From positions 407,315 to 471,314 of the forward strand of contig CP055307.1 of assembly GCA_013374835.1 (NCBI GenBank): DNA of 64,000 nucleotides. Reading direction: 5' to 3'. This DNA comes from Candidatus Woesebacteria bacterium (GTDB taxonomy: Bacteria > Patescibacteriota > Microgenomatia > UBA8517). Each line of letters opens with the position of its first letter. The first letter of the stretch is position 1. Under the pieces are notes generated by a model that was not told the DNA's origin, ran no database searches, and was given only the letters and a program-made list of their open reading frames with translations. This document shows, piece after piece, positions 1-64,000 of this stretch. The position numbers and the translations under genes are program-made.

Positions 1-276
1 TTTGAGATTGTTAAGCGCAGTAGTATTACCAATAAATACAATTGGCCGAATTATGTTATTGCAAAAAGACTCAAGGCAGAAGGTAAAACTTGGTTAGGTC
101 AGGAAGTGATACATATTCAACTAAACTTTACCGGTAATAAATCGGATATCAAACCAAACCCGGCTGAAATAAAACAATTCAAGTGGATAGATTGCGGAGA
201 GCTTGAGAGTCACTTTGTTATTCCAAATCAATGGAATGTGGCAAAAGAGGTTTTCAAGGATCTTAGCCTTCTCTAA
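1..276 (+). CDS. NUDIX hydrolase (RppH-like) C-terminal part, 5' truncated by the window edge
   Basis: Frame-1 translation FEIVKRSS...NWPNYVIAKRL...KQFKWIDCGELESHFVIPNQWNVAKEVFKDL matches the C-terminal pattern of RppH/NudH (NW..YkLp...qkwf...W.W....el). The stop codon is at 274-276. Confidence 0.5.
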   Translation, partial: FEIVKRSSITNKYNWPNYVIAKRLKAEGKTWLGQEVIHIQLNFTGNKSDIKPNPAEIKQFKWIDCGELESHFVIPNQWNVAKEVFKDLSLL

Positions 277-529
277 AACCAATTATCTGGTATCCATATT
301 TTTCAACTTCTTTTTTGCTCCAAAAAGGTAAATCCCTGGTCTTAACAACATAAGTAACTTTCTTCTCAATGATTCTTCCGGTATAGCTCTTTTTCTTTGG
401 ATCCCATTCTTTAAGAACCAAGATATCTCCTTCGCTGCATTCAAAATCATTAAGTCTCACTTCAAAATTCTTGTCTCCCTTTAGAATTGCATCAAAGTAC
501 GGCAGTTGAACTTTCTTTTCTATTTTCAT
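263..529 (-). CDS. ASCH/DUF3850-like PUA-fold protein
   Basis: The 88-aa product (MKIEKKVQLPYFDAILKGDKNFEVRLNDFE...GDILVLKEW) fits the ASCH/DUF3850 pattern. Confidence 0.55.
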   Translation of the reverse strand: MKIEKKVQLPYFDAILKGDKNFEVRLNDFECSEGDILVLKEWDPKKKSYTGRIIEKKVTYVVKTRDLPFWSKKEVEKYGYQIIGFREG

Positions 530-1054
530 GGTTTTGCAGTTATTATACCGAATATGGGCTCAAAACAATACCAAGAAGCCAGACTTTATTTGTTTACCAA
601 CTCATATTGTGGAAGAAGGATAATTTTATACTTAAAAAATAAGTGTAAAAAGAGAAGATTATCACAACGAATTAAACGACTAGCGATTGTTTTAAACTTC
701 AATTTCAAAAAACTCGAAAGGCTTATAAATGACGACTTAATATCAACCTGTCCTTATAAAAGACTGCCAAATAAATTGAAAATCTATCTTGAAATAGAAA
801 AAGAATTATCAGCTCTGGTAGAAGAAAAACTGGATGAGTACTCTACGGCACTTGAAGATTACCAAAGGCAACTACTAGCACCCGCTATTGAGAGGGCAGC
901 TGGTAATCTTATGAAAGATGTCGACGATCGAGAGTTCGATAAAACGCTAGAATTAAAAATAAGAAAATATACCTATATTTATTATAGGACTGTATATAAA
1001 TATAAGTTACCAACTTTGAGGATTGTACCCTTCATACTTAGACTAATCTCTTAA
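506..1054 (+). CDS. hypothetical protein (lysine-rich; start uncertain)
   Basis: A long ORF with a + strand intrinsic terminator downstream at ~1218. No recognisable domain. Confidence 0.25.
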   Translation: MNFLFYFHGFAVIIPNMGSKQYQEARLYLFTNSYCGRRIILYLKNKCKKRRLSQRIKRLAIVLNFNFKKLERLINDDLISTCPYKRLPNKLKIYLEIEKELSALVEEKLDEYSTALEDYQRQLLAPAIERAAGNLMKDVDDREFDKTLELKIRKYTYIYYRTVYKYKLPTLRIVPFILRLIS

Positions 1055-1217
1055 ATGTCTCAAAATCATTATTGACATATTTTGATATAGTCACTCTTGT
1101 CCACTGAAATATGATATAATTCAACTATGAAAGTTAGATTAAGCGTAAATTATTGGTACGACAGACCTCTCAGGGAGGCTTTGTTGTTGTGAGTTAAAAA
1201 CCAATAGGTTAAACAGC

Positions 1218-1242
1218 AAACCTCCCAAACGGGAGGTTTTTT
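1218..1242 (+). terminator. rho-independent terminator hairpin (AAACCTCCC-AAAC-GGGAGGTTT + T6)
   Basis: Perfect 9-bp stem followed by TTTTTT, lying immediately before the racemase RBS. Confidence 0.6.
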
Positions 1243-1255
1243 AGTGGAGAAAATT

Positions 1256-1978
1256 ATGAAAAAAGCAGGAATCATCGGAGGATTGGGACCAGAAACTTCA
1301 GCCAAATTTTGTCTGGAGGTAGGTTTTGCTTGTTCAAAAAAGACAGGAATCAGACCAAATATTTTAGTATCAAATGTGGCAATTCCTCTTCGGACTGAAA
1401 GTGAAATCATAAACGGCAGAAATAAAGGGAAAATCTTACCACTTTTGATTGACTCGGCAAAACAACTGGAAAAAGCGGGGGCTGATTTTATTGTCATTCC
1501 CTGTAACACCGTTCATGTCTTTATCGAGGAGATAAGAAAGTCGGTTAAGATTCCTGTTTTAAGTATTGTTGAGGAGGCTGTTACTTTCCTAAATTCAAAA
1601 GGTGTTAAAAAAGTTGGACTGCTTGGAACAAATACAACAATAAAAGAAAAATTATTTGACAGACAGTTAAAACAAAACGGAATTAAAATAGTCATCCCAG
1701 ATAACTCTAATCAGACAAAATTAAGTCTACTAATAGACCGTTTAGTCAAAAAATTACCCAACAAAAGAGATAAACAAAAGTTGTTAGAGATAATCGATAG
1801 GTTTACCGCTAAAAATGTCGATTGCGTCCTTCTGGCCTGTACAGATTTGCAACTCCTGATTAAAAACCATAATAAGGTAAGAATTTTTGATACATTGGAT
1901 ATTCTCGCAAAAGCAACTGTCCGGGAAATAATAAATACCACTCCTGTTAGCAGAAAAGCCGGCTTTGAGCTAAAATAG
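1256..1978 (+). CDS. aspartate/glutamate racemase family protein
   Basis: Has the GIIGG(L)GPE(T)S motif, then DFIVIPCNTVH and CVLLACTDL (the two catalytic Cys regions of Asp/Glu racemases). The ORF track starts at a GTG at 1244; the ATG at 1256 is more likely. Confidence 0.8.
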   Translation: MKKAGIIGGLGPETSAKFCLEVGFACSKKTGIRPNILVSNVAIPLRTESEIINGRNKGKILPLLIDSAKQLEKAGADFIVIPCNTVHVFIEEIRKSVKIPVLSIVEEAVTFLNSKGVKKVGLLGTNTTIKEKLFDRQLKQNGIKIVIPDNSNQTKLSLLIDRLVKKLPNKRDKQKLLEIIDRFTAKNVDCVLLACTDLQLLIKNHNKVRIFDTLDILAKATVREIINTTPVSRKAGFELK

Positions 1979-1984
1979 CTTCAT

Positions 1985-2608
1985 ATGAATGTTTATTCTG
2001 TCAGGCATGGACAATCTGAAGGAAATTTAAAAGGTCTTTATCAAGGGCCTGATGTCCCCTTGTCCCAAAAAGGCAAAGAACAAGCCAAAACCCTAGCCAA
2101 AAGGTTAAAAAATATCCCTATCGATGTCATCTATACCAGCCCTTTTATTCGTGCCAAAGAAACAGCCGAAATTATTGCCAAAGAACTGAAACTCCCAATT
2201 GAATATTGGGAAAGTTTAAAAGAAAGGGAAAGACCAACCGAATTGGAGGGATTACATATAGATGACCCAAAAGCAAGCGAAATAAAAGAACAAATTGCCC
2301 AAAATTGGTTAAAAGGAAACTGGAAGCACTCTGACGATGAAAGTTTTGAGGACCTAAAAAGCCGAGGACTAAAAATGGTTAAGCACCTGTTAGAAAAGCA
2401 CAGAAATCAGAATGTTTTGTGCGTTTCTCACGGAACAATAATGAAGATGATAGTAGTTTGCTCGATTTTCGGAGAAAAACTAACTCCTGAAGTCTTTTGG
2501 GAATTTAACAGTCACACCTGGAGCCAAAACACTGGCATCACCCACCTTGAGTTTATTGATAAATATGGCTGGGGTTTATTGACCTTGAACGACACAACAC
2601 ATTTATGA
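1985..2608 (+). CDS. histidine phosphatase family (phosphoglycerate mutase-like) protein
   Basis: Carries the RHGQSEGN catalytic motif (RHG...) and the SPFIRAKETA motif. Confidence 0.85.
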   Translation: MNVYSVRHGQSEGNLKGLYQGPDVPLSQKGKEQAKTLAKRLKNIPIDVIYTSPFIRAKETAEIIAKELKLPIEYWESLKERERPTELEGLHIDDPKASEIKEQIAQNWLKGNWKHSDDESFEDLKSRGLKMVKHLLEKHRNQNVLCVSHGTIMKMIVVCSIFGEKLTPEVFWEFNSHTWSQNTGITHLEFIDKYGWGLLTLNDTTHL

Positions 2609-2630
2609 AAAACGTAGCTTATTACAAACC

Positions 2631-3335
2631 ATGTTTATGAATAAACTATTTCTTTCAGGTGGTGGCGACAATGAAGAATTTGAGTTTCATAAAAAGTTCT
2701 TCGACTTACTGCCAAATAAAAAATTTATCTATATCCCTGTTGCCATGGAAGGGAGCAAAAAATACCCCTACCCCAAGTGCTATGAGTGGATCATGGGAAC
2801 ATTTTCAGAAGTTGCGGGGAGTAGTAAATTCGAAATAAAGATGGTTACCGATCTTGGTAGAGTAGATATAGAATACTTGAGATCTTATAGTGGTATTTAT
2901 ATTGGAGGGGGCAACACCTACAAACTCCTAAGAAACATTAAAAACATGGGCTTTGATGTAATTCTTAAGGAGTTTCTCCAAAATTACGGCCCAATTTATG
3001 GTGGCAGCGCCGGAGCAATAATTTTTGGTAAAAATATCGAAACATCAGGGGACGAAAATAATATCAATTATAAGGAAACAGATGGGCTTAATATGTTAAG
3101 AGATCTTTCGGTTGTTTGTCATTACGAAGGAACAGATAAAGAAAAGACAAAGATTATTGAATTTTTCAGAAAGCATAAAAGTGGAGTTATAGCTTTGCCT
3201 GAAGGGACCGGGCTAGTTGTATCTGACAAAAAAGTTGAAGTCATCGGCAAAGAATCTGCCACAGCATTTCTTTTAACGGGTTTCCCTTTTGAAATTTCCA
3301 AGGGCAAAATTAATTTCGAAAACCATTTTAAATAA
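2631..3335 (+). CDS. peptidase S51 (dipeptidase E / cyanophycinase-like) family protein
   Basis: Has the GGSAGA nucleophile motif, a GGG... N-terminus and class I glutamine amidotransferase-like organisation. Confidence 0.55.
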   Translation: MFMNKLFLSGGGDNEEFEFHKKFFDLLPNKKFIYIPVAMEGSKKYPYPKCYEWIMGTFSEVAGSSKFEIKMVTDLGRVDIEYLRSYSGIYIGGGNTYKLLRNIKNMGFDVILKEFLQNYGPIYGGSAGAIIFGKNIETSGDENNINYKETDGLNMLRDLSVVCHYEGTDKEKTKIIEFFRKHKSGVIALPEGTGLVVSDKKVEVIGKESATAFLLTGFPFEISKGKINFENHFK

Positions 3336-3847
3336 TGCTTACTAAAGAAGAAAAGGATTATTTATCAAAAATTAATCCCAACAAAAAAGTCTCGATATAT
3401 CCATTTGACCCAAAAGGTAAGGCCTTAGGAGAAACAATTGTTAAACAGATTAAAAATCATTTTCCCAATCTTGAAGTACTGTTTATGGGATCGGTAGCAC
3501 TGGGAATATCAGGGCAAAAAGACATTGATATTTATGCCCTGGCTTATCCTAAAGATTTTGGTAAGTATTTACCAATTTTTGAAAAGCTTTTTGGAAAAGT
3601 TGATAAACAATGGAAATATGTCAAAAAGACTTTTGTTGAATGGAAATTTAAAAAGGATGGCTACGAGATAGAAATTTATTTGACTGAACCACCAGAAAGA
3701 CAAATCAGAGTCTATGAGATACTCAAATCAAACAAAGAACTATTAAAAGAATATCAGAAGTTAAAACTTGAATTTAATGGCAAGAGTTTTAGAGATTATC
3801 AAAAAGCAAAATACGAGTTTTATAATAAAATACTAAACAATGAATAA
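3335..3847 (+). CDS. GrpB-like nucleotidyltransferase-fold protein
   Basis: The GSVALGISGQKDIDI motif resembles the GrpB/UPF0157 core (GSTAVPG..K..IDI). Confidence 0.4.
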   Translation: MLTKEEKDYLSKINPNKKVSIYPFDPKGKALGETIVKQIKNHFPNLEVLFMGSVALGISGQKDIDIYALAYPKDFGKYLPIFEKLFGKVDKQWKYVKKTFVEWKFKKDGYEIEIYLTEPPERQIRVYEILKSNKELLKEYQKLKLEFNGKSFRDYQKAKYEFYNKILNNE

Positions 3848-4178
3848 ACAAAAAACAGATGATTTTTATTGTGATTTAGTATTCAGCAGAAAAGTCAAAG
3901 TTAATAAGCTTAAGGAAACAGAAAATATCCTTGCTTTTCATCACAAAAAACGCTATAGCAATCTTTTTCGCGAGTTTAATGAGCAAAAGACTCCTGAAGC
4001 AAGGTTTCTGAAAGAGATTGATAAGCTTGAGATGGCTTTCCAAGCCTTTGAGTATGAACAAAAAAGATATCCTTCTCACCTTTTCGATGAGTTCTGGGAA
4101 AACTCCGAAAAATATCTACGGGGAGGGAAACTTGAATATATTTTTCGTGAGCTTGAGATGATGAGAAAGAAATTGTAA
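3840..4178 (+). CDS. HD-domain 5'-deoxynucleotidase (YfbR/HDDC2-like) C-terminal half; the N-terminal HD motif is missing, so a possible gene remnant
   Basis: EFNEQKTPEARFLKEIDKLEMAFQAFEYE matches the HDDC2/YfbR C-terminal helix (EAKFVKQLDQCEMILQASEYE). There is no H..HD metal-binding N-terminal half, and the upstream gene abuts it. Confidence 0.4.
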   Translation: MNKQKTDDFYCDLVFSRKVKVNKLKETENILAFHHKKRYSNLFREFNEQKTPEARFLKEIDKLEMAFQAFEYEQKRYPSHLFDEFWENSEKYLRGGKLEYIFRELEMMRKKL

Positions 4179-4193
4179 ATAGTGGAGTATTAT

Positions 4194-4538
4194 TCACCTT
4201 AAAATATCCCACCCTGGGATATTTTTTCTCTTTTGGAATTTTTCTGGTACTTTGTCCTCAAATTCAATCTCAAATCTGCTTTTCTTCTCGGTCCACTTAA
4301 ATTCAAACCAAATATTTTCAATCTCTCTAAGTTTGCATCTTATCGAGAAACGATAAACAACGCCTTTTACCGGTGTTTTATAAATCTTTATTGTCGTCCT
4401 TTTTTTATCTTTTCTTATCCTCTTTGTTCCTGTGTATTTGTCAATAACAAATCCGGTTTCTATAAAACCGAGCTTTTGACAGAGATTGTAAGCTTCTTTG
4501 TTTGTTAAAACTATTCGGTGCTCCATTTTGATCATCAT
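4194..4538 (-). CDS. GNAT-like C-terminal fragment with a lysine-rich tail (possible remnant)
   Basis: Only the distal GNAT motif (NLCQKLGFIETGF) is present; the acetyl-CoA binding N-terminal part is absent. Confidence 0.3.
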   Translation of the reverse strand: MMIKMEHRIVLTNKEAYNLCQKLGFIETGFVIDKYTGTKRIRKDKKRTTIKIYKTPVKGVVYRFSIRCKLREIENIWFEFKWTEKKSRFEIEFEDKVPEKFQKRKNIPGWDILR

Positions 4539-4576
4539 ATCATATTGTTTGGTAGTATTTTGGTTAAGGTAACAAA

Positions 4577-5374
4577 ATGTATAATTTGGCTATGCTGAAA
4601 ATTTATAGAGAGTCTGTGATAGCCGGTTTTACGCAGGTTGCTAATTATAAAAGCGAGATATGGCTTGCGGTTTTGGCAAAGGTGTTTCAGGTTTTTCTTC
4701 TAGTTTTATTTTGGAATGTAATCTCAAAAACATCTCAAATAAAACTTGAAGTTGGCGAACTAATTTCCTATTTTTTTATAGCCAACACAGTTCAGGTCTT
4801 GGTGGATGGAGAAGCTCTTCGTTTTGCAAGACTTTTAACTGAGGAGATTAAAAATGGCACTGTCAGCTCTTTTTTGGTACGTCCAGTTAATGTGCCTATT
4901 TTTCTTTATACTAGGTTTCTTGGCAATCAGGGATTGGTGATTATCATCACTCTTGTCATTACAGTTTTGGGGTTTGTTGTTTATTTTCAGGGTAATTTGA
5001 TAAAAATACTTTTATTTATATTAACAGTTTTTTTTGCTTTTCTTTGCGCATTTGGCCTAAATCTAATAGTGGGATCGTTTTCATTTTGGACAACCGAGTC
5101 AAAGGGGATTAAACATGTTGTGTCCCATGTTATAAGGGTCTTTGGTGGATCGTTAATCCCAATAACGTTTTTCCCCTACAAGATTAAATTATTAATCCTT
5201 GCGACGCCTTTCCCGTCGTTTGCTTATATTCCAGGAATACTTATAAGGGGCAGTATTACAAGTGAGATAGTTTTTGGCATTTTTTCTGCATTTGCCTGGT
5301 CGTCTTTACTTCTGTTTTTTGGATTTTGGCTTTGGAAGAAAGGAGTAAGACAATATGAATCTGTCGGAATTTAA
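4577..5374 (+). CDS. ABC-2 family transporter permease
   Basis: 265-aa multi-TM protein at the head of a three-gene permease-permease-ATPase operon. Confidence 0.75.
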   Translation: MYNLAMLKIYRESVIAGFTQVANYKSEIWLAVLAKVFQVFLLVLFWNVISKTSQIKLEVGELISYFFIANTVQVLVDGEALRFARLLTEEIKNGTVSSFLVRPVNVPIFLYTRFLGNQGLVIIITLVITVLGFVVYFQGNLIKILLFILTVFFAFLCAFGLNLIVGSFSFWTTESKGIKHVVSHVIRVFGGSLIPITFFPYKIKLLILATPFPSFAYIPGILIRGSITSEIVFGIFSAFAWSSLLLFFGFWLWKKGVRQYESVGI

Positions 5375-6182
5375 AGAAGGGGTTTTTATTAGGTGGAAAA
5401 TTCTTAAAGCTAATACAAAATATTCATTCCAAGAGAGTGTTTCCTATACTGCTAATAACTGGGGATCTTTGGCATCGACTCTTATTTTTATGATTACCTT
5501 TTTGATTTTCGTTTCGGCAATTTATGGGAATGTTAGAAGTATTGCTGGTTATTCATATTCTGAGATGCTGGTTTTTGTTTTTGTTGCTCAGATTAATTTT
5601 TATCTTACTTGGACTTTTAGTATCTCTAATGTTGTTAAACTCGGGCAGGGTGTGAAAACCGGAGAGTTGGACCTTTATTTAACAAAACCAGTTCCGCATC
5701 TTTGGTTTGTTACTTTTAGAAAAATTGACTTGGTTTTGCTTTTTTCAAATGCTATCCCCTCTTTAATTCCACTATTTTATTTACTTATTAAAAATTACGA
5801 TTTAGATATAGGAATGGAAAACTTGCTTTTGGGTATCATAATGATTATTCTCGGACAGATATTTTTGCATTGTTTTCAGTTTATTATTCTTCTTGGTGCA
5901 TTTTGGACTGGAGAGGCTAGAGGATTTGAGCTTTTGGCTTATCAGTTGGGTAATTATAACGAACCAATTCCGTTTGAGGGGTATCCAGCAAATTTCAGAA
6001 ACTGGGGGTTTGTGATTTTGCCTGTTATTTTTCATACTGCTTTAACATCTTCTTATCTTTTGGGCAAAACCAGTGATTTAAGCTTGTTTTTACTAGTCTT
6101 GAGTGCGACAATTATTGCGTTATTTGCTAAAAATTTTGTTTGGAAATTGGCTTTAAGACAATATTCCTCAGCATCGTCGTAA
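5355..6182 (+). CDS. ABC-2 family transporter permease (second subunit)
   Basis: 275-aa multi-TM protein translationally coupled to both neighbouring genes. Confidence 0.75.
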   Translation: MNLSEFKEGVFIRWKILKANTKYSFQESVSYTANNWGSLASTLIFMITFLIFVSAIYGNVRSIAGYSYSEMLVFVFVAQINFYLTWTFSISNVVKLGQGVKTGELDLYLTKPVPHLWFVTFRKIDLVLLFSNAIPSLIPLFYLLIKNYDLDIGMENLLLGIIMIILGQIFLHCFQFIILLGAFWTGEARGFELLAYQLGNYNEPIPFEGYPANFRNWGFVILPVIFHTALTSSYLLGKTSDLSLFLLVLSATIIALFAKNFVWKLALRQYSSASS

Positions 6183-6186
6183 AGAT

Positions 6187-7146
6187 ATGAATGTAATTTC
6201 GGTAACCAATCTAACAAAGATATATAAAGTCATAAAAAGGGACAGAGGATTTATAAAGAATCTTTTTATTCCCGGCTATAGAGAGATACTTGCAGTTGAT
6301 AAAATCAGCTTCTCTGTCAAGGCTGGGGAGTCTATTGCCTTTTTGGGACCAAATGGAGCGGGCAAAACTACAACTCTTAAGATGCTTACTGGTTTAATTT
6401 ATCCAACTGAGGGTGATATTTCGGTTTTAGGATTTACACCTACTGACAGGAAGAGAGAATTTTTGAGAAATATCGCACTTGTTATGGGTAATAAGAACAG
6501 CCTTTCTTGGGATTTGACGGCAAGGCAAAATCTTTCGCTTTTTATTAGCATGTATAAAACTACTGAAAAAAATTCATGGAAGGCTATTTATGAGATGGCT
6601 CAAATGCTTGAGGTTGATGATCTTTTTGAGACTCAAATTAGAAAGATGTCCCTAGGGCAGAGATTAAAATTTGAACTTATTGCTGCTATATTTCATAAAC
6701 CCGCGATTCTTTTTCTTGACGAACCTACGATTGGATTGGATATTATTTCAAAAAGAAAAATTAGGCAATTCTTAAGACATGTTAACGAAACCGAAGAAAC
6801 AACGATTATTCTTACCAGTCATGAAATGGCTGATATTGAGAAGGTATGCGACAGAGTCATTGTCATTAATCAAGGAAAAATTGTTTTTGACGGTTCAATG
6901 ATTACGTTAATCAGTAAATACAAAGACAAAAAATATTTTGATGTAATTTTCAAAAAAGAAGTAAACAAAGATAGACTTGAAAAATACGGTAAAATTGTTT
7001 CTCAGCATAATCTTTCGTGTACCTTTGAGGTGCCAAGGGAAAAGCAAGGAGAAGCAATTTCCAAAATTATCTCAAAATTGCCGGTTGAGGATATTAATAT
7101 TAAGCCCACTCCGCTAGATGAGATTATTGAGGATTTATTTAAATGA
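6187..7146 (+). CDS. ABC transporter ATP-binding protein
   Basis: Walker A GPNGAGKTT, signature-like LSLGQR and Walker B LFLDEPT. Confidence 0.9.
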   Translation: MNVISVTNLTKIYKVIKRDRGFIKNLFIPGYREILAVDKISFSVKAGESIAFLGPNGAGKTTTLKMLTGLIYPTEGDISVLGFTPTDRKREFLRNIALVMGNKNSLSWDLTARQNLSLFISMYKTTEKNSWKAIYEMAQMLEVDDLFETQIRKMSLGQRLKFELIAAIFHKPAILFLDEPTIGLDIISKRKIRQFLRHVNETEETTIILTSHEMADIEKVCDRVIVINQGKIVFDGSMITLISKYKDKKYFDVIFKKEVNKDRLEKYGKIVSQHNLSCTFEVPREKQGEAISKIISKLPVEDINIKPTPLDEIIEDLFK

Positions 7147-7519
7147 AAGTAAAAGTAATCATTGGCTCAAATAATCAAGATAAAGTAGAAATTGTTAAAA
7201 TTGTTTAATCTTCATTTGAATGTTGAGATTTGAGGAATAAAAGAATAATTGATGAATTTAATATTTCTTGCTTCGTTTTTTGCTATTTTTTTTATAGTGA
7301 ACTTGGGAAGTTTGGTAACTCTATTAAATATAGAGTTTGTTTTAGGCATTGGATAGAAGCTCTCTTTATTCATCATTTTTAACGCGCCCTGCCTTTTCGG
7401 CTAGCTTTTCGGTTAAATTGTCCGGGCCGGGGCACTGATTTCAAGGACAGTATCGTTTTTATTCAGATCTGCGAATTTGTTTGACATCCACTTAGAGTAT
7501 TATGGCGGAGAGCTGTTTT

Positions 7520-7912
7520 TTATTCGGTAGTTATTCCGTCAAAGTGTTCCTCGTTTGCGAGAGCGTCTTTTTTGGTGGGATGAATGGTTCCATCTTTGTG
7601 TTCCGGAGGTGAATACACCGTATAAAGCTTGAGATCTGTTTGGCCCGTATTAATTATATTGTGCTTTGTTCCTTTTGGTACTATAACAACGCTTTCGGCT
7701 TTGACATCATATTGTTCGTTGTTTAAAACCGCTTTGCCAGTTCCTGCTTCGATTCGGATAAATTGATCAAGGTCATGAACTTCTTCCCCAATATCTTCTC
7801 CCGGAGGAATAGACATGACAACAAGCTGGCTGTTTGGTGCTGTGTAGAGCACTTTTCTGAAGTTTGTATTATTAATGGTTAGCTCTTCTATGTTACCAAT
7901 AAAACCTTTCAT
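7520..7912 (-). CDS. cupin domain protein
   Basis: 130 aa with the two cupin His motifs (G.EVHDLDQFIRIEAG...PKGTKHNIINTG). Confidence 0.8.
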   Translation of the reverse strand: MKGFIGNIEELTINNTNFRKVLYTAPNSQLVVMSIPPGEDIGEEVHDLDQFIRIEAGTGKAVLNNEQYDVKAESVVIVPKGTKHNIINTGQTDLKLYTVYSPPEHKDGTIHPTKKDALANEEHFDGITTE

Positions 7913-7977
7913 GGGTATTTTAAAGATTAATGGTAAAAAATTATCGTGTCAAGCTTGTTTGTTAAGAAATTAAAAAA

Positions 7978-8009
7978 AGCGCCGGTAGATACTAAACGCG
8001 GCGCTTTTT
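7978..8009 (-). terminator. intrinsic terminator hairpin downstream of the RRM gene (A-run/T-run flanked, potentially bidirectional)
   Basis: Stem GCGCCG...CGGCGC flanked by AAAAAAA and TTTTT. Confidence 0.55.
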
Positions 8010-8025
8010 ATTAAATTTTAAAAAA

Positions 8026-8286
8026 TTAGTTTCTCTCTTTGGGAGGCCTTGCTTCACTTACAGTGATTTTTCTTCCTCCGACCTCGGTATCGTTTAATGT
8101 TTCAATCGCCTTTTTAGTATCTTCTTCCTTTTCCATTTCTACAAAAGCAAAACCCTTGCTTCTTCCTGTAAATTTATCAGTAATAATATTGCACGATACA
8201 ACCGCACCGATTTTTGAAAAGATTTCCTGAAGCTCTTCGTTTGTCAAGCTATAAGGAAGTCCTCCGACAAATAATCTTTTTGACAT
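8026..8286 (-). CDS. RRM-type RNA-binding protein
   Basis: RNP-2 motif LFVGGL and RNP-1 motif KGFAFVEM. A strong SD (AAGGTGGTG) lies upstream on the minus strand. Confidence 0.9.
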   Translation of the reverse strand: MSKRLFVGGLPYSLTNEELQEIFSKIGAVVSCNIITDKFTGRSKGFAFVEMEKEEDTKKAIETLNDTEVGGRKITVSEARPPKERN

Positions 8287-8406
8287 CTATAAATCACCAC
8301 CTTTTAACTTTTACTGCTTGAACTGGGTGATTAGAACGCTCAAAAGACTATTTATCTACGAGTGTCAATCTGTCCCAGAAACAGATATAGCATATTATAA
8401 CATAAT

Positions 8407-9045
8407 TTAAGATTTCCAAGCTTTATCAAGAATAGTAATTACTTTTTCATCTGTTACTTGGTCAAAATTATCATAGTAAACAGCTATAGAACCAAGATTT
8501 TTCTCAACAATTGGACAGATAAATTCGTTAATTTTTTGGGAAATTTTTTTGCCTGCCTCTACCGACGAGACGGGTACAGCAAATACAATTTTTTTGGGTT
8601 TAAATGATTTGGCAGCCTTGATGGCCGCTTGTGCTGTTACACCGGTTGCCAGGCCGTCGTCAACCAATATTACTGTTTTTCCTTTAATGTTTAGGGGTTT
8701 TTTTCTGTAAAGAATTTTTCTTCTTTTAAGTTCTTTTTTTTCTTTCTTTATTTCATTTATGAGGTCCTTTTTTTTGAGATTGAGAAGCTTGAGGCTTTTG
8801 ACATCAAAATAGGAGGAGTTGTTTTCCGAAATGGCGCCTAATCCAAACTCTTTATTGTGGGGTGCGCCTATTTTTCTGGTTACCAGAACATTCATTGGTA
8901 TTAGAAGTTTTTTGCTTATAAAATAAGCTATTTCCACTCCTCCTCTTGGAATAGCAAGAATAACCGCGTCTTTTTTGTATTTATATTTAAGCAGAAGATC
9001 TGCCAAGATTTTGCCTGCTTCTTGCCTATTTTTGTATCGAAGCAT
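8407..9045 (-). CDS. phosphoribosyltransferase family protein (type I PRTase) with a K-rich insertion
   Basis: PRPP-binding motif VILVDDGLATGVT. Contains the insertion KKKDLINEIKKEKKELKRRK. Confidence 0.8.
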   Translation of the reverse strand: MLRYKNRQEAGKILADLLLKYKYKKDAVILAIPRGGVEIAYFISKKLLIPMNVLVTRKIGAPHNKEFGLGAISENNSSYFDVKSLKLLNLKKKDLINEIKKEKKELKRRKILYRKKPLNIKGKTVILVDDGLATGVTAQAAIKAAKSFKPKKIVFAVPVSSVEAGKKISQKINEFICPIVEKNLGSIAVYYDNFDQVTDEKVITILDKAWKS

Positions 9046-9120
9046 TTGATTCTGTCTAGTTTATTTTAGACTAATTGGCAAGAATTTAAAAATGCGATAT
9101 ATTTAAATAAAGTAAGCAAA

Positions 9121-10746
9121 ATGAAAGAGAAAATATTTTTAAAAATAAGGTCGCTTTTTTTTGAGCGCGTGCATGATGAAGCAAAATTGCTTCATAAAGG
9201 AATTAAAAAAAATCCTTCTTTTCTTTTTATTTTAGTTGGGATTGCGAGCATTATATGGCTTTTGTTAAGAAGCGCCAGAAAGCCGTCTAGATTATCTTAT
9301 CCTTGCCAGAGGGTAGCTTCTGCTAATTCGATTATTTTTATAAGCTGGGTAGGATCGGTATTTTTAAGCATATTTTCCAGACGCATAAGAAGTAGTGGAA
9401 AGATTTTAGTAAGAGGCGGTTTGATGCTTTTTTCTGTTGCACTTCTTTATATTGCATTGAAGACGGTTTACGTCTATTACAACCATTTTAATTTTGTGCC
9501 CTATGCTGTTGGGCAAACCGGATCCAGAGTTGTTTGGGTAAAACAGGATGGAGCGGCTACGGGCTGGAGTTCGAATTACGCTACACGGGTTAACGGTAAT
9601 ATTGTTGATTCAATGATGGATACGGCAATAACAAGACTTACCGGACAATCGACTGTAAAAGCAGCTTGGTCTCAGCTATTTAAAAATCATAACGGAGGGA
9701 GAGACTATCAGGCGGGAGAGACATTTGCTATTAAGGTAAATTTCAATAATAGTTATGACAGTAATTTGATAAATGCTAATTCTAAAGTTGTTAATGCTTT
9801 ATTAAGACAGTTAATAGTCGAAGTGGGCGTTAAACCAACTGATATAAGTGTTTATGATGTTTCAAGGTCTTTTCCTAGTGGTTTTTCATCTGACATAAGC
9901 AGCAGATTTCCTGGGGTTAGATTAAATACAGATCGTTCTGTGTGTGTTAGTTCTGGTGTTGGTTCGGCCCAGCTTGGGTGTGTATTGCAGAACTCTAAGT
10001 ATTTGATAAATATGCCACTTTTGAAAGTTCATGGAGATGGAGTTAAAGTAAGCATGAGTCTTAAAAATCATTTTGGGAGTTCTAATTCTCCTTCTTCTTT
10101 CCACAGTACTATGTATACAAATTCCAGGACAAGTTCACAGATAGTTATTAATAAGCAACCCGTGATAAAGAACAAGACAATTCTGGTTGTGGGAGATGGT
10201 ATTTATGGAACAAAAAAGGGTAAGGAAACTAGCAACCCCGGTGGGTCTGATGGAATTATTCCTTATCCAAATTCGATATTTGTATCCACAGATCCTATAG
10301 CTCTTGATTCTGTGATGATTGATTATATTGCAAGCCAACCTGATACGAAAATTTCCGGAACTAATTTGAGCTGGGTTCAAACTTTATACCAAAATGCTGC
10401 AGCTGAAGGTTTGGGAACTTTTGATACGAGTGCGGATACCAATTTTGATTTTAAGTATGACAAAATTAATCTAGTTCGCTGCGTGAATGGCAGCTGTAGC
10501 GGAAGCCCTCTCCCTACAAGTGTTTCTACACCTACCCCTACTTCTACTACTACCCCAATTCCTACGTCCGTTAGAAAACCGGGAGATGCGAACAATGACG
10601 GCAAGGTTGACGGACTTGACTATGTAATTTGGGTGGATAATTATGGAATTACGAGTGGGGCTAAGTTTTCTTTAGGTGATTTTAATGGCGATGGCAAGGT
10701 TGACGGACTTGACTATGTAATTTGGGTGGATAATTATGGAAGCTAG
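9121..10746 (+). CDS. membrane-anchored DUF362-like protein with a PT-linker and a C-terminal duplicated dockerin-like module
   Basis: Three N-terminal TM helices, then a central region resembling DUF362 (ILVVGDGIYGTKKG...), then the linker PTSVSTPTPTSTTTPIPTS, then GDANNDGKVDGLDYVIWVDNYG-ITSGAKFSL-GDFNGDGKVDGLDYVIWVDNYG. Confidence 0.7.
   Translation: MKEKIFLKIRSLFFERVHDEAKLLHKGIKKNPSFLFILVGIASIIWLLLRSARKPSRLSYPCQRVASANSIIFISWVGSVFLSIFSRRIRSSGKILVRGGLMLFSVALLYIALKTVYVYYNHFNFVPYAVGQTGSRVVWVKQDGAATGWSSNYATRVNGNIVDSMMDTAITRLTGQSTVKAAWSQLFKNHNGGRDYQAGETFAIKVNFNNSYDSNLINANSKVVNALLRQLIVEVGVKPTDISVYDVSRSFPSGFSSDISSRFPGVRLNTDRSVCVSSGVGSAQLGCVLQNSKYLINMPLLKVHGDGVKVSMSLKNHFGSSNSPSSFHSTMYTNSRTSSQIVINKQPVIKNKTILVVGDGIYGTKKGKETSNPGGSDGIIPYPNSIFVSTDPIALDSVMIDYIASQPDTKISGTNLSWVQTLYQNAAAEGLGTFDTSADTNFDFKYDKINLVRCVNGSCSGSPLPTSVSTPTPTSTTTPIPTSVRKPGDANNDGKVDGLDYVIWVDNYGITSGAKFSLGDFNGDGKVDGLDYVIWVDNYGS
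10582..10746 (+). repeat. dockerin-like duplicated Ca-loop module (gene A 3' end)
   Basis: Two 22-aa segments, each with a DxNxDGxVDxxD loop plus DYVIWVDNYG. Confidence 0.7.
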
Positions 10747-10751
10747 CGTTT

Positions 10752-12263
10752 ATGGCTGGTAAGTTTATTAAAGTTGGAGCTGTAGGTACATTTTTTTTAA
10801 GCATTTTTTTGTTTTTATTGACGAGACCTTTGTATGCAGTGCGCACAGTTCCTACTCAAAGCGAGAGAGGAGGAATTTTTACATATCCTTATAACAATGA
10901 TTGGGCGGGAATGGGTGCCATTTTATTTGGAGCTCTTAGTGATAATTTTTCTAAGATGCCTCCTAATGGTCTTAAGATAAAACACGCACGTTTTCATCAT
11001 TTTAATACTTGGGATGAAACAGGAGGACACACAGGTTTTCCTTATTCAAAACTGATTGCTCTTAATAATTCTGAGATTGCCGCAGGTAGACCTCCGGTAA
11101 TGGTTACCGCGACATATCAAGGTAAGACAAGATATGTTTATTTTCAGTCTGGTTATCCTCGTGGGAATAATTATCAGCTTGCTGACGTGGCAGATGACCG
11201 TTTTATCGATTTTTTTGTTAATGAATATGTCAGAAAAATTGCCTATCCTGGACAAACAACCCTGGGTCCTGCTGATTGGATAGGCTCTGATAATGGAATG
11301 TTTAGCCCTAGCAACTATGGTGTTTTTGATGACAGTGGAAATTTTGTTCGTTTTGGAAGCTCTGGACTTGTTATGAATGATCCTTTTTGGAAAACTCCAG
11401 CTGAGTATTACGAGGATATCGCAACTTTTTTCAGAAAAATCAAAGCAAAATACCCTGATGTAAAGATAATGGTAAATATGGGATCTATGGGAGATTGGAG
11501 TAAATTTGAGCAAGTATATAAAGATATACCTGGAGTAGCTCACGAGGATTTGTTTGACCTTTCTAATGGTCAGGTTACTAATAGGGATATTATGTTTGAT
11601 TGGTGGACACGCTATAAATGGTTTGCTTCTCAAAACAAGGTTGCTCTGCTTCGTGTTAGAGGCATTCCAGATAATAATACGGACATTATTCGTACTGCTT
11701 ATTTGGCATATTTGATGGTGTATGGGGATAACTTTTTTCATAATTTACAGCCGGCTAGTTCTGATACTACTGAGCTTAATCCTATATATGCTCAACAAAT
11801 TAGAAACTCTGTTGGTGATCCGATTGGCGAGTTTAGTAGTAGTCAAGAATCCGGTAGGTCACGGGGGTATCGTTTATATTGGCGTCAGACTACAAAGGGG
11901 ATGATTTATCTTAATTTTACTGGTTCTACAAAGTCTGTAACATTACCTACGGATAAAGTTTATTATAATAGGAATGGCAATCGTGTAACATCTATAACTA
12001 TTTCTGACGGAGTAGGTGATTATGTGACTTTTGAGGGGAATCCTAGACCAACTTCAACTCCTAGTGCGACTTCAAGCCCTGTATCGGGTACTTTGATGGG
12101 CGACGCCAATGGCGATGGCAGGGTCGATGGGCTTGACTATGTAATTTGGGTGGATAATTATGGAATTACGAGTGGGGCTAAGTTTTCTTTAGGTGATTTT
12201 AATGGCGATGGCAGGGTCGATGGGCTTGACTATGTAATTTGGGTGGATAATTATTCTTTATAA
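10752..12263 (+). CDS. secreted protein of unknown function with a C-terminal duplicated dockerin-like module
   Basis: Signal peptide/TM at the N-terminus. Ends GDANGDGRVDGLDYVIWVDNYG-ITSGAKFSL-GDFNGDGRVDGLDYVIWVDNY. Confidence 0.7.
   Translation: MAGKFIKVGAVGTFFLSIFLFLLTRPLYAVRTVPTQSERGGIFTYPYNNDWAGMGAILFGALSDNFSKMPPNGLKIKHARFHHFNTWDETGGHTGFPYSKLIALNNSEIAAGRPPVMVTATYQGKTRYVYFQSGYPRGNNYQLADVADDRFIDFFVNEYVRKIAYPGQTTLGPADWIGSDNGMFSPSNYGVFDDSGNFVRFGSSGLVMNDPFWKTPAEYYEDIATFFRKIKAKYPDVKIMVNMGSMGDWSKFEQVYKDIPGVAHEDLFDLSNGQVTNRDIMFDWWTRYKWFASQNKVALLRVRGIPDNNTDIIRTAYLAYLMVYGDNFFHNLQPASSDTTELNPIYAQQIRNSVGDPIGEFSSSQESGRSRGYRLYWRQTTKGMIYLNFTGSTKSVTLPTDKVYYNRNGNRVTSITISDGVGDYVTFEGNPRPTSTPSATSSPVSGTLMGDANGDGRVDGLDYVIWVDNYGITSGAKFSLGDFNGDGRVDGLDYVIWVDNYSL
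12099..12263 (+). repeat. dockerin-like duplicated module (gene B 3' end; ~80 nt identical to gene A)
   Basis: Shares a long exact nucleotide stretch (gactatgtaatttgggtggataattatggaattacgagtggggctaagttttctttaggtgattttaatggcgatggca) with gene A. Confidence 0.7.
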
Positions 12264-12320
12264 TCTACTTTAATAAAAAAGTTCTTGTAAAAGGATTTTT
12301 AAATAAATAATATTTAAAAT

Positions 12321-13685
12321 ATGTTCAAAAATTTAATTATAAGCTTTTTTGTATTTGGTATATATTGTTTTTTGTTTTTTAAGTTTGCTTTAGCTCAGAG
12401 TTTTCCTACAATTTCTATTGAATCGTATGTTTCAGGATTTGATAGACCTATTAATATTGCAAATCCTAGTGATGGCACAAATAGACTTTTTATTGTGGAG
12501 CAGATCGGTCGAGTAAGAATTATTGAGGATGGTTCGCTTCTTGATGAGCCTTTTTTAGACATTCGTTCAAAAGTTTCTTGTTGTTATGAAAGGGGGCTAC
12601 TTAGTATTGCATTTTCTCCTAATTACAGAAGTAATGGACATTTTTATGTTAATTATACAAATAAAAGCGGAGATACTGTTATTTCGAGATTTACTGTGTT
12701 GTCGACTGATCCTAATAAAGCAGATTCTTCATCTGAGGAGATAATTTTAACTATTGATCAACCTGCGGGGAATCATAATGGTGGACACATGGAGTTTGGG
12801 CCTGATGGGTATTTATATATTGGCATGGGTGATGGGGGTGGAAGCGGGGATCCTGATAATAATGGTCAAAATAAAAATACTCTTCTTGGAAAGATGCTTA
12901 GAATAGATCCGGAAAACGCAATTGGTTCTAATAAGTATGCTATACCTAGTTCAAATCCTTTTTATAATCAAGAAGGTGTTCGTGGTGAAATCTGGGCATA
13001 TGGTCTGAGAAATCCTTGGAGATTTTCTTTCGATTCGAAAACTGGTGATTTATATATAGCTGACGTTGGGCAATTTAAACTTGAGGAGGTAAATTTTCAA
13101 TCAGCTAATTCTACTGGTGGTCAAAATTATGGATGGAGAATAATGGAGGGAACAAGTTGCTTTAATCCCTCTAATTGTAATAAGGAAGGGATTACCTTGC
13201 CAGTTATTGAATACAACCATAGTCAAGGGTGTTCCATAACTGGAGGTGTTGTTTATCGTGGACATGAGTACCCTCAACTGGATGGGATTTATTTTTATGC
13301 AGATTATTGTTCCGGGCGTTTTTGGGGATTGAAAAGATTTGATGATCACTGGCAAAGCACATTATTGTTGACTACTCAGTATCAGCCTACCAGTTTTGGA
13401 AGAGATAAAAATGGGAGGGTTTATTTTACTGATTTGGCAAATAATACAGTTTATGAAATAGTTGGAGATACTGTGCCTGCAAGCGGTATATCAAGTCCTA
13501 CAGCTTCATCGACTATCCCGGGAGATGGAAATAGTGACGGTCGTGTTGATGGGCTTGATTATGTTATTTGGGTGGATAATTATGGGAATCCAAATGTTCA
13601 TGGGGCACATGACGGGGACTTTAATAATGACGAAAAAGTGGACGGACTAGATTATGTTATTTGGGTGGATAATTATACAGTTTAA
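12321..13685 (+). CDS. PQQ-dependent sugar (glucose/sorbosone) dehydrogenase-family beta-propeller protein with a C-terminal dockerin-like module
   Basis: Signal peptide, then GLLSIAFSPNYRSNGHFYVNYTN, DQPAGNHNGGHMEFGPDGYLYIGMGDGG and LGKMLRID, which are characteristic of the GSDH/SGDH family. C-terminus GDGNSDGRVDGLDYVIWVDNYG...GDFNNDEKVDGLDYVIWVDNY. Confidence 0.7.
   Translation: MFKNLIISFFVFGIYCFLFFKFALAQSFPTISIESYVSGFDRPINIANPSDGTNRLFIVEQIGRVRIIEDGSLLDEPFLDIRSKVSCCYERGLLSIAFSPNYRSNGHFYVNYTNKSGDTVISRFTVLSTDPNKADSSSEEIILTIDQPAGNHNGGHMEFGPDGYLYIGMGDGGGSGDPDNNGQNKNTLLGKMLRIDPENAIGSNKYAIPSSNPFYNQEGVRGEIWAYGLRNPWRFSFDSKTGDLYIADVGQFKLEEVNFQSANSTGGQNYGWRIMEGTSCFNPSNCNKEGITLPVIEYNHSQGCSITGGVVYRGHEYPQLDGIYFYADYCSGRFWGLKRFDDHWQSTLLLTTQYQPTSFGRDKNGRVYFTDLANNTVYEIVGDTVPASGISSPTASSTIPGDGNSDGRVDGLDYVIWVDNYGNPNVHGAHDGDFNNDEKVDGLDYVIWVDNYTV
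13521..13685 (+). repeat. dockerin-like duplicated module (gene C)
   Basis: Same two-segment architecture. Shares ~65 nt exactly with the gene D module. Confidence 0.7.
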
Positions 13686-13787
13686 ATTTTCCTGCTAGCA
13701 GGGTTCATTTCTTCATATAATTATTTTATTGTTAAGTAATCAATTCTTGAATCCTAGTGTATTTAGAGGGTATTATTGAACAAGCGA

Positions 13788-15368
13788 ATGCTTAAGAAGA
13801 TTTTTATCGGTTTTTGGGCGATTTTTTGTTTTTTTGTTTTTACTGGTACAGTATATTCGGAGTCTCCAAATAGGTCGTGGGAAGAGGCTTATGATAAGAA
13901 GAATATAAGGCACTCAAGCGGTATGGTTACCGATTCTTCGGCAGATATGCTTAAGCTTCCAAGTGTGCTTTATAGATATCCTGCCAATCCTGATTTTACA
14001 ATAGCGAAAATACAGCCTACTGTTGAATTTGGTATTCCCCAGCTCGTACCAGAATATTTGAGTAGTGGAGGGCCTTATGGTGGTTGGGCAAGGAGTTTTT
14101 ATGGGCCTGATGGAAAGTTTTATTTTACTATTGGCAATCATAATAGATATGCGGCAGATGCCTTTTTGTTTACTTATGATCCGGCTACCAAGACACACAG
14201 CAGAATTTTGAGTACCAAAGAAGTTTCCGGTTGGAGTGATAGCGATTATGGAGATGGCAAACTTCACGGAGATCCCGTTATTTCTCCTAATGGTGATATG
14301 TGGCTTTTGACTTTTTGGGGACCGGAACCGAGTTTATCTGATTTCGGATCTAGCTATTTTGGTGGACATTTAATTTTCTATAATATTTTTAGCAAAAAGT
14401 CTGAATATCTTGGTAGGCCTGTTTCGGATGATAGTTGGCCTGCACATGTATGGGATTGGGAGAGGGAAAGACTTTATGCTGTTGGGGAATGGAGTCGGTA
14501 TTATGGAAAAGAAGGTTATGGAAAATTTATGATTTATGATACAAAAAATAGGAAAGTTGTTTTTGAAGGTTTACCCAAAACAGAAGGTGGAGAAGAAATA
14601 CATTGGTATCATAGGTCAGTGCTTCTTGATAGAGAGACGGGTATTATATATGGAACAGAGTCTTCACCTCCCTATCGTTTTGTGAGTTATAATCCAGCAA
14701 CAGATAAATTTTTGTTTCAAAATGCGAGACTTTCCTCTCCGCTTAGGGCGTGGACAAAAAGAAAAGACCCAAATCGCGCATTTTGGATTTTTGATTATGA
14801 TGGAAATATATATAAATTTTTTCCAGCAGAAGATCGAGTTGAGAAAATCGGGAAAAATTGGATGAATGGTACTTATATTGCGGATATAGAGTTAAGTCCT
14901 TCCGGAAGATATTTGTATTATCCAGTAGCTTCAATAAGTAGTGATTATGGTTTTCCGATAGTTCAATATGATACTCAAAAAAATACTAAGAAGGTTATTG
15001 CGTTTTTATCTGAATACTACCATCGGGAGTATGGGTATGGGATTCAGGGTAGTTACGCTGTTTCATTAAGTCAAGATGGAAGTTCTCTTTTTGTTCAGGT
15101 AAATGGGAGATTTTGTCCGGGTGTACGAGATAAGGCATATGGTCGCCCTGCAATCTTTCATATAAGGATCCCCTCTTCTGAAAGAAGTGAAGATTTTATG
15201 TATGGAGATGGAAATAGTGACGGTCGTGTTGATGGGCTTGATTATGTTATTTGGGTGGATAATTATGGCAAGCTAAACCCAAATGGTCCAGCCGATGGTG
15301 ATTTTAATAAGGACAATAAAGTTGATGGGCTTGATTATGTTATTTGGGTGGATAATTATGGAATTTAA
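13788..15368 (+). CDS. secreted protein (unknown, beta-rich) with a C-terminal dockerin-like module; paralog of the next gene
   Basis: Signal peptide. SPNRSWEEAYDK..., GDGKLHGDPVISPNGDMWLL... The ORF track starts at a TTG at 13776; the ATG at 13788 is preferred. Confidence 0.65.
   Translation: MLKKIFIGFWAIFCFFVFTGTVYSESPNRSWEEAYDKKNIRHSSGMVTDSSADMLKLPSVLYRYPANPDFTIAKIQPTVEFGIPQLVPEYLSSGGPYGGWARSFYGPDGKFYFTIGNHNRYAADAFLFTYDPATKTHSRILSTKEVSGWSDSDYGDGKLHGDPVISPNGDMWLLTFWGPEPSLSDFGSSYFGGHLIFYNIFSKKSEYLGRPVSDDSWPAHVWDWERERLYAVGEWSRYYGKEGYGKFMIYDTKNRKVVFEGLPKTEGGEEIHWYHRSVLLDRETGIIYGTESSPPYRFVSYNPATDKFLFQNARLSSPLRAWTKRKDPNRAFWIFDYDGNIYKFFPAEDRVEKIGKNWMNGTYIADIELSPSGRYLYYPVASISSDYGFPIVQYDTQKNTKKVIAFLSEYYHREYGYGIQGSYAVSLSQDGSSLFVQVNGRFCPGVRDKAYGRPAIFHIRIPSSERSEDFMYGDGNSDGRVDGLDYVIWVDNYGKLNPNGPADGDFNKDNKVDGLDYVIWVDNYGI
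15204..15368 (+). repeat. dockerin-like duplicated module (gene D)
   Basis: GDGNSDGRVDGLDYVIWVDNYG-KLNPNGPAD-GDFNKDNKVDGLDYVIWVDNYG. Confidence 0.7.
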
Positions 15369-15385
15369 GTTCAAGATTAGTTAGG

Positions 15386-17089
15386 ATGTTTATTTTTATG
15401 GGTTTTATTAAAAGAATAATTTTAGAGGTACTCCTATTATTATTTTTATTTTTTATTAATTCAAAGTTTGTTTTTGCTGAAACTCCAAATAGAAGCTGGG
15501 AATTAGCTTATGATAAGCTTAATATAAGAAGACAAAATAAGATGTTTACAGATAATTCTTTAGATTTTTTGAAGGTACCCTCTTATACTTCAAGTCATGG
15601 TGCAAGCATAGCTAAGACACCGCCTATCATACATTTTGGAATTGTACAGCTTACTCCAGAGTATCTTCCTGGAAGCTATCCTCGGGCTGCTTATGGAGGT
15701 TGGGGTGAGGGTGTTACAGGACCTGATGGTAATTATTATTTTGCAATTGGGAACCATGGTAGTTATGCGGATTCGGATGGGCCTGCCGCTAATGCTTATA
15801 TAATAAAATACGATCCTCAAGTAAAGAGACATCAAATAGAGTTGAGTAACAAAGAGGTTTGTGGATGGAGCGATTCTACTTATGGTGATGGAAAACTACA
15901 TGGTGAACCGTATATTGCTTCAAATGGGGACATGTGGCTTCTTGGTTTTTTTGGAGCTTATCCTCGCCGATCTGATTGGGGAACAAAGTATTTTGGTGGT
16001 AGTCTTATATATCACAATATTTTTACAGGTAAATCCGAATGTTTGGGGCGGCCAGTAGAAGATGACGCGTGGCCTATACACACTTGGGATTGGCAGAGGA
16101 ATAGGCTTTATGCGATTGGTGAATGGGGTGTGACAAATGATGGTGGTTTTAGCGGAGATGAGTACCGTTTTAATGGTTATGGAGCTTGGGATTATGGTAA
16201 ACTTTTAGTCTATGATACAAAGAATCGGACCATTATTTATGGTCAGGTTCCCAAAGTAAGTACAACGAGTGAGACTATTAAGTGGTGGAGAAGAGGTCTT
16301 TTGTTAGATAGAGAAACGGGTAAATTATATGGTACATCAACAACTTCGCCATATAATTTTTATAGTTATGATCCTATTTCAAATAAATTTTCTAAGATGA
16401 ACGCTAATCTTTCTGCTCCTCTTATTTCTTGGCCAAAGAGAAAAAATAAAGATGGTTCTTTTTACATTTTTGATAGAAATGGGGGTTTTTATAAATTTTA
16501 TCCAGAGCAAGATTACGTTCAACGAATAGGAAATAATTATGGAAGTACTTATACAGAGACTATGGAATTAAGTCCAGGTGGTCGTTATCTTTATTATATA
16601 CCCGATTCTAATGATGCCGGTGAATTGGGTTTCCCTATTATTCAGTACGATACACAAACGGGACAAAATAAAGTAATAGCGTTCTTGATGGAGTTTTATT
16701 TTTTAAAGTACGGCTATGCTCCTATAGGTTGTTATGGTCTTTCTTTAAGTAGTGATGGTGCCCATCTTTATGCGCATGTAAATGGGCGATTTGGGCCTGA
16801 TAGGAGTACTTATGGCGGTACTAGGCCTTCTATTATTCATGTTGAAATTCCAGCCTCGGAAAGAAGTGGTGATCCTGTACCAAGCGCAACTCCCCATCCT
16901 TCTTTTTCACCTACCCAAAAGCCTGGGGATGCAAATTTAGACGGGCGGGTTGATGGGCTTGATTATGTTATTTGGGTGGATAATTATGGAGTGACTAGCG
17001 GAGTTGATTTTTCTAAGGGTGATTTTAACAACGATTTCAAGGTTGATGGGCTTGATTATGTTATTTGGGTGGATAATTATGGAAATTAA
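15386..17089 (+). CDS. secreted protein, tandem paralog of the 13788..15368 gene, with a C-terminal dockerin-like module
   Basis: The N-terminal region (TPNRSWELAYDK...GDGKLHGEPYIASNGDMWLL) parallels gene D. Ends GDANLDGRVDGLDYVIWVDNYG...GDFNNDFKVDGLDYVIWVDNYG. Confidence 0.65.
   Translation: MFIFMGFIKRIILEVLLLLFLFFINSKFVFAETPNRSWELAYDKLNIRRQNKMFTDNSLDFLKVPSYTSSHGASIAKTPPIIHFGIVQLTPEYLPGSYPRAAYGGWGEGVTGPDGNYYFAIGNHGSYADSDGPAANAYIIKYDPQVKRHQIELSNKEVCGWSDSTYGDGKLHGEPYIASNGDMWLLGFFGAYPRRSDWGTKYFGGSLIYHNIFTGKSECLGRPVEDDAWPIHTWDWQRNRLYAIGEWGVTNDGGFSGDEYRFNGYGAWDYGKLLVYDTKNRTIIYGQVPKVSTTSETIKWWRRGLLLDRETGKLYGTSTTSPYNFYSYDPISNKFSKMNANLSAPLISWPKRKNKDGSFYIFDRNGGFYKFYPEQDYVQRIGNNYGSTYTETMELSPGGRYLYYIPDSNDAGELGFPIIQYDTQTGQNKVIAFLMEFYFLKYGYAPIGCYGLSLSSDGAHLYAHVNGRFGPDRSTYGGTRPSIIHVEIPASERSGDPVPSATPHPSFSPTQKPGDANLDGRVDGLDYVIWVDNYGVTSGVDFSKGDFNNDFKVDGLDYVIWVDNYGN
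16925..17089 (+). repeat. dockerin-like duplicated module (gene E)
   Basis: Two Ca-loop segments. The start codon of the next gene lies inside the terminal GATAATTATGG. Confidence 0.7.
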
Positions 17090-18371
17090 GAAATTGTCAA
17101 ATAAGTTCCTTTTTTTGCTTTTTTTTGCAGCGTTTTATTTTTTTGTTTCTCCAGTTTCGTCTTATGCTATGAATTGTCCAGGTGCTAAAAAAGGTCGTTA
17201 TCATGGTGTTTATGGTGTATGGTCAACGAGTGATTATCAATATTTGGCTGCACATGGCGTGAATTGGATAGTTGTTGAGATTTGGGATTACGATCCTCTT
17301 AAAGGTCTTGAGGCATTAAATGCAGCTGCGGATAATAATATCAAAGTTGCAATTTTAATTATTCAACGAGGTGAATTTGGGTCAAGTTCGTTTACTTTGG
17401 CTGAAGCAGATAAGCGCTTTAAGCGTTTTTTTAATTATGTAATTCCTTCAAACAACAAATATGCTCCCGGAAAAGAGCTTAAATATCATCCTGCGTTAGC
17501 TGCTAATTATGCTTATAGTATGAATCATCAAGTTTTAGATGATTGGGCTAATGGTACGAGTAAAATCAACGTATTAGTAACAGAGCATAGAAAGAAGATA
17601 TATGAATTTAATAAAGAGATGACAATGAGGGATGATGGAACCTGGGTTCCCCTGCTTGTACATTATAGGTCAGTAATTCAAATGGAAAAATATGATAATT
17701 GGCATGGTGATGGCATAAAGAGGGGTTTTGAAGCTGGAGAAGCAGATATTGCGCTTCTTCATGACTATCCGCTTTTTTATACACATGAGGGTGATAACGA
17801 TCCGACAACAGGACCTGCTGAAGAAATGCTTGCTTTTTTTAAGCGTGAGCGTGATTACATTAAAGCTCGTGATTCAAATATAGAGATTAATATGCTTCTT
17901 GGAGCGACTGTGGGCGGAAGTATGCCTACACCTTCTCAATTTGAACAATGGGCCTGTATGCTGGCTCAAGCTGGTGGTGCTGATGCTATTTCGTGGTGGC
18001 CTTGGAGACATGGACAATATTCTTCTCAACTAGGGTCGATGTCAGGAGGTAGCTATATGTATCCAGATCAGCATTGTGCACTTTATAGTATTGCTGCTTC
18101 GTTCATACCTGAATGGCTTAGACAGAATTCACCCAATCCTCCGGGACATTGTCCTGATATTCCCATACCTAGTATAGTTCCATCAGCTACTCCTTCAGTG
18201 AAGTTTGGTGATGCTAATGGAGACTTCCGCGTTGACGGGCTTGATTATGTTATTTGGGTGGATAATTATGGTATGAGCAGTGGCGCTGATTTTTCAAAGG
18301 GGGATTTTAATGGAGACTTCCGCGTTGACGGGCTTGATTATGTAATTTGGGTAGATAATTATGGTACTTGA
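17079..18371 (+). CDS. secreted protein (possibly TIM-barrel hydrolase-like, unknown) with a C-terminal dockerin-like module
   Basis: The start ATG at 17079 is in frame within ORF 17004..18371 and gives the signal peptide MEIKKLSNKFLFLLFFAAFYFFVSPVSSYA. Ends GDANGDFRVDGLDYVIWVDNYG-MSSGADFSK-GDFNGDFRVDGLDYVIWVDNYG. Confidence 0.65.
   Translation: MEIKKLSNKFLFLLFFAAFYFFVSPVSSYAMNCPGAKKGRYHGVYGVWSTSDYQYLAAHGVNWIVVEIWDYDPLKGLEALNAAADNNIKVAILIIQRGEFGSSSFTLAEADKRFKRFFNYVIPSNNKYAPGKELKYHPALAANYAYSMNHQVLDDWANGTSKINVLVTEHRKKIYEFNKEMTMRDDGTWVPLLVHYRSVIQMEKYDNWHGDGIKRGFEAGEADIALLHDYPLFYTHEGDNDPTTGPAEEMLAFFKRERDYIKARDSNIEINMLLGATVGGSMPTPSQFEQWACMLAQAGGADAISWWPWRHGQYSSQLGSMSGGSYMYPDQHCALYSIAASFIPEWLRQNSPNPPGHCPDIPIPSIVPSATPSVKFGDANGDFRVDGLDYVIWVDNYGMSSGADFSKGDFNGDFRVDGLDYVIWVDNYGT
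18207..18371 (+). repeat. dockerin-like duplicated module (gene F)
   Basis: Same architecture; Phe replaces Gly in the loops (GDFRVDG). Confidence 0.7.
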
Positions 18372-18432
18372 TTTTTTTCTTGAAAGTATTTTATTCTTAA
18401 TAAAGTATTTTATTTTTAATTTTATTTAAAGG

Positions 18433-19218
18433 ATGAACAATAAAAGTAATAGTATTAGTTTTAGATCAAAATATTTTTGGGTATTTTCACTAATAGCTTT
18501 TCTTCTTGTTTCGATATTTGTCGCCGCTTACATGGTTCAGAGGTCGCGAGAGACCAGAAAGTCCGCTGCTGCCGGTACGGCGAGTATAACTATCAGCCCT
18601 CAAAGCTCCAATCTTGGTTATGGCCAGAATAATACTTATACCGTAAAGGTTAATTCGTCAAATACAAGTGAGAAGATACTATTTATTAGACTGGATCTTA
18701 CTTTTGATAAAAATTTGGTGAATCTTGTAAGCCTTGAGCCTTTGGGCAGTTTTATAATTCCAGAAAGATCGAATGGTAATAAGCTTGTTTCCAGCGTAGA
18801 AGAGGCTAATACTAGCGGCGCTTTTTATATAGTTTTGACTATGCCTCAGGATAAATTAAGCCAGGCTCCGAGTGGATCTTTTGATGCTGCGAGATTTACG
18901 CTTAAGTCAGTAAAGAATGAAAGCGGCAGCACAAAGGTTAATTTTAATACAAATAATATGCAAGTTGTGAGTAATAATCAAAACGAGAATGATCGTGAAT
19001 TAAATATTCAAGTACAATCGGCAGATATTACCCTTCTTTCAACCGGTTCTACTGCTTCACCAAGCGGATCTGCTAGACCCTCTGTTTCACCTAGCGCATC
19101 ACCTACAGCTACTCCACTTCCTAGCGTTGATCCTAGGGCAGATATTGATCAAAATGGAGTGATAAATCTTCTTGATTACATCATACTTTTGGAAAATTTT
19201 GGTAGAAAAGTTCAGTGA
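18433..19218 (+). CDS. cohesin-like domain protein with an N-terminal TM, an ST-rich linker and a single divergent dockerin-like segment (adaptor-type)
   Basis: The cohesin-like core (ILFIRLDLTFDKNLVNLVSLEPLGSFII ... GAFYIVLTMP ... FDAARFTLKSVKNESGSTKVNF) follows the cohesin pattern (DFxxxYDPxVLE...G.fA.ik..vks..G.s.v.F). C-terminus DIDQNGVINLLDYIILLENFG. Confidence 0.55.
   Translation: MNNKSNSISFRSKYFWVFSLIAFLLVSIFVAAYMVQRSRETRKSAAAGTASITISPQSSNLGYGQNNTYTVKVNSSNTSEKILFIRLDLTFDKNLVNLVSLEPLGSFIIPERSNGNKLVSSVEEANTSGAFYIVLTMPQDKLSQAPSGSFDAARFTLKSVKNESGSTKVNFNTNNMQVVSNNQNENDRELNIQVQSADITLLSTGSTASPSGSARPSVSPSASPTATPLPSVDPRADIDQNGVINLLDYIILLENFGRKVQ
19141..19218 (+). repeat. single divergent dockerin-like segment
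   Basis: DIDQNGVINLLDYIIL: a Ca-loop-like D.D.NG.I...D followed by an aromatic/hydrophobic helix. Confidence 0.45.
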
Positions 19219-19265
19219 GATTGTTGCAAGGGACAATTTCTTGACGACATAAATTTAATTTATAT

Positions 19266-19883
19266 ATGGGTAAAATTAACAAAAATACAGTTCTAGCTCT
19301 TATAACTTTTGTTTTGGTTTTTCTTATTTTGATACTTTCTTATCTTCTTTTGTTGCTTAAGAATGAAGGGAGCTCCGATAATATTAGTGGAAGCAACAAT
19401 TATAAAAAACAGCCAGTTGATATTAATATCCAGGGTAAGTATCTGCCGGTACAGCTTAGCGTAAATAGCGATGAATGGATGCCGGGTGAGATAAATCAAC
19501 TTTATGTATATCTTGCAAACGGCGAAGATCCTCTTTATCCGGATGCTTTTACTTTAAATATTAAATATGATCCTGAGATGGTTAAGCTTGTTAGGATAAA
19601 TAAAGGATATTTGTGGTCTGGTGTAAATGTGATTGAGGAGACTATTGATGAAGATAGAGGAATGGTGGTTGTCAGCCATGGAGCTTCTTTTGATTCGGAG
19701 GTGGTTGGTGGTGTGCAGCTTGTGATTTTGGATTTTGAAGCGATTTCCGGAGCGAGCGGGGAAACGTCCGTAAGCATTGAGAGTGGATCTGAAGCCGGCA
19801 AGGTTGGCTTAGATTATCTTTATCCGATAATTTCGGAGCCTGTGTTTTTTAGCATATCTGAAAATACTGCCCATGAAGACTAA
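19266..19883 (+). CDS. membrane-anchored cohesin-like domain protein
   Basis: N-terminal TM. FTLNIKYDPEMVKLVRINKGYLW ... GVQLVILDFEAISGASGETSVSIESG, which matches cohesin type I DFTLKYDPSVLEIV...GVFAKIKFKVKS..SGTSPVTF. Confidence 0.6.
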   Translation: MGKINKNTVLALITFVLVFLILILSYLLLLLKNEGSSDNISGSNNYKKQPVDINIQGKYLPVQLSVNSDEWMPGEINQLYVYLANGEDPLYPDAFTLNIKYDPEMVKLVRINKGYLWSGVNVIEETIDEDRGMVVVSHGASFDSEVVGGVQLVILDFEAISGASGETSVSIESGSEAGKVGLDYLYPIISEPVFFSISENTAHED

Positions 19884-20646
19884 ATATGCAGTTGCTTTAA
19901 TATCGATTTTAATTCTTGTTGGGGGGATAGTTTTAGGAGCGGTTTTGATAAGAAGCCAGGTGGGTAAAAGGGGAAAGGCGGCTCCTTCTACTTCGTTATC
20001 CATAACAGGCCCTTTGCAGACGATTTATCAGGGGCAGGAGTTTACTTCTACGATTAATATCGCAACGGGAGAAAACTATGTAGCAGGAACCGAGCTTTTA
20101 ATAAGATTTGATCCTAGTGTTCTTGAGGTTATATCAATAACGCCATCAAGTTTTTTGGTGCCTGCGGACACTGTAGGACCTGTTATTGACAACCAGGCGG
20201 GGACAGTTTACTTTGTAATACTTCTTCCACCAGGGGTTGAACCAAAGCAAGGAAGTGGTGAGCTTGCGAGTATGAAGATAAAGGCAAAGTCTCCTGGTAC
20301 GAGCCAGCTTTCGTTTGATAGCGGGGGGACTTTGGCTGTTGCCCTTCATGAGGGAGGGCAGAATGTGATACAAAATCTGTCTCCTACTACTATTACGGTT
20401 GCCAGTAGCACCGGTGGCGGAGATACGAAACCGTCGCCTTCACCTACTCCTGAACCTACGGATACTCCTACACCTAGTCCAACTGCAAGTCCTACTTCGG
20501 CTTTGTCTTCGAGTGCGAGTCCTACCTCTTCTCCTACCATCCCTCCAATATCGGAGATCCCAGATACAGGCGTTTCTTTGCCTACGATTGTAGGTTTTGG
20601 AGTGGGACTTATGCTTATTGTCGGATCTTTTGTTTTGTTTTATTAA
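19873..20646 (+). CDS. cohesin-like domain protein with a PT-rich linker and a C-terminal IPDTG + hydrophobic sorting-signal-like anchor (anchoring scaffoldin-like)
   Basis: N-terminal TM. ELLIRFDPSVLEVISITPSSFL ... GELASMKIKAKSPGTSQLSF (cohesin pattern). Then the linker TKPSPSPTPEPTDTPTPSPTASPTS, IPDTG and a TM with no basic tail. Confidence 0.6.
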   Translation: MKTKYAVALISILILVGGIVLGAVLIRSQVGKRGKAAPSTSLSITGPLQTIYQGQEFTSTINIATGENYVAGTELLIRFDPSVLEVISITPSSFLVPADTVGPVIDNQAGTVYFVILLPPGVEPKQGSGELASMKIKAKSPGTSQLSFDSGGTLAVALHEGGQNVIQNLSPTTITVASSTGGGDTKPSPSPTPEPTDTPTPSPTASPTSALSSSASPTSSPTIPPISEIPDTGVSLPTIVGFGVGLMLIVGSFVLFY

Positions 20647-20658
20647 AATGCGAATTGG

Positions 20659-20877
20659 ATGTTAAGAAATAAAGTAATTATTGTACAAAGTATATTAATT
20701 TTGCTTCTTCTAATTGTTGGTTGGTTTTTTTGGGGACGAGTACAAAAAGCCAATATAGCTTTAAAGGATGTCCAAAAGCTGGAGGATGAGAAGCAGAGAT
20801 GTTCTGATTTTTTGAGCGAAGGGAGCGGAGAATTCGGGGAATTTCAGTATTGCAACAGGCTTCTTCAAAATTTTTAA
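20659..20877 (+). CDS. small membrane protein, hypothetical
   Basis: 72 aa with one N-terminal TM helix. Confidence 0.35.
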   Translation: MLRNKVIIVQSILILLLLIVGWFFWGRVQKANIALKDVQKLEDEKQRCSDFLSEGSGEFGEFQYCNRLLQNF

Positions 20878-20895
20878 GATACTGTATTTTTTTAT

Positions 20896-21522
20896 TTAGA
20901 AAAGGGCTGTCTGTTGAGTTGTTTCTCCCTCGTCTGGATAGCTGAAATCAACATTGATTTGACGTGGTGTGTTCCATTTATCTTTGAAATGAAGAGTATT
21001 CTTTTTTAAGCCAAAGTCGTATATTTCTTTTGTAATGATTACATCCATTTCACAGTATTTTTGAAGTTTTTTAAGGCTTTTGGGATCTCCTTTTTTCCAG
21101 TAGAGAACTGCGTTTGTGCCTATATCGTTTTTTCCTTTTTTTAGTGTTTCTTTGGCTATATCGTCAAGCCTTATCCTTTTGCCGAATGATTCTTTAATCT
21201 TTTCGAGGATGTCGAAATGATTGAACTTAAGAAGCGGTATTTTGGTATAAGGTTGAAGGACGGCGATGTCAAATTTTATACTGTTAAATCCTATTATTCT
21301 GTCTGCTGTTTGGAATATTGGCCATATCTGATCAAGAGAATCGTGCCAGAAACTAACAAGCCTTCCTTCTAGCTCGTTGTAGTTGCTGTCAATAATTCTT
21401 TCGTATATTGATACAATTGAAACTCCGAGAAGCGAGGGGTTTTCCTCTTTAACTTCGTTAAAAAGTTTTTGGGTTTCCAGATCGAATATAACTTCCTTTT
21501 TCGTTATCATGTAAATAATCAT
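20896..21522 (-). CDS. RNase H-like 3'-5' exonuclease (PolB-exonuclease-like, COG3298 type)
   Basis: FDLETQ (Exo I), IGFNSIKFDIAVL (Exo II) and YCEMDVIITKEIY (Exo III YxxxD). Confidence 0.65.
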   Translation of the reverse strand: MIIYMITKKEVIFDLETQKLFNEVKEENPSLLGVSIVSIYERIIDSNYNELEGRLVSFWHDSLDQIWPIFQTADRIIGFNSIKFDIAVLQPYTKIPLLKFNHFDILEKIKESFGKRIRLDDIAKETLKKGKNDIGTNAVLYWKKGDPKSLKKLQKYCEMDVIITKEIYDFGLKKNTLHFKDKWNTPRQINVDFSYPDEGETTQQTALF

Positions 21523-21552
21523 TATATTTATGAGGTTTGGTGTAAATCAAGT

Positions 21553-22191
21553 ATGTTTTATTTATTTATAGCAATTATTCTGGAGTTTAGTCTTATATAT
21601 TTTTTTTCCAAGAGAGCTTTTTATGGTTTTAGAAGGGTTTTTTTAAGATTATTCGGTGGGTTTATATCCGAGTATTTTGTTTATTTTTTTTATCTCCCTG
21701 GGGTTTTGGTGCATGAATTGGCTCATTATTTTTCCGCGAAGATATTGGGTGTGCGCGTAGGCAGGTTAAGAATTTTTCCTATTGGGTATGTGGAAATTGA
21801 AAAAAGAGATTTTTTGAGGATGTCTCTAGTAGCTTTGTCTCCTTTTTTGATTGGGGTCGGTTTTATTTTTTTGACAACGTATTTATTTATGGCTGAGAGT
21901 GTTTTTGAAAGCTTTTGGGGAAGATTTTTTTTTGTGTATATTATTTTTGTAATTTCGAATACAATGTTTCTTAGTAAATCGGATATAAAGAGTTCATGGT
22001 TATTGGTGGTTTTTGTCGTTGTCGCAAGCTTTATAATTTTAAAGATTTATGGATTTGAAGGCGGTTTGATTTACAGTGGATTTGTGATAGCATTTAAATA
22101 CTTATTAATAGTAATTATAATTAATTTAGCACTATTATTTTTATTATCGTGTGATATACTTTTATCATGGTTGCAAAGAAGCCTGAAATAG
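21553..22191 (+). CDS. membrane zinc metalloprotease (HExxH, M50-like)
   Basis: Multi-TM protein with HELAH inside a TM segment. The ORF-track start at 21469 overlaps the upstream minus-strand gene; the ATG at 21553 is preferred. Confidence 0.5.
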   Translation: MFYLFIAIILEFSLIYFFSKRAFYGFRRVFLRLFGGFISEYFVYFFYLPGVLVHELAHYFSAKILGVRVGRLRIFPIGYVEIEKRDFLRMSLVALSPFLIGVGFIFLTTYLFMAESVFESFWGRFFFVYIIFVISNTMFLSKSDIKSSWLLVVFVVVASFIILKIYGFEGGLIYSGFVIAFKYLLIVIIINLALLFLLSCDILLSWLQRSLK

Positions 22192-22805
22192 GCAAAACGA
22201 AGAAAAAAATAAACTTAAGCTTTTTAAAGAACAATAAAAAGTTTATTGTGATATTGGTGTTTCTTCTTCTTGCTTTTGGGGTATATTATTTTAAGAGTTT
22301 GTTTGTGGCGGCTACTGTCAACGGACTTCCGATTAGAAGATATAGTGTGATAAACCAGCTTGAAGATTTGTATGGACAGCAGGTTCTTGATTCTTTGATT
22401 ACAAAAGAGCTTATAAAACAGGAAGCGAGAAATAAGAATATAACGGTTAATGATTCAGAGCTTGATCAGGAGATTTCTAATATTGAAAAGCAGTTTTCGG
22501 CTAGCGGGCAGAGTTTGGATGATACATTGGCGCTTCAGAATATGTCCAGAGAAACTTTTAGGGAACAAATATTTTTACAGAAGTTAGTAGAAAAACTTCT
22601 TGGGGATAAAATTAATGTCGCGGATGAGGAAGTAGATAAATATATTGAGGAGAATAAAGAATTTTTCCCAGAGGGGAGCGATCCGGATGCGCTGAGGGAG
22701 GACGTATTTAACCAGCTTAAGCAGGATAAGTTGTCAACCGAGTTTCAGACTTGGATACAAGAAATTAGGCAGAATTCTAGTATCAACTACTTCGTAGAGT
22801 ATTAA
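22167..22805 (+). CDS. SurA N-terminal domain-like periplasmic/extracytoplasmic chaperone (no PPIase domain)
   Basis: N-terminal TM, then helical SurA_N-like region (LDSLITKELIKQEARNKNITVNDSELDQEI...). Confidence 0.5.
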   Translation: MVAKKPEIGKTKKKINLSFLKNNKKFIVILVFLLLAFGVYYFKSLFVAATVNGLPIRRYSVINQLEDLYGQQVLDSLITKELIKQEARNKNITVNDSELDQEISNIEKQFSASGQSLDDTLALQNMSRETFREQIFLQKLVEKLLGDKINVADEEVDKYIEENKEFFPEGSDPDALREDVFNQLKQDKLSTEFQTWIQEIRQNSSINYFVEY

Positions 22806-23846
22806 TTCGGGAAGAAGGGGTTTGTTTTTTATTTTCTTTATTGTTTCTGGTTTTTTGGGGTCTCCTTTTATTTTGGGTATTTTTATTATTTCATTGTAAA
22901 CCGGCTTATATGATCCATCGGGATTTTTCCAAGAAAATTGTTTAAAAGGATGGCTATTATAGTTTAATACGAAGGGTGTAACTGCTATTATTTGTTTATC
23001 CTGCCATGCTTTTTCAAATGCTTGTTTCAAGTAAGAGGGGTAGTCTGCTTTGCTACAACCCCAGCCTGTTTCCGTGATAAATATGGGTATATCTTGGGGA
23101 AGATTGAAGTTTTTGAGAAAATTAAGCTCCCAGAGGAATCCTCTTACGCTATTTTTGCCTGAATCGTTGGGAGATCCGCAGAAATCGGGATTGGGATAGG
23201 AATGGGATGTCCAGCCGTCGAATATTGTAAATATTAAGTTATCGAATTCATACATGGCGCGAAAATAGTTTTCTACTTTCATTGTTTCATTTGAATCGGG
23301 AGCCGACAAATCAAATCCTGCAGGCAGAACAAAAAAATCGTCTGACTCTTTTTTGAATTCTTCCCAGTAAATACGGGATATTTTTGCATATTCTTCAGGT
23401 GAAATTTCATTGCCCCATTCTTTTTTATGATTGGGTTCGTTAAAGAGAATAACGTACTTATTTTTAGTTGGCCATGGTAGTTTATTTAAAAAGTTTGCCC
23501 ATTTTTTCGATTCTTCGGCTTTTGGTTTTTCCCAGTTTCCTGATTGGTTTATGGTGGTTGCGATCCTTACAAGGGGAATGAGTTTGAGATTGTTGATTTT
23601 ATTAAACACTTGTTGCCATCTTTTAAGATCTCTTTCATCCTCCCTTATCACCATGGTTACATAGCCCCACTCTCCACCTTTGCTGTTTACTAAATTTGCG
23701 GCGTCTTCAAGATCGTTTTCATCTATAATGTGAATTCCAAATTTATTGTTTGGCCTTTCTGCAGGATTTTCGATGGCGTGAGTAATACTTGGTTTCACAA
23801 AAAGAAAAACCAGTGTAAGACTAAAAAAACACAGTCTTTTGATCAT
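22734..23846 (-). CDS. secreted clan GH-A (TIM-barrel) glycoside hydrolase
   Basis: Signal peptide. NEP acid/base motif (ILFNEPNH) and TETGW nucleophile motif (IFITETGWG), spaced as in GH5/GH39-type enzymes. Confidence 0.55.
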   Translation of the reverse strand: MIKRLCFFSLTLVFLFVKPSITHAIENPAERPNNKFGIHIIDENDLEDAANLVNSKGGEWGYVTMVIREDERDLKRWQQVFNKINNLKLIPLVRIATTINQSGNWEKPKAEESKKWANFLNKLPWPTKNKYVILFNEPNHKKEWGNEISPEEYAKISRIYWEEFKKESDDFFVLPAGFDLSAPDSNETMKVENYFRAMYEFDNLIFTIFDGWTSHSYPNPDFCGSPNDSGKNSVRGFLWELNFLKNFNLPQDIPIFITETGWGCSKADYPSYLKQAFEKAWQDKQIIAVTPFVLNYNSHPFKQFSWKNPDGSYKPVYNEIIKIPKIKGDPKKPETIKKIKNKPLLPELILYEVVDTRILPNFLYPSLKLG

Positions 23847-23870
23847 GGCTTATATTATATAATATGAAAG

Positions 23871-24557
23871 TTGATGTTTCTTTTGATTGATAAACCAAGG
23901 GGGGTTACGAGCCATGATGTAGTAACGCAGATAAGGCGGATAACAGGCGAGAAAAAGATCGGCCATGGAGGCACTCTTGACCCAAATGCCACGGGACTTT
24001 TAATTATTGGCATAGGCAGAGAATCTACTAAAAAACTTTCCGAGTTTTCGGATAATTCTGATAAGAAATACAAGGCTAATATTATCTTAGGAGAGGAGAG
24101 GGATACTGATGATGCCGAGGGAACAAAAATAACAAAGCCCAAACCCCAAACATCAAACAACACTAAGATTACAATTTCAAAAATTAAAAATGTTTTAGCA
24201 TCATTTTTGGGTGAGCAAGAGCAGGTGCCGCCTATTTATTCCGCAATTAAGGTTAAGGGAAAGAAAGCATATGAATTAGCAAGAAAGGGTGAAAAGTTTG
24301 AGCTTAAACCAAGAAAAGTAAACATTTATGACATTAGACTTATTAGATATGAATATCCTTATTTAGAGATTTTTGTCAGAGTTTCCAGTGGAACTTATAT
24401 AAGGGCACTTGCTCGAGATATAGGAAGAAAGCTTAAAGTGGGGGCTTATTTGTTTTCGCTTCGAAGAATCGGAATTTCAAACTTCAGCGTTGACATGGCT
24501 GTTGATTTAAACAGTTTAAATGAGCATAATTGGAGAGATTATCTTATATCATTATGA
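23871..24557 (+). CDS. truB: tRNA pseudouridine(55) synthase
   Basis: IDKPRGVTSHDVV and GHGGTLDP catalytic Asp motif. Contains a charged insertion (DTDDAEGTKITKPKPQTSNNTK). Confidence 0.9.
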   Translation: MMFLLIDKPRGVTSHDVVTQIRRITGEKKIGHGGTLDPNATGLLIIGIGRESTKKLSEFSDNSDKKYKANIILGEERDTDDAEGTKITKPKPQTSNNTKITISKIKNVLASFLGEQEQVPPIYSAIKVKGKKAYELARKGEKFELKPRKVNIYDIRLIRYEYPYLEIFVRVSSGTYIRALARDIGRKLKVGAYLFSLRRIGISNFSVDMAVDLNSLNEHNWRDYLISL

Positions 24558-25294
24558 AAATATTAAGTGCGGCATTATTGGGAGTGCTTCAGGGTTTTAG
24601 CGAATTTTTGCCGATTTCTTCATCGGGGCATCTTGTTATTGCGCAGTCTTTGATTGAGGGTTTCGAGCAACCGGGAGTACTTTTTGATGTTTTTCTTCAT
24701 TTGGCTACTTCTTTTGCTATTATTATTTATTTTAGAAATAAGATAAGAAATATTGATTTCAAGTATTTGGTGTTAATTGTTGTTGGCAGTTTGCCTGCAT
24801 TTATATTTGGATTTTTGTTTAGAGATAATTTGATAGGTTTATTTAAAAGCGTGAGAGTGGTGGGAGTAGGATTAATTGTTACGTCTATATTAAACTTTTC
24901 TACAGACAGGTTTTATTCTAAAAGGACATTAATAGGCAGGATAGACGCATTTATAATAGGATTTTTCCAAGCTTTTGCAATAATACCAGGAGTTTCAAGA
25001 TCCGGATCGACGATATTTGCCGGCACTTATCTTGGAATTGAGAGAGAAAAATCTGCATATTTTTCTTTTCTTCTTTCGATACCCGCAATTTTTGGAGCAA
25101 GTGTTTATGAGCTTATTTCCTATACAGGCAGTTTTGATGGTTTAAGTAGTTTTTATTTTGTCGGTTTTTTGGCAGCTTTTTTGTCATCTTTGGTTGCAAT
25201 AAATTTTGTTTTGAGGTTTCTTAATATGAAGCTGTTTAAAATTTTTTCATTGTATACTTTTATACTTGGGTTGCTTGCGATTTTTGTGTTTTAG
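24554..25294 (+). CDS. uppP: undecaprenyl-diphosphatase
   Basis: GVLQGFSEFLPISSSGHL and multi-TM. The start at MKIL overlaps the truB stop. Confidence 0.85.
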   Translation: MKILSAALLGVLQGFSEFLPISSSGHLVIAQSLIEGFEQPGVLFDVFLHLATSFAIIIYFRNKIRNIDFKYLVLIVVGSLPAFIFGFLFRDNLIGLFKSVRVVGVGLIVTSILNFSTDRFYSKRTLIGRIDAFIIGFFQAFAIIPGVSRSGSTIFAGTYLGIEREKSAYFSFLLSIPAIFGASVYELISYTGSFDGLSSFYFVGFLAAFLSSLVAINFVLRFLNMKLFKIFSLYTFILGLLAIFVF

Positions 25295-25650
25295 AGCGGG
25301 AGTTTGGTTGCAAAAAGAGCAATGCCTACAATAATTGAGAGTGCGGCGGCGATAAGAACTGCTGCTGCTGAGACGTCTTTTGCGATTTTTGCTTTTGGTT
25401 TTATCTCCGGGCTAACCATATCTACTATGGCTTCGAGAGAGGTGTTAAAAAGTTCAAGAATGAGAACAAAGGCTATGGTAAAGGTAAGAAGTAACCATTC
25501 AAAAGTGTTAAAGCCGGATAGCCATGCGGCGATAATCATGATTATTCCGATAATTGTATGTATTTGAAAATTCGGCTCGTTTTTTAGCGCTTCTTTGAAT
25601 CCTTGTGATGCAAATCCAAAGCTTTTATAAAGTGATCTTGTTTTACTCAT
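25291..25650 (-). CDS. dgkA: diacylglycerol kinase (prokaryotic DgkA family)
   Basis: Three TMs; ELFNTSLEAIVD motif. Confidence 0.8.
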   Translation of the reverse strand: MSKTRSLYKSFGFASQGFKEALKNEPNFQIHTIIGIIMIIAAWLSGFNTFEWLLLTFTIAFVLILELFNTSLEAIVDMVSPEIKPKAKIAKDVSAAAVLIAAALSIIVGIALFATKLPL

Positions 25651-25703
25651 TGTCTCAGTATAATCTTTTTGTTTTGGGTTTGAAAGATTTATGTTAGGAT
25701 TAA

Positions 25704-26390
25704 TTGATGATAATAAAGCTAAATAAAAAGTTTACCTTTTTGTTTTTGGCGCCTTTAATGCTTTTGTTTGCTTTTGGGGTGGTAATAAGAAGTTTGGGAT
25801 TAACGACTCCTAATGTAGCCTCGATAGTTTATGATTATAATGGGGCAATTGCCGAGGATGAGACAAAAGGTCTTTATCATGGGGATTTTTATCAGATACC
25901 CGATGAATTGTTGGTTTATGAGGAATGGGAAAGTGTGCTTGGAATTGCCAATCCGTCAAGTAAATGGATTGAGGTGGATTTGTCCGATCAAAAGTTAAAA
26001 GCTTGGGATGGGAATGTGCTTTTTCTTGAGAGTGCTGTTTCTACAGGGCTTCCTTGGTGGCCTACACCTACGGGGGAGTTTAGAATATGGGTGAAGCTTA
26101 GGGCTACTAAGATGGAGGGTGGGCAAGGAAGATATTATTATAATTTGCCTAATGTTCCTTATGTAATGTTTTTTGAAAATGAGAATGTCCCTGGCTGGAG
26201 AGGATATGGTCTTCATGGAACTTATTGGCACAATGATTTTGGAACGCCGAGAAGCCATGGTTGTGTGAATTTGCCGACAAATGTTGCCCGAGAGCTTTAT
26301 TATTGGGCATTTCCCGAGCTTCCTTCGGGAAAAACATCTGTTTTTTCAAGCCCCGGCAATCCGGGTACTCGCGTAGTGATACATGATTGA
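25704..26390 (+). CDS. L,D-transpeptidase (YkuD family)
   Basis: HGT...SHGCVNL catalytic His/Cys motif; N-terminal TM. Confidence 0.85.
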   Translation: MMIIKLNKKFTFLFLAPLMLLFAFGVVIRSLGLTTPNVASIVYDYNGAIAEDETKGLYHGDFYQIPDELLVYEEWESVLGIANPSSKWIEVDLSDQKLKAWDGNVLFLESAVSTGLPWWPTPTGEFRIWVKLRATKMEGGQGRYYYNLPNVPYVMFFENENVPGWRGYGLHGTYWHNDFGTPRSHGCVNLPTNVARELYYWAFPELPSGKTSVFSSPGNPGTRVVIHD

Positions 26391-26832
26391 AAATTTTTTA
26401 ATCAATTTTTTTAATACTTACGGCGCTTTTTTGGTAATTATTTTTGCTTTTTTTTACTTAATAATGGCTGATGGAAGCCGGCTTGTTATTTTTTTCATTG
26501 CAATGGCAGCTACCGTATTTTTTACCTCATTGATAAAAGAGCTTTTTTTATTGCCGAGACCGTTTTTTTTGAATGGAAACTTTCCATCTGCTGGTTTGAA
26601 CTCGTTTTCAGGGTTCCCTTCACTTCATACTTCCATAAGTTTTTCGGCTTCGACTTTTGTATTTTTTGTTAATCAGAAGTTTGGTATAATAAGTTTTCTT
26701 GTATCTTTAATTTTTGGTATAGGCAGGATTTATTCTAATGTCCATTATCCGATTGATATATTAATAGGTGCTTTTTTGGGAATATTTGTAGCTTTGTTTT
26801 TTGAAAACATCAGGATTAAAAAAAGAACTTGA
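26383..26832 (+). CDS. PAP2 superfamily phosphatase (membrane)
   Basis: PSLH and RIYSNVHYPID motifs (PAP2 motifs 2 and 3). Confidence 0.75.
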   Translation: MIENFLINFFNTYGAFLVIIFAFFYLIMADGSRLVIFFIAMAATVFFTSLIKELFLLPRPFFLNGNFPSAGLNSFSGFPSLHTSISFSASTFVFFVNQKFGIISFLVSLIFGIGRIYSNVHYPIDILIGAFLGIFVALFFENIRIKKRT

Positions 26833-26877
26833 CATGTAGCACTCATTATATTAGACTGCTAACATTGAATTAAGATT

Positions 26878-29301
26878 ATGAAGGAAACAAAAGTTTATAG
26901 AGAATTACCAACCGTTGCGATGCGAGGGTCTGTAGTTTTTCCTCATACGGATTCCTTTTTGTCTTTCGGGAGGGAGAAATCAATAGCAGCAGTAAACGCA
27001 GCTTTTCAGTCTGACCGTGTAATCGCCATTTTTAACCAAAAAGATCCGCGTAAAATCGATCCTGAGCTTAGTGATTTATATAGAGTAGGTACTGTTGCCA
27101 TAATAACTCAGATGATGTCTTCTGAGAATGAGATACATGCGATGGTGAAGGGACAAAGTAGGATTAATCTTGAGGATATATTAAAGACCGAGCCATATTT
27201 GATTTCTAAAATAACCGAGATAAAAGAAAAGGAAGTGGATGACCTTTCTGTTGAGCCGCTTGCACGCGAACTTTCAGAGCTTTTCAAAAAGGCTGTAAAT
27301 ATGGGTAAGGGCGTTGATGTACCAACAATTATGAGGATAATGTCCAGACATGTTGAGCCTGTTGAATTGGTTGATTCCGTGGCTGCTCTTTTGGATGTAA
27401 AGCCAAGAGAGAAACAGAAACTGCTTGAAATGATTTCTGTAAAAGCGAGGCTTGAGCGTGTACTCGAGCTACTAAATCATGAGGTTAATGTTTTGGAGCT
27501 TGAACGAGTTATTTCTACAAAAACTCAAAAGAGATTTGAGGAACAGATGAAGAAAGCCATGCTTCGTGAGAAAAAAAGGACTATTGAGGAGGAGCTTGGT
27601 GAGGATGACGAGAGTGTTGACAGTGAAGTTGTCGAATTTAAAGAAAAGATAAATAAGGCGAAGATGCCAAAGGATATAAGAAAGAAGGCTTTAAAAGAGC
27701 TTAAGAGGCTTGAGTTGATGTCTCCCCATAACCCTGAGGGGGCATATATACGAAATTATTTGGATTGGCTTTGTGATATGCCATGGTCAAAGATTTCAAA
27801 TAAAAAGGTGTCTGTTAAAAAAGCTGCAAAAATTTTGGACGAAGATCATTACGGCCTTGATAAGGTGAAGGAGCGAATTCTTGAGTACCTTTCTGTTATG
27901 AAGCTTAAGGAAAATGGAAGAAAAAACGGTAAGAAAGATAATAATAAATTCTATCCTACGATTCTTTGTTTTATAGGACCGCCGGGTGTAGGTAAAACTT
28001 CTATCGGTAAATCAATTGCCAGATCTCTTGGACGAGAGTTTGTGAGAGTGTCTTTGGGAGGTGTGCGTGATGAAGCAGAGCTTAGAGGACATAGGAGGAC
28101 GTATGTTGGTGCTTTGCCCGGTAGAATTATCCAAGGAATTAAGGATGCTGGTACTAAAAATCCGGTGTTTATGCTTGACGAGGTTGATAAGCTCGGGGCT
28201 GATTATAGGGGAGATCCGTCGTCTGCTTTGCTTGAAATACTCGATCCGGAGCAGAATAAGGAGTTTTCGGACCACTATCTTGAGGTACCTTTTGATTTAA
28301 GTGAGGTGACTTTTATTTGCACCGCAAATGTTGCCGACACAATACCTTTACCTCTTCTTGATAGGATGGAAATAATCCGATTTGCCGGATATACCGAGGA
28401 TGAGAAGTTTAATATTGCCAAGAAGTATTTGTGGCCAAAACAGGTTAGGCTCTCAGGACTTGAGGATTATAAGATTGATATTGATGATCAGGCAATATAT
28501 GAGGTTATTAAGAAGTATACGAGAGAGGCCGGGGTTCGTGAGCTTGAGAGGACGCTTGCTACGCTTTGCAGAAAGGTTGCCCGAAGTATAGCTGAGGGCA
28601 AAAAGTATCCAAAAATATTGACATCAATTGATGTTAAGAGTTTTTTGGGTGCAGCCAAATTTCGGTCACAGATAGCCGAGGAAAAGGATGAGGTGGGTAT
28701 TGCGACTGGACTTGCGGTAACTCCAACCGGAGGGGAAATACTTTTTATCGAATCTACACTTATGCCTGGTAAGGGTAAGCTTACATTAACAGGTCAGCTT
28801 GGGGATGTAATGAGAGAGTCTGCAAAGGCTGCTTTTACTTGGACGAGGTCCCATTGGAAAGAACTTGGACTTTTTTCTGAATTTGGGCGAGAGACTGATT
28901 TGCATATACATGTTCCTGAAGGCGCTACTCCTAAAGATGGCCCTTCTGCCGGGATAGCTATGATGACATCGCTTGTTTCCGCATTGACAAAAATTCCGAT
29001 AAGGCGTGATGTCGGAATGACGGGTGAGATTACACTCAGAGGAAGAGTGCTTGGAATCGGAGGGGTTAAGGAAAAGGTTGTAGCAGGACATAGAGCGGGA
29101 TTAAAGACTATTATTTTGCCTCGTGAGAATGAGAAGGATATGGAGGATGTTCCCGAGAATGTTAAGAGAGATATAAAATTTGTGTTTGTTGACAGGATGA
29201 ATGAGGTTTTGGAGATTGCGCTTACAAAAAAGCTTTCGTCATTAACCAAAAAAAACGGGAAGAGAAAGCAAAAAGTTTTAGCAACTTCTGTTATTTCTTA
29301 A
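26878..29301 (+). CDS. lon: ATP-dependent protease La
   Basis: LON N-domain, AAA+ domain (GPPGVGKTS, Walker B MLDEVDK) and proteolytic domain (PKDGPSAGIAMMTSLVS). Confidence 0.95.
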   Translation: MKETKVYRELPTVAMRGSVVFPHTDSFLSFGREKSIAAVNAAFQSDRVIAIFNQKDPRKIDPELSDLYRVGTVAIITQMMSSENEIHAMVKGQSRINLEDILKTEPYLISKITEIKEKEVDDLSVEPLARELSELFKKAVNMGKGVDVPTIMRIMSRHVEPVELVDSVAALLDVKPREKQKLLEMISVKARLERVLELLNHEVNVLELERVISTKTQKRFEEQMKKAMLREKKRTIEEELGEDDESVDSEVVEFKEKINKAKMPKDIRKKALKELKRLELMSPHNPEGAYIRNYLDWLCDMPWSKISNKKVSVKKAAKILDEDHYGLDKVKERILEYLSVMKLKENGRKNGKKDNNKFYPTILCFIGPPGVGKTSIGKSIARSLGREFVRVSLGGVRDEAELRGHRRTYVGALPGRIIQGIKDAGTKNPVFMLDEVDKLGADYRGDPSSALLEILDPEQNKEFSDHYLEVPFDLSEVTFICTANVADTIPLPLLDRMEIIRFAGYTEDEKFNIAKKYLWPKQVRLSGLEDYKIDIDDQAIYEVIKKYTREAGVRELERTLATLCRKVARSIAEGKKYPKILTSIDVKSFLGAAKFRSQIAEEKDEVGIATGLAVTPTGGEILFIESTLMPGKGKLTLTGQLGDVMRESAKAAFTWTRSHWKELGLFSEFGRETDLHIHVPEGATPKDGPSAGIAMMTSLVSALTKIPIRRDVGMTGEITLRGRVLGIGGVKEKVVAGHRAGLKTIILPRENEKDMEDVPENVKRDIKFVFVDRMNEVLEIALTKKLSSLTKKNGKRKQKVLATSVIS

Positions 29302-29345
29302 TTTTTGAGTTTGGTATTTTACGGTGATAAAATATAGAGTAATCT

Positions 29346-29418
29346 GGCCCTATCGTCTAATGGCTTAGGACGCTGGGTTCTCATCCCAGTAATCCGGGTT
29401 CGAATCCCGGTAGGGTCA
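29346..29418 (+). tRNA. tRNA-Glu (anticodon CUC)
   Basis: GGCCCTATCGTCTAATGGCTTAGGACGCTGGGTTCTCATCCCAGTAATCCGGGTTCGAATCCCGGTAGGGTCA. A 7-bp acceptor stem, a D-arm, an anticodon stem CTGGG/CCCAG with loop TTCTCAT, and a T-arm GGTTCGAATCC. No encoded CCA. Confidence 0.9.
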
Positions 29419-31665
29419 CTCTCTTTCAATTGAGTGTTTTTGGTCGAATTCAGGAAGGATTGGATGAACCCAGTTGGGAGATATGTTTGGTCTGGGGTTT
29501 AGTTTGTGGCGGATAAGGAAGTATTCTGTTTTTGGGTGGTTATCCGTAACTGGCTGTGTGTCAGCTATAAAGCGATCGATTGTTTTTTCATCTCCTACGA
29601 ACAATTCGAGCAATCTTTCTAAGGTAATGGGTGATTTTTGCCACTCGTTTAGATCCTCAAGGATTTCGTTGTTGAGTTTTTCTTTAAGAAAATCTTTTTT
29701 AAGAATTATTTCTTCTTGAGAGCCTATGAAGAATACACCTCTTCCATCCGGGGATACAGCCACCAGAATGTGCGGAAACACGCTTCTCATTGCAGAGAAA
29801 AGCATTTTAAAATCTTCCTCGTGTGTACCGTACCAGAACCATTGTACAAGAATGCCTTCTTCTTTTAGGATTCTTGTCGAATCTTCATAGAACTCTTTTG
29901 AGTAAAGCACGGTTGTTCCAGCTGCGTTTATCGGAGGGGGAGGATCCACAACAATAACATCATATTTTTTGCTTGTGAGTTTGGTGTAGTTTCTTCCGTC
30001 GTTTATGATTATATTCCCTTTTGGATTTGTAAGGACTTTTTCGGCGTCTTTAAAAAACATGCTAAATACTTTAGGGACGGAGGGTACTAGTTCTATCGCA
30101 TCTACATTGATATTGTGAATCAGCGCCGAGCGATAAGTTGTACCCATGCCGAATGCAATAATAAGCATGTCTTTGGGGTTTCTGTGTATCAGAAGCGGTA
30201 GATGTGCAAGAAGTTTGGTTTGGATTGTAAGCGTTGTAGTTTGTACTCCGTCTATGATTAACCCTTTTTCATCCGGTGAATTGGATTGGCCGCTAAAAGC
30301 TAAGATACTTGCAGTCTCATCCTCCAGGTATTTAAAAGACCAGTTTTTTTCTTGATAGAAAGATATTTTTTCTTTTAAACCTTTTTCAATGAATGCCTGT
30401 GGTTTGTTGATATAAAGAAAGATAATAAATGTTGGAATAATAGATATAAAAAGTGCAGATTTTGTTAATTTTTTGTAAAAAAGCAACAGAATCGTGCTTC
30501 CTGCGAGAATATTTGCACTGCTTAGAATGAGAGTAGTTTTTGTAGTACCGATAGAGGGTATGAGGATAAATCCCGTAATAAGAGGACCTATTATAGATCC
30601 GGTCGTATTTGCGGCGTAAGTGCCGCCAAGGTTTTTTCCGAAATTGTGTGGATTATTGAATAGTCCAGAGATTATTGGGAAGGTGGCTCCTGATAAAAGC
30701 GATGCTGGGAGAAGTACCAAAATAAGTCTTGGATACAAGCCTAATGGAATATTTAGGCTTAATGAAATTATTGAGAGAGTGGCGAAAATACCTATTCCAA
30801 CTTCAGTCAGGGCAAATAGTATGACAGGATTTTTTTGTGCCTTAAAAAGAATTTTTGAGGTGAAGGAGCCAAGTGCTACTCCGATTAGGATTGTTGCCAG
30901 AATTGTTGCGAATGCATAAGTGTAAGTCCCTGTGCTTGTGAGCAGAAGTCTTGTCCATACTATTTCATAAGACATAGAAATCGCTCCTGAAAGGAAAAAG
31001 ACTAGAAGGATTAAAATTAACAGACTTTTTGAAATGGTGGTTGTGAAATTTTTGGATTTATTGGGTTTTGCTTTTGTAGAAATAATTTTTTTATTTTTAA
31101 AAAAAGTAACAGCTAGAGTGCCTATTAAAATATTTATGAGCGTTGCAAGAAATGCTGTTAAATTAAGGCCAAGAATTTCTATCAAGACAAAAGCCGATAA
31201 AATTGTACCCACAAACGCACCAAGGGTGTTTACGAAATAAAGGGTTGAAACTTCTTGAGAGGGATTTTTACCTCGGGCAAAGAGTTTTATCAGGATGGGT
31301 AGCGTGCCTCCCATAAAGAACGTTGCCGGGAAAATAAGGACGGCAGTAATGACGTATTTTAGAAAAATACTATGAGTATTGTATATTTGAGAAATAAAAG
31401 GGAGGGTTATAAGCATAAATATAGCGCTTATGCCTATTAGGATTTCAATGCTACCCCATAGGAGTATAAGCTTTTTGTTTTTGTCCGCAATGGCACCGAA
31501 TACCAGAGATCCGGCTGCGAGCCCTGCCATAAATACAGAAATTATTGTTGTTGTTGAGTGCGTGGTGTTACCGAATATTAGAAGCAGAAGCCTTGACCAA
31601 ACTACTTGGTAGATCAATCCTGATGCTCCAGATAAACAAAAAAAGATATAGATAACTTTATTCAT
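29416..31665 (-). CDS. fused multi-TM (MFS-like) / spermidine synthase-family protein
   Basis: About 400 aa of N-terminal TM helices followed by a spermidine synthase-like methyltransferase domain (IIAFGMGTT..., DVIVVDPPPP). Confidence 0.75.
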   Translation of the reverse strand: MNKVIYIFFCLSGASGLIYQVVWSRLLLLIFGNTTHSTTTIISVFMAGLAAGSLVFGAIADKNKKLILLWGSIEILIGISAIFMLITLPFISQIYNTHSIFLKYVITAVLIFPATFFMGGTLPILIKLFARGKNPSQEVSTLYFVNTLGAFVGTILSAFVLIEILGLNLTAFLATLINILIGTLAVTFFKNKKIISTKAKPNKSKNFTTTISKSLLILILLVFFLSGAISMSYEIVWTRLLLTSTGTYTYAFATILATILIGVALGSFTSKILFKAQKNPVILFALTEVGIGIFATLSIISLSLNIPLGLYPRLILVLLPASLLSGATFPIISGLFNNPHNFGKNLGGTYAANTTGSIIGPLITGFILIPSIGTTKTTLILSSANILAGSTILLLFYKKLTKSALFISIIPTFIIFLYINKPQAFIEKGLKEKISFYQEKNWSFKYLEDETASILAFSGQSNSPDEKGLIIDGVQTTTLTIQTKLLAHLPLLIHRNPKDMLIIAFGMGTTYRSALIHNINVDAIELVPSVPKVFSMFFKDAEKVLTNPKGNIIINDGRNYTKLTSKKYDVIVVDPPPPINAAGTTVLYSKEFYEDSTRILKEEGILVQWFWYGTHEEDFKMLFSAMRSVFPHILVAVSPDGRGVFFIGSQEEIILKKDFLKEKLNNEILEDLNEWQKSPITLERLLELFVGDEKTIDRFIADTQPVTDNHPKTEYFLIRHKLNPRPNISPNWVHPILPEFDQKHSIERE

Positions 31666-31730
31666 ATTTTAGACGTATATTAAACTGATATGCGTTAAAA
31701 GTGAAGTTTCTTCCTATAATGTAGCGTGGC

Positions 31731-31759
31731 TTGACAATTGGCTGGTAAAAATCTAAAAT
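31731..31759 (+). promoter_or_regulatory. sigma70-type promoter TTGACA-N17-TAAAAT upstream of greA (leader of ~145 nt)
   Basis: Exact -35 hexamer, 17-nt spacer and a near-consensus -10. Confidence 0.5.
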
Positions 31760-31909
31760 ATCACTTGTTTATGGAACCTCAGAATGTAAACAAAAGTGCC
31801 TCCTTACTAATTTCCTTCGGGATTTTCACTAAGAAGATCGTTGTTTGAACTCTGAGGGAAGAAAAAATCTTTCGGAGTTTTAAGTCAAGGAAAAGTAAGG
31901 AGTTTTTTA

Positions 31910-32392
31910 ATGAGTTATATGAAAAATAATATAAAACAGGTACAAGTGACAAAAGAGGGATATGAATCTCTGAAAGCTGAGCTTGACGAACTGGTTAATG
32001 TAAAAAGACCAAAATTAGTCGAGAGGCTTGAGCGTGCAAGAAACGAGGGTGATTTGTCTGAAAACAGTGATTATATTTCGGCTAAAGAGGAGCTTGAGTT
32101 TTTGGACGGTAGAATTGATGAGTTAAAACATGTGGTTGATCATGCTATTGTGCTTTCTGCTAATTCGAACGGAAGCAGTAAAGTGGATGTTGGAACTAAA
32201 GTAACGGTAAAAACTGATTCGGGGGAGCAGGTTTTTGATATAGTTGGTGAGTGGGAGGCGGATCCTGTAAATAAGAAAATTTCTCATGAATCTCCGCTTG
32301 GAAGCGCTCTTGTAGGTAAAAAGGTGGGAGAGGTTGTTGAGGTAGAAGCTCCTGCCGGAAAACTTGTTTACGAGATACTCAAAATAGATTAA
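31910..32392 (+). CDS. greA: transcription elongation factor GreA
   Basis: EGDLSENSDY and the coiled-coil N-terminus (acidic finger D/E); C-terminal FKBP-like domain. Confidence 0.9.
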   Translation: MSYMKNNIKQVQVTKEGYESLKAELDELVNVKRPKLVERLERARNEGDLSENSDYISAKEELEFLDGRIDELKHVVDHAIVLSANSNGSSKVDVGTKVTVKTDSGEQVFDIVGEWEADPVNKKISHESPLGSALVGKKVGEVVEVEAPAGKLVYEILKID

Positions 32393-32427
32393 ATATGATA
32401 AGCACAAAGAAGTGGACTTTGGATGTA

Positions 32428-32453
32428 AAAGCCTCCCTAAGGGAGGCTTTTTA
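32428..32453 (+). terminator. rho-independent terminator (AAAGCCTCCC-TAA-GGGAGGCTTTTT)
   Basis: 8-bp GC-rich stem plus a T-run after greA. Confidence 0.65.
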
Positions 32454-32476
32454 GGTTTTGAAAGGAGGTGTTTAAA

Positions 32477-32695
32477 ATGCCAGAAAGAGAAAATTTAGGG
32501 GACCCAAAACATAACGGGGATTTGGTAGAGGATGGTATTAATTCCGGGCTGAAAGCGGACGAGGATTTTAATTCGGAAGTAAGATCATTTTCTGACAGAC
32601 ATGGTGTTAATTTAACAGTAGCAGAGAGAATAATAGGCGTTGCTACAAATCCTCCAAAAGTTATTGGAGTTCGTTATAAATCGGAGCATCGCTAA
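32477..32695 (+). CDS. small hypothetical protein (72 aa)
   Basis: Strong SD AGGAGGTG 7 nt upstream of the ATG (MPERENLG...). The ORF track begins 9 nt earlier. Confidence 0.45.
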   Translation: MPERENLGDPKHNGDLVEDGINSGLKADEDFNSEVRSFSDRHGVNLTVAERIIGVATNPPKVIGVRYKSEHR

Positions 32696-32746
32696 TGTGG
32701 AATGTTATTTGGATATTGCGAATGTTAGGCTATAATCTAGATAGAT

Positions 32747-34192
32747 ATGGCAGAAAAAAGACTAAATGAGATTAGAGATTTGAGGCTTGAGAAGGTCGCC
32801 AGGCTTCGGGAGATGGGTATTGATCCATATCCGTCAAAACCTAAAACAAAGCCCGTTGCCATTAAGAAAATCCGTGGGCTTATTGGCAAGCGCGTGTCGG
32901 CTGCCGGAAGGGTTATGGGATTTAGGGTGCATGGAAATATTGTTTTTTCAGATTTAGAAGATTTTTCCGGCTCTATCCAGATTTTTTTTCAAAAGAAAAA
33001 GCTTGATGCTCTTTTTGAAATTGTAAAGCTTATAGATATTGGAGATATCTTATGGGTAAACGGAGACGTATTTAAAACCAAAGCGGGAGAAATAACTATT
33101 GATGTTTCTGACCTTCAGATTTTATCTAAATCAATAAGACCGTTGCCTTCGAAATGGCACGGGATTAAGGATGAAGAATTAAGATATAGAGAGCGGTATA
33201 TTGATTTGCTTTTTAACCGCGAACTTCGAGATCTTTTGACAAAAAAGAGCGTTTTTTGGAATTCGATTCGTGGGTTTTTGGTGAAGGAGGGGTTTATAGA
33301 GGTTGAAACTCCTGTTTTGGAATCTACTCCCGGCGGGGCTGATGCAAAGGCTTTTGTGACTCACCATGACGCGCTTGATATTGATTTGTATCTTAGAATT
33401 TCTATGGGCGAGCTTTGGCAGAAAAGGCTTATGGTAGCAGGATTTGAGAAGACTTTTGAGATAGGTAGGCAGTTTCGGAACGAAGGGATAAGCCGTGAGC
33501 ATCTTCAGGATTACACGCAGATGGAGTTTTATTGGGCTTATGCTAATTATGAAGATTCAATGAAACTTGTAGAGCGAATGTATAAGTATGTAGCAAAGGC
33601 AACCTTTGGAAAGCTAAAATTCAAAATTGGTGATTATTATGTAGATTTGGGTAAAAAATGGGAGAGAGTTGATTATAAAGATACACTTTTTGAAGCTACT
33701 GGAATTGATTTTGAAAAATCGGACTTGGGCAGTATCAAGAAAAAGCTTGATGAGCTTAAGATTAAATATAACGACGATGATAAAAAACCAAGACTTATTG
33801 ATTTGCTTTGGAAGAGCGTGAGAAAGGAAATTGCCGGTCCTCTTTTTTTGACGGGCCATCCTGTTGAAATATCTCCTTTGGCTAAAAGAAAGGCAGATAA
33901 TCCAAATATTACTGAAAGATATCAGGTGATTTTGGCTGGAACCGAAATGGGCAATGGTTATAGTGAGCTTAATGATCCTGTTGATCAGGCAGAGAGGTTT
34001 GAGGATCAGCAGAAGATGCGGGATGCTGGAGATGAGGAAGCACAAATGAACGATGCTGATTTTGTAAAGGCGCTTGAGTTTGGGATGCCTCCTGTTAGCG
34101 GATTTGGTGTATCTGAAAGGCTTTTTAGTTTTTTGGCAGATAAGCCGATAAGGGAGACTGTCTTTTTTCCGCTTTTAAGACCTAAGGAGTAA
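32747..34192 (+). CDS. lysS: lysine--tRNA ligase (class II)
   Basis: Anticodon-binding OB N-terminus, FRNEG motif 2, GGGIGIDR-like motif 3 region (GFGVSERL). Confidence 0.9.
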   Translation: MAEKRLNEIRDLRLEKVARLREMGIDPYPSKPKTKPVAIKKIRGLIGKRVSAAGRVMGFRVHGNIVFSDLEDFSGSIQIFFQKKKLDALFEIVKLIDIGDILWVNGDVFKTKAGEITIDVSDLQILSKSIRPLPSKWHGIKDEELRYRERYIDLLFNRELRDLLTKKSVFWNSIRGFLVKEGFIEVETPVLESTPGGADAKAFVTHHDALDIDLYLRISMGELWQKRLMVAGFEKTFEIGRQFRNEGISREHLQDYTQMEFYWAYANYEDSMKLVERMYKYVAKATFGKLKFKIGDYYVDLGKKWERVDYKDTLFEATGIDFEKSDLGSIKKKLDELKIKYNDDDKKPRLIDLLWKSVRKEIAGPLFLTGHPVEISPLAKRKADNPNITERYQVILAGTEMGNGYSELNDPVDQAERFEDQQKMRDAGDEEAQMNDADFVKALEFGMPPVSGFGVSERLFSFLADKPIRETVFFPLLRPKE

Positions 34193-34785
34193 TGAAACGA
34201 GAAGAAGCTTTAAAACTAGTTAGAGAGCATACAAAGAATAAGAATCTAGTAAGGCATATGCTTGCTACAGAGGCGTGCATGAGAGCACTTTACGATAGGA
34301 TTGTGGGAAAAGGAGATGATAATGTGTTGTCTAGTAAGAATGAGTGGGGCATGGCGGGACTTCTTCATGATGCAGATTACGAGGAGCTTAAAGATTCACC
34401 TCAGGTTAGGACTTTGCACACAAAAAGAACTTTGGAGTGGCTTGATGGCAAGGGTCTGGAAAAGAAAGTACTAGATGCAATTAAAGCTCATGCTTGGGGT
34501 TATGTGGATGGTATGCCCGAGCCAAAAACTCCCATGGAGTGGGCTCTTTATACATGTGATGAGCTAACCGGGCTTATTGTGGCGGTTGCCTTGGTTAAAG
34601 GAGGCAGGCTTTCTGAGGTTACGGTTGATTCAGTTATGAAAAAATGGAATGAGAGTAGCTTTGCTGTGGGAGCAAATAGGGATCAGATTAAAATGTGTGA
34701 AACAAGGCTTGGCATACCATTGAGAGAGTTTATTGAAATATGCCTTAAAGCTATGCAGGAGATTTCAGGAGATTTGGGGTTATAA
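34192..34785 (+). CDS. HD superfamily phosphohydrolase
   Basis: H...HD metal-binding residues (VRHML...LLHDADYE). Confidence 0.7.
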   Translation: MKREEALKLVREHTKNKNLVRHMLATEACMRALYDRIVGKGDDNVLSSKNEWGMAGLLHDADYEELKDSPQVRTLHTKRTLEWLDGKGLEKKVLDAIKAHAWGYVDGMPEPKTPMEWALYTCDELTGLIVAVALVKGGRLSEVTVDSVMKKWNESSFAVGANRDQIKMCETRLGIPLREFIEICLKAMQEISGDLGL

Positions 34786-34786
34786 A

Positions 34787-36022
34787 ATGCTTAATATTGA
34801 ATTGATTAGAAAAGAGCCAGAGAAAGTAAAAAAGGGAATTGTTTCAAAGGGAGCGGATGTATCTTTGGTGGATAAGGTGCTTGAGCTTGATGAGAAAAGA
34901 AGAAGGCTTATTTTGGAGATTGAGGAGCTTAGATCGCAAAGGAATAAGTTTGCTAAAGAAAAAAATATAATCGAAGGAAAGAGAATAAAAAATGCCCTTA
35001 AGGTCAAGGAACCGCTTTTAGCAGAGGTGAGCCTAGAGTATGAGGAGGTCTTGGCCAAAATTCCCAATTTACCTTTAGAGGGGGTTCCTGAGGGTAAGGG
35101 AGAGGAAGAAAATGTTGAGATTAGAAGATGGTCTCCTTTGAATGAAGCTTTGGTGAGAAGGGGAAATAAAGACCATCTTGAGATAATGAACGCTCTTGAT
35201 TTGATAGATTTTGAGGCAGGTGCAAAGGTTGCAGGATCACAATTTTATTATCTTAAAAACGATGCCGTAAGGCTTGAGTATGCATTGATGCAGTTTGGGA
35301 TGGAGGTTTTGGAGAAACATGGGTATAAGTTTTTTATGACCCCAGACTTAGCTAAAAGCAGGTATTATTTGGGAACCGGTTATCAACCGAAGGGAGATGA
35401 AGCGCAGATTTATGAAATTAAAGACCATGATCTTGGACTTATTGCAACGGCGGAGGTAACGATGGCGGGGTATCATGCCGACGAGATATTAAAGAGTGAT
35501 GATTTACCGCTAAAATATGCTGCGATAAGTCATTGTTTTCGTCAAGAGGCCGGTGCTTACGGAAAGTACAGCAGAGGTCTTTACCGAGTTCATCAGTTTA
35601 CAAAGCTTGAGTGTTTTATTTATTGTTTGCCGGAAAAATCGGGAGAGATGCATGAGGAGATATTGGGAATTGAGGAAGAGATCCTTCGCGAGCTTGAGAT
35701 ACCCTACAGGGTTGTTGAGATGTGTACGGGAGACCTTGGAGCAATCGCTGCGAAAAAGTATGATCTTGAAGCTTGGATGCCAGGAAGAGGAGATTACGGT
35801 GAAGTAACTTCAACGAGCAATACGACAGATTATCAGTCTAGAAATTTGAACATAAAGTATCGCGCGGGAAACATCAATGAATATGTGCACATGCTTAACG
35901 GTACGGCGATAGCAGTTTCTAGGACTTTGATTGCAATAATGGAAAATTATCAGCAAAAAGATGGGTCAATAATTGTACCCAAAGTGCTTCGAAAATGGCT
36001 TGATAAAGAAAGAATCTGCTAG
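34787..36022 (+). CDS. serS: serine--tRNA ligase
   Basis: MLNIELIRKEPEKV N-terminal coiled coil; class II motifs (FRQEAGAYGKYSRGLYRVHQF, GTAIAVSRTLIAIMEN). Confidence 0.9.
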   Translation: MLNIELIRKEPEKVKKGIVSKGADVSLVDKVLELDEKRRRLILEIEELRSQRNKFAKEKNIIEGKRIKNALKVKEPLLAEVSLEYEEVLAKIPNLPLEGVPEGKGEEENVEIRRWSPLNEALVRRGNKDHLEIMNALDLIDFEAGAKVAGSQFYYLKNDAVRLEYALMQFGMEVLEKHGYKFFMTPDLAKSRYYLGTGYQPKGDEAQIYEIKDHDLGLIATAEVTMAGYHADEILKSDDLPLKYAAISHCFRQEAGAYGKYSRGLYRVHQFTKLECFIYCLPEKSGEMHEEILGIEEEILRELEIPYRVVEMCTGDLGAIAAKKYDLEAWMPGRGDYGEVTSTSNTTDYQSRNLNIKYRAGNINEYVHMLNGTAIAVSRTLIAIMENYQQKDGSIIVPKVLRKWLDKERIC

Positions 36023-36861
36023 ATTTTTTTAAGAATTTTTTTTGCTATGCTTTTGGGAGTCATGAGAATCTTTTTGCTTTTTGAGAGGCTTGTTTTAATA
36101 TATTTTCCCCTTGGAAGCTTGATTTCTGCAAGTAGTGGAAAATGATCAGAAACCAGAGGATTTTTTATTACTTTGAGTTTTATCGGAGAAATTGGTTTTT
36201 TTATATTTGCTAATACCCTGTTTGGCCTTTCATTGTAAACACCGTCTCTATTTAATATTATATTTACAGCTTTGTGAGCGTAAGCATTGTTTTCAGAATA
36301 TGTTACAGGTACTTCCAGCTCTTTTTGTAGTTGATCTACTAATTTGCTTATTTTTTCCGGGAAAACGTTTAGATCTCCTGCTATGATTGTAGGGTTTGCC
36401 GCTTTGGATTTTTTTATCACTTCTTCTATCTGGGAAAGCTTAATTTTTAATTTTGATTCGTCAAAGGATTGGTAGACGTGAGTGTTAATAAGATTAATAA
36501 GGCTTCCGCCTTTTGAGAATTGGGTTCGTAAAAAGCCTTTTGAAGCAATTCGCTCAACAGGGTCCAGATCGTTTTTGATATCGAATTTGTGAAACTCTAC
36601 TTTTATAGGCTTGTGCTTAAGCAGGGTAACAAGGCCGGATTTGTTGTAAAAAAGCGAGCTTGTGTTTATTACGTGGTATCTTAAGAGTTTTTTTTTGAGA
36701 TAGTTAACGTATTTATTGAGCCAAACTTCCTGCAGATTTATTGCATCAGGATCTAGTTTTTTGACTAAATTTATGAAATTATCGAGCCTTTCTTGGTTGT
36801 TTATAGATGTGGGTGGCGGCAAAAGCCACATATTTGCCGTGAGAATTTTAAGTGTTACCAT
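36019..36861 (-). CDS. endonuclease/exonuclease/phosphatase (EEP) family protein
   Basis: ILTANMW...NLQEVW and SDHFPL motifs. Confidence 0.75.
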   Translation of the reverse strand: MVTLKILTANMWLLPPPTSINNQERLDNFINLVKKLDPDAINLQEVWLNKYVNYLKKKLLRYHVINTSSLFYNKSGLVTLLKHKPIKVEFHKFDIKNDLDPVERIASKGFLRTQFSKGGSLINLINTHVYQSFDESKLKIKLSQIEEVIKKSKAANPTIIAGDLNVFPEKISKLVDQLQKELEVPVTYSENNAYAHKAVNIILNRDGVYNERPNRVLANIKKPISPIKLKVIKNPLVSDHFPLLAEIKLPRGKYIKTSLSKSKKILMTPKSIAKKILKKI

Positions 36862-36904
36862 GCTTGACGTATTTTACTGGATTTGGGGAGTTATTACTAT
36901 TATA

Positions 36905-38077
36905 TTACTTTTTCCGATAGTATTTTTTTCCTCTCAGTTTTTCTGGCAGTAAATCTTCATTGGTGTATGGTTCGTAACCTTTTCCGTATCCCAGTTCCTT
37001 CATTAGCTTGGTTGGTGCATTTCGGATTTTTAGGGGTGTAGGGAGGTTTCCGTATTTTTTAACATCCTCTAAGGCTCTCATGAAGGCTTCGTATGCACTT
37101 CTGTCTTTTTTTGCTTGGGCTAAATAAACTGTGCCTGCTGCCAAATTTTCTTGGCACTCTGGATAACCAACTTGCTGACAAGCCTGAAAGACTGCATTGG
37201 CTACCACAAGGGCGGTGGGAGAGGCAACATCTTCAGAAGCAAATACTACCATTCGCCTTGCGATGTAGAGCGGGTCTTGTCCTGCCTCCACCATCCGAGC
37301 CAAATAATAGAGGGCTGCGTCAACATTGCTGGCCCTCATAGCCTTAATATATGAGCTAATTATGTTAAAGAACTCCTCGCCTTGGCGGTCAAAGGCAAGA
37401 TAGCGTCTTTGCAATGCATTTTCGATGTCACTGATGACTAATGATTTATGACTAGCGGTCATCGATTTGGCGATTTCGAGTGTGTTTAACAATATTCGTG
37501 CGTCTCCATTGCTTGACTCGATAAGAAATTTTAATGCATCTATCTTAATTTTGAGATTAAGTTTTTTTAGGCCGCGTTGAGCAATTTTGGTAAGGTCTTT
37601 TTCCGAGAGCTCTTTAAGGACAAGAACTCGGCTTCTTGAAAGAAGGGGATTTATTACTTCAAAGGAGGGATTTTCTGTAGTTGCGCCTATAAGAATAATA
37701 TCCCCTTTTTCAACGTGAGGAAGGAGCTTGTCTTGTTGAGCTTTGTTAAAGCGGTGAATTTCGTCCAAAAAAATTAACGGTCCGTCTATCGGCGAGGCGG
37801 ATTGATGACTAATTATTTTTTCGATGTCTTTGGTCTTGGCGTTTACTGCCGAAAATTCGTAGAAATCGCGTTTAAGGTGGCTTGCTATAATTCTTGCAAG
37901 TGTTGTTTTTCCTGATCCAGGAGGACCCCATAATATTAAAGAAGGAAATTGATTATTAGTTTTTTGGCTAGTCAACAATTTAGTAATTATCCCGTCTTTA
38001 CCGACAAGGTGTTTTTGGCCTATGAATTCAGAAAGCGTTTTCGGCCTTATCTTTTCAGCAAGAGGAATACTTTTCAT
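36905..38077 (-). CDS. rarA: replication-associated recombination protein A (AAA+)
   Basis: LILWGPPGSGKTTLARI Walker A, FLDEIHRFNK, MgsA C-terminal domain. Confidence 0.9.
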   Translation of the reverse strand: MKSIPLAEKIRPKTLSEFIGQKHLVGKDGIITKLLTSQKTNNQFPSLILWGPPGSGKTTLARIIASHLKRDFYEFSAVNAKTKDIEKIISHQSASPIDGPLIFLDEIHRFNKAQQDKLLPHVEKGDIILIGATTENPSFEVINPLLSRSRVLVLKELSEKDLTKIAQRGLKKLNLKIKIDALKFLIESSNGDARILLNTLEIAKSMTASHKSLVISDIENALQRRYLAFDRQGEEFFNIISSYIKAMRASNVDAALYYLARMVEAGQDPLYIARRMVVFASEDVASPTALVVANAVFQACQQVGYPECQENLAAGTVYLAQAKKDRSAYEAFMRALEDVKKYGNLPTPLKIRNAPTKLMKELGYGKGYEPYTNEDLLPEKLRGKKYYRKK

Positions 38078-38151
38078 TATATAGAAATTATATACTATAG
38101 CTGATATCAGATATCAGAGTTTAAATCGATAATAGTTAGAAAATAGACGCT

Positions 38152-38385
38152 GTGAGCGAAAAGAAAATTTTTGACAAAATTTACAGATTTTTTAAGGGTA
38201 AAACGGTTATTATTATTAGTTATAGGTTTTCTACGGTAAGAAATGCAGATCGGATCATTGTTTTCGATAAGGGAAGAATTGTGGAGCAGGGAAGCCATGA
38301 GGAGCTCGTTGCTTTGGGTGGTGTGTATGCGAGAGCTTTTAGTTTGCAGGCGGAAGGGTACACGAAAAATAAAAGTTTAAAATGA
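38152..38385 (+). pseudogene. remnant of an ABC exporter (MsbA-like) NBD C-terminus, lacking Walker A/B and the permease domain
   Basis: SYRFSTVRNADRIIVFDKGRIVEQGSHEELVALGGVYARAFSLQ corresponds to the H-loop/C-terminal tail of type I ABC exporters. It is only 77 aa, with a GTG start, immediately after the rarA start region. Confidence 0.65.
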
Positions 38386-39041
38386 AACGAACAAGGTTGA
38401 TTGATTTTTTGAATGGTGTGACCGAGATCGAGGAGGTGGAAAGCGTTTATAACGGTAGTGTTAGTGTTGTGCGGGATTTAGCTTGGGGTACTTATATAAA
38501 GGCGGGGGGACTTACTCAGTCTGGTGGAGTGGCTAAGAAGGTGTGGAAAAGTGTATTAAAAAAAGTTAAAAACCAAAAGCCTGATGTTAGAAGTAGTTTA
38601 ATCTTGGGGCTTGGAGGGGGAAGTACGGCGGGTTTGATTAAAAAATATTGGGAGGGGGTGGAAGTAACTGGTGTGGATATAGATCCTGTAATGGTTGATC
38701 TTGGAAAAAAATATTTAAAAATGCCTGAGGATATTGAAATTATTATTGGGGATGCTGAAAAAGAGGTTAAAAGCAAAAAATTAAAAGGCAAGAGTTTTGA
38801 TCTTATTTGTGTGGATATTTATACTGGAGATAGTTTTCCTGAAAAATTTCAAGCAGATGAATTTTTAATGTCTGTTTATAATCTTCTTAATAAAAGCGGC
38901 GTTATTGTTTTTAATAGGCTATTTTATGGCGAAAAGCGAAGGGAGGCTTATAAATTTGGTGAAAAACTTGAGCGCATATTTGGAAATGTAGATAGGTTTT
39001 ATCCTGAAGCTAATGTGATGTTTGTGATAACTAATAATTAA
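38382..39041 (+). CDS. spermidine synthase-like SAM-dependent methyltransferase domain protein
   Basis: LILGLGGGSTAG..., TGVDIDPVMVDLGKKY..., DLICVDIYTGD, matching the aminopropyltransferase fold. Confidence 0.6.
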   Translation: MKRTRLIDFLNGVTEIEEVESVYNGSVSVVRDLAWGTYIKAGGLTQSGGVAKKVWKSVLKKVKNQKPDVRSSLILGLGGGSTAGLIKKYWEGVEVTGVDIDPVMVDLGKKYLKMPEDIEIIIGDAEKEVKSKKLKGKSFDLICVDIYTGDSFPEKFQADEFLMSVYNLLNKSGVIVFNRLFYGEKRREAYKFGEKLERIFGNVDRFYPEANVMFVITNN

Positions 39042-39045
39042 TGAT

Positions 39046-39063
39046 CTGCCTGCCGACAGGCAG
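39046..39063. terminator. GC-rich hairpin (CTGCCTG-CCGA-CAGGCAG) between convergent genes
   Basis: 7-bp perfect stem with a tetraloop; weak U-tracts. Confidence 0.4.
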
Positions 39064-39080
39064 GTTGATGACTGATGAAA

Positions 39081-39539
39081 CTATCTTGCAAGGAGAGCAA
39101 ATCCGAGAAGAATAAGGGCAACAGGCCAGAATTTGTCAATATCTATAAAGATAAGACCAAAATTTTCGAGAAGGTAGAATATACCGATTGTTATAAGGAT
39201 TAAGGCTATAAAGTTTCTAGTGCTGGATTGGTTTGAGCTTTTTTTTATGTTTTCGCCAAGCTCGTTGGCTTTTTTTCTAATTTCATCGGTATTTTTTTTG
39301 ATGTTTTCGTCTCCTCTCAAGTTTATGTTTGATTCCGACGGTATAATTATCCAGAGTATTATATAGATTAGAATGCTTGAGCCTCCTGCAATGGTTATTA
39401 AAATAAAGGCAAGTCTTATTAGCGTTGCATCAACATCGAAGTATTCAGCAAGACCTGCCGCTACTCCTCCTATTATCCTGTTTGTTTCGGAGCGGTAAAG
39501 CAGTTTGGGTTTTTTGGATTGTATTACCTTTTTTGTCAT
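39081..39539 (-). CDS. PspC domain-containing membrane protein
   Basis: RIIGGVAAGLAEYFDVDATLIRLAFIL, the PspC signature. Confidence 0.8.
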   Translation of the reverse strand: MTKKVIQSKKPKLLYRSETNRIIGGVAAGLAEYFDVDATLIRLAFILITIAGGSSILIYIILWIIIPSESNINLRGDENIKKNTDEIRKKANELGENIKKSSNQSSTRNFIALILITIGIFYLLENFGLIFIDIDKFWPVALILLGFALLAR

Positions 39540-39658
39540 ATATAGCTTTTAGTATAACAAATTTTTTGTTATTAAAATAGAATAGACTAGAAGCTATAAT
39601 TAGCTTATCTTTAAAAGTAAAATAAAGAATTTTTAGTAGTGGTTTAGAATATTTAAGT

Positions 39659-42415
39659 ATGTTTAATATTTTTTCAAGAGTAATTGATACAAATAAAAGA
39701 GAGGTTGATAGGCTTAAGAAAAGAGTTGCCGAGATAAACGATCTCGAGCCAAAGGTTAAAAAGTTAAAAGACGAGGATTTTGTTAAAAAGACCGAAGAGT
39801 TTAAAAAAAGGATTAAAGACGGTGAAAGCCTTGATAGCATACTTCCTATGGCATTTGCCCTTGTCCGCGAGGCTTCGCGAAGGACTTTGGGTATGAGGCA
39901 TTTTGATGTGCAGCTTATGGCTGCGATTGCTCTTTTTGAGGGAAAAGTTGTTGAACAAAAAACGGGTGAAGGAAAGACTTTATCTGCCGTCCCTCCACTT
40001 TATCTTCATGCTCTCAAAGGAAGGGGAGTGCATCTTGTCACGGTAAACGATTATTTGGCGAAGCGCGATGCAGGATGGAACGGTCCGATTTTTGATTTTT
40101 TAGGAATGAGTGTTGGCGCTATTGCCCAAGAGCAAAAAAGCTTTATTTATGATATTGAGTATAAGGACGAAAGCCATGGGGATGAGAGGCTTGAGCATCT
40201 TAAACCTTGTGATAGGAAAGAGTCTTATGGGGCAGATATTACATATGGAACAAACAATGAATTTGGATTTGATTATCTTAGGGATAATATGGTTAATGAT
40301 ATTTCCGATGTCGTTCAGAGAGATCATTATTTTGTAATTGTTGATGAGGTTGATTCTGTGCTTATTGATGAGGCGAGGACACCTCTTATTATTTCAGCTC
40401 CGGATACCGAGCCTACAAATAAATATTACAAATTCGCAAAGATAGTAGATAAGCTAAATCAGGATACAGATTATGTTGTTGACGAGAAGACTCGCAGCGC
40501 AAATTTAACTGAACATGGTATTGCTAAGGTAGAAAAGATTCTGGGCGTTGACAATCTTTATGAAAAGGATTTTGAGTCGATTCATCATATTGAAAATGCT
40601 CTAAGGGCAAGGAGTTTGTACATCCGTGATCAGCAGTATGTGGTGAAAGACAATCAGGTGGTGATTGTTGATGAGTTTACTGGCAGGCTTATGCCCGGTA
40701 GGCGCTGGAGCGACGGACTCCATCAGGCTGTTGAGGCTAAGGAGGGAGTTCCTATTCAACAGGAAAGCAAGACTTTGGCTACTATTTCGTTTCAGAATTA
40801 TTTTCGTATGTATGATGTTTTAGCTGGTATGACCGGTACGGCGGCTACAGAGGCTGATGAGTTTAGAAAGATTTATAACCTTGATGTAGTGGTTGTGCCA
40901 ACCAACAAACCAATGATCAGGAAAGATTTTCCAGACATGGTTTATAAAAGTGTAAGGGCAAAATACGGAGCAGTCGTAAAAGAGATTGAGGAGAGACACA
41001 AAAAAGGACAACCTGTTTTGGTAGGTACAACATCCATTGAGAGGAACGAAATTGTAAGCCAGTATTTAAAGAAGAAGAAAATTCCCCATAATGTGCTTAA
41101 TGCAAAAAATCATGAGCGTGAGGCTATGATTATTGCGGACGCGGGCAAAAGTGGTGCTGTAACAGTTGCTACTAATATGGCCGGTCGTGGAGTTGATATC
41201 GTGCTCGGTGGTGCAAAACCAGAAAGACCCAAGGGAATGACTAATGATCAATGGCTTGAGACTAAGGAATATAAAGAGTGGGAGAAGGAACATAAGAAGG
41301 TGATTGCCGCAGGAGGTCTTCATATAATCGGTACGGAAAGGCATGAAAGCCGAAGAATTGATAATCAGCTTCGAGGGCGTGCCGGAAGACAAGGGGATCC
41401 CGGATCGAGCCGTTTTTATTTGTCTTTGGAGGATGATTTGATGAGAATTTTTGGTGGAGAGCAGATATCGTCGATTATGGACAGATTAAAGCTTCCTGAG
41501 GATCAGCCTATCGAGAATAAACTTGTTTCCAAGGTTATTGAGCAGGCTCAAAGTAAAGTCGAGGGATTCCATTTTGATATGAGGAAAAGGCTGGTTGAAT
41601 ATGACGATGTTGCCAATAATCAGAGGGAAATAATTTATAAACTAAGAAGAAGGATTTTAACCTCGAATGATGTAAAGGATGAAATACTTGAGAAGCTCGA
41701 ACACCAGATTGATAGGATATTAATTTTATCTTGGCCCGAGGAGAATGCAAAACCTGACTATGAAAGAGTGGTAATAGGGCTAACAGAGATAGTGCCTTTT
41801 GATGAGCGTTCGCGGGAGGAGGTTAAAAAAAGGCTTTTGAAGATTGACGACAAAGAGGAGCTTGCCCAATCGCTTAAAAAGATTATAAGTGATGTTCATG
41901 CGGCTCGGGAACGCGAACTTGGGAGTGACACCATGAGGCTTGTTGAAAAGTTTGCTTATTTGGGGTCTATAGATAGGCTTTGGATTGACCATATTGACCA
42001 TATTGATTCGTTGCGCGAAAGTGTGACGCTTCGTGCATATGGACAAAGGGATCCTTTAGTGGAATTTAAAAATGAAGCTTATGAACTTTTTGAAAGTTTG
42101 ATAGACCGCATAAATGAGGAGATTTCAAGGAGGATATTTAGGATTGGTGTGGCAAAAGCTCCTTCCGAGATTCCTTTGGATAAGGCAAGGACAAATATTG
42201 ATGAGCGGGACAGTATGGGGCTTGAGGAGAGAACATCTGATGAGACAGCGATGCATGGAGAGCCCCTTTTGGTTGATGATTCAACCAAAAGGCTAATGAA
42301 TGCGGCAAAAGAGGTTAGCGGAACTATTACGAAAAAGAAAATAGGCAGGAATGATCCTTGCTGGTGTGGTAGTGGGAAGAAGTGGAAGAAATGCCATTAC
42401 CCTCAGGATGGGTGA
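39659..42415 (+). CDS. secA: preprotein translocase ATPase SecA
   Basis: DEAD motor motifs (GEGKTL, DEVDSVLIDEARTPLIIS) and a C-terminal zinc-binding tail CWCGSGKKWKKCH. Confidence 0.95.
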   Translation: MFNIFSRVIDTNKREVDRLKKRVAEINDLEPKVKKLKDEDFVKKTEEFKKRIKDGESLDSILPMAFALVREASRRTLGMRHFDVQLMAAIALFEGKVVEQKTGEGKTLSAVPPLYLHALKGRGVHLVTVNDYLAKRDAGWNGPIFDFLGMSVGAIAQEQKSFIYDIEYKDESHGDERLEHLKPCDRKESYGADITYGTNNEFGFDYLRDNMVNDISDVVQRDHYFVIVDEVDSVLIDEARTPLIISAPDTEPTNKYYKFAKIVDKLNQDTDYVVDEKTRSANLTEHGIAKVEKILGVDNLYEKDFESIHHIENALRARSLYIRDQQYVVKDNQVVIVDEFTGRLMPGRRWSDGLHQAVEAKEGVPIQQESKTLATISFQNYFRMYDVLAGMTGTAATEADEFRKIYNLDVVVVPTNKPMIRKDFPDMVYKSVRAKYGAVVKEIEERHKKGQPVLVGTTSIERNEIVSQYLKKKKIPHNVLNAKNHEREAMIIADAGKSGAVTVATNMAGRGVDIVLGGAKPERPKGMTNDQWLETKEYKEWEKEHKKVIAAGGLHIIGTERHESRRIDNQLRGRAGRQGDPGSSRFYLSLEDDLMRIFGGEQISSIMDRLKLPEDQPIENKLVSKVIEQAQSKVEGFHFDMRKRLVEYDDVANNQREIIYKLRRRILTSNDVKDEILEKLEHQIDRILILSWPEENAKPDYERVVIGLTEIVPFDERSREEVKKRLLKIDDKEELAQSLKKIISDVHAARERELGSDTMRLVEKFAYLGSIDRLWIDHIDHIDSLRESVTLRAYGQRDPLVEFKNEAYELFESLIDRINEEISRRIFRIGVAKAPSEIPLDKARTNIDERDSMGLEERTSDETAMHGEPLLVDDSTKRLMNAAKEVSGTITKKKIGRNDPCWCGSGKKWKKCHYPQDG

Positions 42416-42480
42416 TTAAGAAGGTGTTTAGTCGATCCTTGGGGTTGACGTGGAAGAGTCTGTTTGTTACCTTTAATTTT

Positions 42481-43068
42481 ATGAGTTTAGCACAGTCAAC
42501 AATGAGTCCTCTTGGTTCTGATATGCCGGATTTCCATTTGAAGGATATTGTCAGTGGTAGGAGTGTGAGTTTTGAAGATTTTGAAGACGCTAAAGGAATA
42601 TGTGTAATATTTATTTCGAAACACTGTCCTTATGTTCAGCACATTGCCGATAAGTTATCCGAAGTAGCCAAGTATTATGAGGGTAGTGGGGTTAGTTTTA
42701 TTGCTATATCGTCTAATGATATTGATGAATATCCTGAAGATAGCCCTGAAGAGATGGCAGATATGGCAGAGGAGTATGATTTTGTTTTTCCTATACTTTT
42801 TGATGAGACTCAGGAAGTGGCACAGGATTTTACGGCTGCATGTACGCCGGACTTTTTTCTTTATGATAGTTCTGGCAAGCTTTTTTATAGAGGGCAATTT
42901 GATGGGAGTAGACCGGGAAACAAAGTGCCTGTGACGGGTGGAGATTTGAGGCGTGCGATCGACGATCTTCTTGCAGGGGAAAACCCCCCAAAGGAGCAGA
43001 AGCCAAGTTCTGGGTGCAGCATCAAATGGAAGACGGGAAATGAACCTCCTTATTTTCTTTCCGGTTGA
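42481..43068 (+). CDS. thioredoxin-fold protein (single-Cys CPYV site)
   Basis: CVIFISKHCPYV...FIAISSND...FPILFDE has TlpA/redoxin-like topology. The ORF-track start at 42382 overlaps secA; the ATG at 42481 is preferred. Confidence 0.5.
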   Translation: MSLAQSTMSPLGSDMPDFHLKDIVSGRSVSFEDFEDAKGICVIFISKHCPYVQHIADKLSEVAKYYEGSGVSFIAISSNDIDEYPEDSPEEMADMAEEYDFVFPILFDETQEVAQDFTAACTPDFFLYDSSGKLFYRGQFDGSRPGNKVPVTGGDLRRAIDDLLAGENPPKEQKPSSGCSIKWKTGNEPPYFLSG

Positions 43069-43133
43069 TTTGGTGAATTAAAGAATATAGTTTTTTCCCT
43101 TTTATATTTAATTGAGTTATAATTTGGACTAAA

Positions 43134-43784
43134 ATGAGTAATATTAACTCTGTGGATAAGTTTTTTAATAAATATCCTATAAAAAGATTTAGACATAAAG
43201 AAATTGTTAAAAGGTCTGATGAGGATTTTAAGTATGTTTATTTTCTTAAAAAAGGATATGTGAAAATGTATTCCGTGTCTGTGAATGGGAATGAGCTGAG
43301 TTTAAATATATTTAAGCCGGGGAGTTATTTCCCGATACTTTGGGCAATGGGTGAGTTGGCTGATGAATATAACTATGAAGCGATTACTTCAGCTGAGATA
43401 CGGCTTGTTCCTAAAAAGGAATTTATAGAATTTATCAAGAAGGATCCCGCTATCCTTTTTGACTTGACTTGTAGGCTGACCGCTGGTTTTGGGTCTTTGC
43501 TTAAGAGAATGGAGGTTTTGTTTTTTGGTTCGGCAAGAAACAGGGTAGCATTGGCACTTGTTGTCGCGGCTAAGCGTTTTGGAAAAGAAAACAGCAGGGG
43601 GGAGATAAGAATATCCGTTCCTATTACACATAAGGATATTGCCGCTTTGGCGGGGCTAACTCGCGAGACTACAAGCCTCGAGATGAAAAGGTTTTGTGAG
43701 GAGGGCGTGATTGCTCGTCGCGGTAGAAAAAATATTGTAGTTGTTGACATGAGCAAACTAGTGAGGCTGGCAAATTATTGTTAA
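43134..43784 (+). CDS. Crp/Fnr family transcriptional regulator
   Basis: cNMP-binding beta-roll plus a C-terminal HTH (HKDIAALAGLTRETTSLEMKRF). Confidence 0.8.
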   Translation: MSNINSVDKFFNKYPIKRFRHKEIVKRSDEDFKYVYFLKKGYVKMYSVSVNGNELSLNIFKPGSYFPILWAMGELADEYNYEAITSAEIRLVPKKEFIEFIKKDPAILFDLTCRLTAGFGSLLKRMEVLFFGSARNRVALALVVAAKRFGKENSRGEIRISVPITHKDIAALAGLTRETTSLEMKRFCEEGVIARRGRKNIVVVDMSKLVRLANYC

Positions 43785-43802
43785 TGGTATAAACTTAAAT
43801 TA

Positions 43803-46292
43803 ATGATCTTGTCTCAATTTTTGTCATGGCATTATAGCTGGGGAGTTAGCTTTTACATTAAGAGATATGTTTACGCTTTGGGCTACATAATCCACTTTTT
43901 TTCTCTTTTTAAACTTCCTGCTACGTTATTTGCACCTTGGAAAAGATTGGCTGATACCTCGCGGTCTTCAGGGTTTGATTTTCGGCGGGAATTTGAGAAA
44001 TTTACTTATAATTTTGTCTCTAGATTTATAGGTGTTTTTGTAAGGGCAGGGCTTTTTGTAATCGGAATATTAAGTCTTTTTCTGATCGCTTTTTTGGGAG
44101 CTGTGGGATTTATTTTTTGGATAATTTTGCCATTTTTGTCTTTGAGAATATATTTTTTGAAAATGAGGTCCTCGGCTAATTTGGCCATGAGTATTAAAAG
44201 AAATGCCAGTGATTATCCAGAGCAGGCGGTTAGCTATCTTTTTAGTAATGCGGCTGGTGAGTTTGTTCTAAAGCATACAGGGCTTGTTCTTTCCGATTTG
44301 ATAAATTTTGCAGACATTAAGAAAGTCAATTTAAAAGGAGTGGTGCCTTCAAGTTATGCCACGCTTTTGGACTATTTTTTGGAACGTGGAGTGTGGGATG
44401 AGTCTTTTTTTAGTAAAAGGGGAATTTCCAGAACTGATCTAGTCTTGGCTGCTCGCTGGTGGGAAAGGTTAAATGAAGAAGAAACAAGGGTAGATGTAAG
44501 TTTGAGCTACAGCGGTGCGGGAATAGGAGCAAGCTTGGTGTATGGATATACTCCTACACTGGACAAGTATTTTACGCGAATGGATTTTGTGCAGCCTTTT
44601 GAGCATCATCTAATTGGTAGGCAGAATGTGGTTTCCAGGATGGAGAGGGCTTTGAATTCGGGAATGAGTGTGTTTTTAGTCGGACCGCCGGGTGTGGGGA
44701 AAAAGACCGTTGTTTTGGAGTTTGCAAATAGAGCAAGAAAAGGTGAGCTTGGCAGTGAGTTATCTTACAAGAAAATATTTGAGCTTAATCTTAATTTTAT
44801 TTTTTCGCAGTCAACAGATTTGAATCAGAAAAAGTTAAGGCTTTCGGAAATTTTGAGTGAATCAAGTCAGGCCGGTAATGTGATTCTTGTGGTGAGGGAT
44901 TTACATAGAATTGTTAATGCGAGCGTTGAGGGATATGATTTTACGGATATTATTGAAAGTTTCTTGGAAAAGAAGGATTTGAAGATTATTTCGATATCAA
45001 CAGATACCGAGTATGAGAAATTTATCGTCCCAAATCTTAGAATAAGGAAGTTTTTTGAAACAGTTGAGGTGGTACAGCCTTCAAAAGAAGAGGCGATGGA
45101 AATACTTTTTGAGGCAGCTTCACGATGGGAAAAGATTAAAAAGGTTGTAATATTAACAGCGAGCTTAAGAAGAATTCTTGACAGTAGTGACCGCTATATT
45201 ACCGAAACACCTTTTCCTGAGAAGGCTTTGGAATTATTGGATTCCGTAGTTATATATAAATCTCAGATGGCAGATAAAATAATAAGTCCGGTTGATGTCG
45301 ATGCTGTAATGTCCGAAAAGACGGGTATAAAATTTGCAGAAGTAACCGGGGACACAAAGAATCTTTTGTTAAAACTTGAGAGTGTGATCCATAAACGGCT
45401 TGTGAACCAAAAAGAGGCCGTGGAAATGATTGCGAAAATTCTTCGTAGCAAGAGCTTGGGGGTAGTAAAAAGTAGTAGACCAATAGGGTCGTTTTTGTTT
45501 TTAGGCCCGACAGGTGTGGGAAAGACTGAAACGGCTAAAGTTTTAGCTAAAGTCTATTTTGGCAGTGAGAAGCATATTGTGCGTTTTGATATGGCTGAGT
45601 ATGTCGGGGATCAGGGTGTTGAAAGATTGTTGGGATCCCAAGCTAGCGGTGAGCCGGGTGTTTTAACTACGGCTATTAAGAACAGGCCTGCAAGCTTATT
45701 ACTTCTTGATGAGATTGAGAAGGCGAGTCCTCAGATAATTAACTTGTTTTTGAGCGTTTTGGATGAGGGTATTATTACTGATGCTTTTGGAAAGAAGATA
45801 AATTGCCAGAATTTGTTTATTGTAGCTACAAGCAATGCGGGAGCCGAGTATATTCGCAGACTTGTTTCAGGCAATGAAAAAGCAAGTTTTTTGCATAAAA
45901 AAGTGATTGAATACGTACTGCGAAAGGGAATTTTTTCTCCGGAATTTATAAACAGGTTTGACGGCGTTGTCGTGTATGAACCGCTTGGGCGCAAAGAACT
46001 TGTGATGATTGCCAGTATTATGCTTAATGATTTTGCCGCTCAAATTAAGGAGAAAAATATTTTTTTGCAGATATCTGATAGCGCTATTTCCGGTCTTGTA
46101 GAAAAAGGATACGATCCCTCTTTTGGTGCAAGGCCAATGAGAAGAGTGCTTGATATCGAAATAGGAGACGCTATGAGTAGAGCAATTTTAAACAATGAAA
46201 CACAAGAGGGAGACCTTTTGGAAATTTATTATGATAAGACTCAGAAGAAATTTGGTTTTACTAAGGTTAATAAGAAGTTGACAACTGCTTAA
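43803..46292 (+). CDS. Clp/Hsp100-type double AAA+ ATPase with an unusual N-terminal transmembrane region
   Basis: AAA1 VFLVGPPGVGKKT, AAA2 FLFLGPTGVGKTETAK...RFDMAEY, a sensor-2 region, and two strongly hydrophobic helices at residues ~80-120. Confidence 0.8.
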   Translation: MILSQFLSWHYSWGVSFYIKRYVYALGYIIHFFSLFKLPATLFAPWKRLADTSRSSGFDFRREFEKFTYNFVSRFIGVFVRAGLFVIGILSLFLIAFLGAVGFIFWIILPFLSLRIYFLKMRSSANLAMSIKRNASDYPEQAVSYLFSNAAGEFVLKHTGLVLSDLINFADIKKVNLKGVVPSSYATLLDYFLERGVWDESFFSKRGISRTDLVLAARWWERLNEEETRVDVSLSYSGAGIGASLVYGYTPTLDKYFTRMDFVQPFEHHLIGRQNVVSRMERALNSGMSVFLVGPPGVGKKTVVLEFANRARKGELGSELSYKKIFELNLNFIFSQSTDLNQKKLRLSEILSESSQAGNVILVVRDLHRIVNASVEGYDFTDIIESFLEKKDLKIISISTDTEYEKFIVPNLRIRKFFETVEVVQPSKEEAMEILFEAASRWEKIKKVVILTASLRRILDSSDRYITETPFPEKALELLDSVVIYKSQMADKIISPVDVDAVMSEKTGIKFAEVTGDTKNLLLKLESVIHKRLVNQKEAVEMIAKILRSKSLGVVKSSRPIGSFLFLGPTGVGKTETAKVLAKVYFGSEKHIVRFDMAEYVGDQGVERLLGSQASGEPGVLTTAIKNRPASLLLLDEIEKASPQIINLFLSVLDEGIITDAFGKKINCQNLFIVATSNAGAEYIRRLVSGNEKASFLHKKVIEYVLRKGIFSPEFINRFDGVVVYEPLGRKELVMIASIMLNDFAAQIKEKNIFLQISDSAISGLVEKGYDPSFGARPMRRVLDIEIGDAMSRAILNNETQEGDLLEIYYDKTQKKFGFTKVNKKLTTA

Positions 46293-46319
46293 ATTTGTGC
46301 TTTCATACTTCACGAGGAC

Positions 46320-46979
46320 ATGCAAGAGGATAATCAGCAAACAAGCCAGTATGTTCAAAACCCACAGCCAAGAACCGATATAGGTTTTCCATCTGGAGGT
46401 ACAAAAGAAAACTGGTCAAAATCAAGTATAGTTAAATGGGTTTTTGTTATTGTTGGAATTTTTCTTATAGCGATTGCTGGTGTTTGGTATGTTTTCAACA
46501 GTTCTATGGGTAGCGGTGGTACAAGCCCATCTCCTACATCTTCTTCGGAGCTTAGATCTTTTGCTACTTTGGAGCCTGAAGTTGAGCCAACCCCAAGCCC
46601 GACACCCGAGCCTATTTCCAAATCCGATATTAGAATTAACATTTTAAACGGTACCGGTAAAGCCGGAGAAGCGAGTTTTCTTAAGGGAGAGCTTGAAGAT
46701 GCCGGTTATGAGAACATAGAGATAGCAAATGCACCGAGTCAGGATGAGACAAGAACGACAGCAACTTTTAGTGAAAAAGTAGGCCAGGATGAAGTGGATG
46801 AAATTACTAAGATTCTTGAGGATATTTATGAGACCGTTAGGGTCAGAAAATCGGAAATTTCGGGAGATTTCGATATAGAGATATTGACAGGACCAAGAAA
46901 AAAATCTGAAGCTTCTTCTTCGACGAAGAGCCCTTCGCCAAGCCCTTCATTAAGTCCTTCACCAAGTCCTAGTCAATAA
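46320..46979 (+). CDS. LytR_C (cell-envelope-related attenuator C-terminal) domain membrane protein
   Basis: N-terminal TM, then PS-rich linker, then IRINILNGTGKAGEA...AGYENIEIANAP. Confidence 0.55.
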   Translation: MQEDNQQTSQYVQNPQPRTDIGFPSGGTKENWSKSSIVKWVFVIVGIFLIAIAGVWYVFNSSMGSGGTSPSPTSSSELRSFATLEPEVEPTPSPTPEPISKSDIRINILNGTGKAGEASFLKGELEDAGYENIEIANAPSQDETRTTATFSEKVGQDEVDEITKILEDIYETVRVRKSEISGDFDIEILTGPRKKSEASSSTKSPSPSPSLSPSPSPSQ

Positions 46980-47023
46980 GACTCTTGACAGATATTGATT
47001 GTTTATTTGATAATTAGAAAGCA

Positions 47024-47707
47024 ATGCTTGCTTCAATATTAATTATTTCCAGTCTTTTTGTTACTAATAATGTAAATGTTGAGAACGTTGTCAGCGTTGC
47101 GAACGCTTCGGCGCAGGTAAGTGTTCGTTCAAATATCCAGAATGAATCTGTAAACGAACAGATGAGAGTAAGAGTTACAAGTGAATCTCAAAATAGAGAG
47201 GCCTTGATGTATGAATACAGGCGTGGGGTTGAGGAGGCACAAATGCTTAGAGAAGAAAAGCGCGAGAAGTTCCGGCAAAGGCTTTTGGAGATTAGAGATG
47301 AAAGGAAAAGAGCTCTTTTTGAGAATCTTAATACAAACATTAATGATTTAAATGCCCGATGGGTTGAGCGCCTAAAGTCTGTTTTAGATAGGCTTTCTGA
47401 GATAGCCGATAAAATAGAAGCGCGAGCTCAAGAAGAAGGTGTTGCTGAAAATTCTGATTTTAAGAATGCTTTGGATAAAGTAAGATCGAAGATTTTTGAA
47501 AGCTACAATATGGTTAATAAGCAGGCCTCTAAAGTATATACTTTAGAGGTTACAGATGAGAATAATTTGGGTAGAAGTGTAAGCGGTACTTTAAGCGAGC
47601 TTAGAGCCGATTTTGAGCCAATAAGGGAGAGTGTTTCTTTGGCTAAAGATGCGCTTAAGGGTCTTTTTCAAATTTTAGCAACTCTTTTGGGAGAAAATAT
47701 AGAATGA
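47024..47707 (+). CDS. secreted coiled-coil protein, hypothetical
   Basis: Signal peptide; charged helical repeats. Confidence 0.4.
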   Translation: MLASILIISSLFVTNNVNVENVVSVANASAQVSVRSNIQNESVNEQMRVRVTSESQNREALMYEYRRGVEEAQMLREEKREKFRQRLLEIRDERKRALFENLNTNINDLNARWVERLKSVLDRLSEIADKIEARAQEEGVAENSDFKNALDKVRSKIFESYNMVNKQASKVYTLEVTDENNLGRSVSGTLSELRADFEPIRESVSLAKDALKGLFQILATLLGENIE

Positions 47708-47991
47708 TAAGTATAAGAAAGGGATTTTCGGAAGTTATTATTGTTTTGGTTTTGGGGATAGTTGTTTTGGTCGCTTTTTTTCTTTATTATCTTTTAACAA
47801 CCAGCAAAAGTATCCCCAGCCTAGGAAATCCGATTGTGGGGAAGCCTCAGGAACAAAATTTATCACCCACAATGGAGCCTGTTTCCGAATCCAGCGATCT
47901 TGAGACTTTGAAAAGAGAAATTGATACAACTGATGTAGGCTCCATAGAGGAAGATATAGACTTGCTGGAGCAGGAAGCTTCTTCGTTGTAA
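47704..47991 (+). CDS. small membrane protein, hypothetical
   Basis: TM helix; translationally coupled to the upstream gene. Confidence 0.35.
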   Translation: MISIRKGFSEVIIVLVLGIVVLVAFFLYYLLTTSKSIPSLGNPIVGKPQEQNLSPTMEPVSESSDLETLKREIDTTDVGSIEEDIDLLEQEASSL

Positions 47992-48000
47992 AATGGTGTT

Positions 48001-48501
48001 ATGGAGGAAATTACCTCCCAAATACCTGATATTAATTTGACTGGCAATAGTTTTTTTTCAGACATAATAGCCAGTGTTCCACTTCCGGGGGGGTTGGTTT
48101 TTTCCGTTTCGTATCTTCAAGCGGGAGCAATGGTAATATTGATATTTTTTTTGATTTTAACTCTTGGGCAATTGCGGCATAGGTTGGTTAATTGGAAAAT
48201 GGGCGGTATAATGCCTGGTGTGTATATCGGATTTGCGCTCGCGCTTATTATGGAGGGAATTTTTATTGTCAGCGGAAGAACGATATTAACCGAGCTTATC
48301 GGATGGGAGAGTGCGCCTAAACCTATTGTTAACGTATTGGATGCTGGGAGAGACAGGCTTATTCGGGTGCTTGGTGTAGCCGAGGAGATTCCATCTTCGT
48401 ACGCGGAAGGAGTCCCGACGATCAGTGGTATTATGAAGGAGTATGAGGGTTTATCTGAATTCGAGAAAGAAAGCCTTCAAAGTATGATTTGTCGCCCGTG
48501 A
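48001..48501 (+). CDS. membrane protein, hypothetical
   Basis: Two TM helices. Confidence 0.35.
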   Translation: MEEITSQIPDINLTGNSFFSDIIASVPLPGGLVFSVSYLQAGAMVILIFFLILTLGQLRHRLVNWKMGGIMPGVYIGFALALIMEGIFIVSGRTILTELIGWESAPKPIVNVLDAGRDRLIRVLGVAEEIPSSYAEGVPTISGIMKEYEGLSEFEKESLQSMICRP

Positions 48502-48521
48502 GTTTGGTATACTTTTTACCT

Positions 48522-49595
48522 ATGCAGGAGTTAAAAAAACAGATTGTTGATTTAAAAGATAGGCTTGAGGCTTTTTCGGAGAACCTTGATTTACCCCAAA
48601 AAAGAAAGAAAGTTGAGGTTCTTGAGCTTGAATCTATGGATAGCAATCTTTGGGATGATCAAGAGAGGGCAAGAAAGCTTTTAACCGAGCTTGGAGATTT
48701 AAAAAATGAGATCGACGAGTTTGATAGAATTTATTCCGAAGTAAAGACTCTTTATGAGATGGCTGAGGAAGACATGCTTTCAGGGGAACTTGAGAAAGAT
48801 GTGCAAAGACTTTTAAGGGATTTTGGAAAAATCGAACTTCGCACTTATTTATCCGGAAAGTACGATCGGAGGAATGCGATTGTCAGTATCCATGCCGGCC
48901 AGGGTGGAACCGAAGCAATGGATTGGACCCATATGCTTTTTAGGATGTACCTTAGGTATTGTGAAAGAAAGAACTGGCCTGTAGAGGTGCTTGATCAGAC
49001 AGTTGGCGACGAAGCCGGGATTAAAAGTGTTACTTTTAAGGTCGTTGGTTCTTATGCTTATGGGTATTTAAAGGGTGAATCTGGAACTCATAGATTGGTC
49101 AGGCAATCTCCATTTAATGCCGATCGATTGCGGCAGACCTCTTTTGCATTGGTTGAGGTTTTGCCTGAAATAGAGGAAGTTGATGAACCTGATATAGAGA
49201 TTAAAGAGGAAGATTTGGAGTGGCAGTTTTTTAGATCTGGCGGACACGGAGGGCAAAATGTAAATAAAGTCTCTACCGCTGTAAGGCTGATTCATAAACC
49301 TACAAACATATCTGTTTCCGCGCAGACAGAGAGGTTCCAGGAGCAAAACAGAAAAATAGCTCTTAATTTATTAAGATCAAAGCTTTGGGCGATTGCTCAG
49401 GAAGAGATGAAAAAGGAGGAGAAGAACATTAAGGGTGATTATAAGCCTGCAACTTGGGGAACTCAGATAAGAAGTTATGTGCTTCATCCTTATAAGATGG
49501 TTAAAGATTTAAGAACTAATGTAGAAACAGGAAATACCGATGCTATTTTGGATGGTGATTTGGATGAGTTTATCGAAGCTGAGCTAAAGATCTGA
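48522..49595 (+). CDS. prfB: peptide chain release factor 2 (no programmed frameshift)
   Basis: SPF tripeptide (RQSPFNA) and GGQ (SGGHGGQNVNK). The reading frame is continuous. Confidence 0.85.
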   Translation: MQELKKQIVDLKDRLEAFSENLDLPQKRKKVEVLELESMDSNLWDDQERARKLLTELGDLKNEIDEFDRIYSEVKTLYEMAEEDMLSGELEKDVQRLLRDFGKIELRTYLSGKYDRRNAIVSIHAGQGGTEAMDWTHMLFRMYLRYCERKNWPVEVLDQTVGDEAGIKSVTFKVVGSYAYGYLKGESGTHRLVRQSPFNADRLRQTSFALVEVLPEIEEVDEPDIEIKEEDLEWQFFRSGGHGGQNVNKVSTAVRLIHKPTNISVSAQTERFQEQNRKIALNLLRSKLWAIAQEEMKKEEKNIKGDYKPATWGTQIRSYVLHPYKMVKDLRTNVETGNTDAILDGDLDEFIEAELKI

Positions 49596-49632
49596 TTTTA
49601 GTGGCTTCATTAGAAAGTTTTAATGTGTTATA

Positions 49633-50118
49633 TTGTTAATCATGGAGAGAGTTGTCCAAGTTATTCAGCCGGTTGGAGATGATGGTGTTGTAAAAAAATT
49701 TGAGTCTCCTCGCAATAATAAAAAGGATCGTGTAATAATTCCTTTAATTGCAATTTTAGTTGTTTTGGGAGGAGTAGGAACCGGATATTATTTTTCAAAG
49801 ATGGGAGGCAATGGCAAAATCGTTTCTGAAAGCGTTGTGGTTGACGGTTCCGGAGAGACTGCGGGAGAATCAGAAGTAGTAAACATCGATCTTTTTCCAG
49901 ACAGCGCAAGCGGTGTTTTAAAAGAAGGTGGTATTGATGGGGAGGGAACCCATTATTTAGATCGAGGGCTTGGTGAGGAAAAGTACGTTTACCTTTTTTC
50001 CACAGTGATTGATCTTGATGGATTTGTGGGTAAAAAAGTAGAAGTTTGGGGAAATACGGTTTCGGGACAGAAAGCCGGATGGTTAATGGATGTCGGTAAA
50101 ATAAAAGAGGCTAATTAA
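49633..50118 (+). CDS. membrane-anchored hypothetical protein
   Basis: One TM; G/E-rich. Alternative start at 49642. Confidence 0.35.
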   Translation: MLIMERVVQVIQPVGDDGVVKKFESPRNNKKDRVIIPLIAILVVLGGVGTGYYFSKMGGNGKIVSESVVVDGSGETAGESEVVNIDLFPDSASGVLKEGGIDGEGTHYLDRGLGEEKYVYLFSTVIDLDGFVGKKVEVWGNTVSGQKAGWLMDVGKIKEAN

Positions 50119-50120
50119 GC

Positions 50121-50861
50121 TTGCTCATGCTTGAATTTAAATCTGTAAGTAAAAATTTTGGAAGTATTTCTGCTTTGTCGGATATTTCGTTTTATATTCC
50201 TCCGGGTGAGTTTGTATTTATTGTCGGACCTTCGGGTGCTGGTAAGACTACGCTTTTAAAGCTTATTATCCGTGATATTACCCCTTCCAGTGGAGAAATA
50301 TTGTTTGATGGTAAGGAGCTTTCGAATCTAAAGAAGAAGGAAATTCCACATCTTCGGCAGAGTATCGGGGCTGTTTTTCAGGATTATAAGCTTATATCGG
50401 GTAGGACTGTTTTTGAAAACGTAGAGGTGGCTTTGGCGGTAAAGAAGGTACCAAAGGAGGAGCGGGAGGCACGGGTAGAGCAAGTTCTTAAGCTTGTAGG
50501 TCTTACTGAGCGTGCTACGCTTTTTCCTTCTCAGCTTTCGGGTGGGGAGCTTCAAAGAGCTTCGCTTGCTCGCGCGTTAGTTGTGAATCCTAAACTTATT
50601 TTTGCGGACGAACCGACCGGGAATCTTGATCCAAAAACTGCAGAGGGAATAATAGAGCTATTATTGAAAATTAATGAGGAAGGCAAGACTGTTTTGGTTT
50701 CTACCCACAGCAAGGATTTGGTTAGTAAACTTAGAAAGCGGGTGCTTGAGCTTGAGGGAGGGAAGCTTATAAAGGATTCGGATCCTGCCGAAAAAGAAGA
50801 AGAAAAGGAAAAGACTGATGATAAAGATGATAAAGTAGAAGAAAAGGAGTCCTCTAAATGA
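50121..50861 (+). CDS. ftsE: cell division ATP-binding protein FtsE
   Basis: Walker A GPSGAGKTT, LSGGELQRASLARAL, Walker B IFADEPTGNLD. Confidence 0.85.
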   Translation: MLMLEFKSVSKNFGSISALSDISFYIPPGEFVFIVGPSGAGKTTLLKLIIRDITPSSGEILFDGKELSNLKKKEIPHLRQSIGAVFQDYKLISGRTVFENVEVALAVKKVPKEEREARVEQVLKLVGLTERATLFPSQLSGGELQRASLARALVVNPKLIFADEPTGNLDPKTAEGIIELLLKINEEGKTVLVSTHSKDLVSKLRKRVLELEGGKLIKDSDPAEKEEEKEKTDDKDDKVEEKESSK

Positions 50862-51775
50862 AGCAGCATATAAGAACGAGTTTTGATTACATAAGGCGTG
50901 CGCCTTTTCAGGCTTTGGCAGCCATAAGCGTTTTGGCTCTTACATTTTTTGTAACCACTCTTCTTGTGGTTTTGCTTTACTCGTCTCATCAGGTGATAAA
51001 GTTTTTTGAGACGCGGCCACAGGTTATTGCCTTTTTAAAAGAGGATGCGTTGGAGGGTGAGATTGATGCTTTGAGAAATAAGCTGGCAAATGATTCACGG
51101 ATTAATAGTGTGTCTTATGTTTCTAAAGAGCAAGCTCTTGAAATTTATAAAGAGGCGACTGCTGATAACCCGCTTCTTGGCGAGCTTGTATCTCCCAGTA
51201 TTTTTCCTGCAAGTATTGAGTTTTCTGTGAGGGATCTTAATTTTACAGAGGAGATAATTAACGAGGTAAAGGGGGAAAGTGTTGTAGAATCTGTAGATTT
51301 TACCGCAAATTTAGGAAGCGAGGCTACGCTTGGTGATGTAATACAAAGGCTTAAAAACGCTACTTATTATTTGAGGATTGGAGGTGTGTCTTTTGTATTG
51401 GTGCTTAACTTAACTTCGTTTCTTGTTCTTATGGTTGTTATTGGTATGAGGATATCTATGAAGAAGGCGGAGATTGAAAGCTTGAGTCTTATTGGTGCTA
51501 CAAATTGGTTCATAAGAATGCCGATTGTATTTGAGGCTATAAATTATGCTCTTATCGGTGTTTTTGCCGGGTGGCTTGCTGCTAGTGTTCTTTTGATGTA
51601 TGCTACCCCTTCTGTACTTTATTATTTTAAGGATATTCCGGTTTTGCCAAGAGAGACGACAGACTTTTTTGCTTTGCTTGGCGTGATTTTTGCGGCAGAG
51701 ATTTTTGCCGGGCTTTTTATCGCGTTTCTTGGGAGCATGATTGCTGTATCCAGATCTCTTCGTATCGTTAAATAG
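50858..51775 (+). CDS. ftsX: cell division permease FtsX
   Basis: FtsX topology: TM1, then a large extracellular loop, then 3 TMs. Translationally coupled to ftsE. Confidence 0.8.
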   Translation: MKQHIRTSFDYIRRAPFQALAAISVLALTFFVTTLLVVLLYSSHQVIKFFETRPQVIAFLKEDALEGEIDALRNKLANDSRINSVSYVSKEQALEIYKEATADNPLLGELVSPSIFPASIEFSVRDLNFTEEIINEVKGESVVESVDFTANLGSEATLGDVIQRLKNATYYLRIGGVSFVLVLNLTSFLVLMVVIGMRISMKKAEIESLSLIGATNWFIRMPIVFEAINYALIGVFAGWLAASVLLMYATPSVLYYFKDIPVLPRETTDFFALLGVIFAAEIFAGLFIAFLGSMIAVSRSLRIVK

Positions 51776-51785
51776 TTTTAATAGT

Positions 51786-52967
51786 ATGTTAAAATATTCG
51801 GGAAACATGCTTGCCCGGATTAAAAAGCCATTTTTAATAGTTTTACTTCTATTATTGCCTTTTTTGTTTTTGGGATATCCTGTTAGCGCTGAGTCTGATA
51901 GCGAAAAGCTTGATCGGCTTGCCCGCGAGATTGAGGAATACACACAAAAGATTAAGGAACTTCAAGTAAAGGCAAGTACGCTTAGCAACCAGATTGCCCA
52001 GTTTGATGCACAAATTAGGCTTACTGAGCTTAAGATCAGCCAGACCGAGGAGCAGATATTGCTTCTTGGTGGTAGGATTGATCAAATTGAGGTTTCTTTA
52101 TCTGATTTGGAGGAGGCTTTCAATACAAGGGTGGTCGAATCTTATAAGATATCAAGAATTAATAACACTGCTTATCTTCTTTTTTCTACCGAGGATATAA
52201 ATAAGACTTTGGCAAAAACTTATTATTTACAAAAAATTCAGGAAGCGGATAATAATCTTCTTGAAAAATTAAAAAATGCAAAAGAAGTTTATAAAGAACA
52301 AAAAGGGGAACTTGAGGAGCTTCAAGAGGTGCTTGGTGTGCAGAAGGAGGAGCTTGATTCACAAAAGACTGCGAAAAACAATCTTCTTTCGCTAACCAAA
52401 AACGATGAGAAAAAATACCAATCGCTTCTTGCTCAGGCGAGGGCCGAATTTGAGGCTATTCAGGCTATTATTGCCGGAAAAGGTGATGAGAGTGAGGTAG
52501 GACATGTGAATGCGGGTGAGAGAATTGCTTCGATTATTCAGGGGCCGTCGTGTAATTCAAGCGGTTCGCATCTTCATTTTATTGTTGCCAGAGGGAGGGA
52601 TACCGAGAATCCATTTAATTATCTTAAACCTATTGATCATCAGAATTGCTCCGGGCCCGGGGAGTGTTCTCCCGGTGACCCTTTCAATCCAAGTGGAAGT
52701 TGGGATTGGCCGATAAATGCGCCCGTTAAATTTTCTCAAGGATATGGTTTAACTTGGGCTGTGCAGAATACATGGGTGGGTAGGATTTATCAGTTTCATA
52801 ATGGAATTGACATAAATAATGAGGGTAATTCTGAAGTAAAAGCTGTAAGATCGGGAACGCTTTATAGAGGTAGTTATACTGGGTTAAATGGATGCAGGCT
52901 TAGATATGTAAGGGTTAAGCATGATGAGAATGATATTGAGACTTATTATCTTCATATTAATTACTAG
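51786..52967 (+). CDS. coiled-coil M23 metallopeptidase (EnvC-like partner of FtsEX) with intact catalytic motifs
   Basis: Signal peptide, a long coiled coil, and an M23 domain with HxxxD (FHNGID) and HxH (SHLHF). Confidence 0.75.
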   Translation: MLKYSGNMLARIKKPFLIVLLLLLPFLFLGYPVSAESDSEKLDRLAREIEEYTQKIKELQVKASTLSNQIAQFDAQIRLTELKISQTEEQILLLGGRIDQIEVSLSDLEEAFNTRVVESYKISRINNTAYLLFSTEDINKTLAKTYYLQKIQEADNNLLEKLKNAKEVYKEQKGELEELQEVLGVQKEELDSQKTAKNNLLSLTKNDEKKYQSLLAQARAEFEAIQAIIAGKGDESEVGHVNAGERIASIIQGPSCNSSGSHLHFIVARGRDTENPFNYLKPIDHQNCSGPGECSPGDPFNPSGSWDWPINAPVKFSQGYGLTWAVQNTWVGRIYQFHNGIDINNEGNSEVKAVRSGTLYRGSYTGLNGCRLRYVRVKHDENDIETYYLHINY

Positions 52968-53037
52968 TGATAAGTGGTTGATGACTGATGATTAATGGAG
53001 ATTGATATTTCGGTCTTTTTTTGATTAAATTTTTTTA

Positions 53038-53889
53038 ATGCCCCATATTCTTTGGCGGAAATTGAAGCTGATAATCGGAGAATTTGTATTTGTTTGGATT
53101 TTTTTGGTTTTTTTGGCGGGTGAGATTAAAGCAGTCGATTTTATAATTTCTAATCCTGTTGTAAAAGATACCGAGATTTCAGTTGATGTTGAAATAAGCG
53201 GAGCTAAAGCAAATAGTTGCCCAGAAAATACCTGTTATCTACTTGGAGCGATAAGCTCTACTTCTTATACTAGATATTTTGGATTTACACAAAGGAATGA
53301 TGGAGGATGGACAGCATATACATCTAGCGCGGAAACTGATTTTATAAAATCAAATTTTTATAAGATTGAAATCATTGAAGAAGCTTGGACTGGAGCGGTG
53401 AAGATGAAATTTAATTGGGATGATCCTGATTATAAAGGGCCTGGCGAATATAAAATTAAGATTAATAGATATACCGGAAATAGTAAAAATTCTGCTCAAA
53501 GCTCGAATGAACTTTTGATTAATTTAAGTGTGGCGACGCCGACTCCTTCTCCGACGGCTACACCCACATCTACACCTTTTCCTACTCCTGAGTCGACTGG
53601 AGAGGCAAGTTCCTTTCCTACTCTGAAGCCAACTTTTACTCCTACAGACAAACCAACTATAAGAGCTACCTATAGACCAACACCAGTGCCTGCGACTAAC
53701 GAGGGAGCTATTTTGGGAATTAGAGAAACTTCTTCGCCAAGCGCTTCTTTTGAGCCTTTATCCGAGGAGAAGAGAAATATTTCTTTAGTGCCCCTTGGAT
53801 TTATGGGTATGGGAGCTGGATTTTTGGGGGTATCTTCTTATCCGTTTTTAAAAAAGCGTTTGAGAAAGTATAATGAAAAACATGTTTAA
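53038..53889 (+). CDS. secreted surface protein with a PT-rich linker and a C-terminal hydrophobic segment plus basic tail
   Basis: Signal/TM N-terminus; TPTPSPTATPTSTPFPTPEST linker; ends ...LVPLGFMGMGAGFLGVSSYPFLKKRLRKYNEKHV. Confidence 0.5.
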   Translation: MPHILWRKLKLIIGEFVFVWIFLVFLAGEIKAVDFIISNPVVKDTEISVDVEISGAKANSCPENTCYLLGAISSTSYTRYFGFTQRNDGGWTAYTSSAETDFIKSNFYKIEIIEEAWTGAVKMKFNWDDPDYKGPGEYKIKINRYTGNSKNSAQSSNELLINLSVATPTPSPTATPTSTPFPTPESTGEASSFPTLKPTFTPTDKPTIRATYRPTPVPATNEGAILGIRETSSPSASFEPLSEEKRNISLVPLGFMGMGAGFLGVSSYPFLKKRLRKYNEKHV

Positions 53890-54286
53890 ATATTTTGCCC
53901 CTCCTTTTATTTGGGCTTTTGTAATATTTTTATTTTCTTCTTTTCCTACTGGCAGTGCCACTCAAATAGTATGGACTGATTTTGTGATTAAAAAGACGGC
54001 ACATATTGTTGAATATGGGATTTTAACGTTACTTTTGTACAGAGCCTTTACCAAGGGTGCCTGTATTGATAAAAAAAGAGCCGCAATTTATTCGATTTCG
54101 CTTGCTATTATTTATGGGATTAGCGATGAGTTTCACCAGTCTTTTACTCCGGGAAGGATGCCAAAGATTTGGGATGTAGGTTTTGATACAATAGGATCAG
54201 TTTTTTCGATTTATTTTGTATGGAATATATTACCAAAAATGCCGAAGAGACTAAGGCGCTTGGCAGAAGACTGGGAAATAGCTTGA
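53873..54286 (+). CDS. VanZ-like family membrane protein
   Basis: KKTAHIVEYGILT...YGISDEFHQSFTPGR, the VanZ signature. Confidence 0.75.
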   Translation: MKNMFKYFAPPFIWAFVIFLFSSFPTGSATQIVWTDFVIKKTAHIVEYGILTLLLYRAFTKGACIDKKRAAIYSISLAIIYGISDEFHQSFTPGRMPKIWDVGFDTIGSVFSIYFVWNILPKMPKRLRRLAEDWEIA

Positions 54287-54645
54287 AAGGCGGGACTACT
54301 CTTGCTTTAAGCGGAGAGCTTGGGAGTGGCAAGACTACTTTTATACAGGGCTTGGCAGAAGGTCTTGGAGTAAGAGACCGAATAATATCGCCGACTTTTA
54401 TACTTGTCAGAAAGTATCAAAGTGAAAAGCTATTAAATTTTTATCATGTGGATTTATATAGGCTTGAGGGGGATTTGGGGTATGAGATGAATAATTTAGG
54501 GCTAACCGATTTTATGAAGGATAAGGACTCTATTGTTGCTATAGAATGGGCGGAAAAGGCGAGAGAGTATTTGCCGAAAAACATGGTGTGGATAAAGTTT
54601 GATATTTTAGAGGATAATAGGAGAAAGATCGTGACTAATTTATGA
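54220..54645 (+). CDS. tsaE: tRNA threonylcarbamoyladenosine biosynthesis ATPase TsaE
   Basis: LSGELGSGKTTF P-loop and SPTFILVRKY. The 5' end overlaps the vanZ-like gene by 67 nt. Confidence 0.8.
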   Translation: MEYITKNAEETKALGRRLGNSLKGGTTLALSGELGSGKTTFIQGLAEGLGVRDRIISPTFILVRKYQSEKLLNFYHVDLYRLEGDLGYEMNNLGLTDFMKDKDSIVAIEWAEKAREYLPKNMVWIKFDILEDNRRKIVTNL

Positions 54646-55628
54646 ATAGAATTCTTGTTACAGGCGGAGCCGGGTATATAGGGAGTTTTATAGTAAGGGC
54701 TTTGAAAACGGCGGGATATGAGCCTTATGTCGTTGATGATTTTTCAAGCGGGCATGAGGAGGCAATTGTCGGTTTTAGCTTTAAAAAGCTTAATTTGAGT
54801 AATGATAGTGATTTATTAGAGTTGGAAGAATGGTTTAAAAAGGAACGTTTTGATGGGGTAATCCATATGGCGAGCTTTATCCAAATGGGAGAGAGCTTTA
54901 GGGATCCTTATAAATATTTTAGGAATAATATTAATAGCGCTAACAATATTTTGGGCATAATGGCAAGGCAGGGTGCTAAAAATTTTGTTTTTAGCTCATC
55001 AGCCGGTGTTTATGGGAGCCCGAAAAAGCTTCCAATATCCGAGGATGATCCGAAAATCCCTGAGAATCCTTATGGGCAGACGAAGCTGATGATTGAAGAG
55101 ATGCTTCCTTGGTATGAGAGGGCGCATAAAATTAGCCATGTTTCGATAAGGTATTTTAATGCGGCGGGTGCGGCGCTTGACGGATCTATTGGTGAGGATC
55201 ATCCCAATGAAAGCCATATAATACCCTTGATAATGAAGGCGGCTATGGAGGGCGGAGAGTTTACGCTTTTTGGAGATGATTATAATACTCCCGATGGGAC
55301 GTGTGTTAGGGATTATATACATGTTTTGGATTTGGCGGATGCACATATTAAAGCCCTTACTTATTTGGAAAAGGGTGGAGAGAGTACGGCTGTAAATGCG
55401 GGATTGGGGCGGGGGTATTCAAATCTTGAACTTATTCGCGAGATAGAGAAAGTTGCGGGTAATTTGGCGTGGAAGTTTGGGCCGAGGCGTCCGGGAGATG
55501 CGGATATTCTCTATGCGGATAACAAAAAAATAAAAGAACTTTTCGGCTGGGAGCCGAAGTATGGTTTGGCTGAGATTATTGATAGTGCTTGGAAATGGCA
55601 CAAGAATAACCCAAAAGGTTACTCTTGA
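54642..55628 (+). CDS. galE: UDP-glucose 4-epimerase
   Basis: TGGAGYIGS Rossmann motif, YxxxK (YGQTK), extended SDR. Confidence 0.85.
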   Translation: MNRILVTGGAGYIGSFIVRALKTAGYEPYVVDDFSSGHEEAIVGFSFKKLNLSNDSDLLELEEWFKKERFDGVIHMASFIQMGESFRDPYKYFRNNINSANNILGIMARQGAKNFVFSSSAGVYGSPKKLPISEDDPKIPENPYGQTKLMIEEMLPWYERAHKISHVSIRYFNAAGAALDGSIGEDHPNESHIIPLIMKAAMEGGEFTLFGDDYNTPDGTCVRDYIHVLDLADAHIKALTYLEKGGESTAVNAGLGRGYSNLELIREIEKVAGNLAWKFGPRRPGDADILYADNKKIKELFGWEPKYGLAEIIDSAWKWHKNNPKGYS

Positions 55629-55645
55629 TGATTAGTCAATAATAA

Positions 55646-55954
55646 ATGAGACTATTTATAGATACCTCTGATTCGGAGAAGATTGTAGTCGGGATTGATG
55701 GGGAGATGTTTGAGTCTCAATCCAGAAAAGAAAAAACCCAGGCTCTTTTGGGGTTTATTGATGAGATTTTGGCGAAAAAGGGAAAGAAAATTTCTGATGT
55801 TACCGAGATCAAAGTCGTAACAGGGCCAGGATCTTTTACAGGTCTTCGTGTGGGGGTGTCCATTGCTAATGCGATCGGTTGGGCGTTGGGTATACCCGTA
55901 AATGGGAAGAATGTTTCAAAGGGAGAGAATGTGGAGATAAAATATACTACTTGA
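55646..55954 (+). CDS. tsaB: truncated TsaB (YeaZ)-like protein, 102 aa
   Basis: MRLFIDTSDSEKIVVGI...GPGSFTGLRVGVSIANAIGWALGIPV matches the N-terminal ASKHA half of TsaB only. Confidence 0.7.
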   Translation: MRLFIDTSDSEKIVVGIDGEMFESQSRKEKTQALLGFIDEILAKKGKKISDVTEIKVVTGPGSFTGLRVGVSIANAIGWALGIPVNGKNVSKGENVEIKYTT

Positions 55955-55987
55955 CATGGGTGCTAATTACATCTAGACTTCGGGCAA

Positions 55988-56674
55988 ATGATTAAGTTGT
56001 CCTATTTTTTAAAAGGAGCTTTCGTAGGATTTTTTATTGTTCTAATTTTTGCAATTTCTATGGGGGTAAAGGACACGAAGGCTTGTTATTGTACACCAAA
56101 ACCTACTGCTTCAACAAGCCCCACGCCTACTTCTGAGCCGACTTCTGAGCCAACATCCAAACCTACCTCCGAGCCTACAGGAGAGCCGAGTGCTTCGCCC
56201 GTTCCTACACCTGCTCCTTCCGAGCCTGCGCGCGGAGGAACAAGTCCTGCCGGGCCTCCGGTTTGTACGGATCCGGCGCCAAATGCGCCATACTTGATAA
56301 GCGCTACAAGAAAGGGCGTTGCAAGCATTGAGATAGTTTGGCAGAAGGTTGAGAATGCAAACGATTATGCAATTTTTTACGGGTCAAATCCCGGTGAGCA
56401 TATTTACGGCGTGCCGAGTACAGGGGATACTGATAGGTTTATTGTCAATGGATTAACAAGCGGTTGTTTTGTTGTCCGAGCTGTAAACGGATGTGGGGTA
56501 AGTGCTCCTTCAAATGAAGTTTGTACGGGCGGGACAGCGGGTGCTGTGCTTGGAGCTAGCACGCTTGCCGATACCGGATCTGGTGAGGACTTTTATAATG
56601 CCTTTTTTATTATAGGTGCTTTGGTAACTTCGGCGGGTGTCAGACGAACTTTTGCCAAAAATAAAGAAAACTAA
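55988..56674 (+). CDS. sortase substrate: secreted PT-linker + fibronectin-III-like domain protein with an LADTG sorting signal
   Basis: N-terminal TM/signal, then TSEPTSEPTSKPTSEPTGEP linker, then an Fn3-like domain. C-terminus LADTG + hydrophobic helix + RRTFAKNKEN (classic cell-wall sorting signal, LAXTG class). Confidence 0.7.
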   Translation: MIKLSYFLKGAFVGFFIVLIFAISMGVKDTKACYCTPKPTASTSPTPTSEPTSEPTSKPTSEPTGEPSASPVPTPAPSEPARGGTSPAGPPVCTDPAPNAPYLISATRKGVASIEIVWQKVENANDYAIFYGSNPGEHIYGVPSTGDTDRFIVNGLTSGCFVVRAVNGCGVSAPSNEVCTGGTAGAVLGASTLADTGSGEDFYNAFFIIGALVTSAGVRRTFAKNKEN

Positions 56675-57194
56675 TTTTTTCTTTTTAGCTTTCGGAATTA
56701 TTCTTCTATCGGTTCCAATTTATTTTCGTATCCGTGAGTTTGGAAAGCTTTATGTTTCGCCGGATCGGGAAGCTATAAAGCAGACCGAAGCTATTACATA
56801 TAATCCTTATATTATTGAAATTGAGAAGATTGGTTTGAAATTGGAGGTTATTGAATCTGGCATTGTTGGCGGTGTGTGGGAGGTGTCTGATAGATACGCA
56901 AACCACCTTGATATTTCGGCGAATCCGGGAGGAGGCGGGAATATTCTCTTATACGCTCATAATAGGGATAATCTTTTCGGTCCTATAAAGTTTTTAAAAA
57001 AGGATGATTTAATCAAAATTCTTGACGCATCTGGAAAAGAGCATGCATATCGTGTTGAGAGCGCTTTTGAAACAGATCCTTCGGATGTAAAAATAGCCTC
57101 AAATACAGAGAGCGAAACGCTTACGCTTTATACTTGCAGCGGGCTTTTTGACAGGAAAAGATTTGTTATAAGAGCAGTACCTGAAAGTATGTAA
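56637..57194 (+). CDS. sortase family transpeptidase
   Basis: N-terminal TM, His motif LLYAHN, TLYTCSG (TLxTC active-site Cys), and a conserved Arg in RFVIRAV. Confidence 0.8.
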   Translation: MSDELLPKIKKTNFFFLAFGIILLSVPIYFRIREFGKLYVSPDREAIKQTEAITYNPYIIEIEKIGLKLEVIESGIVGGVWEVSDRYANHLDISANPGGGGNILLYAHNRDNLFGPIKFLKKDDLIKILDASGKEHAYRVESAFETDPSDVKIASNTESETLTLYTCSGLFDRKRFVIRAVPESM

Positions 57195-57265
57195 TCTAAA
57201 TTACTGATAGTTTTTTTGTTATTGAATAGTGTATAGTGTATCGAGAGAAAGGAGGTGATAAGAAT

Positions 57266-57751
57266 ATGAAGAAAGTATTAGCAGGTTTAGCTGCAAGCAC
57301 CCTCCTTTTGGTGGTTGCTGCACCGGTTAGTGTGATGGCTTGGGGCGGATTTCCTTTTCCTTGGCCTAATCCCACACCTGAGCCAACAACAGAAGCCGTT
57401 GTGAATAACAATGCTTATGTTAAAAATGTGGTTGACACATATGCCGGTTCTGGTGGCAATTCAGTATCCGGCTTCCTTAACAAAGGAGTTATTAAGACCG
57501 GTAATGCGTGGGCATATGCTGATGTAGCAAATACTGTCAACATGAATGCTTTGGGATGTAATTGTTACAACGATCTTACGATAAATAACAGAGCAACTGT
57601 TAAGAATTATTTAGATACTACTGCAAAAACGGGACACAATTATGTTGGCGGCAGCTGGGTTAACGGTTTTGTTAAGACCGGCGCTGCAGATGCAATGTCT
57701 GTTGTTGAGAATATGGTGAACACCAACATGGTTGGTGTATCAGCTGACTAA
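57266..57751 (+). CDS. secreted protein with two ~45-aa GGN repeats
   Basis: Strong SD AGGAGGTGA. Signal peptide, then PTPEPT, then repeats NNAYVKNVVDTYAGSGGNSVSG...KTGNAWAYADVANTVN and NNRATVKNYLDTTAKTGHNYVGG...KTGAADAMSVVENMVNTN. Confidence 0.6.
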   Translation: MKKVLAGLAASTLLLVVAAPVSVMAWGGFPFPWPNPTPEPTTEAVVNNNAYVKNVVDTYAGSGGNSVSGFLNKGVIKTGNAWAYADVANTVNMNALGCNCYNDLTINNRATVKNYLDTTAKTGHNYVGGSWVNGFVKTGAADAMSVVENMVNTNMVGVSAD

Positions 57752-57764
57752 ATTCTCTTTTTTG

Positions 57765-57788
57765 GAAGGGGGTTATTGCCCCCTTCCG
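57765..57788 (+). terminator. rho-independent terminator (GGAAGGGGG-TTATTG-CCCCCTTCC)
   Basis: 9-bp stem; T-rich downstream. Confidence 0.6.
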
Positions 57789-57821
57789 ATTGAAATTTTT
57801 AATAAGTATAGAAATATTTGA

Positions 57822-59765
57822 ATGAATGAAAAGCTGAAACGAAAAATATCAATTTTAGTTATATTTACTCTTCTTTTTGCGCGCACAACTCCTTATGCAA
57901 TATATGCTACTGAAACTTTTGATACCGAACCTCAAACCGTTGAAACAATTGAAGTAACTACTGAAGAAACTGCCGGGGAAACCGATGTGGTTATTGAGAA
58001 TGAAGCAGAGGTTATTGATGAGATTACAACAGAAGCCGAAAGCGGGGAGAATGAAATTGTTAGTGAAAGTCCTACGCCGTCACCCAGTCCGTCACCTACT
58101 TCATCCCCTGTCGCGGACGAGGTGAACTCTTCACCAACTGCTGAGGCTACTCCCAGCCCCAGCCCCAGTCCCAGCCCTACTTATTCTTCCCAAGTAGAAA
58201 CGGGAGACAGCATATCTTTCGTTGAGACCGAGAACCAAGTAAATTCTACGGAGGTAAATAGCGAGGTGGTTTTTAAGACTCTTAATATCTTTTTTGCAGA
58301 GGGGGTTAATTTGGCCATGGACTCATGGCCTTTGATAGAGGAGATTGTTTCAAATGGGGGCAAAGAGGAGATTATTAATGCAGTAATTCTTGAAAATAAT
58401 AATTATGCATATATTAGTAATGAAATAGTAAGTATTGCTGATACGGGTGGGAATACGGCTACGGGAAGTGCTGCTATCATTGAAACGGGGAATGCTTATT
58501 CAGTTGTATCACTTCTTAACCGCGTTAATACCACAATTATTGATTCGAAAATTTATATTGTTACGATTAATATTTTTGGTGAGTTGGATGGGGATATAGT
58601 CTTGCCCGATATTTTGGATAAAAAAGCTTGCACAGAGTGTGGGGGAGCTTTTGTGGATATTGAAAACAATGCCGAGGTTGAAAATGTTGTGACTTCAAGC
58701 GCTGATAGCGGCGGCAATACAGCAGTAGCTGAGGATGCGGATATTGATACGGGAGATGCTTTGTCCATTGTAAATTTAATTAGTGTGGTTAATTTTAATA
58801 TTTTGAATAGTTTTTTCAGGCTTCTTTATATTAATAATTTAGGTGAGTGGAGCGGAGAGCTTTTGGGCTGGGGAGATGAGGAAAGCTCAGTGGGTGGATG
58901 TACGGGCTGTGTAAAAGGGAGTGATATTGCCAATGAAGCTTATGTTTACAACAATGTTTACTCTTTTGCTAATACGGGCGGAAACAGCGTTTCTGGCGGA
59001 GAGGCAAGCATAAAGACCGGGAATGCGGTAAGTGCTGTTTCAATCGTTAATTTTATAAATACTACGATTAAGAATTCTTTAGGATTTTTGGGATTTGTGA
59101 ATATATTTGGGAAGTTTAGCGGGAATATTGGTACAATGAATGTACTTTATCCTTCCCCAAGTCCTTTTTCCGAGTCTGCGATTGGAGGTATGAGTTTATC
59201 TTCTGAAAGCATTAAAGAGGCTGGTGGAAAACTTGAGGTTTATCAGAAAAACAATGTAAATGATTTTGTTTATCCCGGGGATACTGTAACCTTTTTTGTA
59301 GATGTAAAAAATGTCGGAACAGGTAAGGTTTATGGAGCTACTTTGGTACTAAGCCTAATAAAAGACGGAGAGGATATGGGAGGCGGAATAATACCCATTG
59401 GGGATATTGAGGCGGGACGCGGGTTTAAAATAACCACTGGTCTTGTTTTATCAAAGAATGCACTGGCAGGGAATTATCTCGCGCATGCTGAAGTTTTTGG
59501 GATAGTAGGACCTGATGACAGTGAGATATCCGCTTATTCCGATAGCTTTTTTGAGATAAGAACTAAAGGTGGGTTGGTTAATAATTTAGTCAAAAACGGC
59601 GAGGAGGAGGCTCTGCCTGTTGCTAGTGCAAGCGAGGGGCAGGTATTAGGTGCGGCTTCTACGGTGAAGAAAGATTATATGATTTACTATGTGCTTCTTC
59701 TTATGCTTACGAGTGCATACTTGTCTAATTGGTATAAGATGAGAGTAAAGGAGGGCGTCTTATGA
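57822..59765 (+). CDS. large surface protein: acidic/PS-rich linker, three or more GGN repeats, a CARDB/DUF11-like domain, and a C-terminal TM anchor
   Basis: Repeats ...IADTGGNTATGSAAIIETGNAYSVVSLLNRVNTTI, ...SADSGGNTAVAEDADIDTGDALSIVNLISVVNFNI and ...FANTGGNSVSGGEASIKTGNAVSAVSIVNFINTTI; DTVTFFVDVKNVGTGKVYGATLVL (CARDB-like); C-terminal YMIYYVLLLMLTSAYL. Confidence 0.6.
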   Translation: MNEKLKRKISILVIFTLLFARTTPYAIYATETFDTEPQTVETIEVTTEETAGETDVVIENEAEVIDEITTEAESGENEIVSESPTPSPSPSPTSSPVADEVNSSPTAEATPSPSPSPSPTYSSQVETGDSISFVETENQVNSTEVNSEVVFKTLNIFFAEGVNLAMDSWPLIEEIVSNGGKEEIINAVILENNNYAYISNEIVSIADTGGNTATGSAAIIETGNAYSVVSLLNRVNTTIIDSKIYIVTINIFGELDGDIVLPDILDKKACTECGGAFVDIENNAEVENVVTSSADSGGNTAVAEDADIDTGDALSIVNLISVVNFNILNSFFRLLYINNLGEWSGELLGWGDEESSVGGCTGCVKGSDIANEAYVYNNVYSFANTGGNSVSGGEASIKTGNAVSAVSIVNFINTTIKNSLGFLGFVNIFGKFSGNIGTMNVLYPSPSPFSESAIGGMSLSSESIKEAGGKLEVYQKNNVNDFVYPGDTVTFFVDVKNVGTGKVYGATLVLSLIKDGEDMGGGIIPIGDIEAGRGFKITTGLVLSKNALAGNYLAHAEVFGIVGPDDSEISAYSDSFFEIRTKGGLVNNLVKNGEEEALPVASASEGQVLGAASTVKKDYMIYYVLLLMLTSAYLSNWYKMRVKEGVL

Positions 59766-59997
59766 GAAAAGTTTTTAAGAATGTAAATTGGCCAGGGAGA
59801 GTAATGTTTTTATTTATCTTAGCTGTTTTTTCTGTCTCCTTTTATAAAGTGATGGAGTACTTTATTAGGATAATTAGTTAATGTCCAATGGTTGATGATT
59901 AATGGGATTAGTTGTGATTTCCTAATTTGAAAGATAGTATGTTTGATTAGCTTAGAATTTTTGTTTGTTTGTTTCTTATAGTTTTAATCGATATCTA

Positions 59998-60026
59998 TTG
60001 ACAGGGTTTTTTTAATAGAGTATATT
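59998..60026 (+). promoter_or_regulatory. sigma70-type promoter TTGACA-N17-TATATT upstream of the TasA-like gene
   Basis: Exact -35, 17-nt spacer and a TATATT -10, located 117 nt upstream of the ATG at 60143. Confidence 0.5.
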
Positions 60027-60090
60027 AATCTTGTTTAAGCTAGCCCTAAGTAATATGTTAAGATTTTATACTTGGGAAATATGGTAATAG

Positions 60091-60113
60091 AGCCGCCAAA
60101 GGGCGGCTTTTTT
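60091..60113 (+). promoter_or_regulatory. leader hairpin-terminator (GCCGCC-AAAG-GGCGGC + T6) between the promoter and the RBS; candidate attenuator
   Basis: Perfect 6-bp GC stem followed by TTTTTT, 10 nt before the SD GGAGAAGGAGGTG. Confidence 0.5.
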
Positions 60114-60142
60114 GGTGCTTAGGGGAGAAGGAGGTGATATAA

Positions 60143-60742
60143 ATGAAAAGAATATTAGTGAGCTTAATGATGATTACCCTTGTTGCTACACTAGCAGTTG
60201 GATCAACCAGAGCTTATTTTCTAGATACGGAAGATAGTAGTGGCAACACATTTTCTTCAGGTTCCTTAAATCTTACTTTGGATGGAAATAATGGGACTTC
60301 GGTTGTTAAGTGGAATTTGAATAATCTAAAACCCGGTAATCAGCCAAAGGGTACATTTAACCTTGCTAATACTGGAAGCGTTTCTGGTTATTTAGATCTT
60401 GAAAATATTGTCGTCACAAGTTATGAGAATGGGATTATTGAGCCCGAGTCTGCCGACGGTGACAGTTCGAGCTCCGAAGGAGAGCTTGAAGACGTACTTA
60501 ATTTACGCCTATTTCATGATTTAGATTGTAATGGATGGATTGGAACAGGAGAGAGCACGTTCTTTAATGGTAAGGTAGGTACTATCGCTTCTAATTATGA
60601 TTTAGATATTTTAATTCCTGCTGGCGGTAGTACTTGTATTACTGGTATTTATGATTGGTGGGACACTGCTGACGACAATAAGGCGATGACAGATTCGTTT
60701 GTTTTAGATATGACTTTTGAATTGAGACAGTCGGCAGATTAG
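60143..60742 (+). CDS. TasA/CalY/camelysin-family protein with a SipW-cognate-type signal peptide
   Basis: MKRILVSLMMITLVATLAVGSTRAYFLDTEDSSGNTFSSGSLNLTL...NLNNLKPGNQ...FNLANTGSVS parallels the B. subtilis TasA N-terminus (AAFNDIKSKDATFASGTLDLSA...NLSNLKPGDK...FENNGSLA). Confidence 0.75.
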   Translation: MKRILVSLMMITLVATLAVGSTRAYFLDTEDSSGNTFSSGSLNLTLDGNNGTSVVKWNLNNLKPGNQPKGTFNLANTGSVSGYLDLENIVVTSYENGIIEPESADGDSSSSEGELEDVLNLRLFHDLDCNGWIGTGESTFFNGKVGTIASNYDLDILIPAGGSTCITGIYDWWDTADDNKAMTDSFVLDMTFELRQSAD

Positions 60743-60796
60743 TTTTGGTTTATAGGTTGTGCAAAATAATTAATTTGCACAACCAAATAAGCTTAA

Positions 60797-62365
60797 ATGA
60801 AAAAAATTACTAATATAATTTACTGGCTTGTTTTTTTGTTTCTTGTGCTTATTGCCGGGCTTACAAGCCTATCTACTTTTGATTTTGCCGGAGGGTATCG
60901 GCTTTATAACGTATTGTCCGGATCGATGTCTCCTACGATCCCTACTGGAAGCATTGCTCTGGTGGGCCCTGTTTCTAATTACAACAAGGGGGATGTTGTT
61001 ACTTTTAAGTCGGAGGCAGACCGTAATGTAACAAGACCTAAAAACACTACAACACATAGGATTGTGGATATAAAAGATGAGGGGGGCGTGGAGAGATTTG
61101 TTACCAAAGGTGATGCGAATGAGACGACGGATCCGGAGAGTATTGACCGCGGGCTTATTATCGGTAAAGTTTATTTCCATCTGCCGCTATTTGGATATGC
61201 CGTAAATTTTGCAAGGACACAGATTGGACTTATTGTTTTAATTATTATTCCTGCAACTATTATTATTTATAGCGAGATGGTAAGCATTAAAAACGAGGCA
61301 AAAAGGCTTATTGTTGAGAGGCGAAGCCGTAAGCTTTCTTCACGGGAGAAGATTGTGGAGGCAATCGGTGAGGAGGAAATAAAGGCTGAGCGGGGAATTA
61401 AGCGCTTTTTTAAAAGATATGGTATCTTGAAAGTTCTTTTTTTGACTTTTGGGGTAATAAGCTTTAATACCGCGACAAGCGGGGCTTATTTTACATCACA
61501 GGTAGTTCTTTCGGGGAATAGCTTTTCTGCGGGATACTGGGAGGATGATGTAACAGGCGTGGTGATAAATGAGGTTTATTATGACGTGGGCAGTGCTTGT
61601 GGTAATGACGGGGGAGCAAACCCAGATGAATGGGTCGAACTTTATAACAATAACAGTTTTGATGTGGACCTTAAAGATTGGAGTTTGACTGATAATAATG
61701 ATACGACAATTATTCATAGCAACTCTGTTTTTGTTCCGGCACACGGATATGCTGTGATTTCAAAGTCTGCAAATACTTGGAGTAATGGGTGTTTTGATCC
61801 TCCCTCTGGTGCTGTGCGCGTTTATACAGGTCAAAGAATCGGTAACGGGCTTGCTAATGGCGGAGATCGGCTAATACTTAAAGATTCGACAGGGCTTGAG
61901 GTAGATGCTGTAAGCTGGGGTAGTGACTCTTATGCTTTTGGTAGTGGTAATGGTGTGGTTTTGACCGGGGATGGCAAATCAATGGCAAGAAAAACGGCTG
62001 GTGTTGATACTGATTCTGCCACTGATTGGGAGATACTTGATAGTCCAAATCCAGGGACAAATCCGCATAGTACAATTGAAACAAACCTTGATCTTTTTAG
62101 AGATGGAGCTAATTTAGGCTTTAGCGTGACCGGTAGTGGAGTAGCTAAATTTGAAAGATATGAATATATTATTACTTATGATTCAGATGCGGGAAAGCAG
62201 GGAATTGAGGGAAAGGGCGAGATTTTAGGGAACGAAATAAAAGTACAGGGGATTTATCTTGGGCTTTGCTCGGATGTTTGCGTGCCTTATGGGGATATCC
62301 GGAATATAGTCTTAAAGGTGCGCCTTATTGGAGATGTGGTTAGAAGCTTGATGATTAATGGCTAA
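60797..62365 (+). CDS. SipW-type (ER/archaeal-type, S26B) signal peptidase fused to a C-terminal TM + SipW-cognate-like motif + lamin-tail-domain extension
   Basis: N-terminal TM, SGSMSPTIPTGS (Ser nucleophile box), HRIVDI (His). Then a second TM, then SGAYFTSQVVLSGNSFSAGYW, then the LTD-like VVINEVYYDVGSACGNDGGANPDEWVELYNNNSFDVDLKDWSLTD. Confidence 0.7.
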   Translation: MKKITNIIYWLVFLFLVLIAGLTSLSTFDFAGGYRLYNVLSGSMSPTIPTGSIALVGPVSNYNKGDVVTFKSEADRNVTRPKNTTTHRIVDIKDEGGVERFVTKGDANETTDPESIDRGLIIGKVYFHLPLFGYAVNFARTQIGLIVLIIIPATIIIYSEMVSIKNEAKRLIVERRSRKLSSREKIVEAIGEEEIKAERGIKRFFKRYGILKVLFLTFGVISFNTATSGAYFTSQVVLSGNSFSAGYWEDDVTGVVINEVYYDVGSACGNDGGANPDEWVELYNNNSFDVDLKDWSLTDNNDTTIIHSNSVFVPAHGYAVISKSANTWSNGCFDPPSGAVRVYTGQRIGNGLANGGDRLILKDSTGLEVDAVSWGSDSYAFGSGNGVVLTGDGKSMARKTAGVDTDSATDWEILDSPNPGTNPHSTIETNLDLFRDGANLGFSVTGSGVAKFERYEYIITYDSDAGKQGIEGKGEILGNEIKVQGIYLGLCSDVCVPYGDIRNIVLKVRLIGDVVRSLMING

Positions 62366-62389
62366 TGGTTTGTAGTAGAATGGTAATTA

Positions 62390-64000
62390 ATGCGAAGAAT
62401 TTTAGCTCTTTTTATTTTTGTTTTATTTTTTGGGTTTGTAAGACCGGTCCAAGCTTCGCTTGGTGGGTATGAGGTGAGGCGGTTTGAGGCTGATATTTCA
62501 CTTACTAAGGATACTTCTTTTTTGATTACTGAGCGGATTGATGTTAATTTTTTGGAAAGCAGACATGGGATTTACAGGGAGATACCGAGTATTTATAGGA
62601 TTGATGGTAGAAGGATTAACAGCAAGCTTTCGGTCCAAAGCGTTACAAATGAGCTGGGGGTTAAAATCCCTTATAAGGTTAGTAAATCGGGAGATTATGT
62701 TTCTATAAAGATAGGCGATTCTCAAAAAACGGTTTTGGGAGAAGTTTCTTATGTGATTACTTATAGGATTAAAAATATTTTGGTCGAGTACGATGAACAT
62801 TATGAACTTTACTGGAATGTGGTTGGTAGCGGTTGGGATGCTCCGGTTGAGAATGTAACCGCTAATGTTATTTCTGAATATGCTGGAATAGTAGATACCC
62901 GATGTTATAGCGGCAAGAGCGGGTCTAGTAAGGAGTGTACTTCTCGGATTGTTAATGCTCAATTGGCTAGCTTTTTAACAGAACAAACACTTGGCAATGG
63001 GCGGGATATGAGCATTGTAGTAGCTTTTGATAAGAATAATGAGCTAGTTTTTCCGGGGTTTATTGAAAGGTTTACAGAGAAATTTATTAATATTTTTGGG
63101 TATTTAGCCGCTCCTTTGGGCCTTGTTTATATATTATTTTTTTGGTTTAAACATGGTAGGGACAAGAGATATTTGTCAGATAGTGTTTATTACGAGCCGG
63201 ATGATAAATCTACTAAAACGGTATCTATTTTTAAGAGGGCACATTTGCCGACCTTTTATCACCCCCTTGATAACGTTACTCCCGGGGAGTTGGGAACTAT
63301 CATTGATGAACGTGTGGATATAAGGGATGTGGTTGCCGAGATAGCCGAGCTTGCAAGGCTTCGTTTCCTAAAAATGGAAATTGTTACCAAGAAAAAATTT
63401 TTGGGCAAGAGTACGGACTATAAATTTATTAGATTAGAAAAGGATACAAAACCCCTTCGGGATTATCAGAAATATTTGTATGAAAAGCTTTTTGAGAGCG
63501 GGGATGAGGTTCTTTTAAGCTCGCTTGAGAATAAGTTTTATAAGCATTTGCCTGAGTTTAAAAAGAGGATTTATGAGCAAGTGGTGAAAGCCGGATATTT
63601 TCCCACAAATCCCGAAAGAGTGAGGATTAAGTGGTTTTTTAAATTGGTCGTATTGGAAGTTTTTTTGGCGTTTATAATATATTGGTTTTATAGTTTGACC
63701 GGGAATTATTTACCTTTTATTGTTTTTGGGATTTTTAGCGTTATTTCTTTTCCTATTACCTTTTTGATGCCGAGAAAGACTGCTGCGGGGTATGCTGTAC
63801 ACAGGCAGGGTAAGGGACTTGCTTTTTATGTTAATAAGGGTAAGTGGAGGCATGAGATAAATGAAAAGAGGTTATTTTTTGAAGATATGCTTCCGCTGGC
63901 GATTTCTTTAGGGGTAACTAAAAAACTTGCAAGCGAAATGAAAAAGCTTGGAGTTTCTCCGCCTTCTTATGTTGGGGGAACAAATGCTATTGTTCTTGCG
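62390..64000 (+). CDS. DUF2207 domain membrane protein (3' truncated by the window edge)
   Basis: Signal peptide MRRILALFIFVLFFGFVRPVQA, extracellular domain (YELYWNVVGSGWDAPVENV), then TM, a cytoplasmic region, and more TMs. The ORF is open to position 64000. Confidence 0.6.
   Translation, partial: MRRILALFIFVLFFGFVRPVQASLGGYEVRRFEADISLTKDTSFLITERIDVNFLESRHGIYREIPSIYRIDGRRINSKLSVQSVTNELGVKIPYKVSKSGDYVSIKIGDSQKTVLGEVSYVITYRIKNILVEYDEHYELYWNVVGSGWDAPVENVTANVISEYAGIVDTRCYSGKSGSSKECTSRIVNAQLASFLTEQTLGNGRDMSIVVAFDKNNELVFPGFIERFTEKFINIFGYLAAPLGLVYILFFWFKHGRDKRYLSDSVYYEPDDKSTKTVSIFKRAHLPTFYHPLDNVTPGELGTIIDERVDIRDVVAEIAELARLRFLKMEIVTKKKFLGKSTDYKFIRLEKDTKPLRDYQKYLYEKLFESGDEVLLSSLENKFYKHLPEFKKRIYEQVVKAGYFPTNPERVRIKWFFKLVVLEVFLAFIIYWFYSLTGNYLPFIVFGIFSVISFPITFLMPRKTAAGYAVHRQGKGLAFYVNKGKWRHEINEKRLFFEDMLPLAISLGVTKKLASEMKKLGVSPPSYVGGTNAIVLA

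Follow-up and report, generated by a model that had tools for sequence, protein, structure and literature searches.

The window analysed here is a 64-kb stretch from the ~0.9-Mb genome of a Woesebacteria-like (CPR/Patescibacteria) bacterium. It contains six adjacent genes whose 3' ends carry the same repeats in their DNA. What do these repeats encode, and what keeps them alike? We find that the region is probably a cohesin-dockerin surface-display locus, in which the DNA of the tags has been kept alike by a conserved peptide, codon bias, and short-tract recombination acting together.

Dockerin-like tags and neighboring cohesin genes

The locus comprises nine genes: six dockerin genes (g1 to g6), with three cohesin genes (g7 to g9) directly downstream (Table 1). 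All six tails share a 54-residue, two-segment form (GDxNxDGxVDGLDYVIWVDNYG, a 9-residue linker, then GDFNxDxxVDGLDYVIWVDNYx). Every tail (6 of 6) has two loops that match D-x-N-x-D-G-x-V-D-x-x-D, spaced 31 residues apart. The dockerin alignment has 36 invariant positions out of 58, presumably reflecting the need of every tail to fit the same cohesin(s). An Rfam scan of the 64-kb window returned a single tRNA.

Table 1. Features of the locus, in window coordinates.
Feature	Coordinates	Strand	Description	Evidence
g1	9121-10746	+	membrane-anchored or secreted DUF362 protein	Pfam DUF362, 47 bits
g1 dockerin	10582-10743	+	C-terminal	Pfam Dockerin_1, 23.7 bits
g2	10752-12263	+	secreted, no function assigned; dockerin at 12099-12260	Dockerin_1, 24.2 bits
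g3	12321-13685	+	secreted, glucose/sorbosone dehydrogenase-like (beta-propeller)	Pfam GSDH, 149 bits
g3 dockerin	13521-13682	+		Pfam Dockerin_1, 17.8 bits
g4	13776-15368	+	secreted, no function assigned, g5 paralogue; dockerin at 15204-15365	Dockerin_1, 21.9 bits
g5	15386-17089	+	secreted, no function assigned, g4 paralogue; dockerin at 16925-17086	
g6	17079-18371	+	secreted, no function assigned; dockerin at 18207-18368	Dockerin_1, 18.5 bits
g7	18433-19218	+	N-terminal transmembrane helix, cohesin-like domain, Ser/Pro linker, single divergent dockerin-like segment (DIDQNGVINLLDYIILLENFG)	
g8	19266-19883	+	N-terminal transmembrane helix and cohesin domain	Pfam Cohesin, 24.5 bits
g9	19873-20646	+	cohesin domain, Ser/Thr/Pro linker, IPDTG then hydrophobic tail	Pfam Cohesin, 35.8 bits
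Sortase gene	56628-57194	+	candidate for anchoring g9	Pfam Sortase, 74.3 bits; TLYTC motif
g1/g2 conversion tract	10615-10696 = 12132-12213	+	identical between adjacent genes	82 nt
g3/g4 conversion tract	13521-13585 = 15204-15268	+	identical between adjacent genes	65 nt
Hyperdivergent block versus sister genome	9800-18355	.	68-86% nucleotide identity	flanks 91-97%

Type I dockerins are defined by a duplicated segment with EF-hand-like Ca2+ loops (PMC12484212, PMC5429695). The loop pattern looked for was D-x-[ND]-x-[DN]-G-x-[IV]-[DN]-x-x-D, once in each of two tandem segments of ~22 residues, and all six tails have it. On the predicted protein sequences, the repeats encode type-I-like dockerins on six secreted proteins. 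Pfam Dockerin_1 (PF00404) matches five of the six tails, at 17.8 to 24.2 bits. Those of g1 and g2 lie above the gathering threshold of 22.9 bits and those of g4, g6, and g3 below it, and the g5 tail had no Dockerin_1 match at E <= 0.01. The matches in a PDB profile search are nearly all dockerins, but at E about 0.04, and both loops align with the loops of the CelS dockerin. An AlphaFold2 model of the dockerin, built from the six-sequence alignment, is of low confidence (pLDDT 63.4, pTM 0.26) and contains short strands.

Among the downstream genes, g8 and g9 exceed the Pfam cut-off for Cohesin (PF00963, 24.1 bits), and g7 aligns with g9 in hhalign (probability 89.7%, E = 1.9e-6). The best PDB sequence matches of g9 are CipA cohesins (E about 0.03), and its AlphaFold2 model is of low confidence (pLDDT 52). 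Each of the three proteins has a single cohesin region, and Pfam searches of them found no carbohydrate-binding module (CBM). Presumably, g9 is a putative sortase-anchored scaffold that holds the enzymes on the cell wall, with the anchoring step predicted from sequence.

The cargo is mostly unclassified. None of the six proteins is a recognized glycoside hydrolase: one is a DUF362 protein, one is GSDH-like, and four have no family or PDB match. PDB sequence searches and NCBIfam gave no functional assignment to the bodies of g2, g6, and g4/g5. A second dockerin cluster, in a relative, carries polysaccharide and pectate lyases. The initial annotation regarded the proteins as unrelated outside their tails; this does not apply to g4 and g5, which are paralogues with 56% amino-acid identity. 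The real start of g4 is probably ATG 13788, as judged by alignment to its orthologue in the sister genome.

The tags share several features with the type I dockerins of Clostridium thermocellum (CelS/Cel48S; PDB 1daq/2mte). Both are C-terminal modules of ~55-60 residues on secreted enzymes, with two tandem EF-hand-like loops (Asp/Asn at positions 1, 3, 5, 9, and 12) and a near-perfect internal two-fold symmetry of sequence. In both cases, one species-typical consensus runs across many enzymes, and partner cohesins are encoded in the same genome. However, the segment after the loop is LDYVIWVDNYG here and a Leu/Lys-rich helix in clostridial dockerins. The scores here are borderline, and the tags belong to a CPR bacterium whose genome measures ~0.9 Mb. 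As in cellulosomes, the dockerin enzymes sit next to cohesin genes, one of whose products carries a cell-wall sorting signal. Cellulosome scaffoldins, in contrast, have many cohesins and a CBM, where here there is a single cohesin per protein and no CBM was detected; cellulosomal cargo consists of glycoside hydrolases, of which none was recognized among the six proteins. With single-cohesin proteins, the locus does not fit a cellulosome sensu stricto, and the term non-cellulosomal cohesin-dockerin display system suits it better. Systems of this kind are reportedly widespread among bacteria and archaea.

Repeat tracts and exchange within and between genes

The repeats share a degenerate 35-nt core (GGNCTTGANTATGTNATTTGGGTGGATAATTATGG) with 12 matches, all on the + strand between 10612 and 18364. 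Nine are exact and three have 1-3 mismatches. The rest of the 64-kb window has no match to the core, nor do 100 shuffles (0 expected), and the 12 copies in 7.8 kb counted in the initial annotation are thus confirmed. Around the core lies a 157-nt direct-repeat family whose six copies are spaced 1282-1721 nt apart and match that of g1 at 69-90% identity. The longest exact tracts are those between g1 and g2, spanning the linker ITSGAKFSL, and between g3 and g4 (Table 1). Both had been noted from the sequence, at ~80 and ~65 nt, and both were recovered, the latter with the same sequence as quoted. Whole modules, on the other hand, are 66-86% identical in DNA. The description of six near-identical 3' ends thus fits the tracts but not entire modules.

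We compared the modules with those of a sister genome (L001), a syntenic, independent JGI assembly of a different species with orthologues h1 and h3 to h6. In 9 of 11 genes, the synonymous difference between the two halves of one gene (0.21-0.49) is smaller than that between orthologues (0.53-0.75). At the core, 1.27 of 39 sites differ between the halves of a single gene (permutation p = 0.0002), compared with 2.9 in the window and 6.25 in L001 for halves of different genes. In genes of the window, the two halves have exact tracts of 27-54 nt in common. In the sister genome, gene-specific variants are common to both halves: a Tyr to Phe change in h3 (GACTTCGTA), ATC/GAC/TAC codons in h4, and CTC in h5. 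In a third relative, 7 of 60 sites distinguish the halves of k4, and both halves of k2 carry Leu to Gln and Val to Leu. There is little half-to-half similarity in g3/h3 and in k1 and k3 of the third relative, so the process is patchy. Homogenization acts chiefly between the 66-nt halves of a single gene. This within-gene component was absent from the initial annotation.

Between genes, homogenization is weak overall and absent in the sister genome. The mean between-module synonymous difference is 0.55 in the window, and 0.75, which is saturated, in L001. Similarity in excess of that between orthologues occurs only in g3/g4 (synonymous difference 0.27), g4/g5 (about 0.31-0.33), and g1/g2 (0.39-0.48), and is not seen in L001. 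For g4/g5, the module difference is 0.33 against 0.65 for the bodies. Exchange between genes is also suggested by g4, whose module is of another type than that of its orthologue h4. In a GENECONV-like site-permutation test, conversion tracts were globally significant for g1/g2 (p < 0.0002) and g3/g4 (p = 0.005) and for none of the remaining gene pairs. The g1/g2 and g3/g4 tracts are recombinant mosaics. Among informative sites of the modules, 134 follow the orthologue and 36 follow the genome. The GC3 shift between the two genomes in the block could mimic some "by-genome" sites and inflate the quartet counts of concerted against crossed sites. Our argument is thus built on synonymous differences and the within-genome permutation, and not mainly on those counts. 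The initial annotation inferred concerted evolution across all six genes. The data support this only weakly, with globally significant tracts in g1/g2 and g3/g4.

We propose that three layers would account for the repeats. The first is the extreme amino-acid conservation of the tails. The second is AT-biased codon usage, which alone would make about 7 of 13 core codons identical in each pair. The third is short-tract homologous recombination, which the statistics show and for which gene conversion or unequal exchange is the presumed mechanism. Exchange would occur mainly between the two 66-nt segments of one gene, 93 nt apart, and would keep each dockerin internally symmetric. Adjacent genes would exchange occasionally, as in the g1/g2 and g3/g4 tracts. 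The same repeats mark larger events, such as the gain or loss of the entire g2 gene, and also defeat short-k-mer assemblers.

It is unlikely that recent domain shuffling explains the pattern, with dockerins lately acquired from a common donor and the shared tracts as leftovers. In favor of such acquisition, g4 and its sister orthologue h4 carry different module types, and g2 was apparently gained or lost along with its dockerin. The subtype is also widespread and portable (10,460 representative proteins at E <= 1e-3). However, five of the six genes have an equally placed dockerin in the sister genome. These fusions are therefore older than the split of the two lineages, across which the block is saturated at synonymous sites. 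Furthermore, acquisition at a uniform age cannot yield 0 differences in 82 nt adjoining 11 in 33 nt, and half-to-half similarity above orthologue similarity requires repeated exchange.

Less likely still is a history free of recombination, in which purifying selection on the dockerin peptide and AT-biased codon usage suffice. The invariance of the peptide fits this explanation, as does the dominance of the preferred codons GAT, TAT, AAT, and ATT in the core. Codon bias predicts 7.1 of 13 identical codons per pair, and most module pairs are near synonymous saturation. Nevertheless, the observed mean of 10.27 of 13 lies above all 5000 simulations (maximum 8.65), and the non-preferred codons GTG and GGG are fixed in the core. 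Given the same amino acids and local codon usage, the probability that every codon of a tract is identical is 3e-9 for g1/g2 and about 1e-6 for g3/g4. Selection alone also fails to account for the sharp mosaic edge, or for halves of one gene that are more alike than orthologous halves.

Layered conservation and short-tract exchange would place these repeats beside known bacterial gene-conversion systems, such as tufA/tufB and the repeat domains of surface proteins. Shared features are repeats whose paralogues in one genome resemble each other more than their orthologues do, sharp-edged mosaic tracts, and repeats that serve as substrates for deletion and duplication. Here, however, exchange is mainly between two 66-nt segments of a single open reading frame, at a distance of 93 nt, and the tracts are very short (27-82 nt). 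The symmetry of these dockerins is shown at synonymous sites, which implies DNA exchange and not protein selection alone. Our literature search found no paper that ties dockerins to concerted evolution or, in this sense, to gene conversion.

Rearrangement, assembly, and a divergent block

The repeats also lie at sites of larger change. An orthologue of g2 is absent from the syntenic L001 locus, and the breakpoints adjoin dockerins. In the sister gene h1, a body like that of g1 is joined to a linker, dockerin, stop codon, and downstream spacer like those of g2. A g2 paralogue (P0098) is found elsewhere in the same genome as g2, and the two form a mosaic.

The enzyme genes form an 8.5-kb island with a synonymous divergence 5-10 times that of its flanks: dS is 0.1-0.4 in the flanks, and the block itself is saturated at synonymous sites. 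The left edge of the island falls inside the g1 body and the right edge within the final ~15 nt of the g6 dockerin. With this last dockerin as its boundary, the island suggests that surface enzymes are rapidly replaced or imported in genomes that are otherwise near-identical. A genome scan identified one syntenic relative (the L001 population), and homologues in Latescibacterota and Bryobacterales were distant and without dockerins or synteny. A metagenome scan with the g6 body recovered the L001 contig alone.

It is conceivable, though doubtful, that the dockerin repeats act as portable homology anchors for swapping, inserting, or deleting enzyme-gene cassettes, both within a genome and between diverged lineages. 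If true, this would jointly explain the presence or absence of g2 with its breakpoints beside dockerins, the g2/P0098 mosaic, and both the saturated synonymous divergence and the right edge of the 8.5-kb block.

The initial annotation predicted a hotspot for deletions or assembly collapse. The g2 indel and failures in two other sets of assemblies agree with this. A related UBA1430 MAG (L002) has a run of Ns inside the h5 dockerin. In Logan k=31 assemblies of the same strain, contigs are broken at position 17055 within the core, and 93 nt of the g6 dockerin are missing. Could the tracts or the position of g2 then be artefacts of repeat-induced misjoins or consensus homogenization during assembly or polishing? 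Those same failures show how this might come about, and the exact repeats, at 27-82 nt, are longer than the k-mers in common use. We nonetheless consider an artefact as improbable as selection alone, since the independent JGI assembly of a different species has the same architecture, two-segment modules, and 11-nt overlap, with its own gene-specific variants common to both halves. Moreover, variants specific to g1 (GGCAAGGTTGACGGA) and to g2 (GGCAGGGTCGATGGG) are kept on the flanks of the 82-nt tract, the opposite of what a chimeric join would leave.

The g6 start codon and wider implications

The initial annotation placed the start of g6 inside the last repeat of g5, and this is upheld. The ATG at 17079 sits within GATAATTATGG of that repeat, is in frame with the reading frame ending at 18371, and overlaps g5 (stop codon at 17087-17089) by 11 nt. 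The same overlap is present in L001, and in h6 the corresponding ATG is preceded by an in-frame TAA at a distance of six codons. The proposal that the repeat doubles as a translation-initiation context was overstated: only 1 of 10 exact GATAATTATGG copies opens a reading frame of >22 codons, and no clear Shine-Dalgarno motif was found among the genes of the region. The g6 start falls in the repeat through this overlap, which has been kept in the sister species.

The least likely alternative of all is that the core is conserved for a nucleotide-level function, be it in recombination, in ribosome loading or translational coupling, or as an internal promoter. Four copies, of the form found in g1/g2, fit TTGACT-N17-AATTAT, and one copy supplies the g6 ATG with GGTG just before it. 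However, a promoter and terminator scan of the region gave counts equal to those expected from shuffles (40 promoter-like matches versus 40.0), core synonymous positions vary freely in L001 (GTC/GTT, GAC, AAC, TAC, ATC), and most exact copies of GATAATTATGG open no long reading frame.

Such recombination is real, but fairly ordinary for repeated modules. The locus provides DNA-level evidence that recombination between segments, beyond selection on the protein, can keep the internal two-fold symmetry of dockerins. This symmetry is the basis of the dual binding mode of dockerins. The repeats are also an assembly hazard. At lengths of 27-82 nt they cause k=31 assemblies to break or collapse, so dockerin genes in MAGs may be truncated, merged, or cut to one segment.

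In another CPR bacterium, Southlakia epibionticum, the dockerin-domain envelope protein SEML1_0315 is essential and has been speculated to target glycans (PMC10633639). That protein was reported singly, without a cohesin partner or gene cluster, whereas here six dockerins are accompanied by three cohesins. A CPR genome of ~0.9 Mb thus gives nine genes to cohesin-dockerin display, with cargo mostly of no assigned function. The locus is a concrete target for studying how epibiont-like cells deal with surfaces or hosts.

A shared dockerin module at the 3' ends of six genes

Six consecutive plus-strand genes (g1 to g6) encode proteins that all begin with a signal peptide or transmembrane helix, and a common 162-nt module closes every gene. 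Each module has two halves (a and b), with a degenerate 35-nt core once per half. All 12 core matches in the 64-kb window fall in these genes, two in each, and 100 shuffles gave none. Exact tracts are shared by g1 and g2 (82 nt; 10615-10696 = 12132-12213) and by g3 and g4 (65 nt; 13521-13585 = 15204-15268), and whole modules are 66-86% identical at the DNA level. These findings confirm the six-gene 3' repeat described in the initial annotation. Its statement that the proteins are otherwise unrelated does not hold for all six, as g4 and g5 are paralogues with 56% amino-acid identity.

Positions of the six dockerin-tailed genes in the window
Gene	Position	Strand	3' feature
g1	9121-10746	+	module, 162 nt
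g2	10752-12263	+	module, 162 nt
g3	12321-13685	+	module, 162 nt
g4	13776-15368	+	module, 162 nt
g5	15386-17089	+	module, 162 nt
g6	17079-18371	+	module, 162 nt

The module peptide reads GDxNxDGxVDGLDYVIWVDNYG, a 9-residue linker, and GDFNxDxxVDGLDYVIWVDNYx, with 36 of 58 positions invariant in an alignment of all six tails. Each half contains an EF-hand-like loop with Asp or Asn at positions 1, 3, 5, 9, and 12; a pair of these loops defines dockerins at the sequence level (PMC12484212). Pfam Dockerin_1 matched five of the six tails (17.8-24.2 bits), two of them above its cut-off of 22.9 bits. PDB matches to the six-tail profile were weak (E about 0.04), and nearly all were dockerin chains. At E <= 1e-3, this common dockerin subtype is found in 10,460 representative proteins, and dockerin-domain proteins have been noted earlier in Patescibacteria (PMC10633639).

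The source genome is 901,682 bp. An orthologue of g5 (76% identical) lies on a 266-kb JGI contig (L001), which shares 99.7% identity with Candidatus Woesebacteria bacterium UBA1430 (L002). Gene order on L001 is syntenic with the window (h1, h3, h4, h5, h6, h7, h8, and h9, numbered as their counterparts), and no counterpart of g2 is found in this syntenic locus. Synteny ends upstream of window position 7500 (about 7400), where three L001 genes (359-3627), including a Peptidase_M23 gene, are without a counterpart in the window.

The start codon of g6 had been placed inside the g5 repeat. The peptide that begins at this ATG (17079), MEIKKLSNKF..., is a plausible signal peptide, and the claim holds because the homologous L001 ATG has an in-frame TAA six codons upstream; L001 offers no alternative start downstream of it. 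The 11-nt g5/g6 overlap recurs in h5/h6, and a possible alternative TTG start lies at 17094 in the window. A general role of the repeat as an initiation context fails, since only one of ten exact GATAATTATGG copies, that at 17079, opens an ORF of more than 22 codons, and a clear Shine-Dalgarno motif is absent from the genes here. The start of g4 is most likely ATG 13788, judging from the alignment with h4 (window 13776-13790); the deposited protein P0006 is about 49 residues shorter at the N-terminus and would be without a signal peptide. Deposited g5 (P0001, 563 aa) begins at the second Met, 15398 (window 15386-15400).

The g1/g2 form of the core fits a sigma-70-like TTGACT-N17-AATTAT (9/12) at 10616-10644, 10709-10737, 12133-12161, and 12226-12254; the 10709 copy stops 15 nt short of the g2 start. 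Across the region, promoter-like matches show no excess over shuffles. A GC-rich hairpin between g3 and g4 (CCTGC-TAG-GCAGG; window 13690-13703) is kept in L001 (~8280-8300) with altered stem and loop (CCTGCC-GAC-GGGCAGG), and may be a terminator or attenuator within the cluster.

Homogenisation within and between genes

The strongest signal of homogenisation lies between the halves inside each gene. The comparison used a 39-nt core that encodes the same amino acids in every window copy; in L001, h3a, h3b, and h6b carry Tyr->Phe. Same-gene halves differ at 1.27 sites (permutation p = 0.0002), halves of different genes at 2.90 (window) or 6.25 (L001), and orthologous halves at 4.60. In 9 of 11 genes, the halves differ synonymously by 0.21-0.49, below the 0.53-0.75 for orthologous halves. 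The duplication that gave rise to the halves is older than the species split, yet the halves are closer to each other than orthologous halves are. Gene-specific variants occur in both halves in L001: Tyr->Phe with GACTTCGTA in h3, ATC/GAC/TAC in h4, CTC in h5, and GGT in h6. In a third relative (L013, genes k1 to k4), both halves of k2 carry Leu->Gln and Val->Leu, and the halves of k4 differ at 7 of 60 sites; k1 and k3 show no homogenisation of halves.

Between genes, homogenisation is patchy. Informative module sites group by orthologue (134) more often than by genome (36), with 15 crossed, and modules differ from one another at synonymous sites by a mean of 0.55 (window) or 0.75 (L001). Exchange is clear for g1/g2, g3/g4, and g4/g5; the g4/g5 synonymous difference is 0.33 for modules vs 0.65 for bodies, and the modules of g4 and its orthologue h4 are of different types. 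When polymorphic sites were permuted in a GENECONV-like test, g1/g2 (p < 0.0002) and g3/g4 (p = 0.005) were globally significant and the remaining module pairs were not. The proposed concerted evolution is supported for the tracts of these two pairs, but is weak across all six genes.

A faulty join in the window assembly could in principle have created the identical g1/g2 tract. However, this tract is flanked on both sides by g1-specific and g2-specific variants, and an independent JGI assembly has the same architecture; the window's own assembly looks coherent. The DNA likeness of the modules also exceeds selection plus codon bias. Identical core codons per pair average 10.27 of 13 vs 7.1 predicted from codon usage (highest value in 5000 simulations, 8.65), non-preferred GTG and GGG are fixed in the core, and full codon identity given the amino acids has P = 3e-9 for the g1/g2 tract and about 1e-6 for the g3/g4 tract. 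Codon-identity simulations, tract probabilities, and the permutation test contradict selection and codon bias as the full cause.

Mosaics also occur in enzyme bodies. A central stretch of ~170 residues is mostly identical between g2 and its paralogue P0098, encoded outside the window (two 50-column blocks at 100%), vs 44-64% elsewhere, including the N-terminus, which suggests possible gene conversion between distant paralogues. Another conversion-like mosaic is formed by k2 (L013 5786-7282) and k4 (8936-10426), which are 99% identical over the first 100 nt and about 70% over the next 100. Both are g2-family genes of a second dockerin cluster (L013/L014), which also contains a polysaccharide lyase and a Pel9A-like (pectate) lyase.

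In another relative (L016), adjacent genes (3-161 and 204-1826) share a derived dockerin in which the Asp Ca ligand of loop position 9 is replaced by Thr (KVTG), and both carry the common tract SDADFNLDGKVTG. DKYG ends the first halves and DNY(G/A) the second; this pattern is between-gene likeness at matching positions, not symmetry within a gene.

In the literature searched, no text joined "dockerin" and "concerted evolution"; the sole co-occurrence of "dockerin" and "gene conversion" concerned iChIP chromatin isolation, which is unrelated.

Rearrangement and a divergent enzyme island

The body of h1 is g1-like as far as "...VNGSC", while its linker (SGTL), dockerin, ending (YSL*), and downstream spacer are all g2-like (dockerin pN 0.029 to g2 vs 0.096 to g1). 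Because a g1-like body is joined to a g2-like tail and spacer, g2 was gained or lost with breakpoints adjoining dockerins. In length, the piece absent from L001 matches roughly one repeat period (1517 nt). In L002, 37 N (11599-11635) stand for 99 nt within the h5 dockerin; this break in the assembly coincides exactly with the internal repeat. For the source strain, Logan k=31 assemblies (L017-L020; runs SRR6825876, SRR7008310, and SRR6825879; window 17055-30646) match the window downstream at 99.95-100% identity. Every one begins at 17055, in the core of the g5 second half, and lacks 93 nt of the g6 dockerin, leaving a single-segment dockerin. The join falls in a 36-nt tract common to the g6 halves, and the loss reflects either collapse of k-mers in assembly or a true in-frame deletion variant. 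Together, the g2 indel, the N run, and the Logan breaks and 93-nt loss bear out the expectation that the repeat is a hotspot for deletions and assembly failure.

We also find high divergence across an 8.5-kb block that spans the dockerin-enzyme genes (window 9800-18355; L001 5900-12965). Against L001, dS is 0.99-1.93 for g1, g3, g4, g5, and g6, and 0.11-0.41 for flanking genes, including the cohesin genes. Identity falls from ~93% to ~78% at a sharp left edge, roughly 9800, inside the g1 ORF (5' part dS 0.34; 3' part synonymous difference 0.76), and climbs back to 94-100% near 18355, within the final 15 nt of the g6 dockerin. Block GC3 is 0.23-0.30 in the window vs 0.35-0.41 in L001 (a difference of 0.08-0.16), and flank GC3 is equal. 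Because its edges are sharp within an ORF, the block probably arose by recombinational replacement, not relaxed selection.

A probable cohesin-dockerin display system

Three cohesin-type genes (g7 to g9) lie directly 3' of the array. Pfam Cohesin matches g8 and g9 above cut-off; g7 is related to g9 (profile comparison, E = 1.9e-6) and has one divergent dockerin-like segment at its C-terminus. The C-terminus of g9 is IPDTG followed by a hydrophobic tail (window 20560-20646), and a sortase gene (56628-57194; Pfam 74 bits) lies ~36 kb away, which suggests that the putative scaffold g9 is anchored covalently to the cell wall. The predicted structures of g9 and the module had low confidence and are left out of the argument. 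The cargo includes a DUF362 protein and a GSDH-like propeller; the four other cargo proteins have no family or PDB match. In contrast to a cellulosome, each cohesin protein here has a single cohesin, and no CBM was found in the g7-g9 proteins. From these sequence features, we read the locus as a probable non-cellulosomal cohesin-dockerin display system.

Cohesin-dockerin systems and the concerted evolution of repeats are both of a kind already known, and this locus adds to each. The divergent enzyme island raises its interest somewhat, and so does the exchange that maintains symmetry inside genes.

Follow-up and report, generated by a model that had tools for sequence, protein, structure and literature searches.

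Two plus-strand open reading frames lie side by side near the end of the 64,000-nt stretch of DNA analyzed here (the window), which comes from a Woesebacteria-like bacterium with a tiny genome, as the first-pass annotation had reported: one of 199 aa (60143-60742) and one of 522 aa (60797-62365). The strings it had quoted (SGSM, TSGAYFTSQVVLSGNSFSAG at residues 227-246, INEVYYD and WVELYNN) were all recovered. The first gene encodes a TasA-fold subunit having a SipW-type signal, and in the product of the second an intact ER-type SipW precedes the whole preprotein of a SipW-cognate lamin-tail domain (LTD) protein. The 522-residue protein has five parts: the SipW peptidase, a basic linker, a third hydrophobic helix, the motif SGA↓YFTSQVVLSGNSFSAG (the arrow marks the predicted cut), and an LTD with a C-terminal module (Table 1). 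The earlier annotation had named a lack of HMM support as evidence against itself; PF12389, TIGR02228 and PF00932 all scored above their cutoffs, and curated thresholds or fold matches were satisfied for all three named domains (TasA-like, peptidase and LTD).

Table 1 Features of the tasA-like/sipW fusion locus, in window coordinates
Feature	Position	Strand	Basis
Candidate sigma-70-like promoter, TTGACA-17-TATATT	59998..60026	+	Best match in the 378-nt gap 5' of the tasA-like gene
GC-rich hairpin plus T-run, terminator-like, in the leader just 5' of the RBS	60091..60113	+	Read from sequence
SipW-type signal peptide, aa 1-24, predicted cut TRA↓YF	60143..60214	+	TIGR04088, custom signal HMM
Mature TasA/camelysin-like subunit: predicted donor-strand-type N-terminus YFLDTEDSSGNTFSSG (aa 25-40), then beta-sandwich	60215..60742	+	PF12389, AF2/Foldseek
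Stem-loop between the tasA-like gene and the sipW fusion	60755..60784	+	Folding and L001 comparison
SipW-type (ER/archaeal, S26B) signal peptidase I domain, aa 1-162	60797..61282	+	TIGR02228, SEC11 alignment and fold
Basic linker, aa 163-208	61283..61420	+	K/R versus D/E counts, homologue alignment
Putative internal signal peptide: h-region/TM3 aa 209-227, c-region S228-G229-A230 (P3-P1)	61421..61486	+	
Donor-strand-like motif YFTSQVVLSGNSFSAGYW, aa 231-248, right after the predicted cut	61487..61540	+	Family consensus, TIGR04088
Lamin-tail domain, aa 254-420	61556..62056	+	PF00932, Foldseek
Unnamed C-terminal beta module, aa 421-522, then stop codon	62057..62365	+	Recurrence in SipW cargos

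The candidate promoter fits at 11 of 12 positions, and no site within 55.5-64 kb was better, although in that region the total of promoter-like sites was not above that of shuffled sequences. Its surroundings are 94% identical to those in L001, a contig of Ca. Woesebacteria UBA1430, which is above the identity of the flanking coding DNA. The leader folds with a z of -2.7, and L001 keeps the stem of the terminator-like hairpin, the sole change being in the loop. An RBS (GGAGG) lies 8 nt upstream of the tasA-like start codon. The intercistronic stem-loop has an MFE of -21.7 kcal/mol (z = -4.8; none of 200 shuffles was as stable), and L001 retains it by a two-sided change of U-A to C-G. Rfam scanning of the leader and intergenic regions gave a sub-threshold Phe_leader match (23 bits versus a threshold of 55), which was rejected.

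The 199-residue protein had been called TasA/camelysin-like with a SipW-type signal, and this description was borne out. PF12389 (Peptidase_M73/TasA) scored 42.4 bits against a cutoff of 22.5, the aligned part being residues 2-93 only, and the family was carried by all 46 homologues of the protein. The AF2 model (pLDDT 84, residues 23-37 disordered) gave as top Foldseek PDB matches the TasA fibre 8aur (E 2.3e-4, TM 0.46, a moderate similarity) and the TasA monomer 5of1. The B. subtilis TasA equivalog NF046066 was not reached (28 bits versus a cutoff of 450). TIGR04088, with a cutoff of 19 bits, gave 21.3 bits on the isolated N-terminus and 17.6 bits on the whole protein. TasA is cleaved at TWA↓AF, with Phe at P2', and is poorly handled by LepB and processed by SipW (PMC10269814). 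The cut site that we predict for the TasA-like signal was placed by analogy with that of TasA. TasA residues 28-38, immediately past the cut, are the donor strand (PMC9674648). The N-terminus of the present subunit has the motif and is disordered in the model, and the subunit is predicted to polymerize by donor-strand exchange.

The proposal that the second gene begins with an S26B/ER-type peptidase having Ser and His catalytic residues was confirmed. Residues 2-161 matched the archaeal-type signal peptidase I family TIGR02228 at 109.4 bits (cutoff 51.85), as did all 41 fusion homologues, and ER-type signal peptidases have a Ser-His catalytic character (PMC10269814). Two hydrophobic segments, TM1 (aa 3-28) and TM2 (aa 141-162), flank the catalytic residues S43, H87 and D106. 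S43 (in SGSM), H87, D106 (in GDAN) and D112 are invariant across the 41 homologues, and in the alignment with human SEC11C the first three fall in its conserved SGSM, HR and GD(A/N)N motifs. SEC11A/C were also the top Foldseek matches of the domain (7P2Q and 7P2P, E 1e-5) and matched residues 1-160 best, both in structure and in PDB sequence. Unlike the fusion, SEC11 functions in a four-subunit complex, has a single TM and is not fused to a substrate. The Bacillus SipW equivalog NF046067 was not reached (105.1 bits versus a cutoff of 190), and by its sequence the peptidase is SipW-like, not an orthologue-level match to Bacillus SipW.

At the other end of the fusion, what had been read as an LTD-like fold is a true LTD. 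PF00932 scored 66.2 bits against a cutoff of 34.3, the model has a pLDDT around 90, and Foldseek matched it to the lamin Ig-folds 3jt0, 1ifr and 6ghd (lamin B1, lamin A/C) with a probability of 1.0. The module that follows, of about 100 residues, is new and marks this class of SipW cargo. About 40 SipW cargos, from fusions and split genes alike, end in this module regardless of the middle domain, and it has an invariant G.C...C hairpin (LGLCSDVC) in a region modelled with a pLDDT of 45-73. NCBIfam gave no family for the window copy, Pfam gave none for 24 members, and no sequence relative was found in the PDB (best E 0.82). A cryptic TasA domain was considered and rejected (hhalign probability 0.2% versus the TasA-like family).

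Between the peptidase and the LTD, the first-pass annotation had noted an extra TM helix and a second cognate-type motif. The hydrophobic segment was found, and an HMM trained solely on N-terminal signals of neighbouring TasA-like proteins gave its best match at the internal site in essentially all 41 fusions. When the 169 ORFs of the window were searched with this custom signal HMM, the TasA-like N-terminus ranked first (E 2e-20), the internal site second (E 0.009) and the next best match had an E of 0.65; both results argue that the internal motif is more than a chance resemblance. The same search detected no further SipW-cognate substrates in the 64-kb window. The predicted cut positions are conserved among the fusions (P3 T/S in 38 of 41, P1 A/S in 41 of 41, P1' Y/F in 33 of 41 and P2' Phe in 34 of 41), which is the TasA pattern, TWA↓AF having Phe at P2'. 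The family consensus past the cut is [YF]F[ST]D.E.S..N.F.A[GA].W. The window copy is degenerate, lacking the consensus D234, E236 and S238, and its match to the custom HMM was weak (9.2 bits). TIGR04088 matched 11 of the 41 fusion members (best E 3e-6) and gave nothing at E<10 on the isolated internal segment (aa 205-250) of the window copy. Thus, the resemblance to a TasA-type cleavage region held for the custom HMM and the family positions and failed for TIGR04088 in the window copy, so that the case for an internal signal rests on family-level and synteny evidence.

The synteny evidence comes from 12 related loci in which a tasA-like gene lies directly upstream on the same strand. In seven of these a standalone sipW (177-241 aa) is followed by an overlapping LTD-protein gene (the overlap is 4 nt in three), and the LTD protein begins with a SipW-type signal peptide and a [YF]F.D...N.F-type motif. 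In six loci the sipW and LTD-protein genes are fused. The split-gene relatives indicate that the C-terminal half of the fusion is a bona fide SipW-cognate preprotein, and comparison of split and fused loci that the second motif was once the signal peptide and cleavage site of a separate substrate. The relatives also have a "gene 4" (a TasA-like core without a donor strand, plus an LTD), which is absent from the window, where its sole match is the LTD of the fusion. SipW was found fused to varied cargos (LTD, fn3/Ig-like, TasA-like and module-only), and a crude NJ/Fitch count of fused versus split states (26 changes in 135), used as a hint only, hints that fusion or fission happened repeatedly.

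As stop and start codons overlap in the split forms, one indel can fuse the two genes, and a frameshift error in sequencing or assembly, or a pseudogene in decay derived from two genes, could give a single ORF. The first-pass annotation had named a frameshift as a result that would undo its reading. We regard the chance of such an origin as close to negligible. L001, an independent assembly, has the same uninterrupted ORF at 90% identity with many substitutions and no stop codon, and the arrangement of SipW, linker, TM3, motif and LTD is common to at least 40 more distant homologues (dozens of Patescibacteria proteins) that have conserved linkers, motifs and domains. Conservation of the fused ORF extends from homologues at 90% identity to others at about 30%, and every domain in the window copy is intact and modelled with high confidence. 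Hence, the fusion is genuine. Public annotations call such proteins just "signal peptidase I" or "lamin tail domain-containing protein".

It is also highly improbable that the cargo is made, in addition or instead, by internal initiation within the linker. One such site would be the in-frame GTG at codon 187 (61355-61357), which follows GGGAGAAG and has an SD-like GGAG 6 nt 5' of it. Against this, GAG and AAG codons are frequent in the linker and give SD-like strings by chance, the position is not conserved, and 28 of the 41 fusions lack a Met in the TM2-to-cut segment ahead of its last 22 residues. That segment (aa 162-230) contains 16 K/R versus 8 D/E, and K/R exceeded D/E in 40 of the 41 homologues, in which its length is 32-126 aa. 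From the positive-inside rule we infer that the linker is cytoplasmic. TM1 would thus run from inside to outside, the catalytic domain would lie outside, TM2 would return to the inside, and TM3 (the former signal peptide) would again run outward, a topology that places the LTD and C-terminal module outside the cell.

Given this topology, the SipW domain would cut the TasA-like precursor between A24 and Y25 (TRA↓Y) and would also cleave itself between A230 and Y231 (SGA↓Y), either in cis or in trans. A three-TM peptidase would be left in the membrane and an LTD protein of about 292 residues would be released. We consider both cuts and the release likely. Self-processing, which had been offered as one suggestion, is now the best-supported reading, as the split relatives make the cargo as a SipW-cognate preprotein and the -3 and -1 positions are conserved in the fusions. 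Residues 227-251 are disordered in the AF2 model, and it counts against this reading that they have no confident placement near the active site. If instead the internal signal is uncleaved, TM3 would stay in the membrane as a permanent third anchor, and the peptidase would carry the LTD and C-terminal module permanently on the outside of the cell. The membrane-adjacent motif would then hold the first TasA-like subunit at the cell or bring substrates to the peptidase. The drift of the window motif from the consensus fits such an arrangement, as does the reported co-localization of TapA with the membrane (PMC10151520), and a tethered nucleator would solve the problem of anchoring, as no sortase signal or other anchor was found in either protein. 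We nevertheless judge it unlikely, because small residues are retained at P1 (all fusions) and P3 (all except three) as in the cleaved N-terminal signals of the neighbouring proteins, and because the split-gene relatives make the same protein as an ordinary secreted preprotein.

If self-cleavage occurs, the new N-terminus YFTSQVVLSGNSFSAG would be a donor-strand-only element that fills the groove of a TasA-like subunit in the manner of TapA. Filling of the groove would nucleate or cap the fibre, with the LTD and C-terminal module as its anchoring or adhesive end. This second step is plausible. TapA residues 44-57, at its N-terminus, suffice for function and act by strand complementation (PMC10151520), and it is by analogy with TapA that the fusion may template fibre assembly, as had been suggested. 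Past the internal motif there is a W and a linker instead of the "LDL" strand of the TasA-like protein, and the cargo would then be donor-only, like TapA. Both motif segments, that of the TasA-like protein and the internal one, are disordered in the monomer models. Membership in the TapA family was rejected, as no TapA family appeared in the Pfam and NCBIfam scans and neither 6HQC nor 6QAY was among the fold matches; the cargo may work like TapA, though it lies outside that family.

The motif could be conserved solely for its recognition by the peptidase. The cargo would then be cleaved and yet unrelated to the TasA-like fibre, the motif being only a SipW recognition element and the LTD protein an independent secreted adhesin or ligand-binding protein. 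This account, although somewhat unlikely, draws on the many cargo types joined to SipW and on the occurrence of LTDs in many unrelated secreted bacterial proteins, such as ExeM, which matched two of the 41 fusion members. It also draws on L001, in which the TasA-like cassette has been swapped. The mature TasA-like stretch of the window has no blastn match there, the mature domain and donor motif being replaced by unrelated sequence between flanks that are 84-90% identical, and the cargo motif differs by one substitution. A near-constant cargo motif beside a swapped subunit argues against tight donor-groove co-adaptation. On the other side, the synteny with tasA-like genes is strict in the 12 loci, donor-only logic fits TapA, and the motif runs about 16 residues past the cut, well outside the usual recognition range of a peptidase, and matches the TasA donor strand in position.

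The donor-strand account is most readily compared with the B. subtilis tapA-sipW-tasA operon. Both systems have a dedicated ER-type SipW, a TasA-fold major subunit whose donor strand would be generated by a SipW cut with an aromatic residue at P2', and an accessory secreted protein with the same signal type and a donor-like N-terminus. In B. subtilis the tapA stop codon overlaps the sipW start codon and the two are translationally coupled, and the accessory gene and sipW are likewise coupled here. The present system differs in that an internal signal peptide links the accessory protein covalently to the SipW C-terminus, in its gene order (tasA-like, sipW, accessory), in its Patescibacteria host and in the body of the accessory protein, which is an LTD plus the new C-terminal module rather than the V-set Ig domain of TapA. 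The B. cereus sipW-calY1-bc1280-calY2 system (camelysin/CalY fibres) likewise pairs SipW with Peptidase_M73-family subunits and has no TapA homologue, but it has no fusion and no LTD, and its chaperone CapP/BC1280 has no identified counterpart here. The archaeal bundling pili AbpA/AbpB of Pyrobaculum and the archaeal TasA homologues are also TasA-superfamily donor-strand fibres with a proposed TapA-like initiator, and the AbpA/AbpB paper mentions PF12389 homologues in Patescibacteria. The ABP operons lack a dedicated peptidase gene, whereas the peptidase here is dedicated and fused to a substrate.

The pilus chaperone SipA of S. pyogenes reportedly lacks catalytic residues and acts in sortase-mediated pili. 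Unlike SipA, the fusion retains all of its catalytic residues. The likeness is the use of a signal-peptidase fold for surface-fibre assembly; the SipA/LepA-type chaperone (4N31) was among our fold matches, and that PDB entry describes SipA as a signal peptidase homologue essential for pilus polymerization. Our full-text search of the literature found no description of a signal peptidase that is joined to its own substrate by an internal, apparently still cleavable signal peptide. Hence, the first-pass remark that the architecture could not be placed in described systems stands as to the literature searched, but the architecture is not rare, being recurrent in Patescibacteria.

Taking locus identity, self-cleavage and the donor-strand role of the cargo together, we think it reasonably probable that this locus represents the TasA/SipW/TapA fibre system in a Patescibacteria form, with one substrate joined to the dedicated peptidase in a single chain. 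A more speculative extension, which we consider rather doubtful, is that the fusion is a "one-shot" primer. A self-cut in cis would free exactly one TapA-like donor-strand nucleator per SipW at the place where TasA-like subunits are processed, such that the peptidase would set fibre number and position stoichiometrically. Adhesion or anchoring would fall to the end made up of the LTD and the new Cys-pair module. The fibre would then be a variable host-attachment organelle of episymbiotic Patescibacteria, the variability being suggested by the swap of the mature subunit domain between near-identical strains.

The attachment structures of Patescibacteria covered in the literature that we found are Type IV pili. 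The locus would extend TasA-type donor-strand fibres, with TapA-like logic and unrelated accessory domains, into Patescibacteria, and the fusion would provide a natural single-chain system in which to ask if ER-type signal peptidases are capable of cis cleavage and which primed-side features of the cleavage site they recognize.

The S26B-type signal peptidase with a lamin-tail domain (LTD) extension that the first-pass annotation proposed was borne out by profile and structure searches. Residues 2-161 of the protein scored 109 bits with TIGR02228 (archaeal/ER-type signal peptidase I; cutoff 51.85) and residues 254-375 scored 66 bits with the Pfam LTD model (cutoff 34.3). The predicted structure (pLDDT 77) was confident in the peptidase and LTD parts, and Foldseek matched it to SEC11C/SEC11A (7p2q, 7p2p) and to lamin Ig-folds. 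Residues S43, H87, D106 and D112 show no variation across 41 homologues, and conserved motifs of human SEC11C align with S43, H87 and D106. The protein encoded upstream was likewise confirmed as TasA/camelysin-like with a SipW-type signal. It scored 42.4 bits with Pfam Peptidase_M73/TasA (cutoff 22.5; aligned residues 2-93 only), whereas the TIGR04088 SipW-cognate signal model gave 21.3 bits on the isolated N-terminus (cutoff 19) and 17.6, just under the cutoff, on the whole protein. Among PDB entries, its AlphaFold2 model (34 homologues in the input; pLDDT 84) best matched TasA in its fibre form (8aur, E 2.3e-4) and as a monomer (5of1). The Bacillus equivalog models for SipW and TasA were not reached; the two proteins are members of broad families rather than orthologues of the Bacillus proteins. 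A 190-aa database protein (P0121), which shares 100% identity with the TasA-like protein across 95% of the latter, seemingly starts at Met10 and hence lacks the basic n-region. The longer form of 199 aa, which starts at 60143, is supported by a GGAGG located 8 nt before that start.

Both genes lie within a run of same-strand genes encoding secreted or surface proteins, in DNA of ~38% G+C. At its C-terminus the product adjoining the sortase carries VLGASTLADTG followed by hydrophobic residues and a basic tail, resembling a sorting signal of the LPXTG type in a variant form (LADTG). A 647-aa protein (57822-59765) ends in a similar VLGAAST and hydrophobic tail, and it shares the repeated motif N.A.V.N.V...A.TGGN...G...I.TGNA......N.VNT with the secreted protein at 57236-57751. 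Neither of these two proteins belongs to a Pfam family, and both are conserved in the nearest genome match (Candidatus Woesebacteria UBA1430, locus L001; 84-93% nucleotide identity across the region). The ORF following the fusion is the counterpart of a DUF2207 gene in L001.

Features of the locus (window positions)
Feature	Position	Strand	Remarks
Putative sortase substrate	55988-56674	+	228 aa, Pro/Thr/Ser-rich; 3' end overlapped by sortase gene
Sortase	56637-57194	+	Pfam Sortase, 74 bits
Best promoter-like site of the region	59998-60026	+	upstream of TasA-like gene, in leader
GC hairpin and T-run, terminator-like	60091-60113	+	in leader, directly upstream of tasA-like RBS
TasA-like ORF	60143-60742	+	199 aa
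Hairpin between tasA-like gene and fusion	60755-60784	+	z = -4.8
SipW-LTD fusion ORF	60797-62365	+	522 aa

The C-terminal half is not a separate gene joined by a sequencing frameshift, since the ORF is uninterrupted in L001 too, at 90% identity. The fusion is common: among 5.8 billion proteins searched there were 171 relatives at E<1e-5, dozens of which span both peptidase and LTD, and the few that carry names are assigned to Levy-, Woese- and Beckwithbacteria and 'Patescibacteria group'. When residues 1-250 were used as query in an exhaustive search, 18,296 relatives came up at E<1e-3, and 33 of the nearest 150 50%-identity representatives exceeded 300 aa. Most of the >300-aa relatives examined share a plan of SipW, basic linker, third hydrophobic helix (TM3), conserved motif and a cargo, by which we mean the part beyond the predicted cut. 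Three proteins found with the query 60797-61546 (P0178, P0192 and P0235) have as cargo a TasA-like domain ('...TLDF...') followed by the C-terminal module described below; judged from their sequences, the peptidase is there joined directly to a fibre-subunit-like protein. A crude SipW-domain tree suggests that fusion or fission happened repeatedly.

The relatives also indicate what the internal motif is. A tasA-like gene lies directly upstream of sipW on the same strand in 12 loci. In seven (L004, L005, L008, L009, L011, L014 and L020) sipW stands alone (177-241 aa) and is overlapped by the next gene, by 4 nt in three cases. That gene encodes an LTD protein which begins with an ordinary signal peptide and then the cognate motif, as in L014 ('GTHS↓YFSDSKVSGVNTFTAA'), whereas sipW and the LTD gene form one ORF in the window, L001, L002, L003, L006 and L007. 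Because the same protein is a separate, signal-bearing gene in the split loci, helix 209-227 and motif 228-248 appear to belong to a SipW substrate now fused to its enzyme, and to correspond to the substrate's signal peptide and the beginning of its mature region. A custom HMM trained solely on the N-terminal signals that neighbouring TasA-like genes encode had its best match at the internal position in essentially all 41 fusions (up to 30 bits); TIGR04088 matches 11 of them. The window's own copy is a weak member (9.2 bits), yet its E of 0.009 was the only match in the window besides the TasA-like protein (next best 0.65). This placement and the N-terminal motif of the split-gene relatives support, at the level of the family, the second cognate-like motif seen at first pass.

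The positions around the predicted cut are conserved in the 41 fusions: P3 is T/S in 38, P1 A/S in all, P1' Y/F in 33 and P2' F in 34, and further conserved positions (D, E, S, N, F, A and W/F) lie beyond. This pattern matches B. subtilis TasA, including the P2' Phe; TasA is cleaved TWA↓AF, and its P2' Phe is poorly handled by LepB-type enzymes but processed by SipW (PMC10269814). In the segment from TM2 to the predicted cut (32-126 aa), basic residues outnumber acidic ones in 40 of the 41, and 28 of the 41 have no Met in the linker part. By the positive-inside rule this fits a cytoplasmic loop, with TM3 running in-to-out like a signal peptide. The linker of the window's fusion could contain an internal start site, an in-frame GTG (codon 187) 6 nt downstream of the SD-like GGGAGAAG (61340-61357), but that string is probably a by-product of GAG/AAG-rich codons. 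Given the cut-position conservation, the likeness to TasA and the basic, Met-poor linker, we predict cleavage of the fusion at A230↓Y231 and of the TasA-like precursor at A24↓Y25.

In B. subtilis the TasA residues directly after the SipW cut (28-38) form a donor strand inserted into the next subunit (PMC9674648). TapA, whose N-terminus is similar to that of TasA, starts the fibre by donor-strand complementation, its residues 44-57 suffice for biofilm formation, and its stop codon overlaps the sipW start (PMC10151520). The cargo has a donor-type motif and then a conserved W and linker, without the 'LDL' strand that TasA-like subunits have after their motif. Lacking that strand, it would be a donor-only protein, sharing the donor-type N-terminus of TapA while its other domains are unrelated; by this analogy a TapA-like role is plausible rather than likely. 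In several relatives the cargo is followed by a fourth gene (L007 7100-8335, L014 3493-4758, L002 7094-8494, L012 6765-8072), absent from the window. Its product has an ordinary signal peptide, a weakly TasA-core-like stretch without the donor-strand region, and then an LTD; only the L007 copy matched PF12389 (positions 48-146), at 21.4 bits, under the cutoff of 22.5. Such a protein could cap the opposite end of the fibre, acting as acceptor only.

A beta-rich module occupies residues 421-522 and carries two conserved Tyr and an invariant G.C...C hairpin. It makes up the very end of ~40 SipW cargos, whether fused or split, after an LTD, an fn3/Ig-like domain, a TasA-like domain or none. Searches gave neither a Pfam family nor a PDB sequence relative for it, and its profile did not resemble that of the TasA-like family; our guess is anchoring or adhesion.

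In blastn against L001 (5399-5975), similarity is lost at 60215, the first codon past the predicted signal-peptide cut of the TasA-like gene, and returns at 60772. The signal peptides of the two TasA-like proteins are nearly identical and the mature domains have no sequence relationship; the closest relative of the window's domain is in L020, a different lineage. The pattern suggests that a surface-exposed subunit was exchanged as a cassette. While the TasA-like mature domain and its motif were replaced, the cargo motif changed by one substitution, which counts against tight specificity between cargo and subunit. A second similarity gap (57321-57699) lies inside the ORF at 57236-57751, which encodes a small secreted protein; here too the gap covers the mature part and the signal peptide is conserved.

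The leader of the TasA-like gene (59998-60113) is 94% identical to L001, more than the neighbouring coding DNA. Rfam gave no match above threshold, and the region may act as an attenuator or as a regulatory leader. L001 retains the intergenic hairpin by a compensatory exchange on both sides, U-A to C-G. TasA outnumbers TapA ~100:1 in B. subtilis (PMC10151520), and we speculate that the hairpin may keep subunit levels high relative to peptidase/cargo.

In the full-text literature searched (mostly open access), no fusion of SipW to a substrate or an LTD was described, in line with the view that the architecture lies outside described tapA-sipW-tasA systems; on such systems in Patescibacteria that literature gave only a note that PF12389 homologues occur. 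Cleavage of the fusion and the donor-strand role of its cargo are predictions, the latter by analogy. The locus is a TasA/SipW/TapA-type system in variant form: enzyme and substrate are fused, an arrangement found repeatedly in Patescibacteria.
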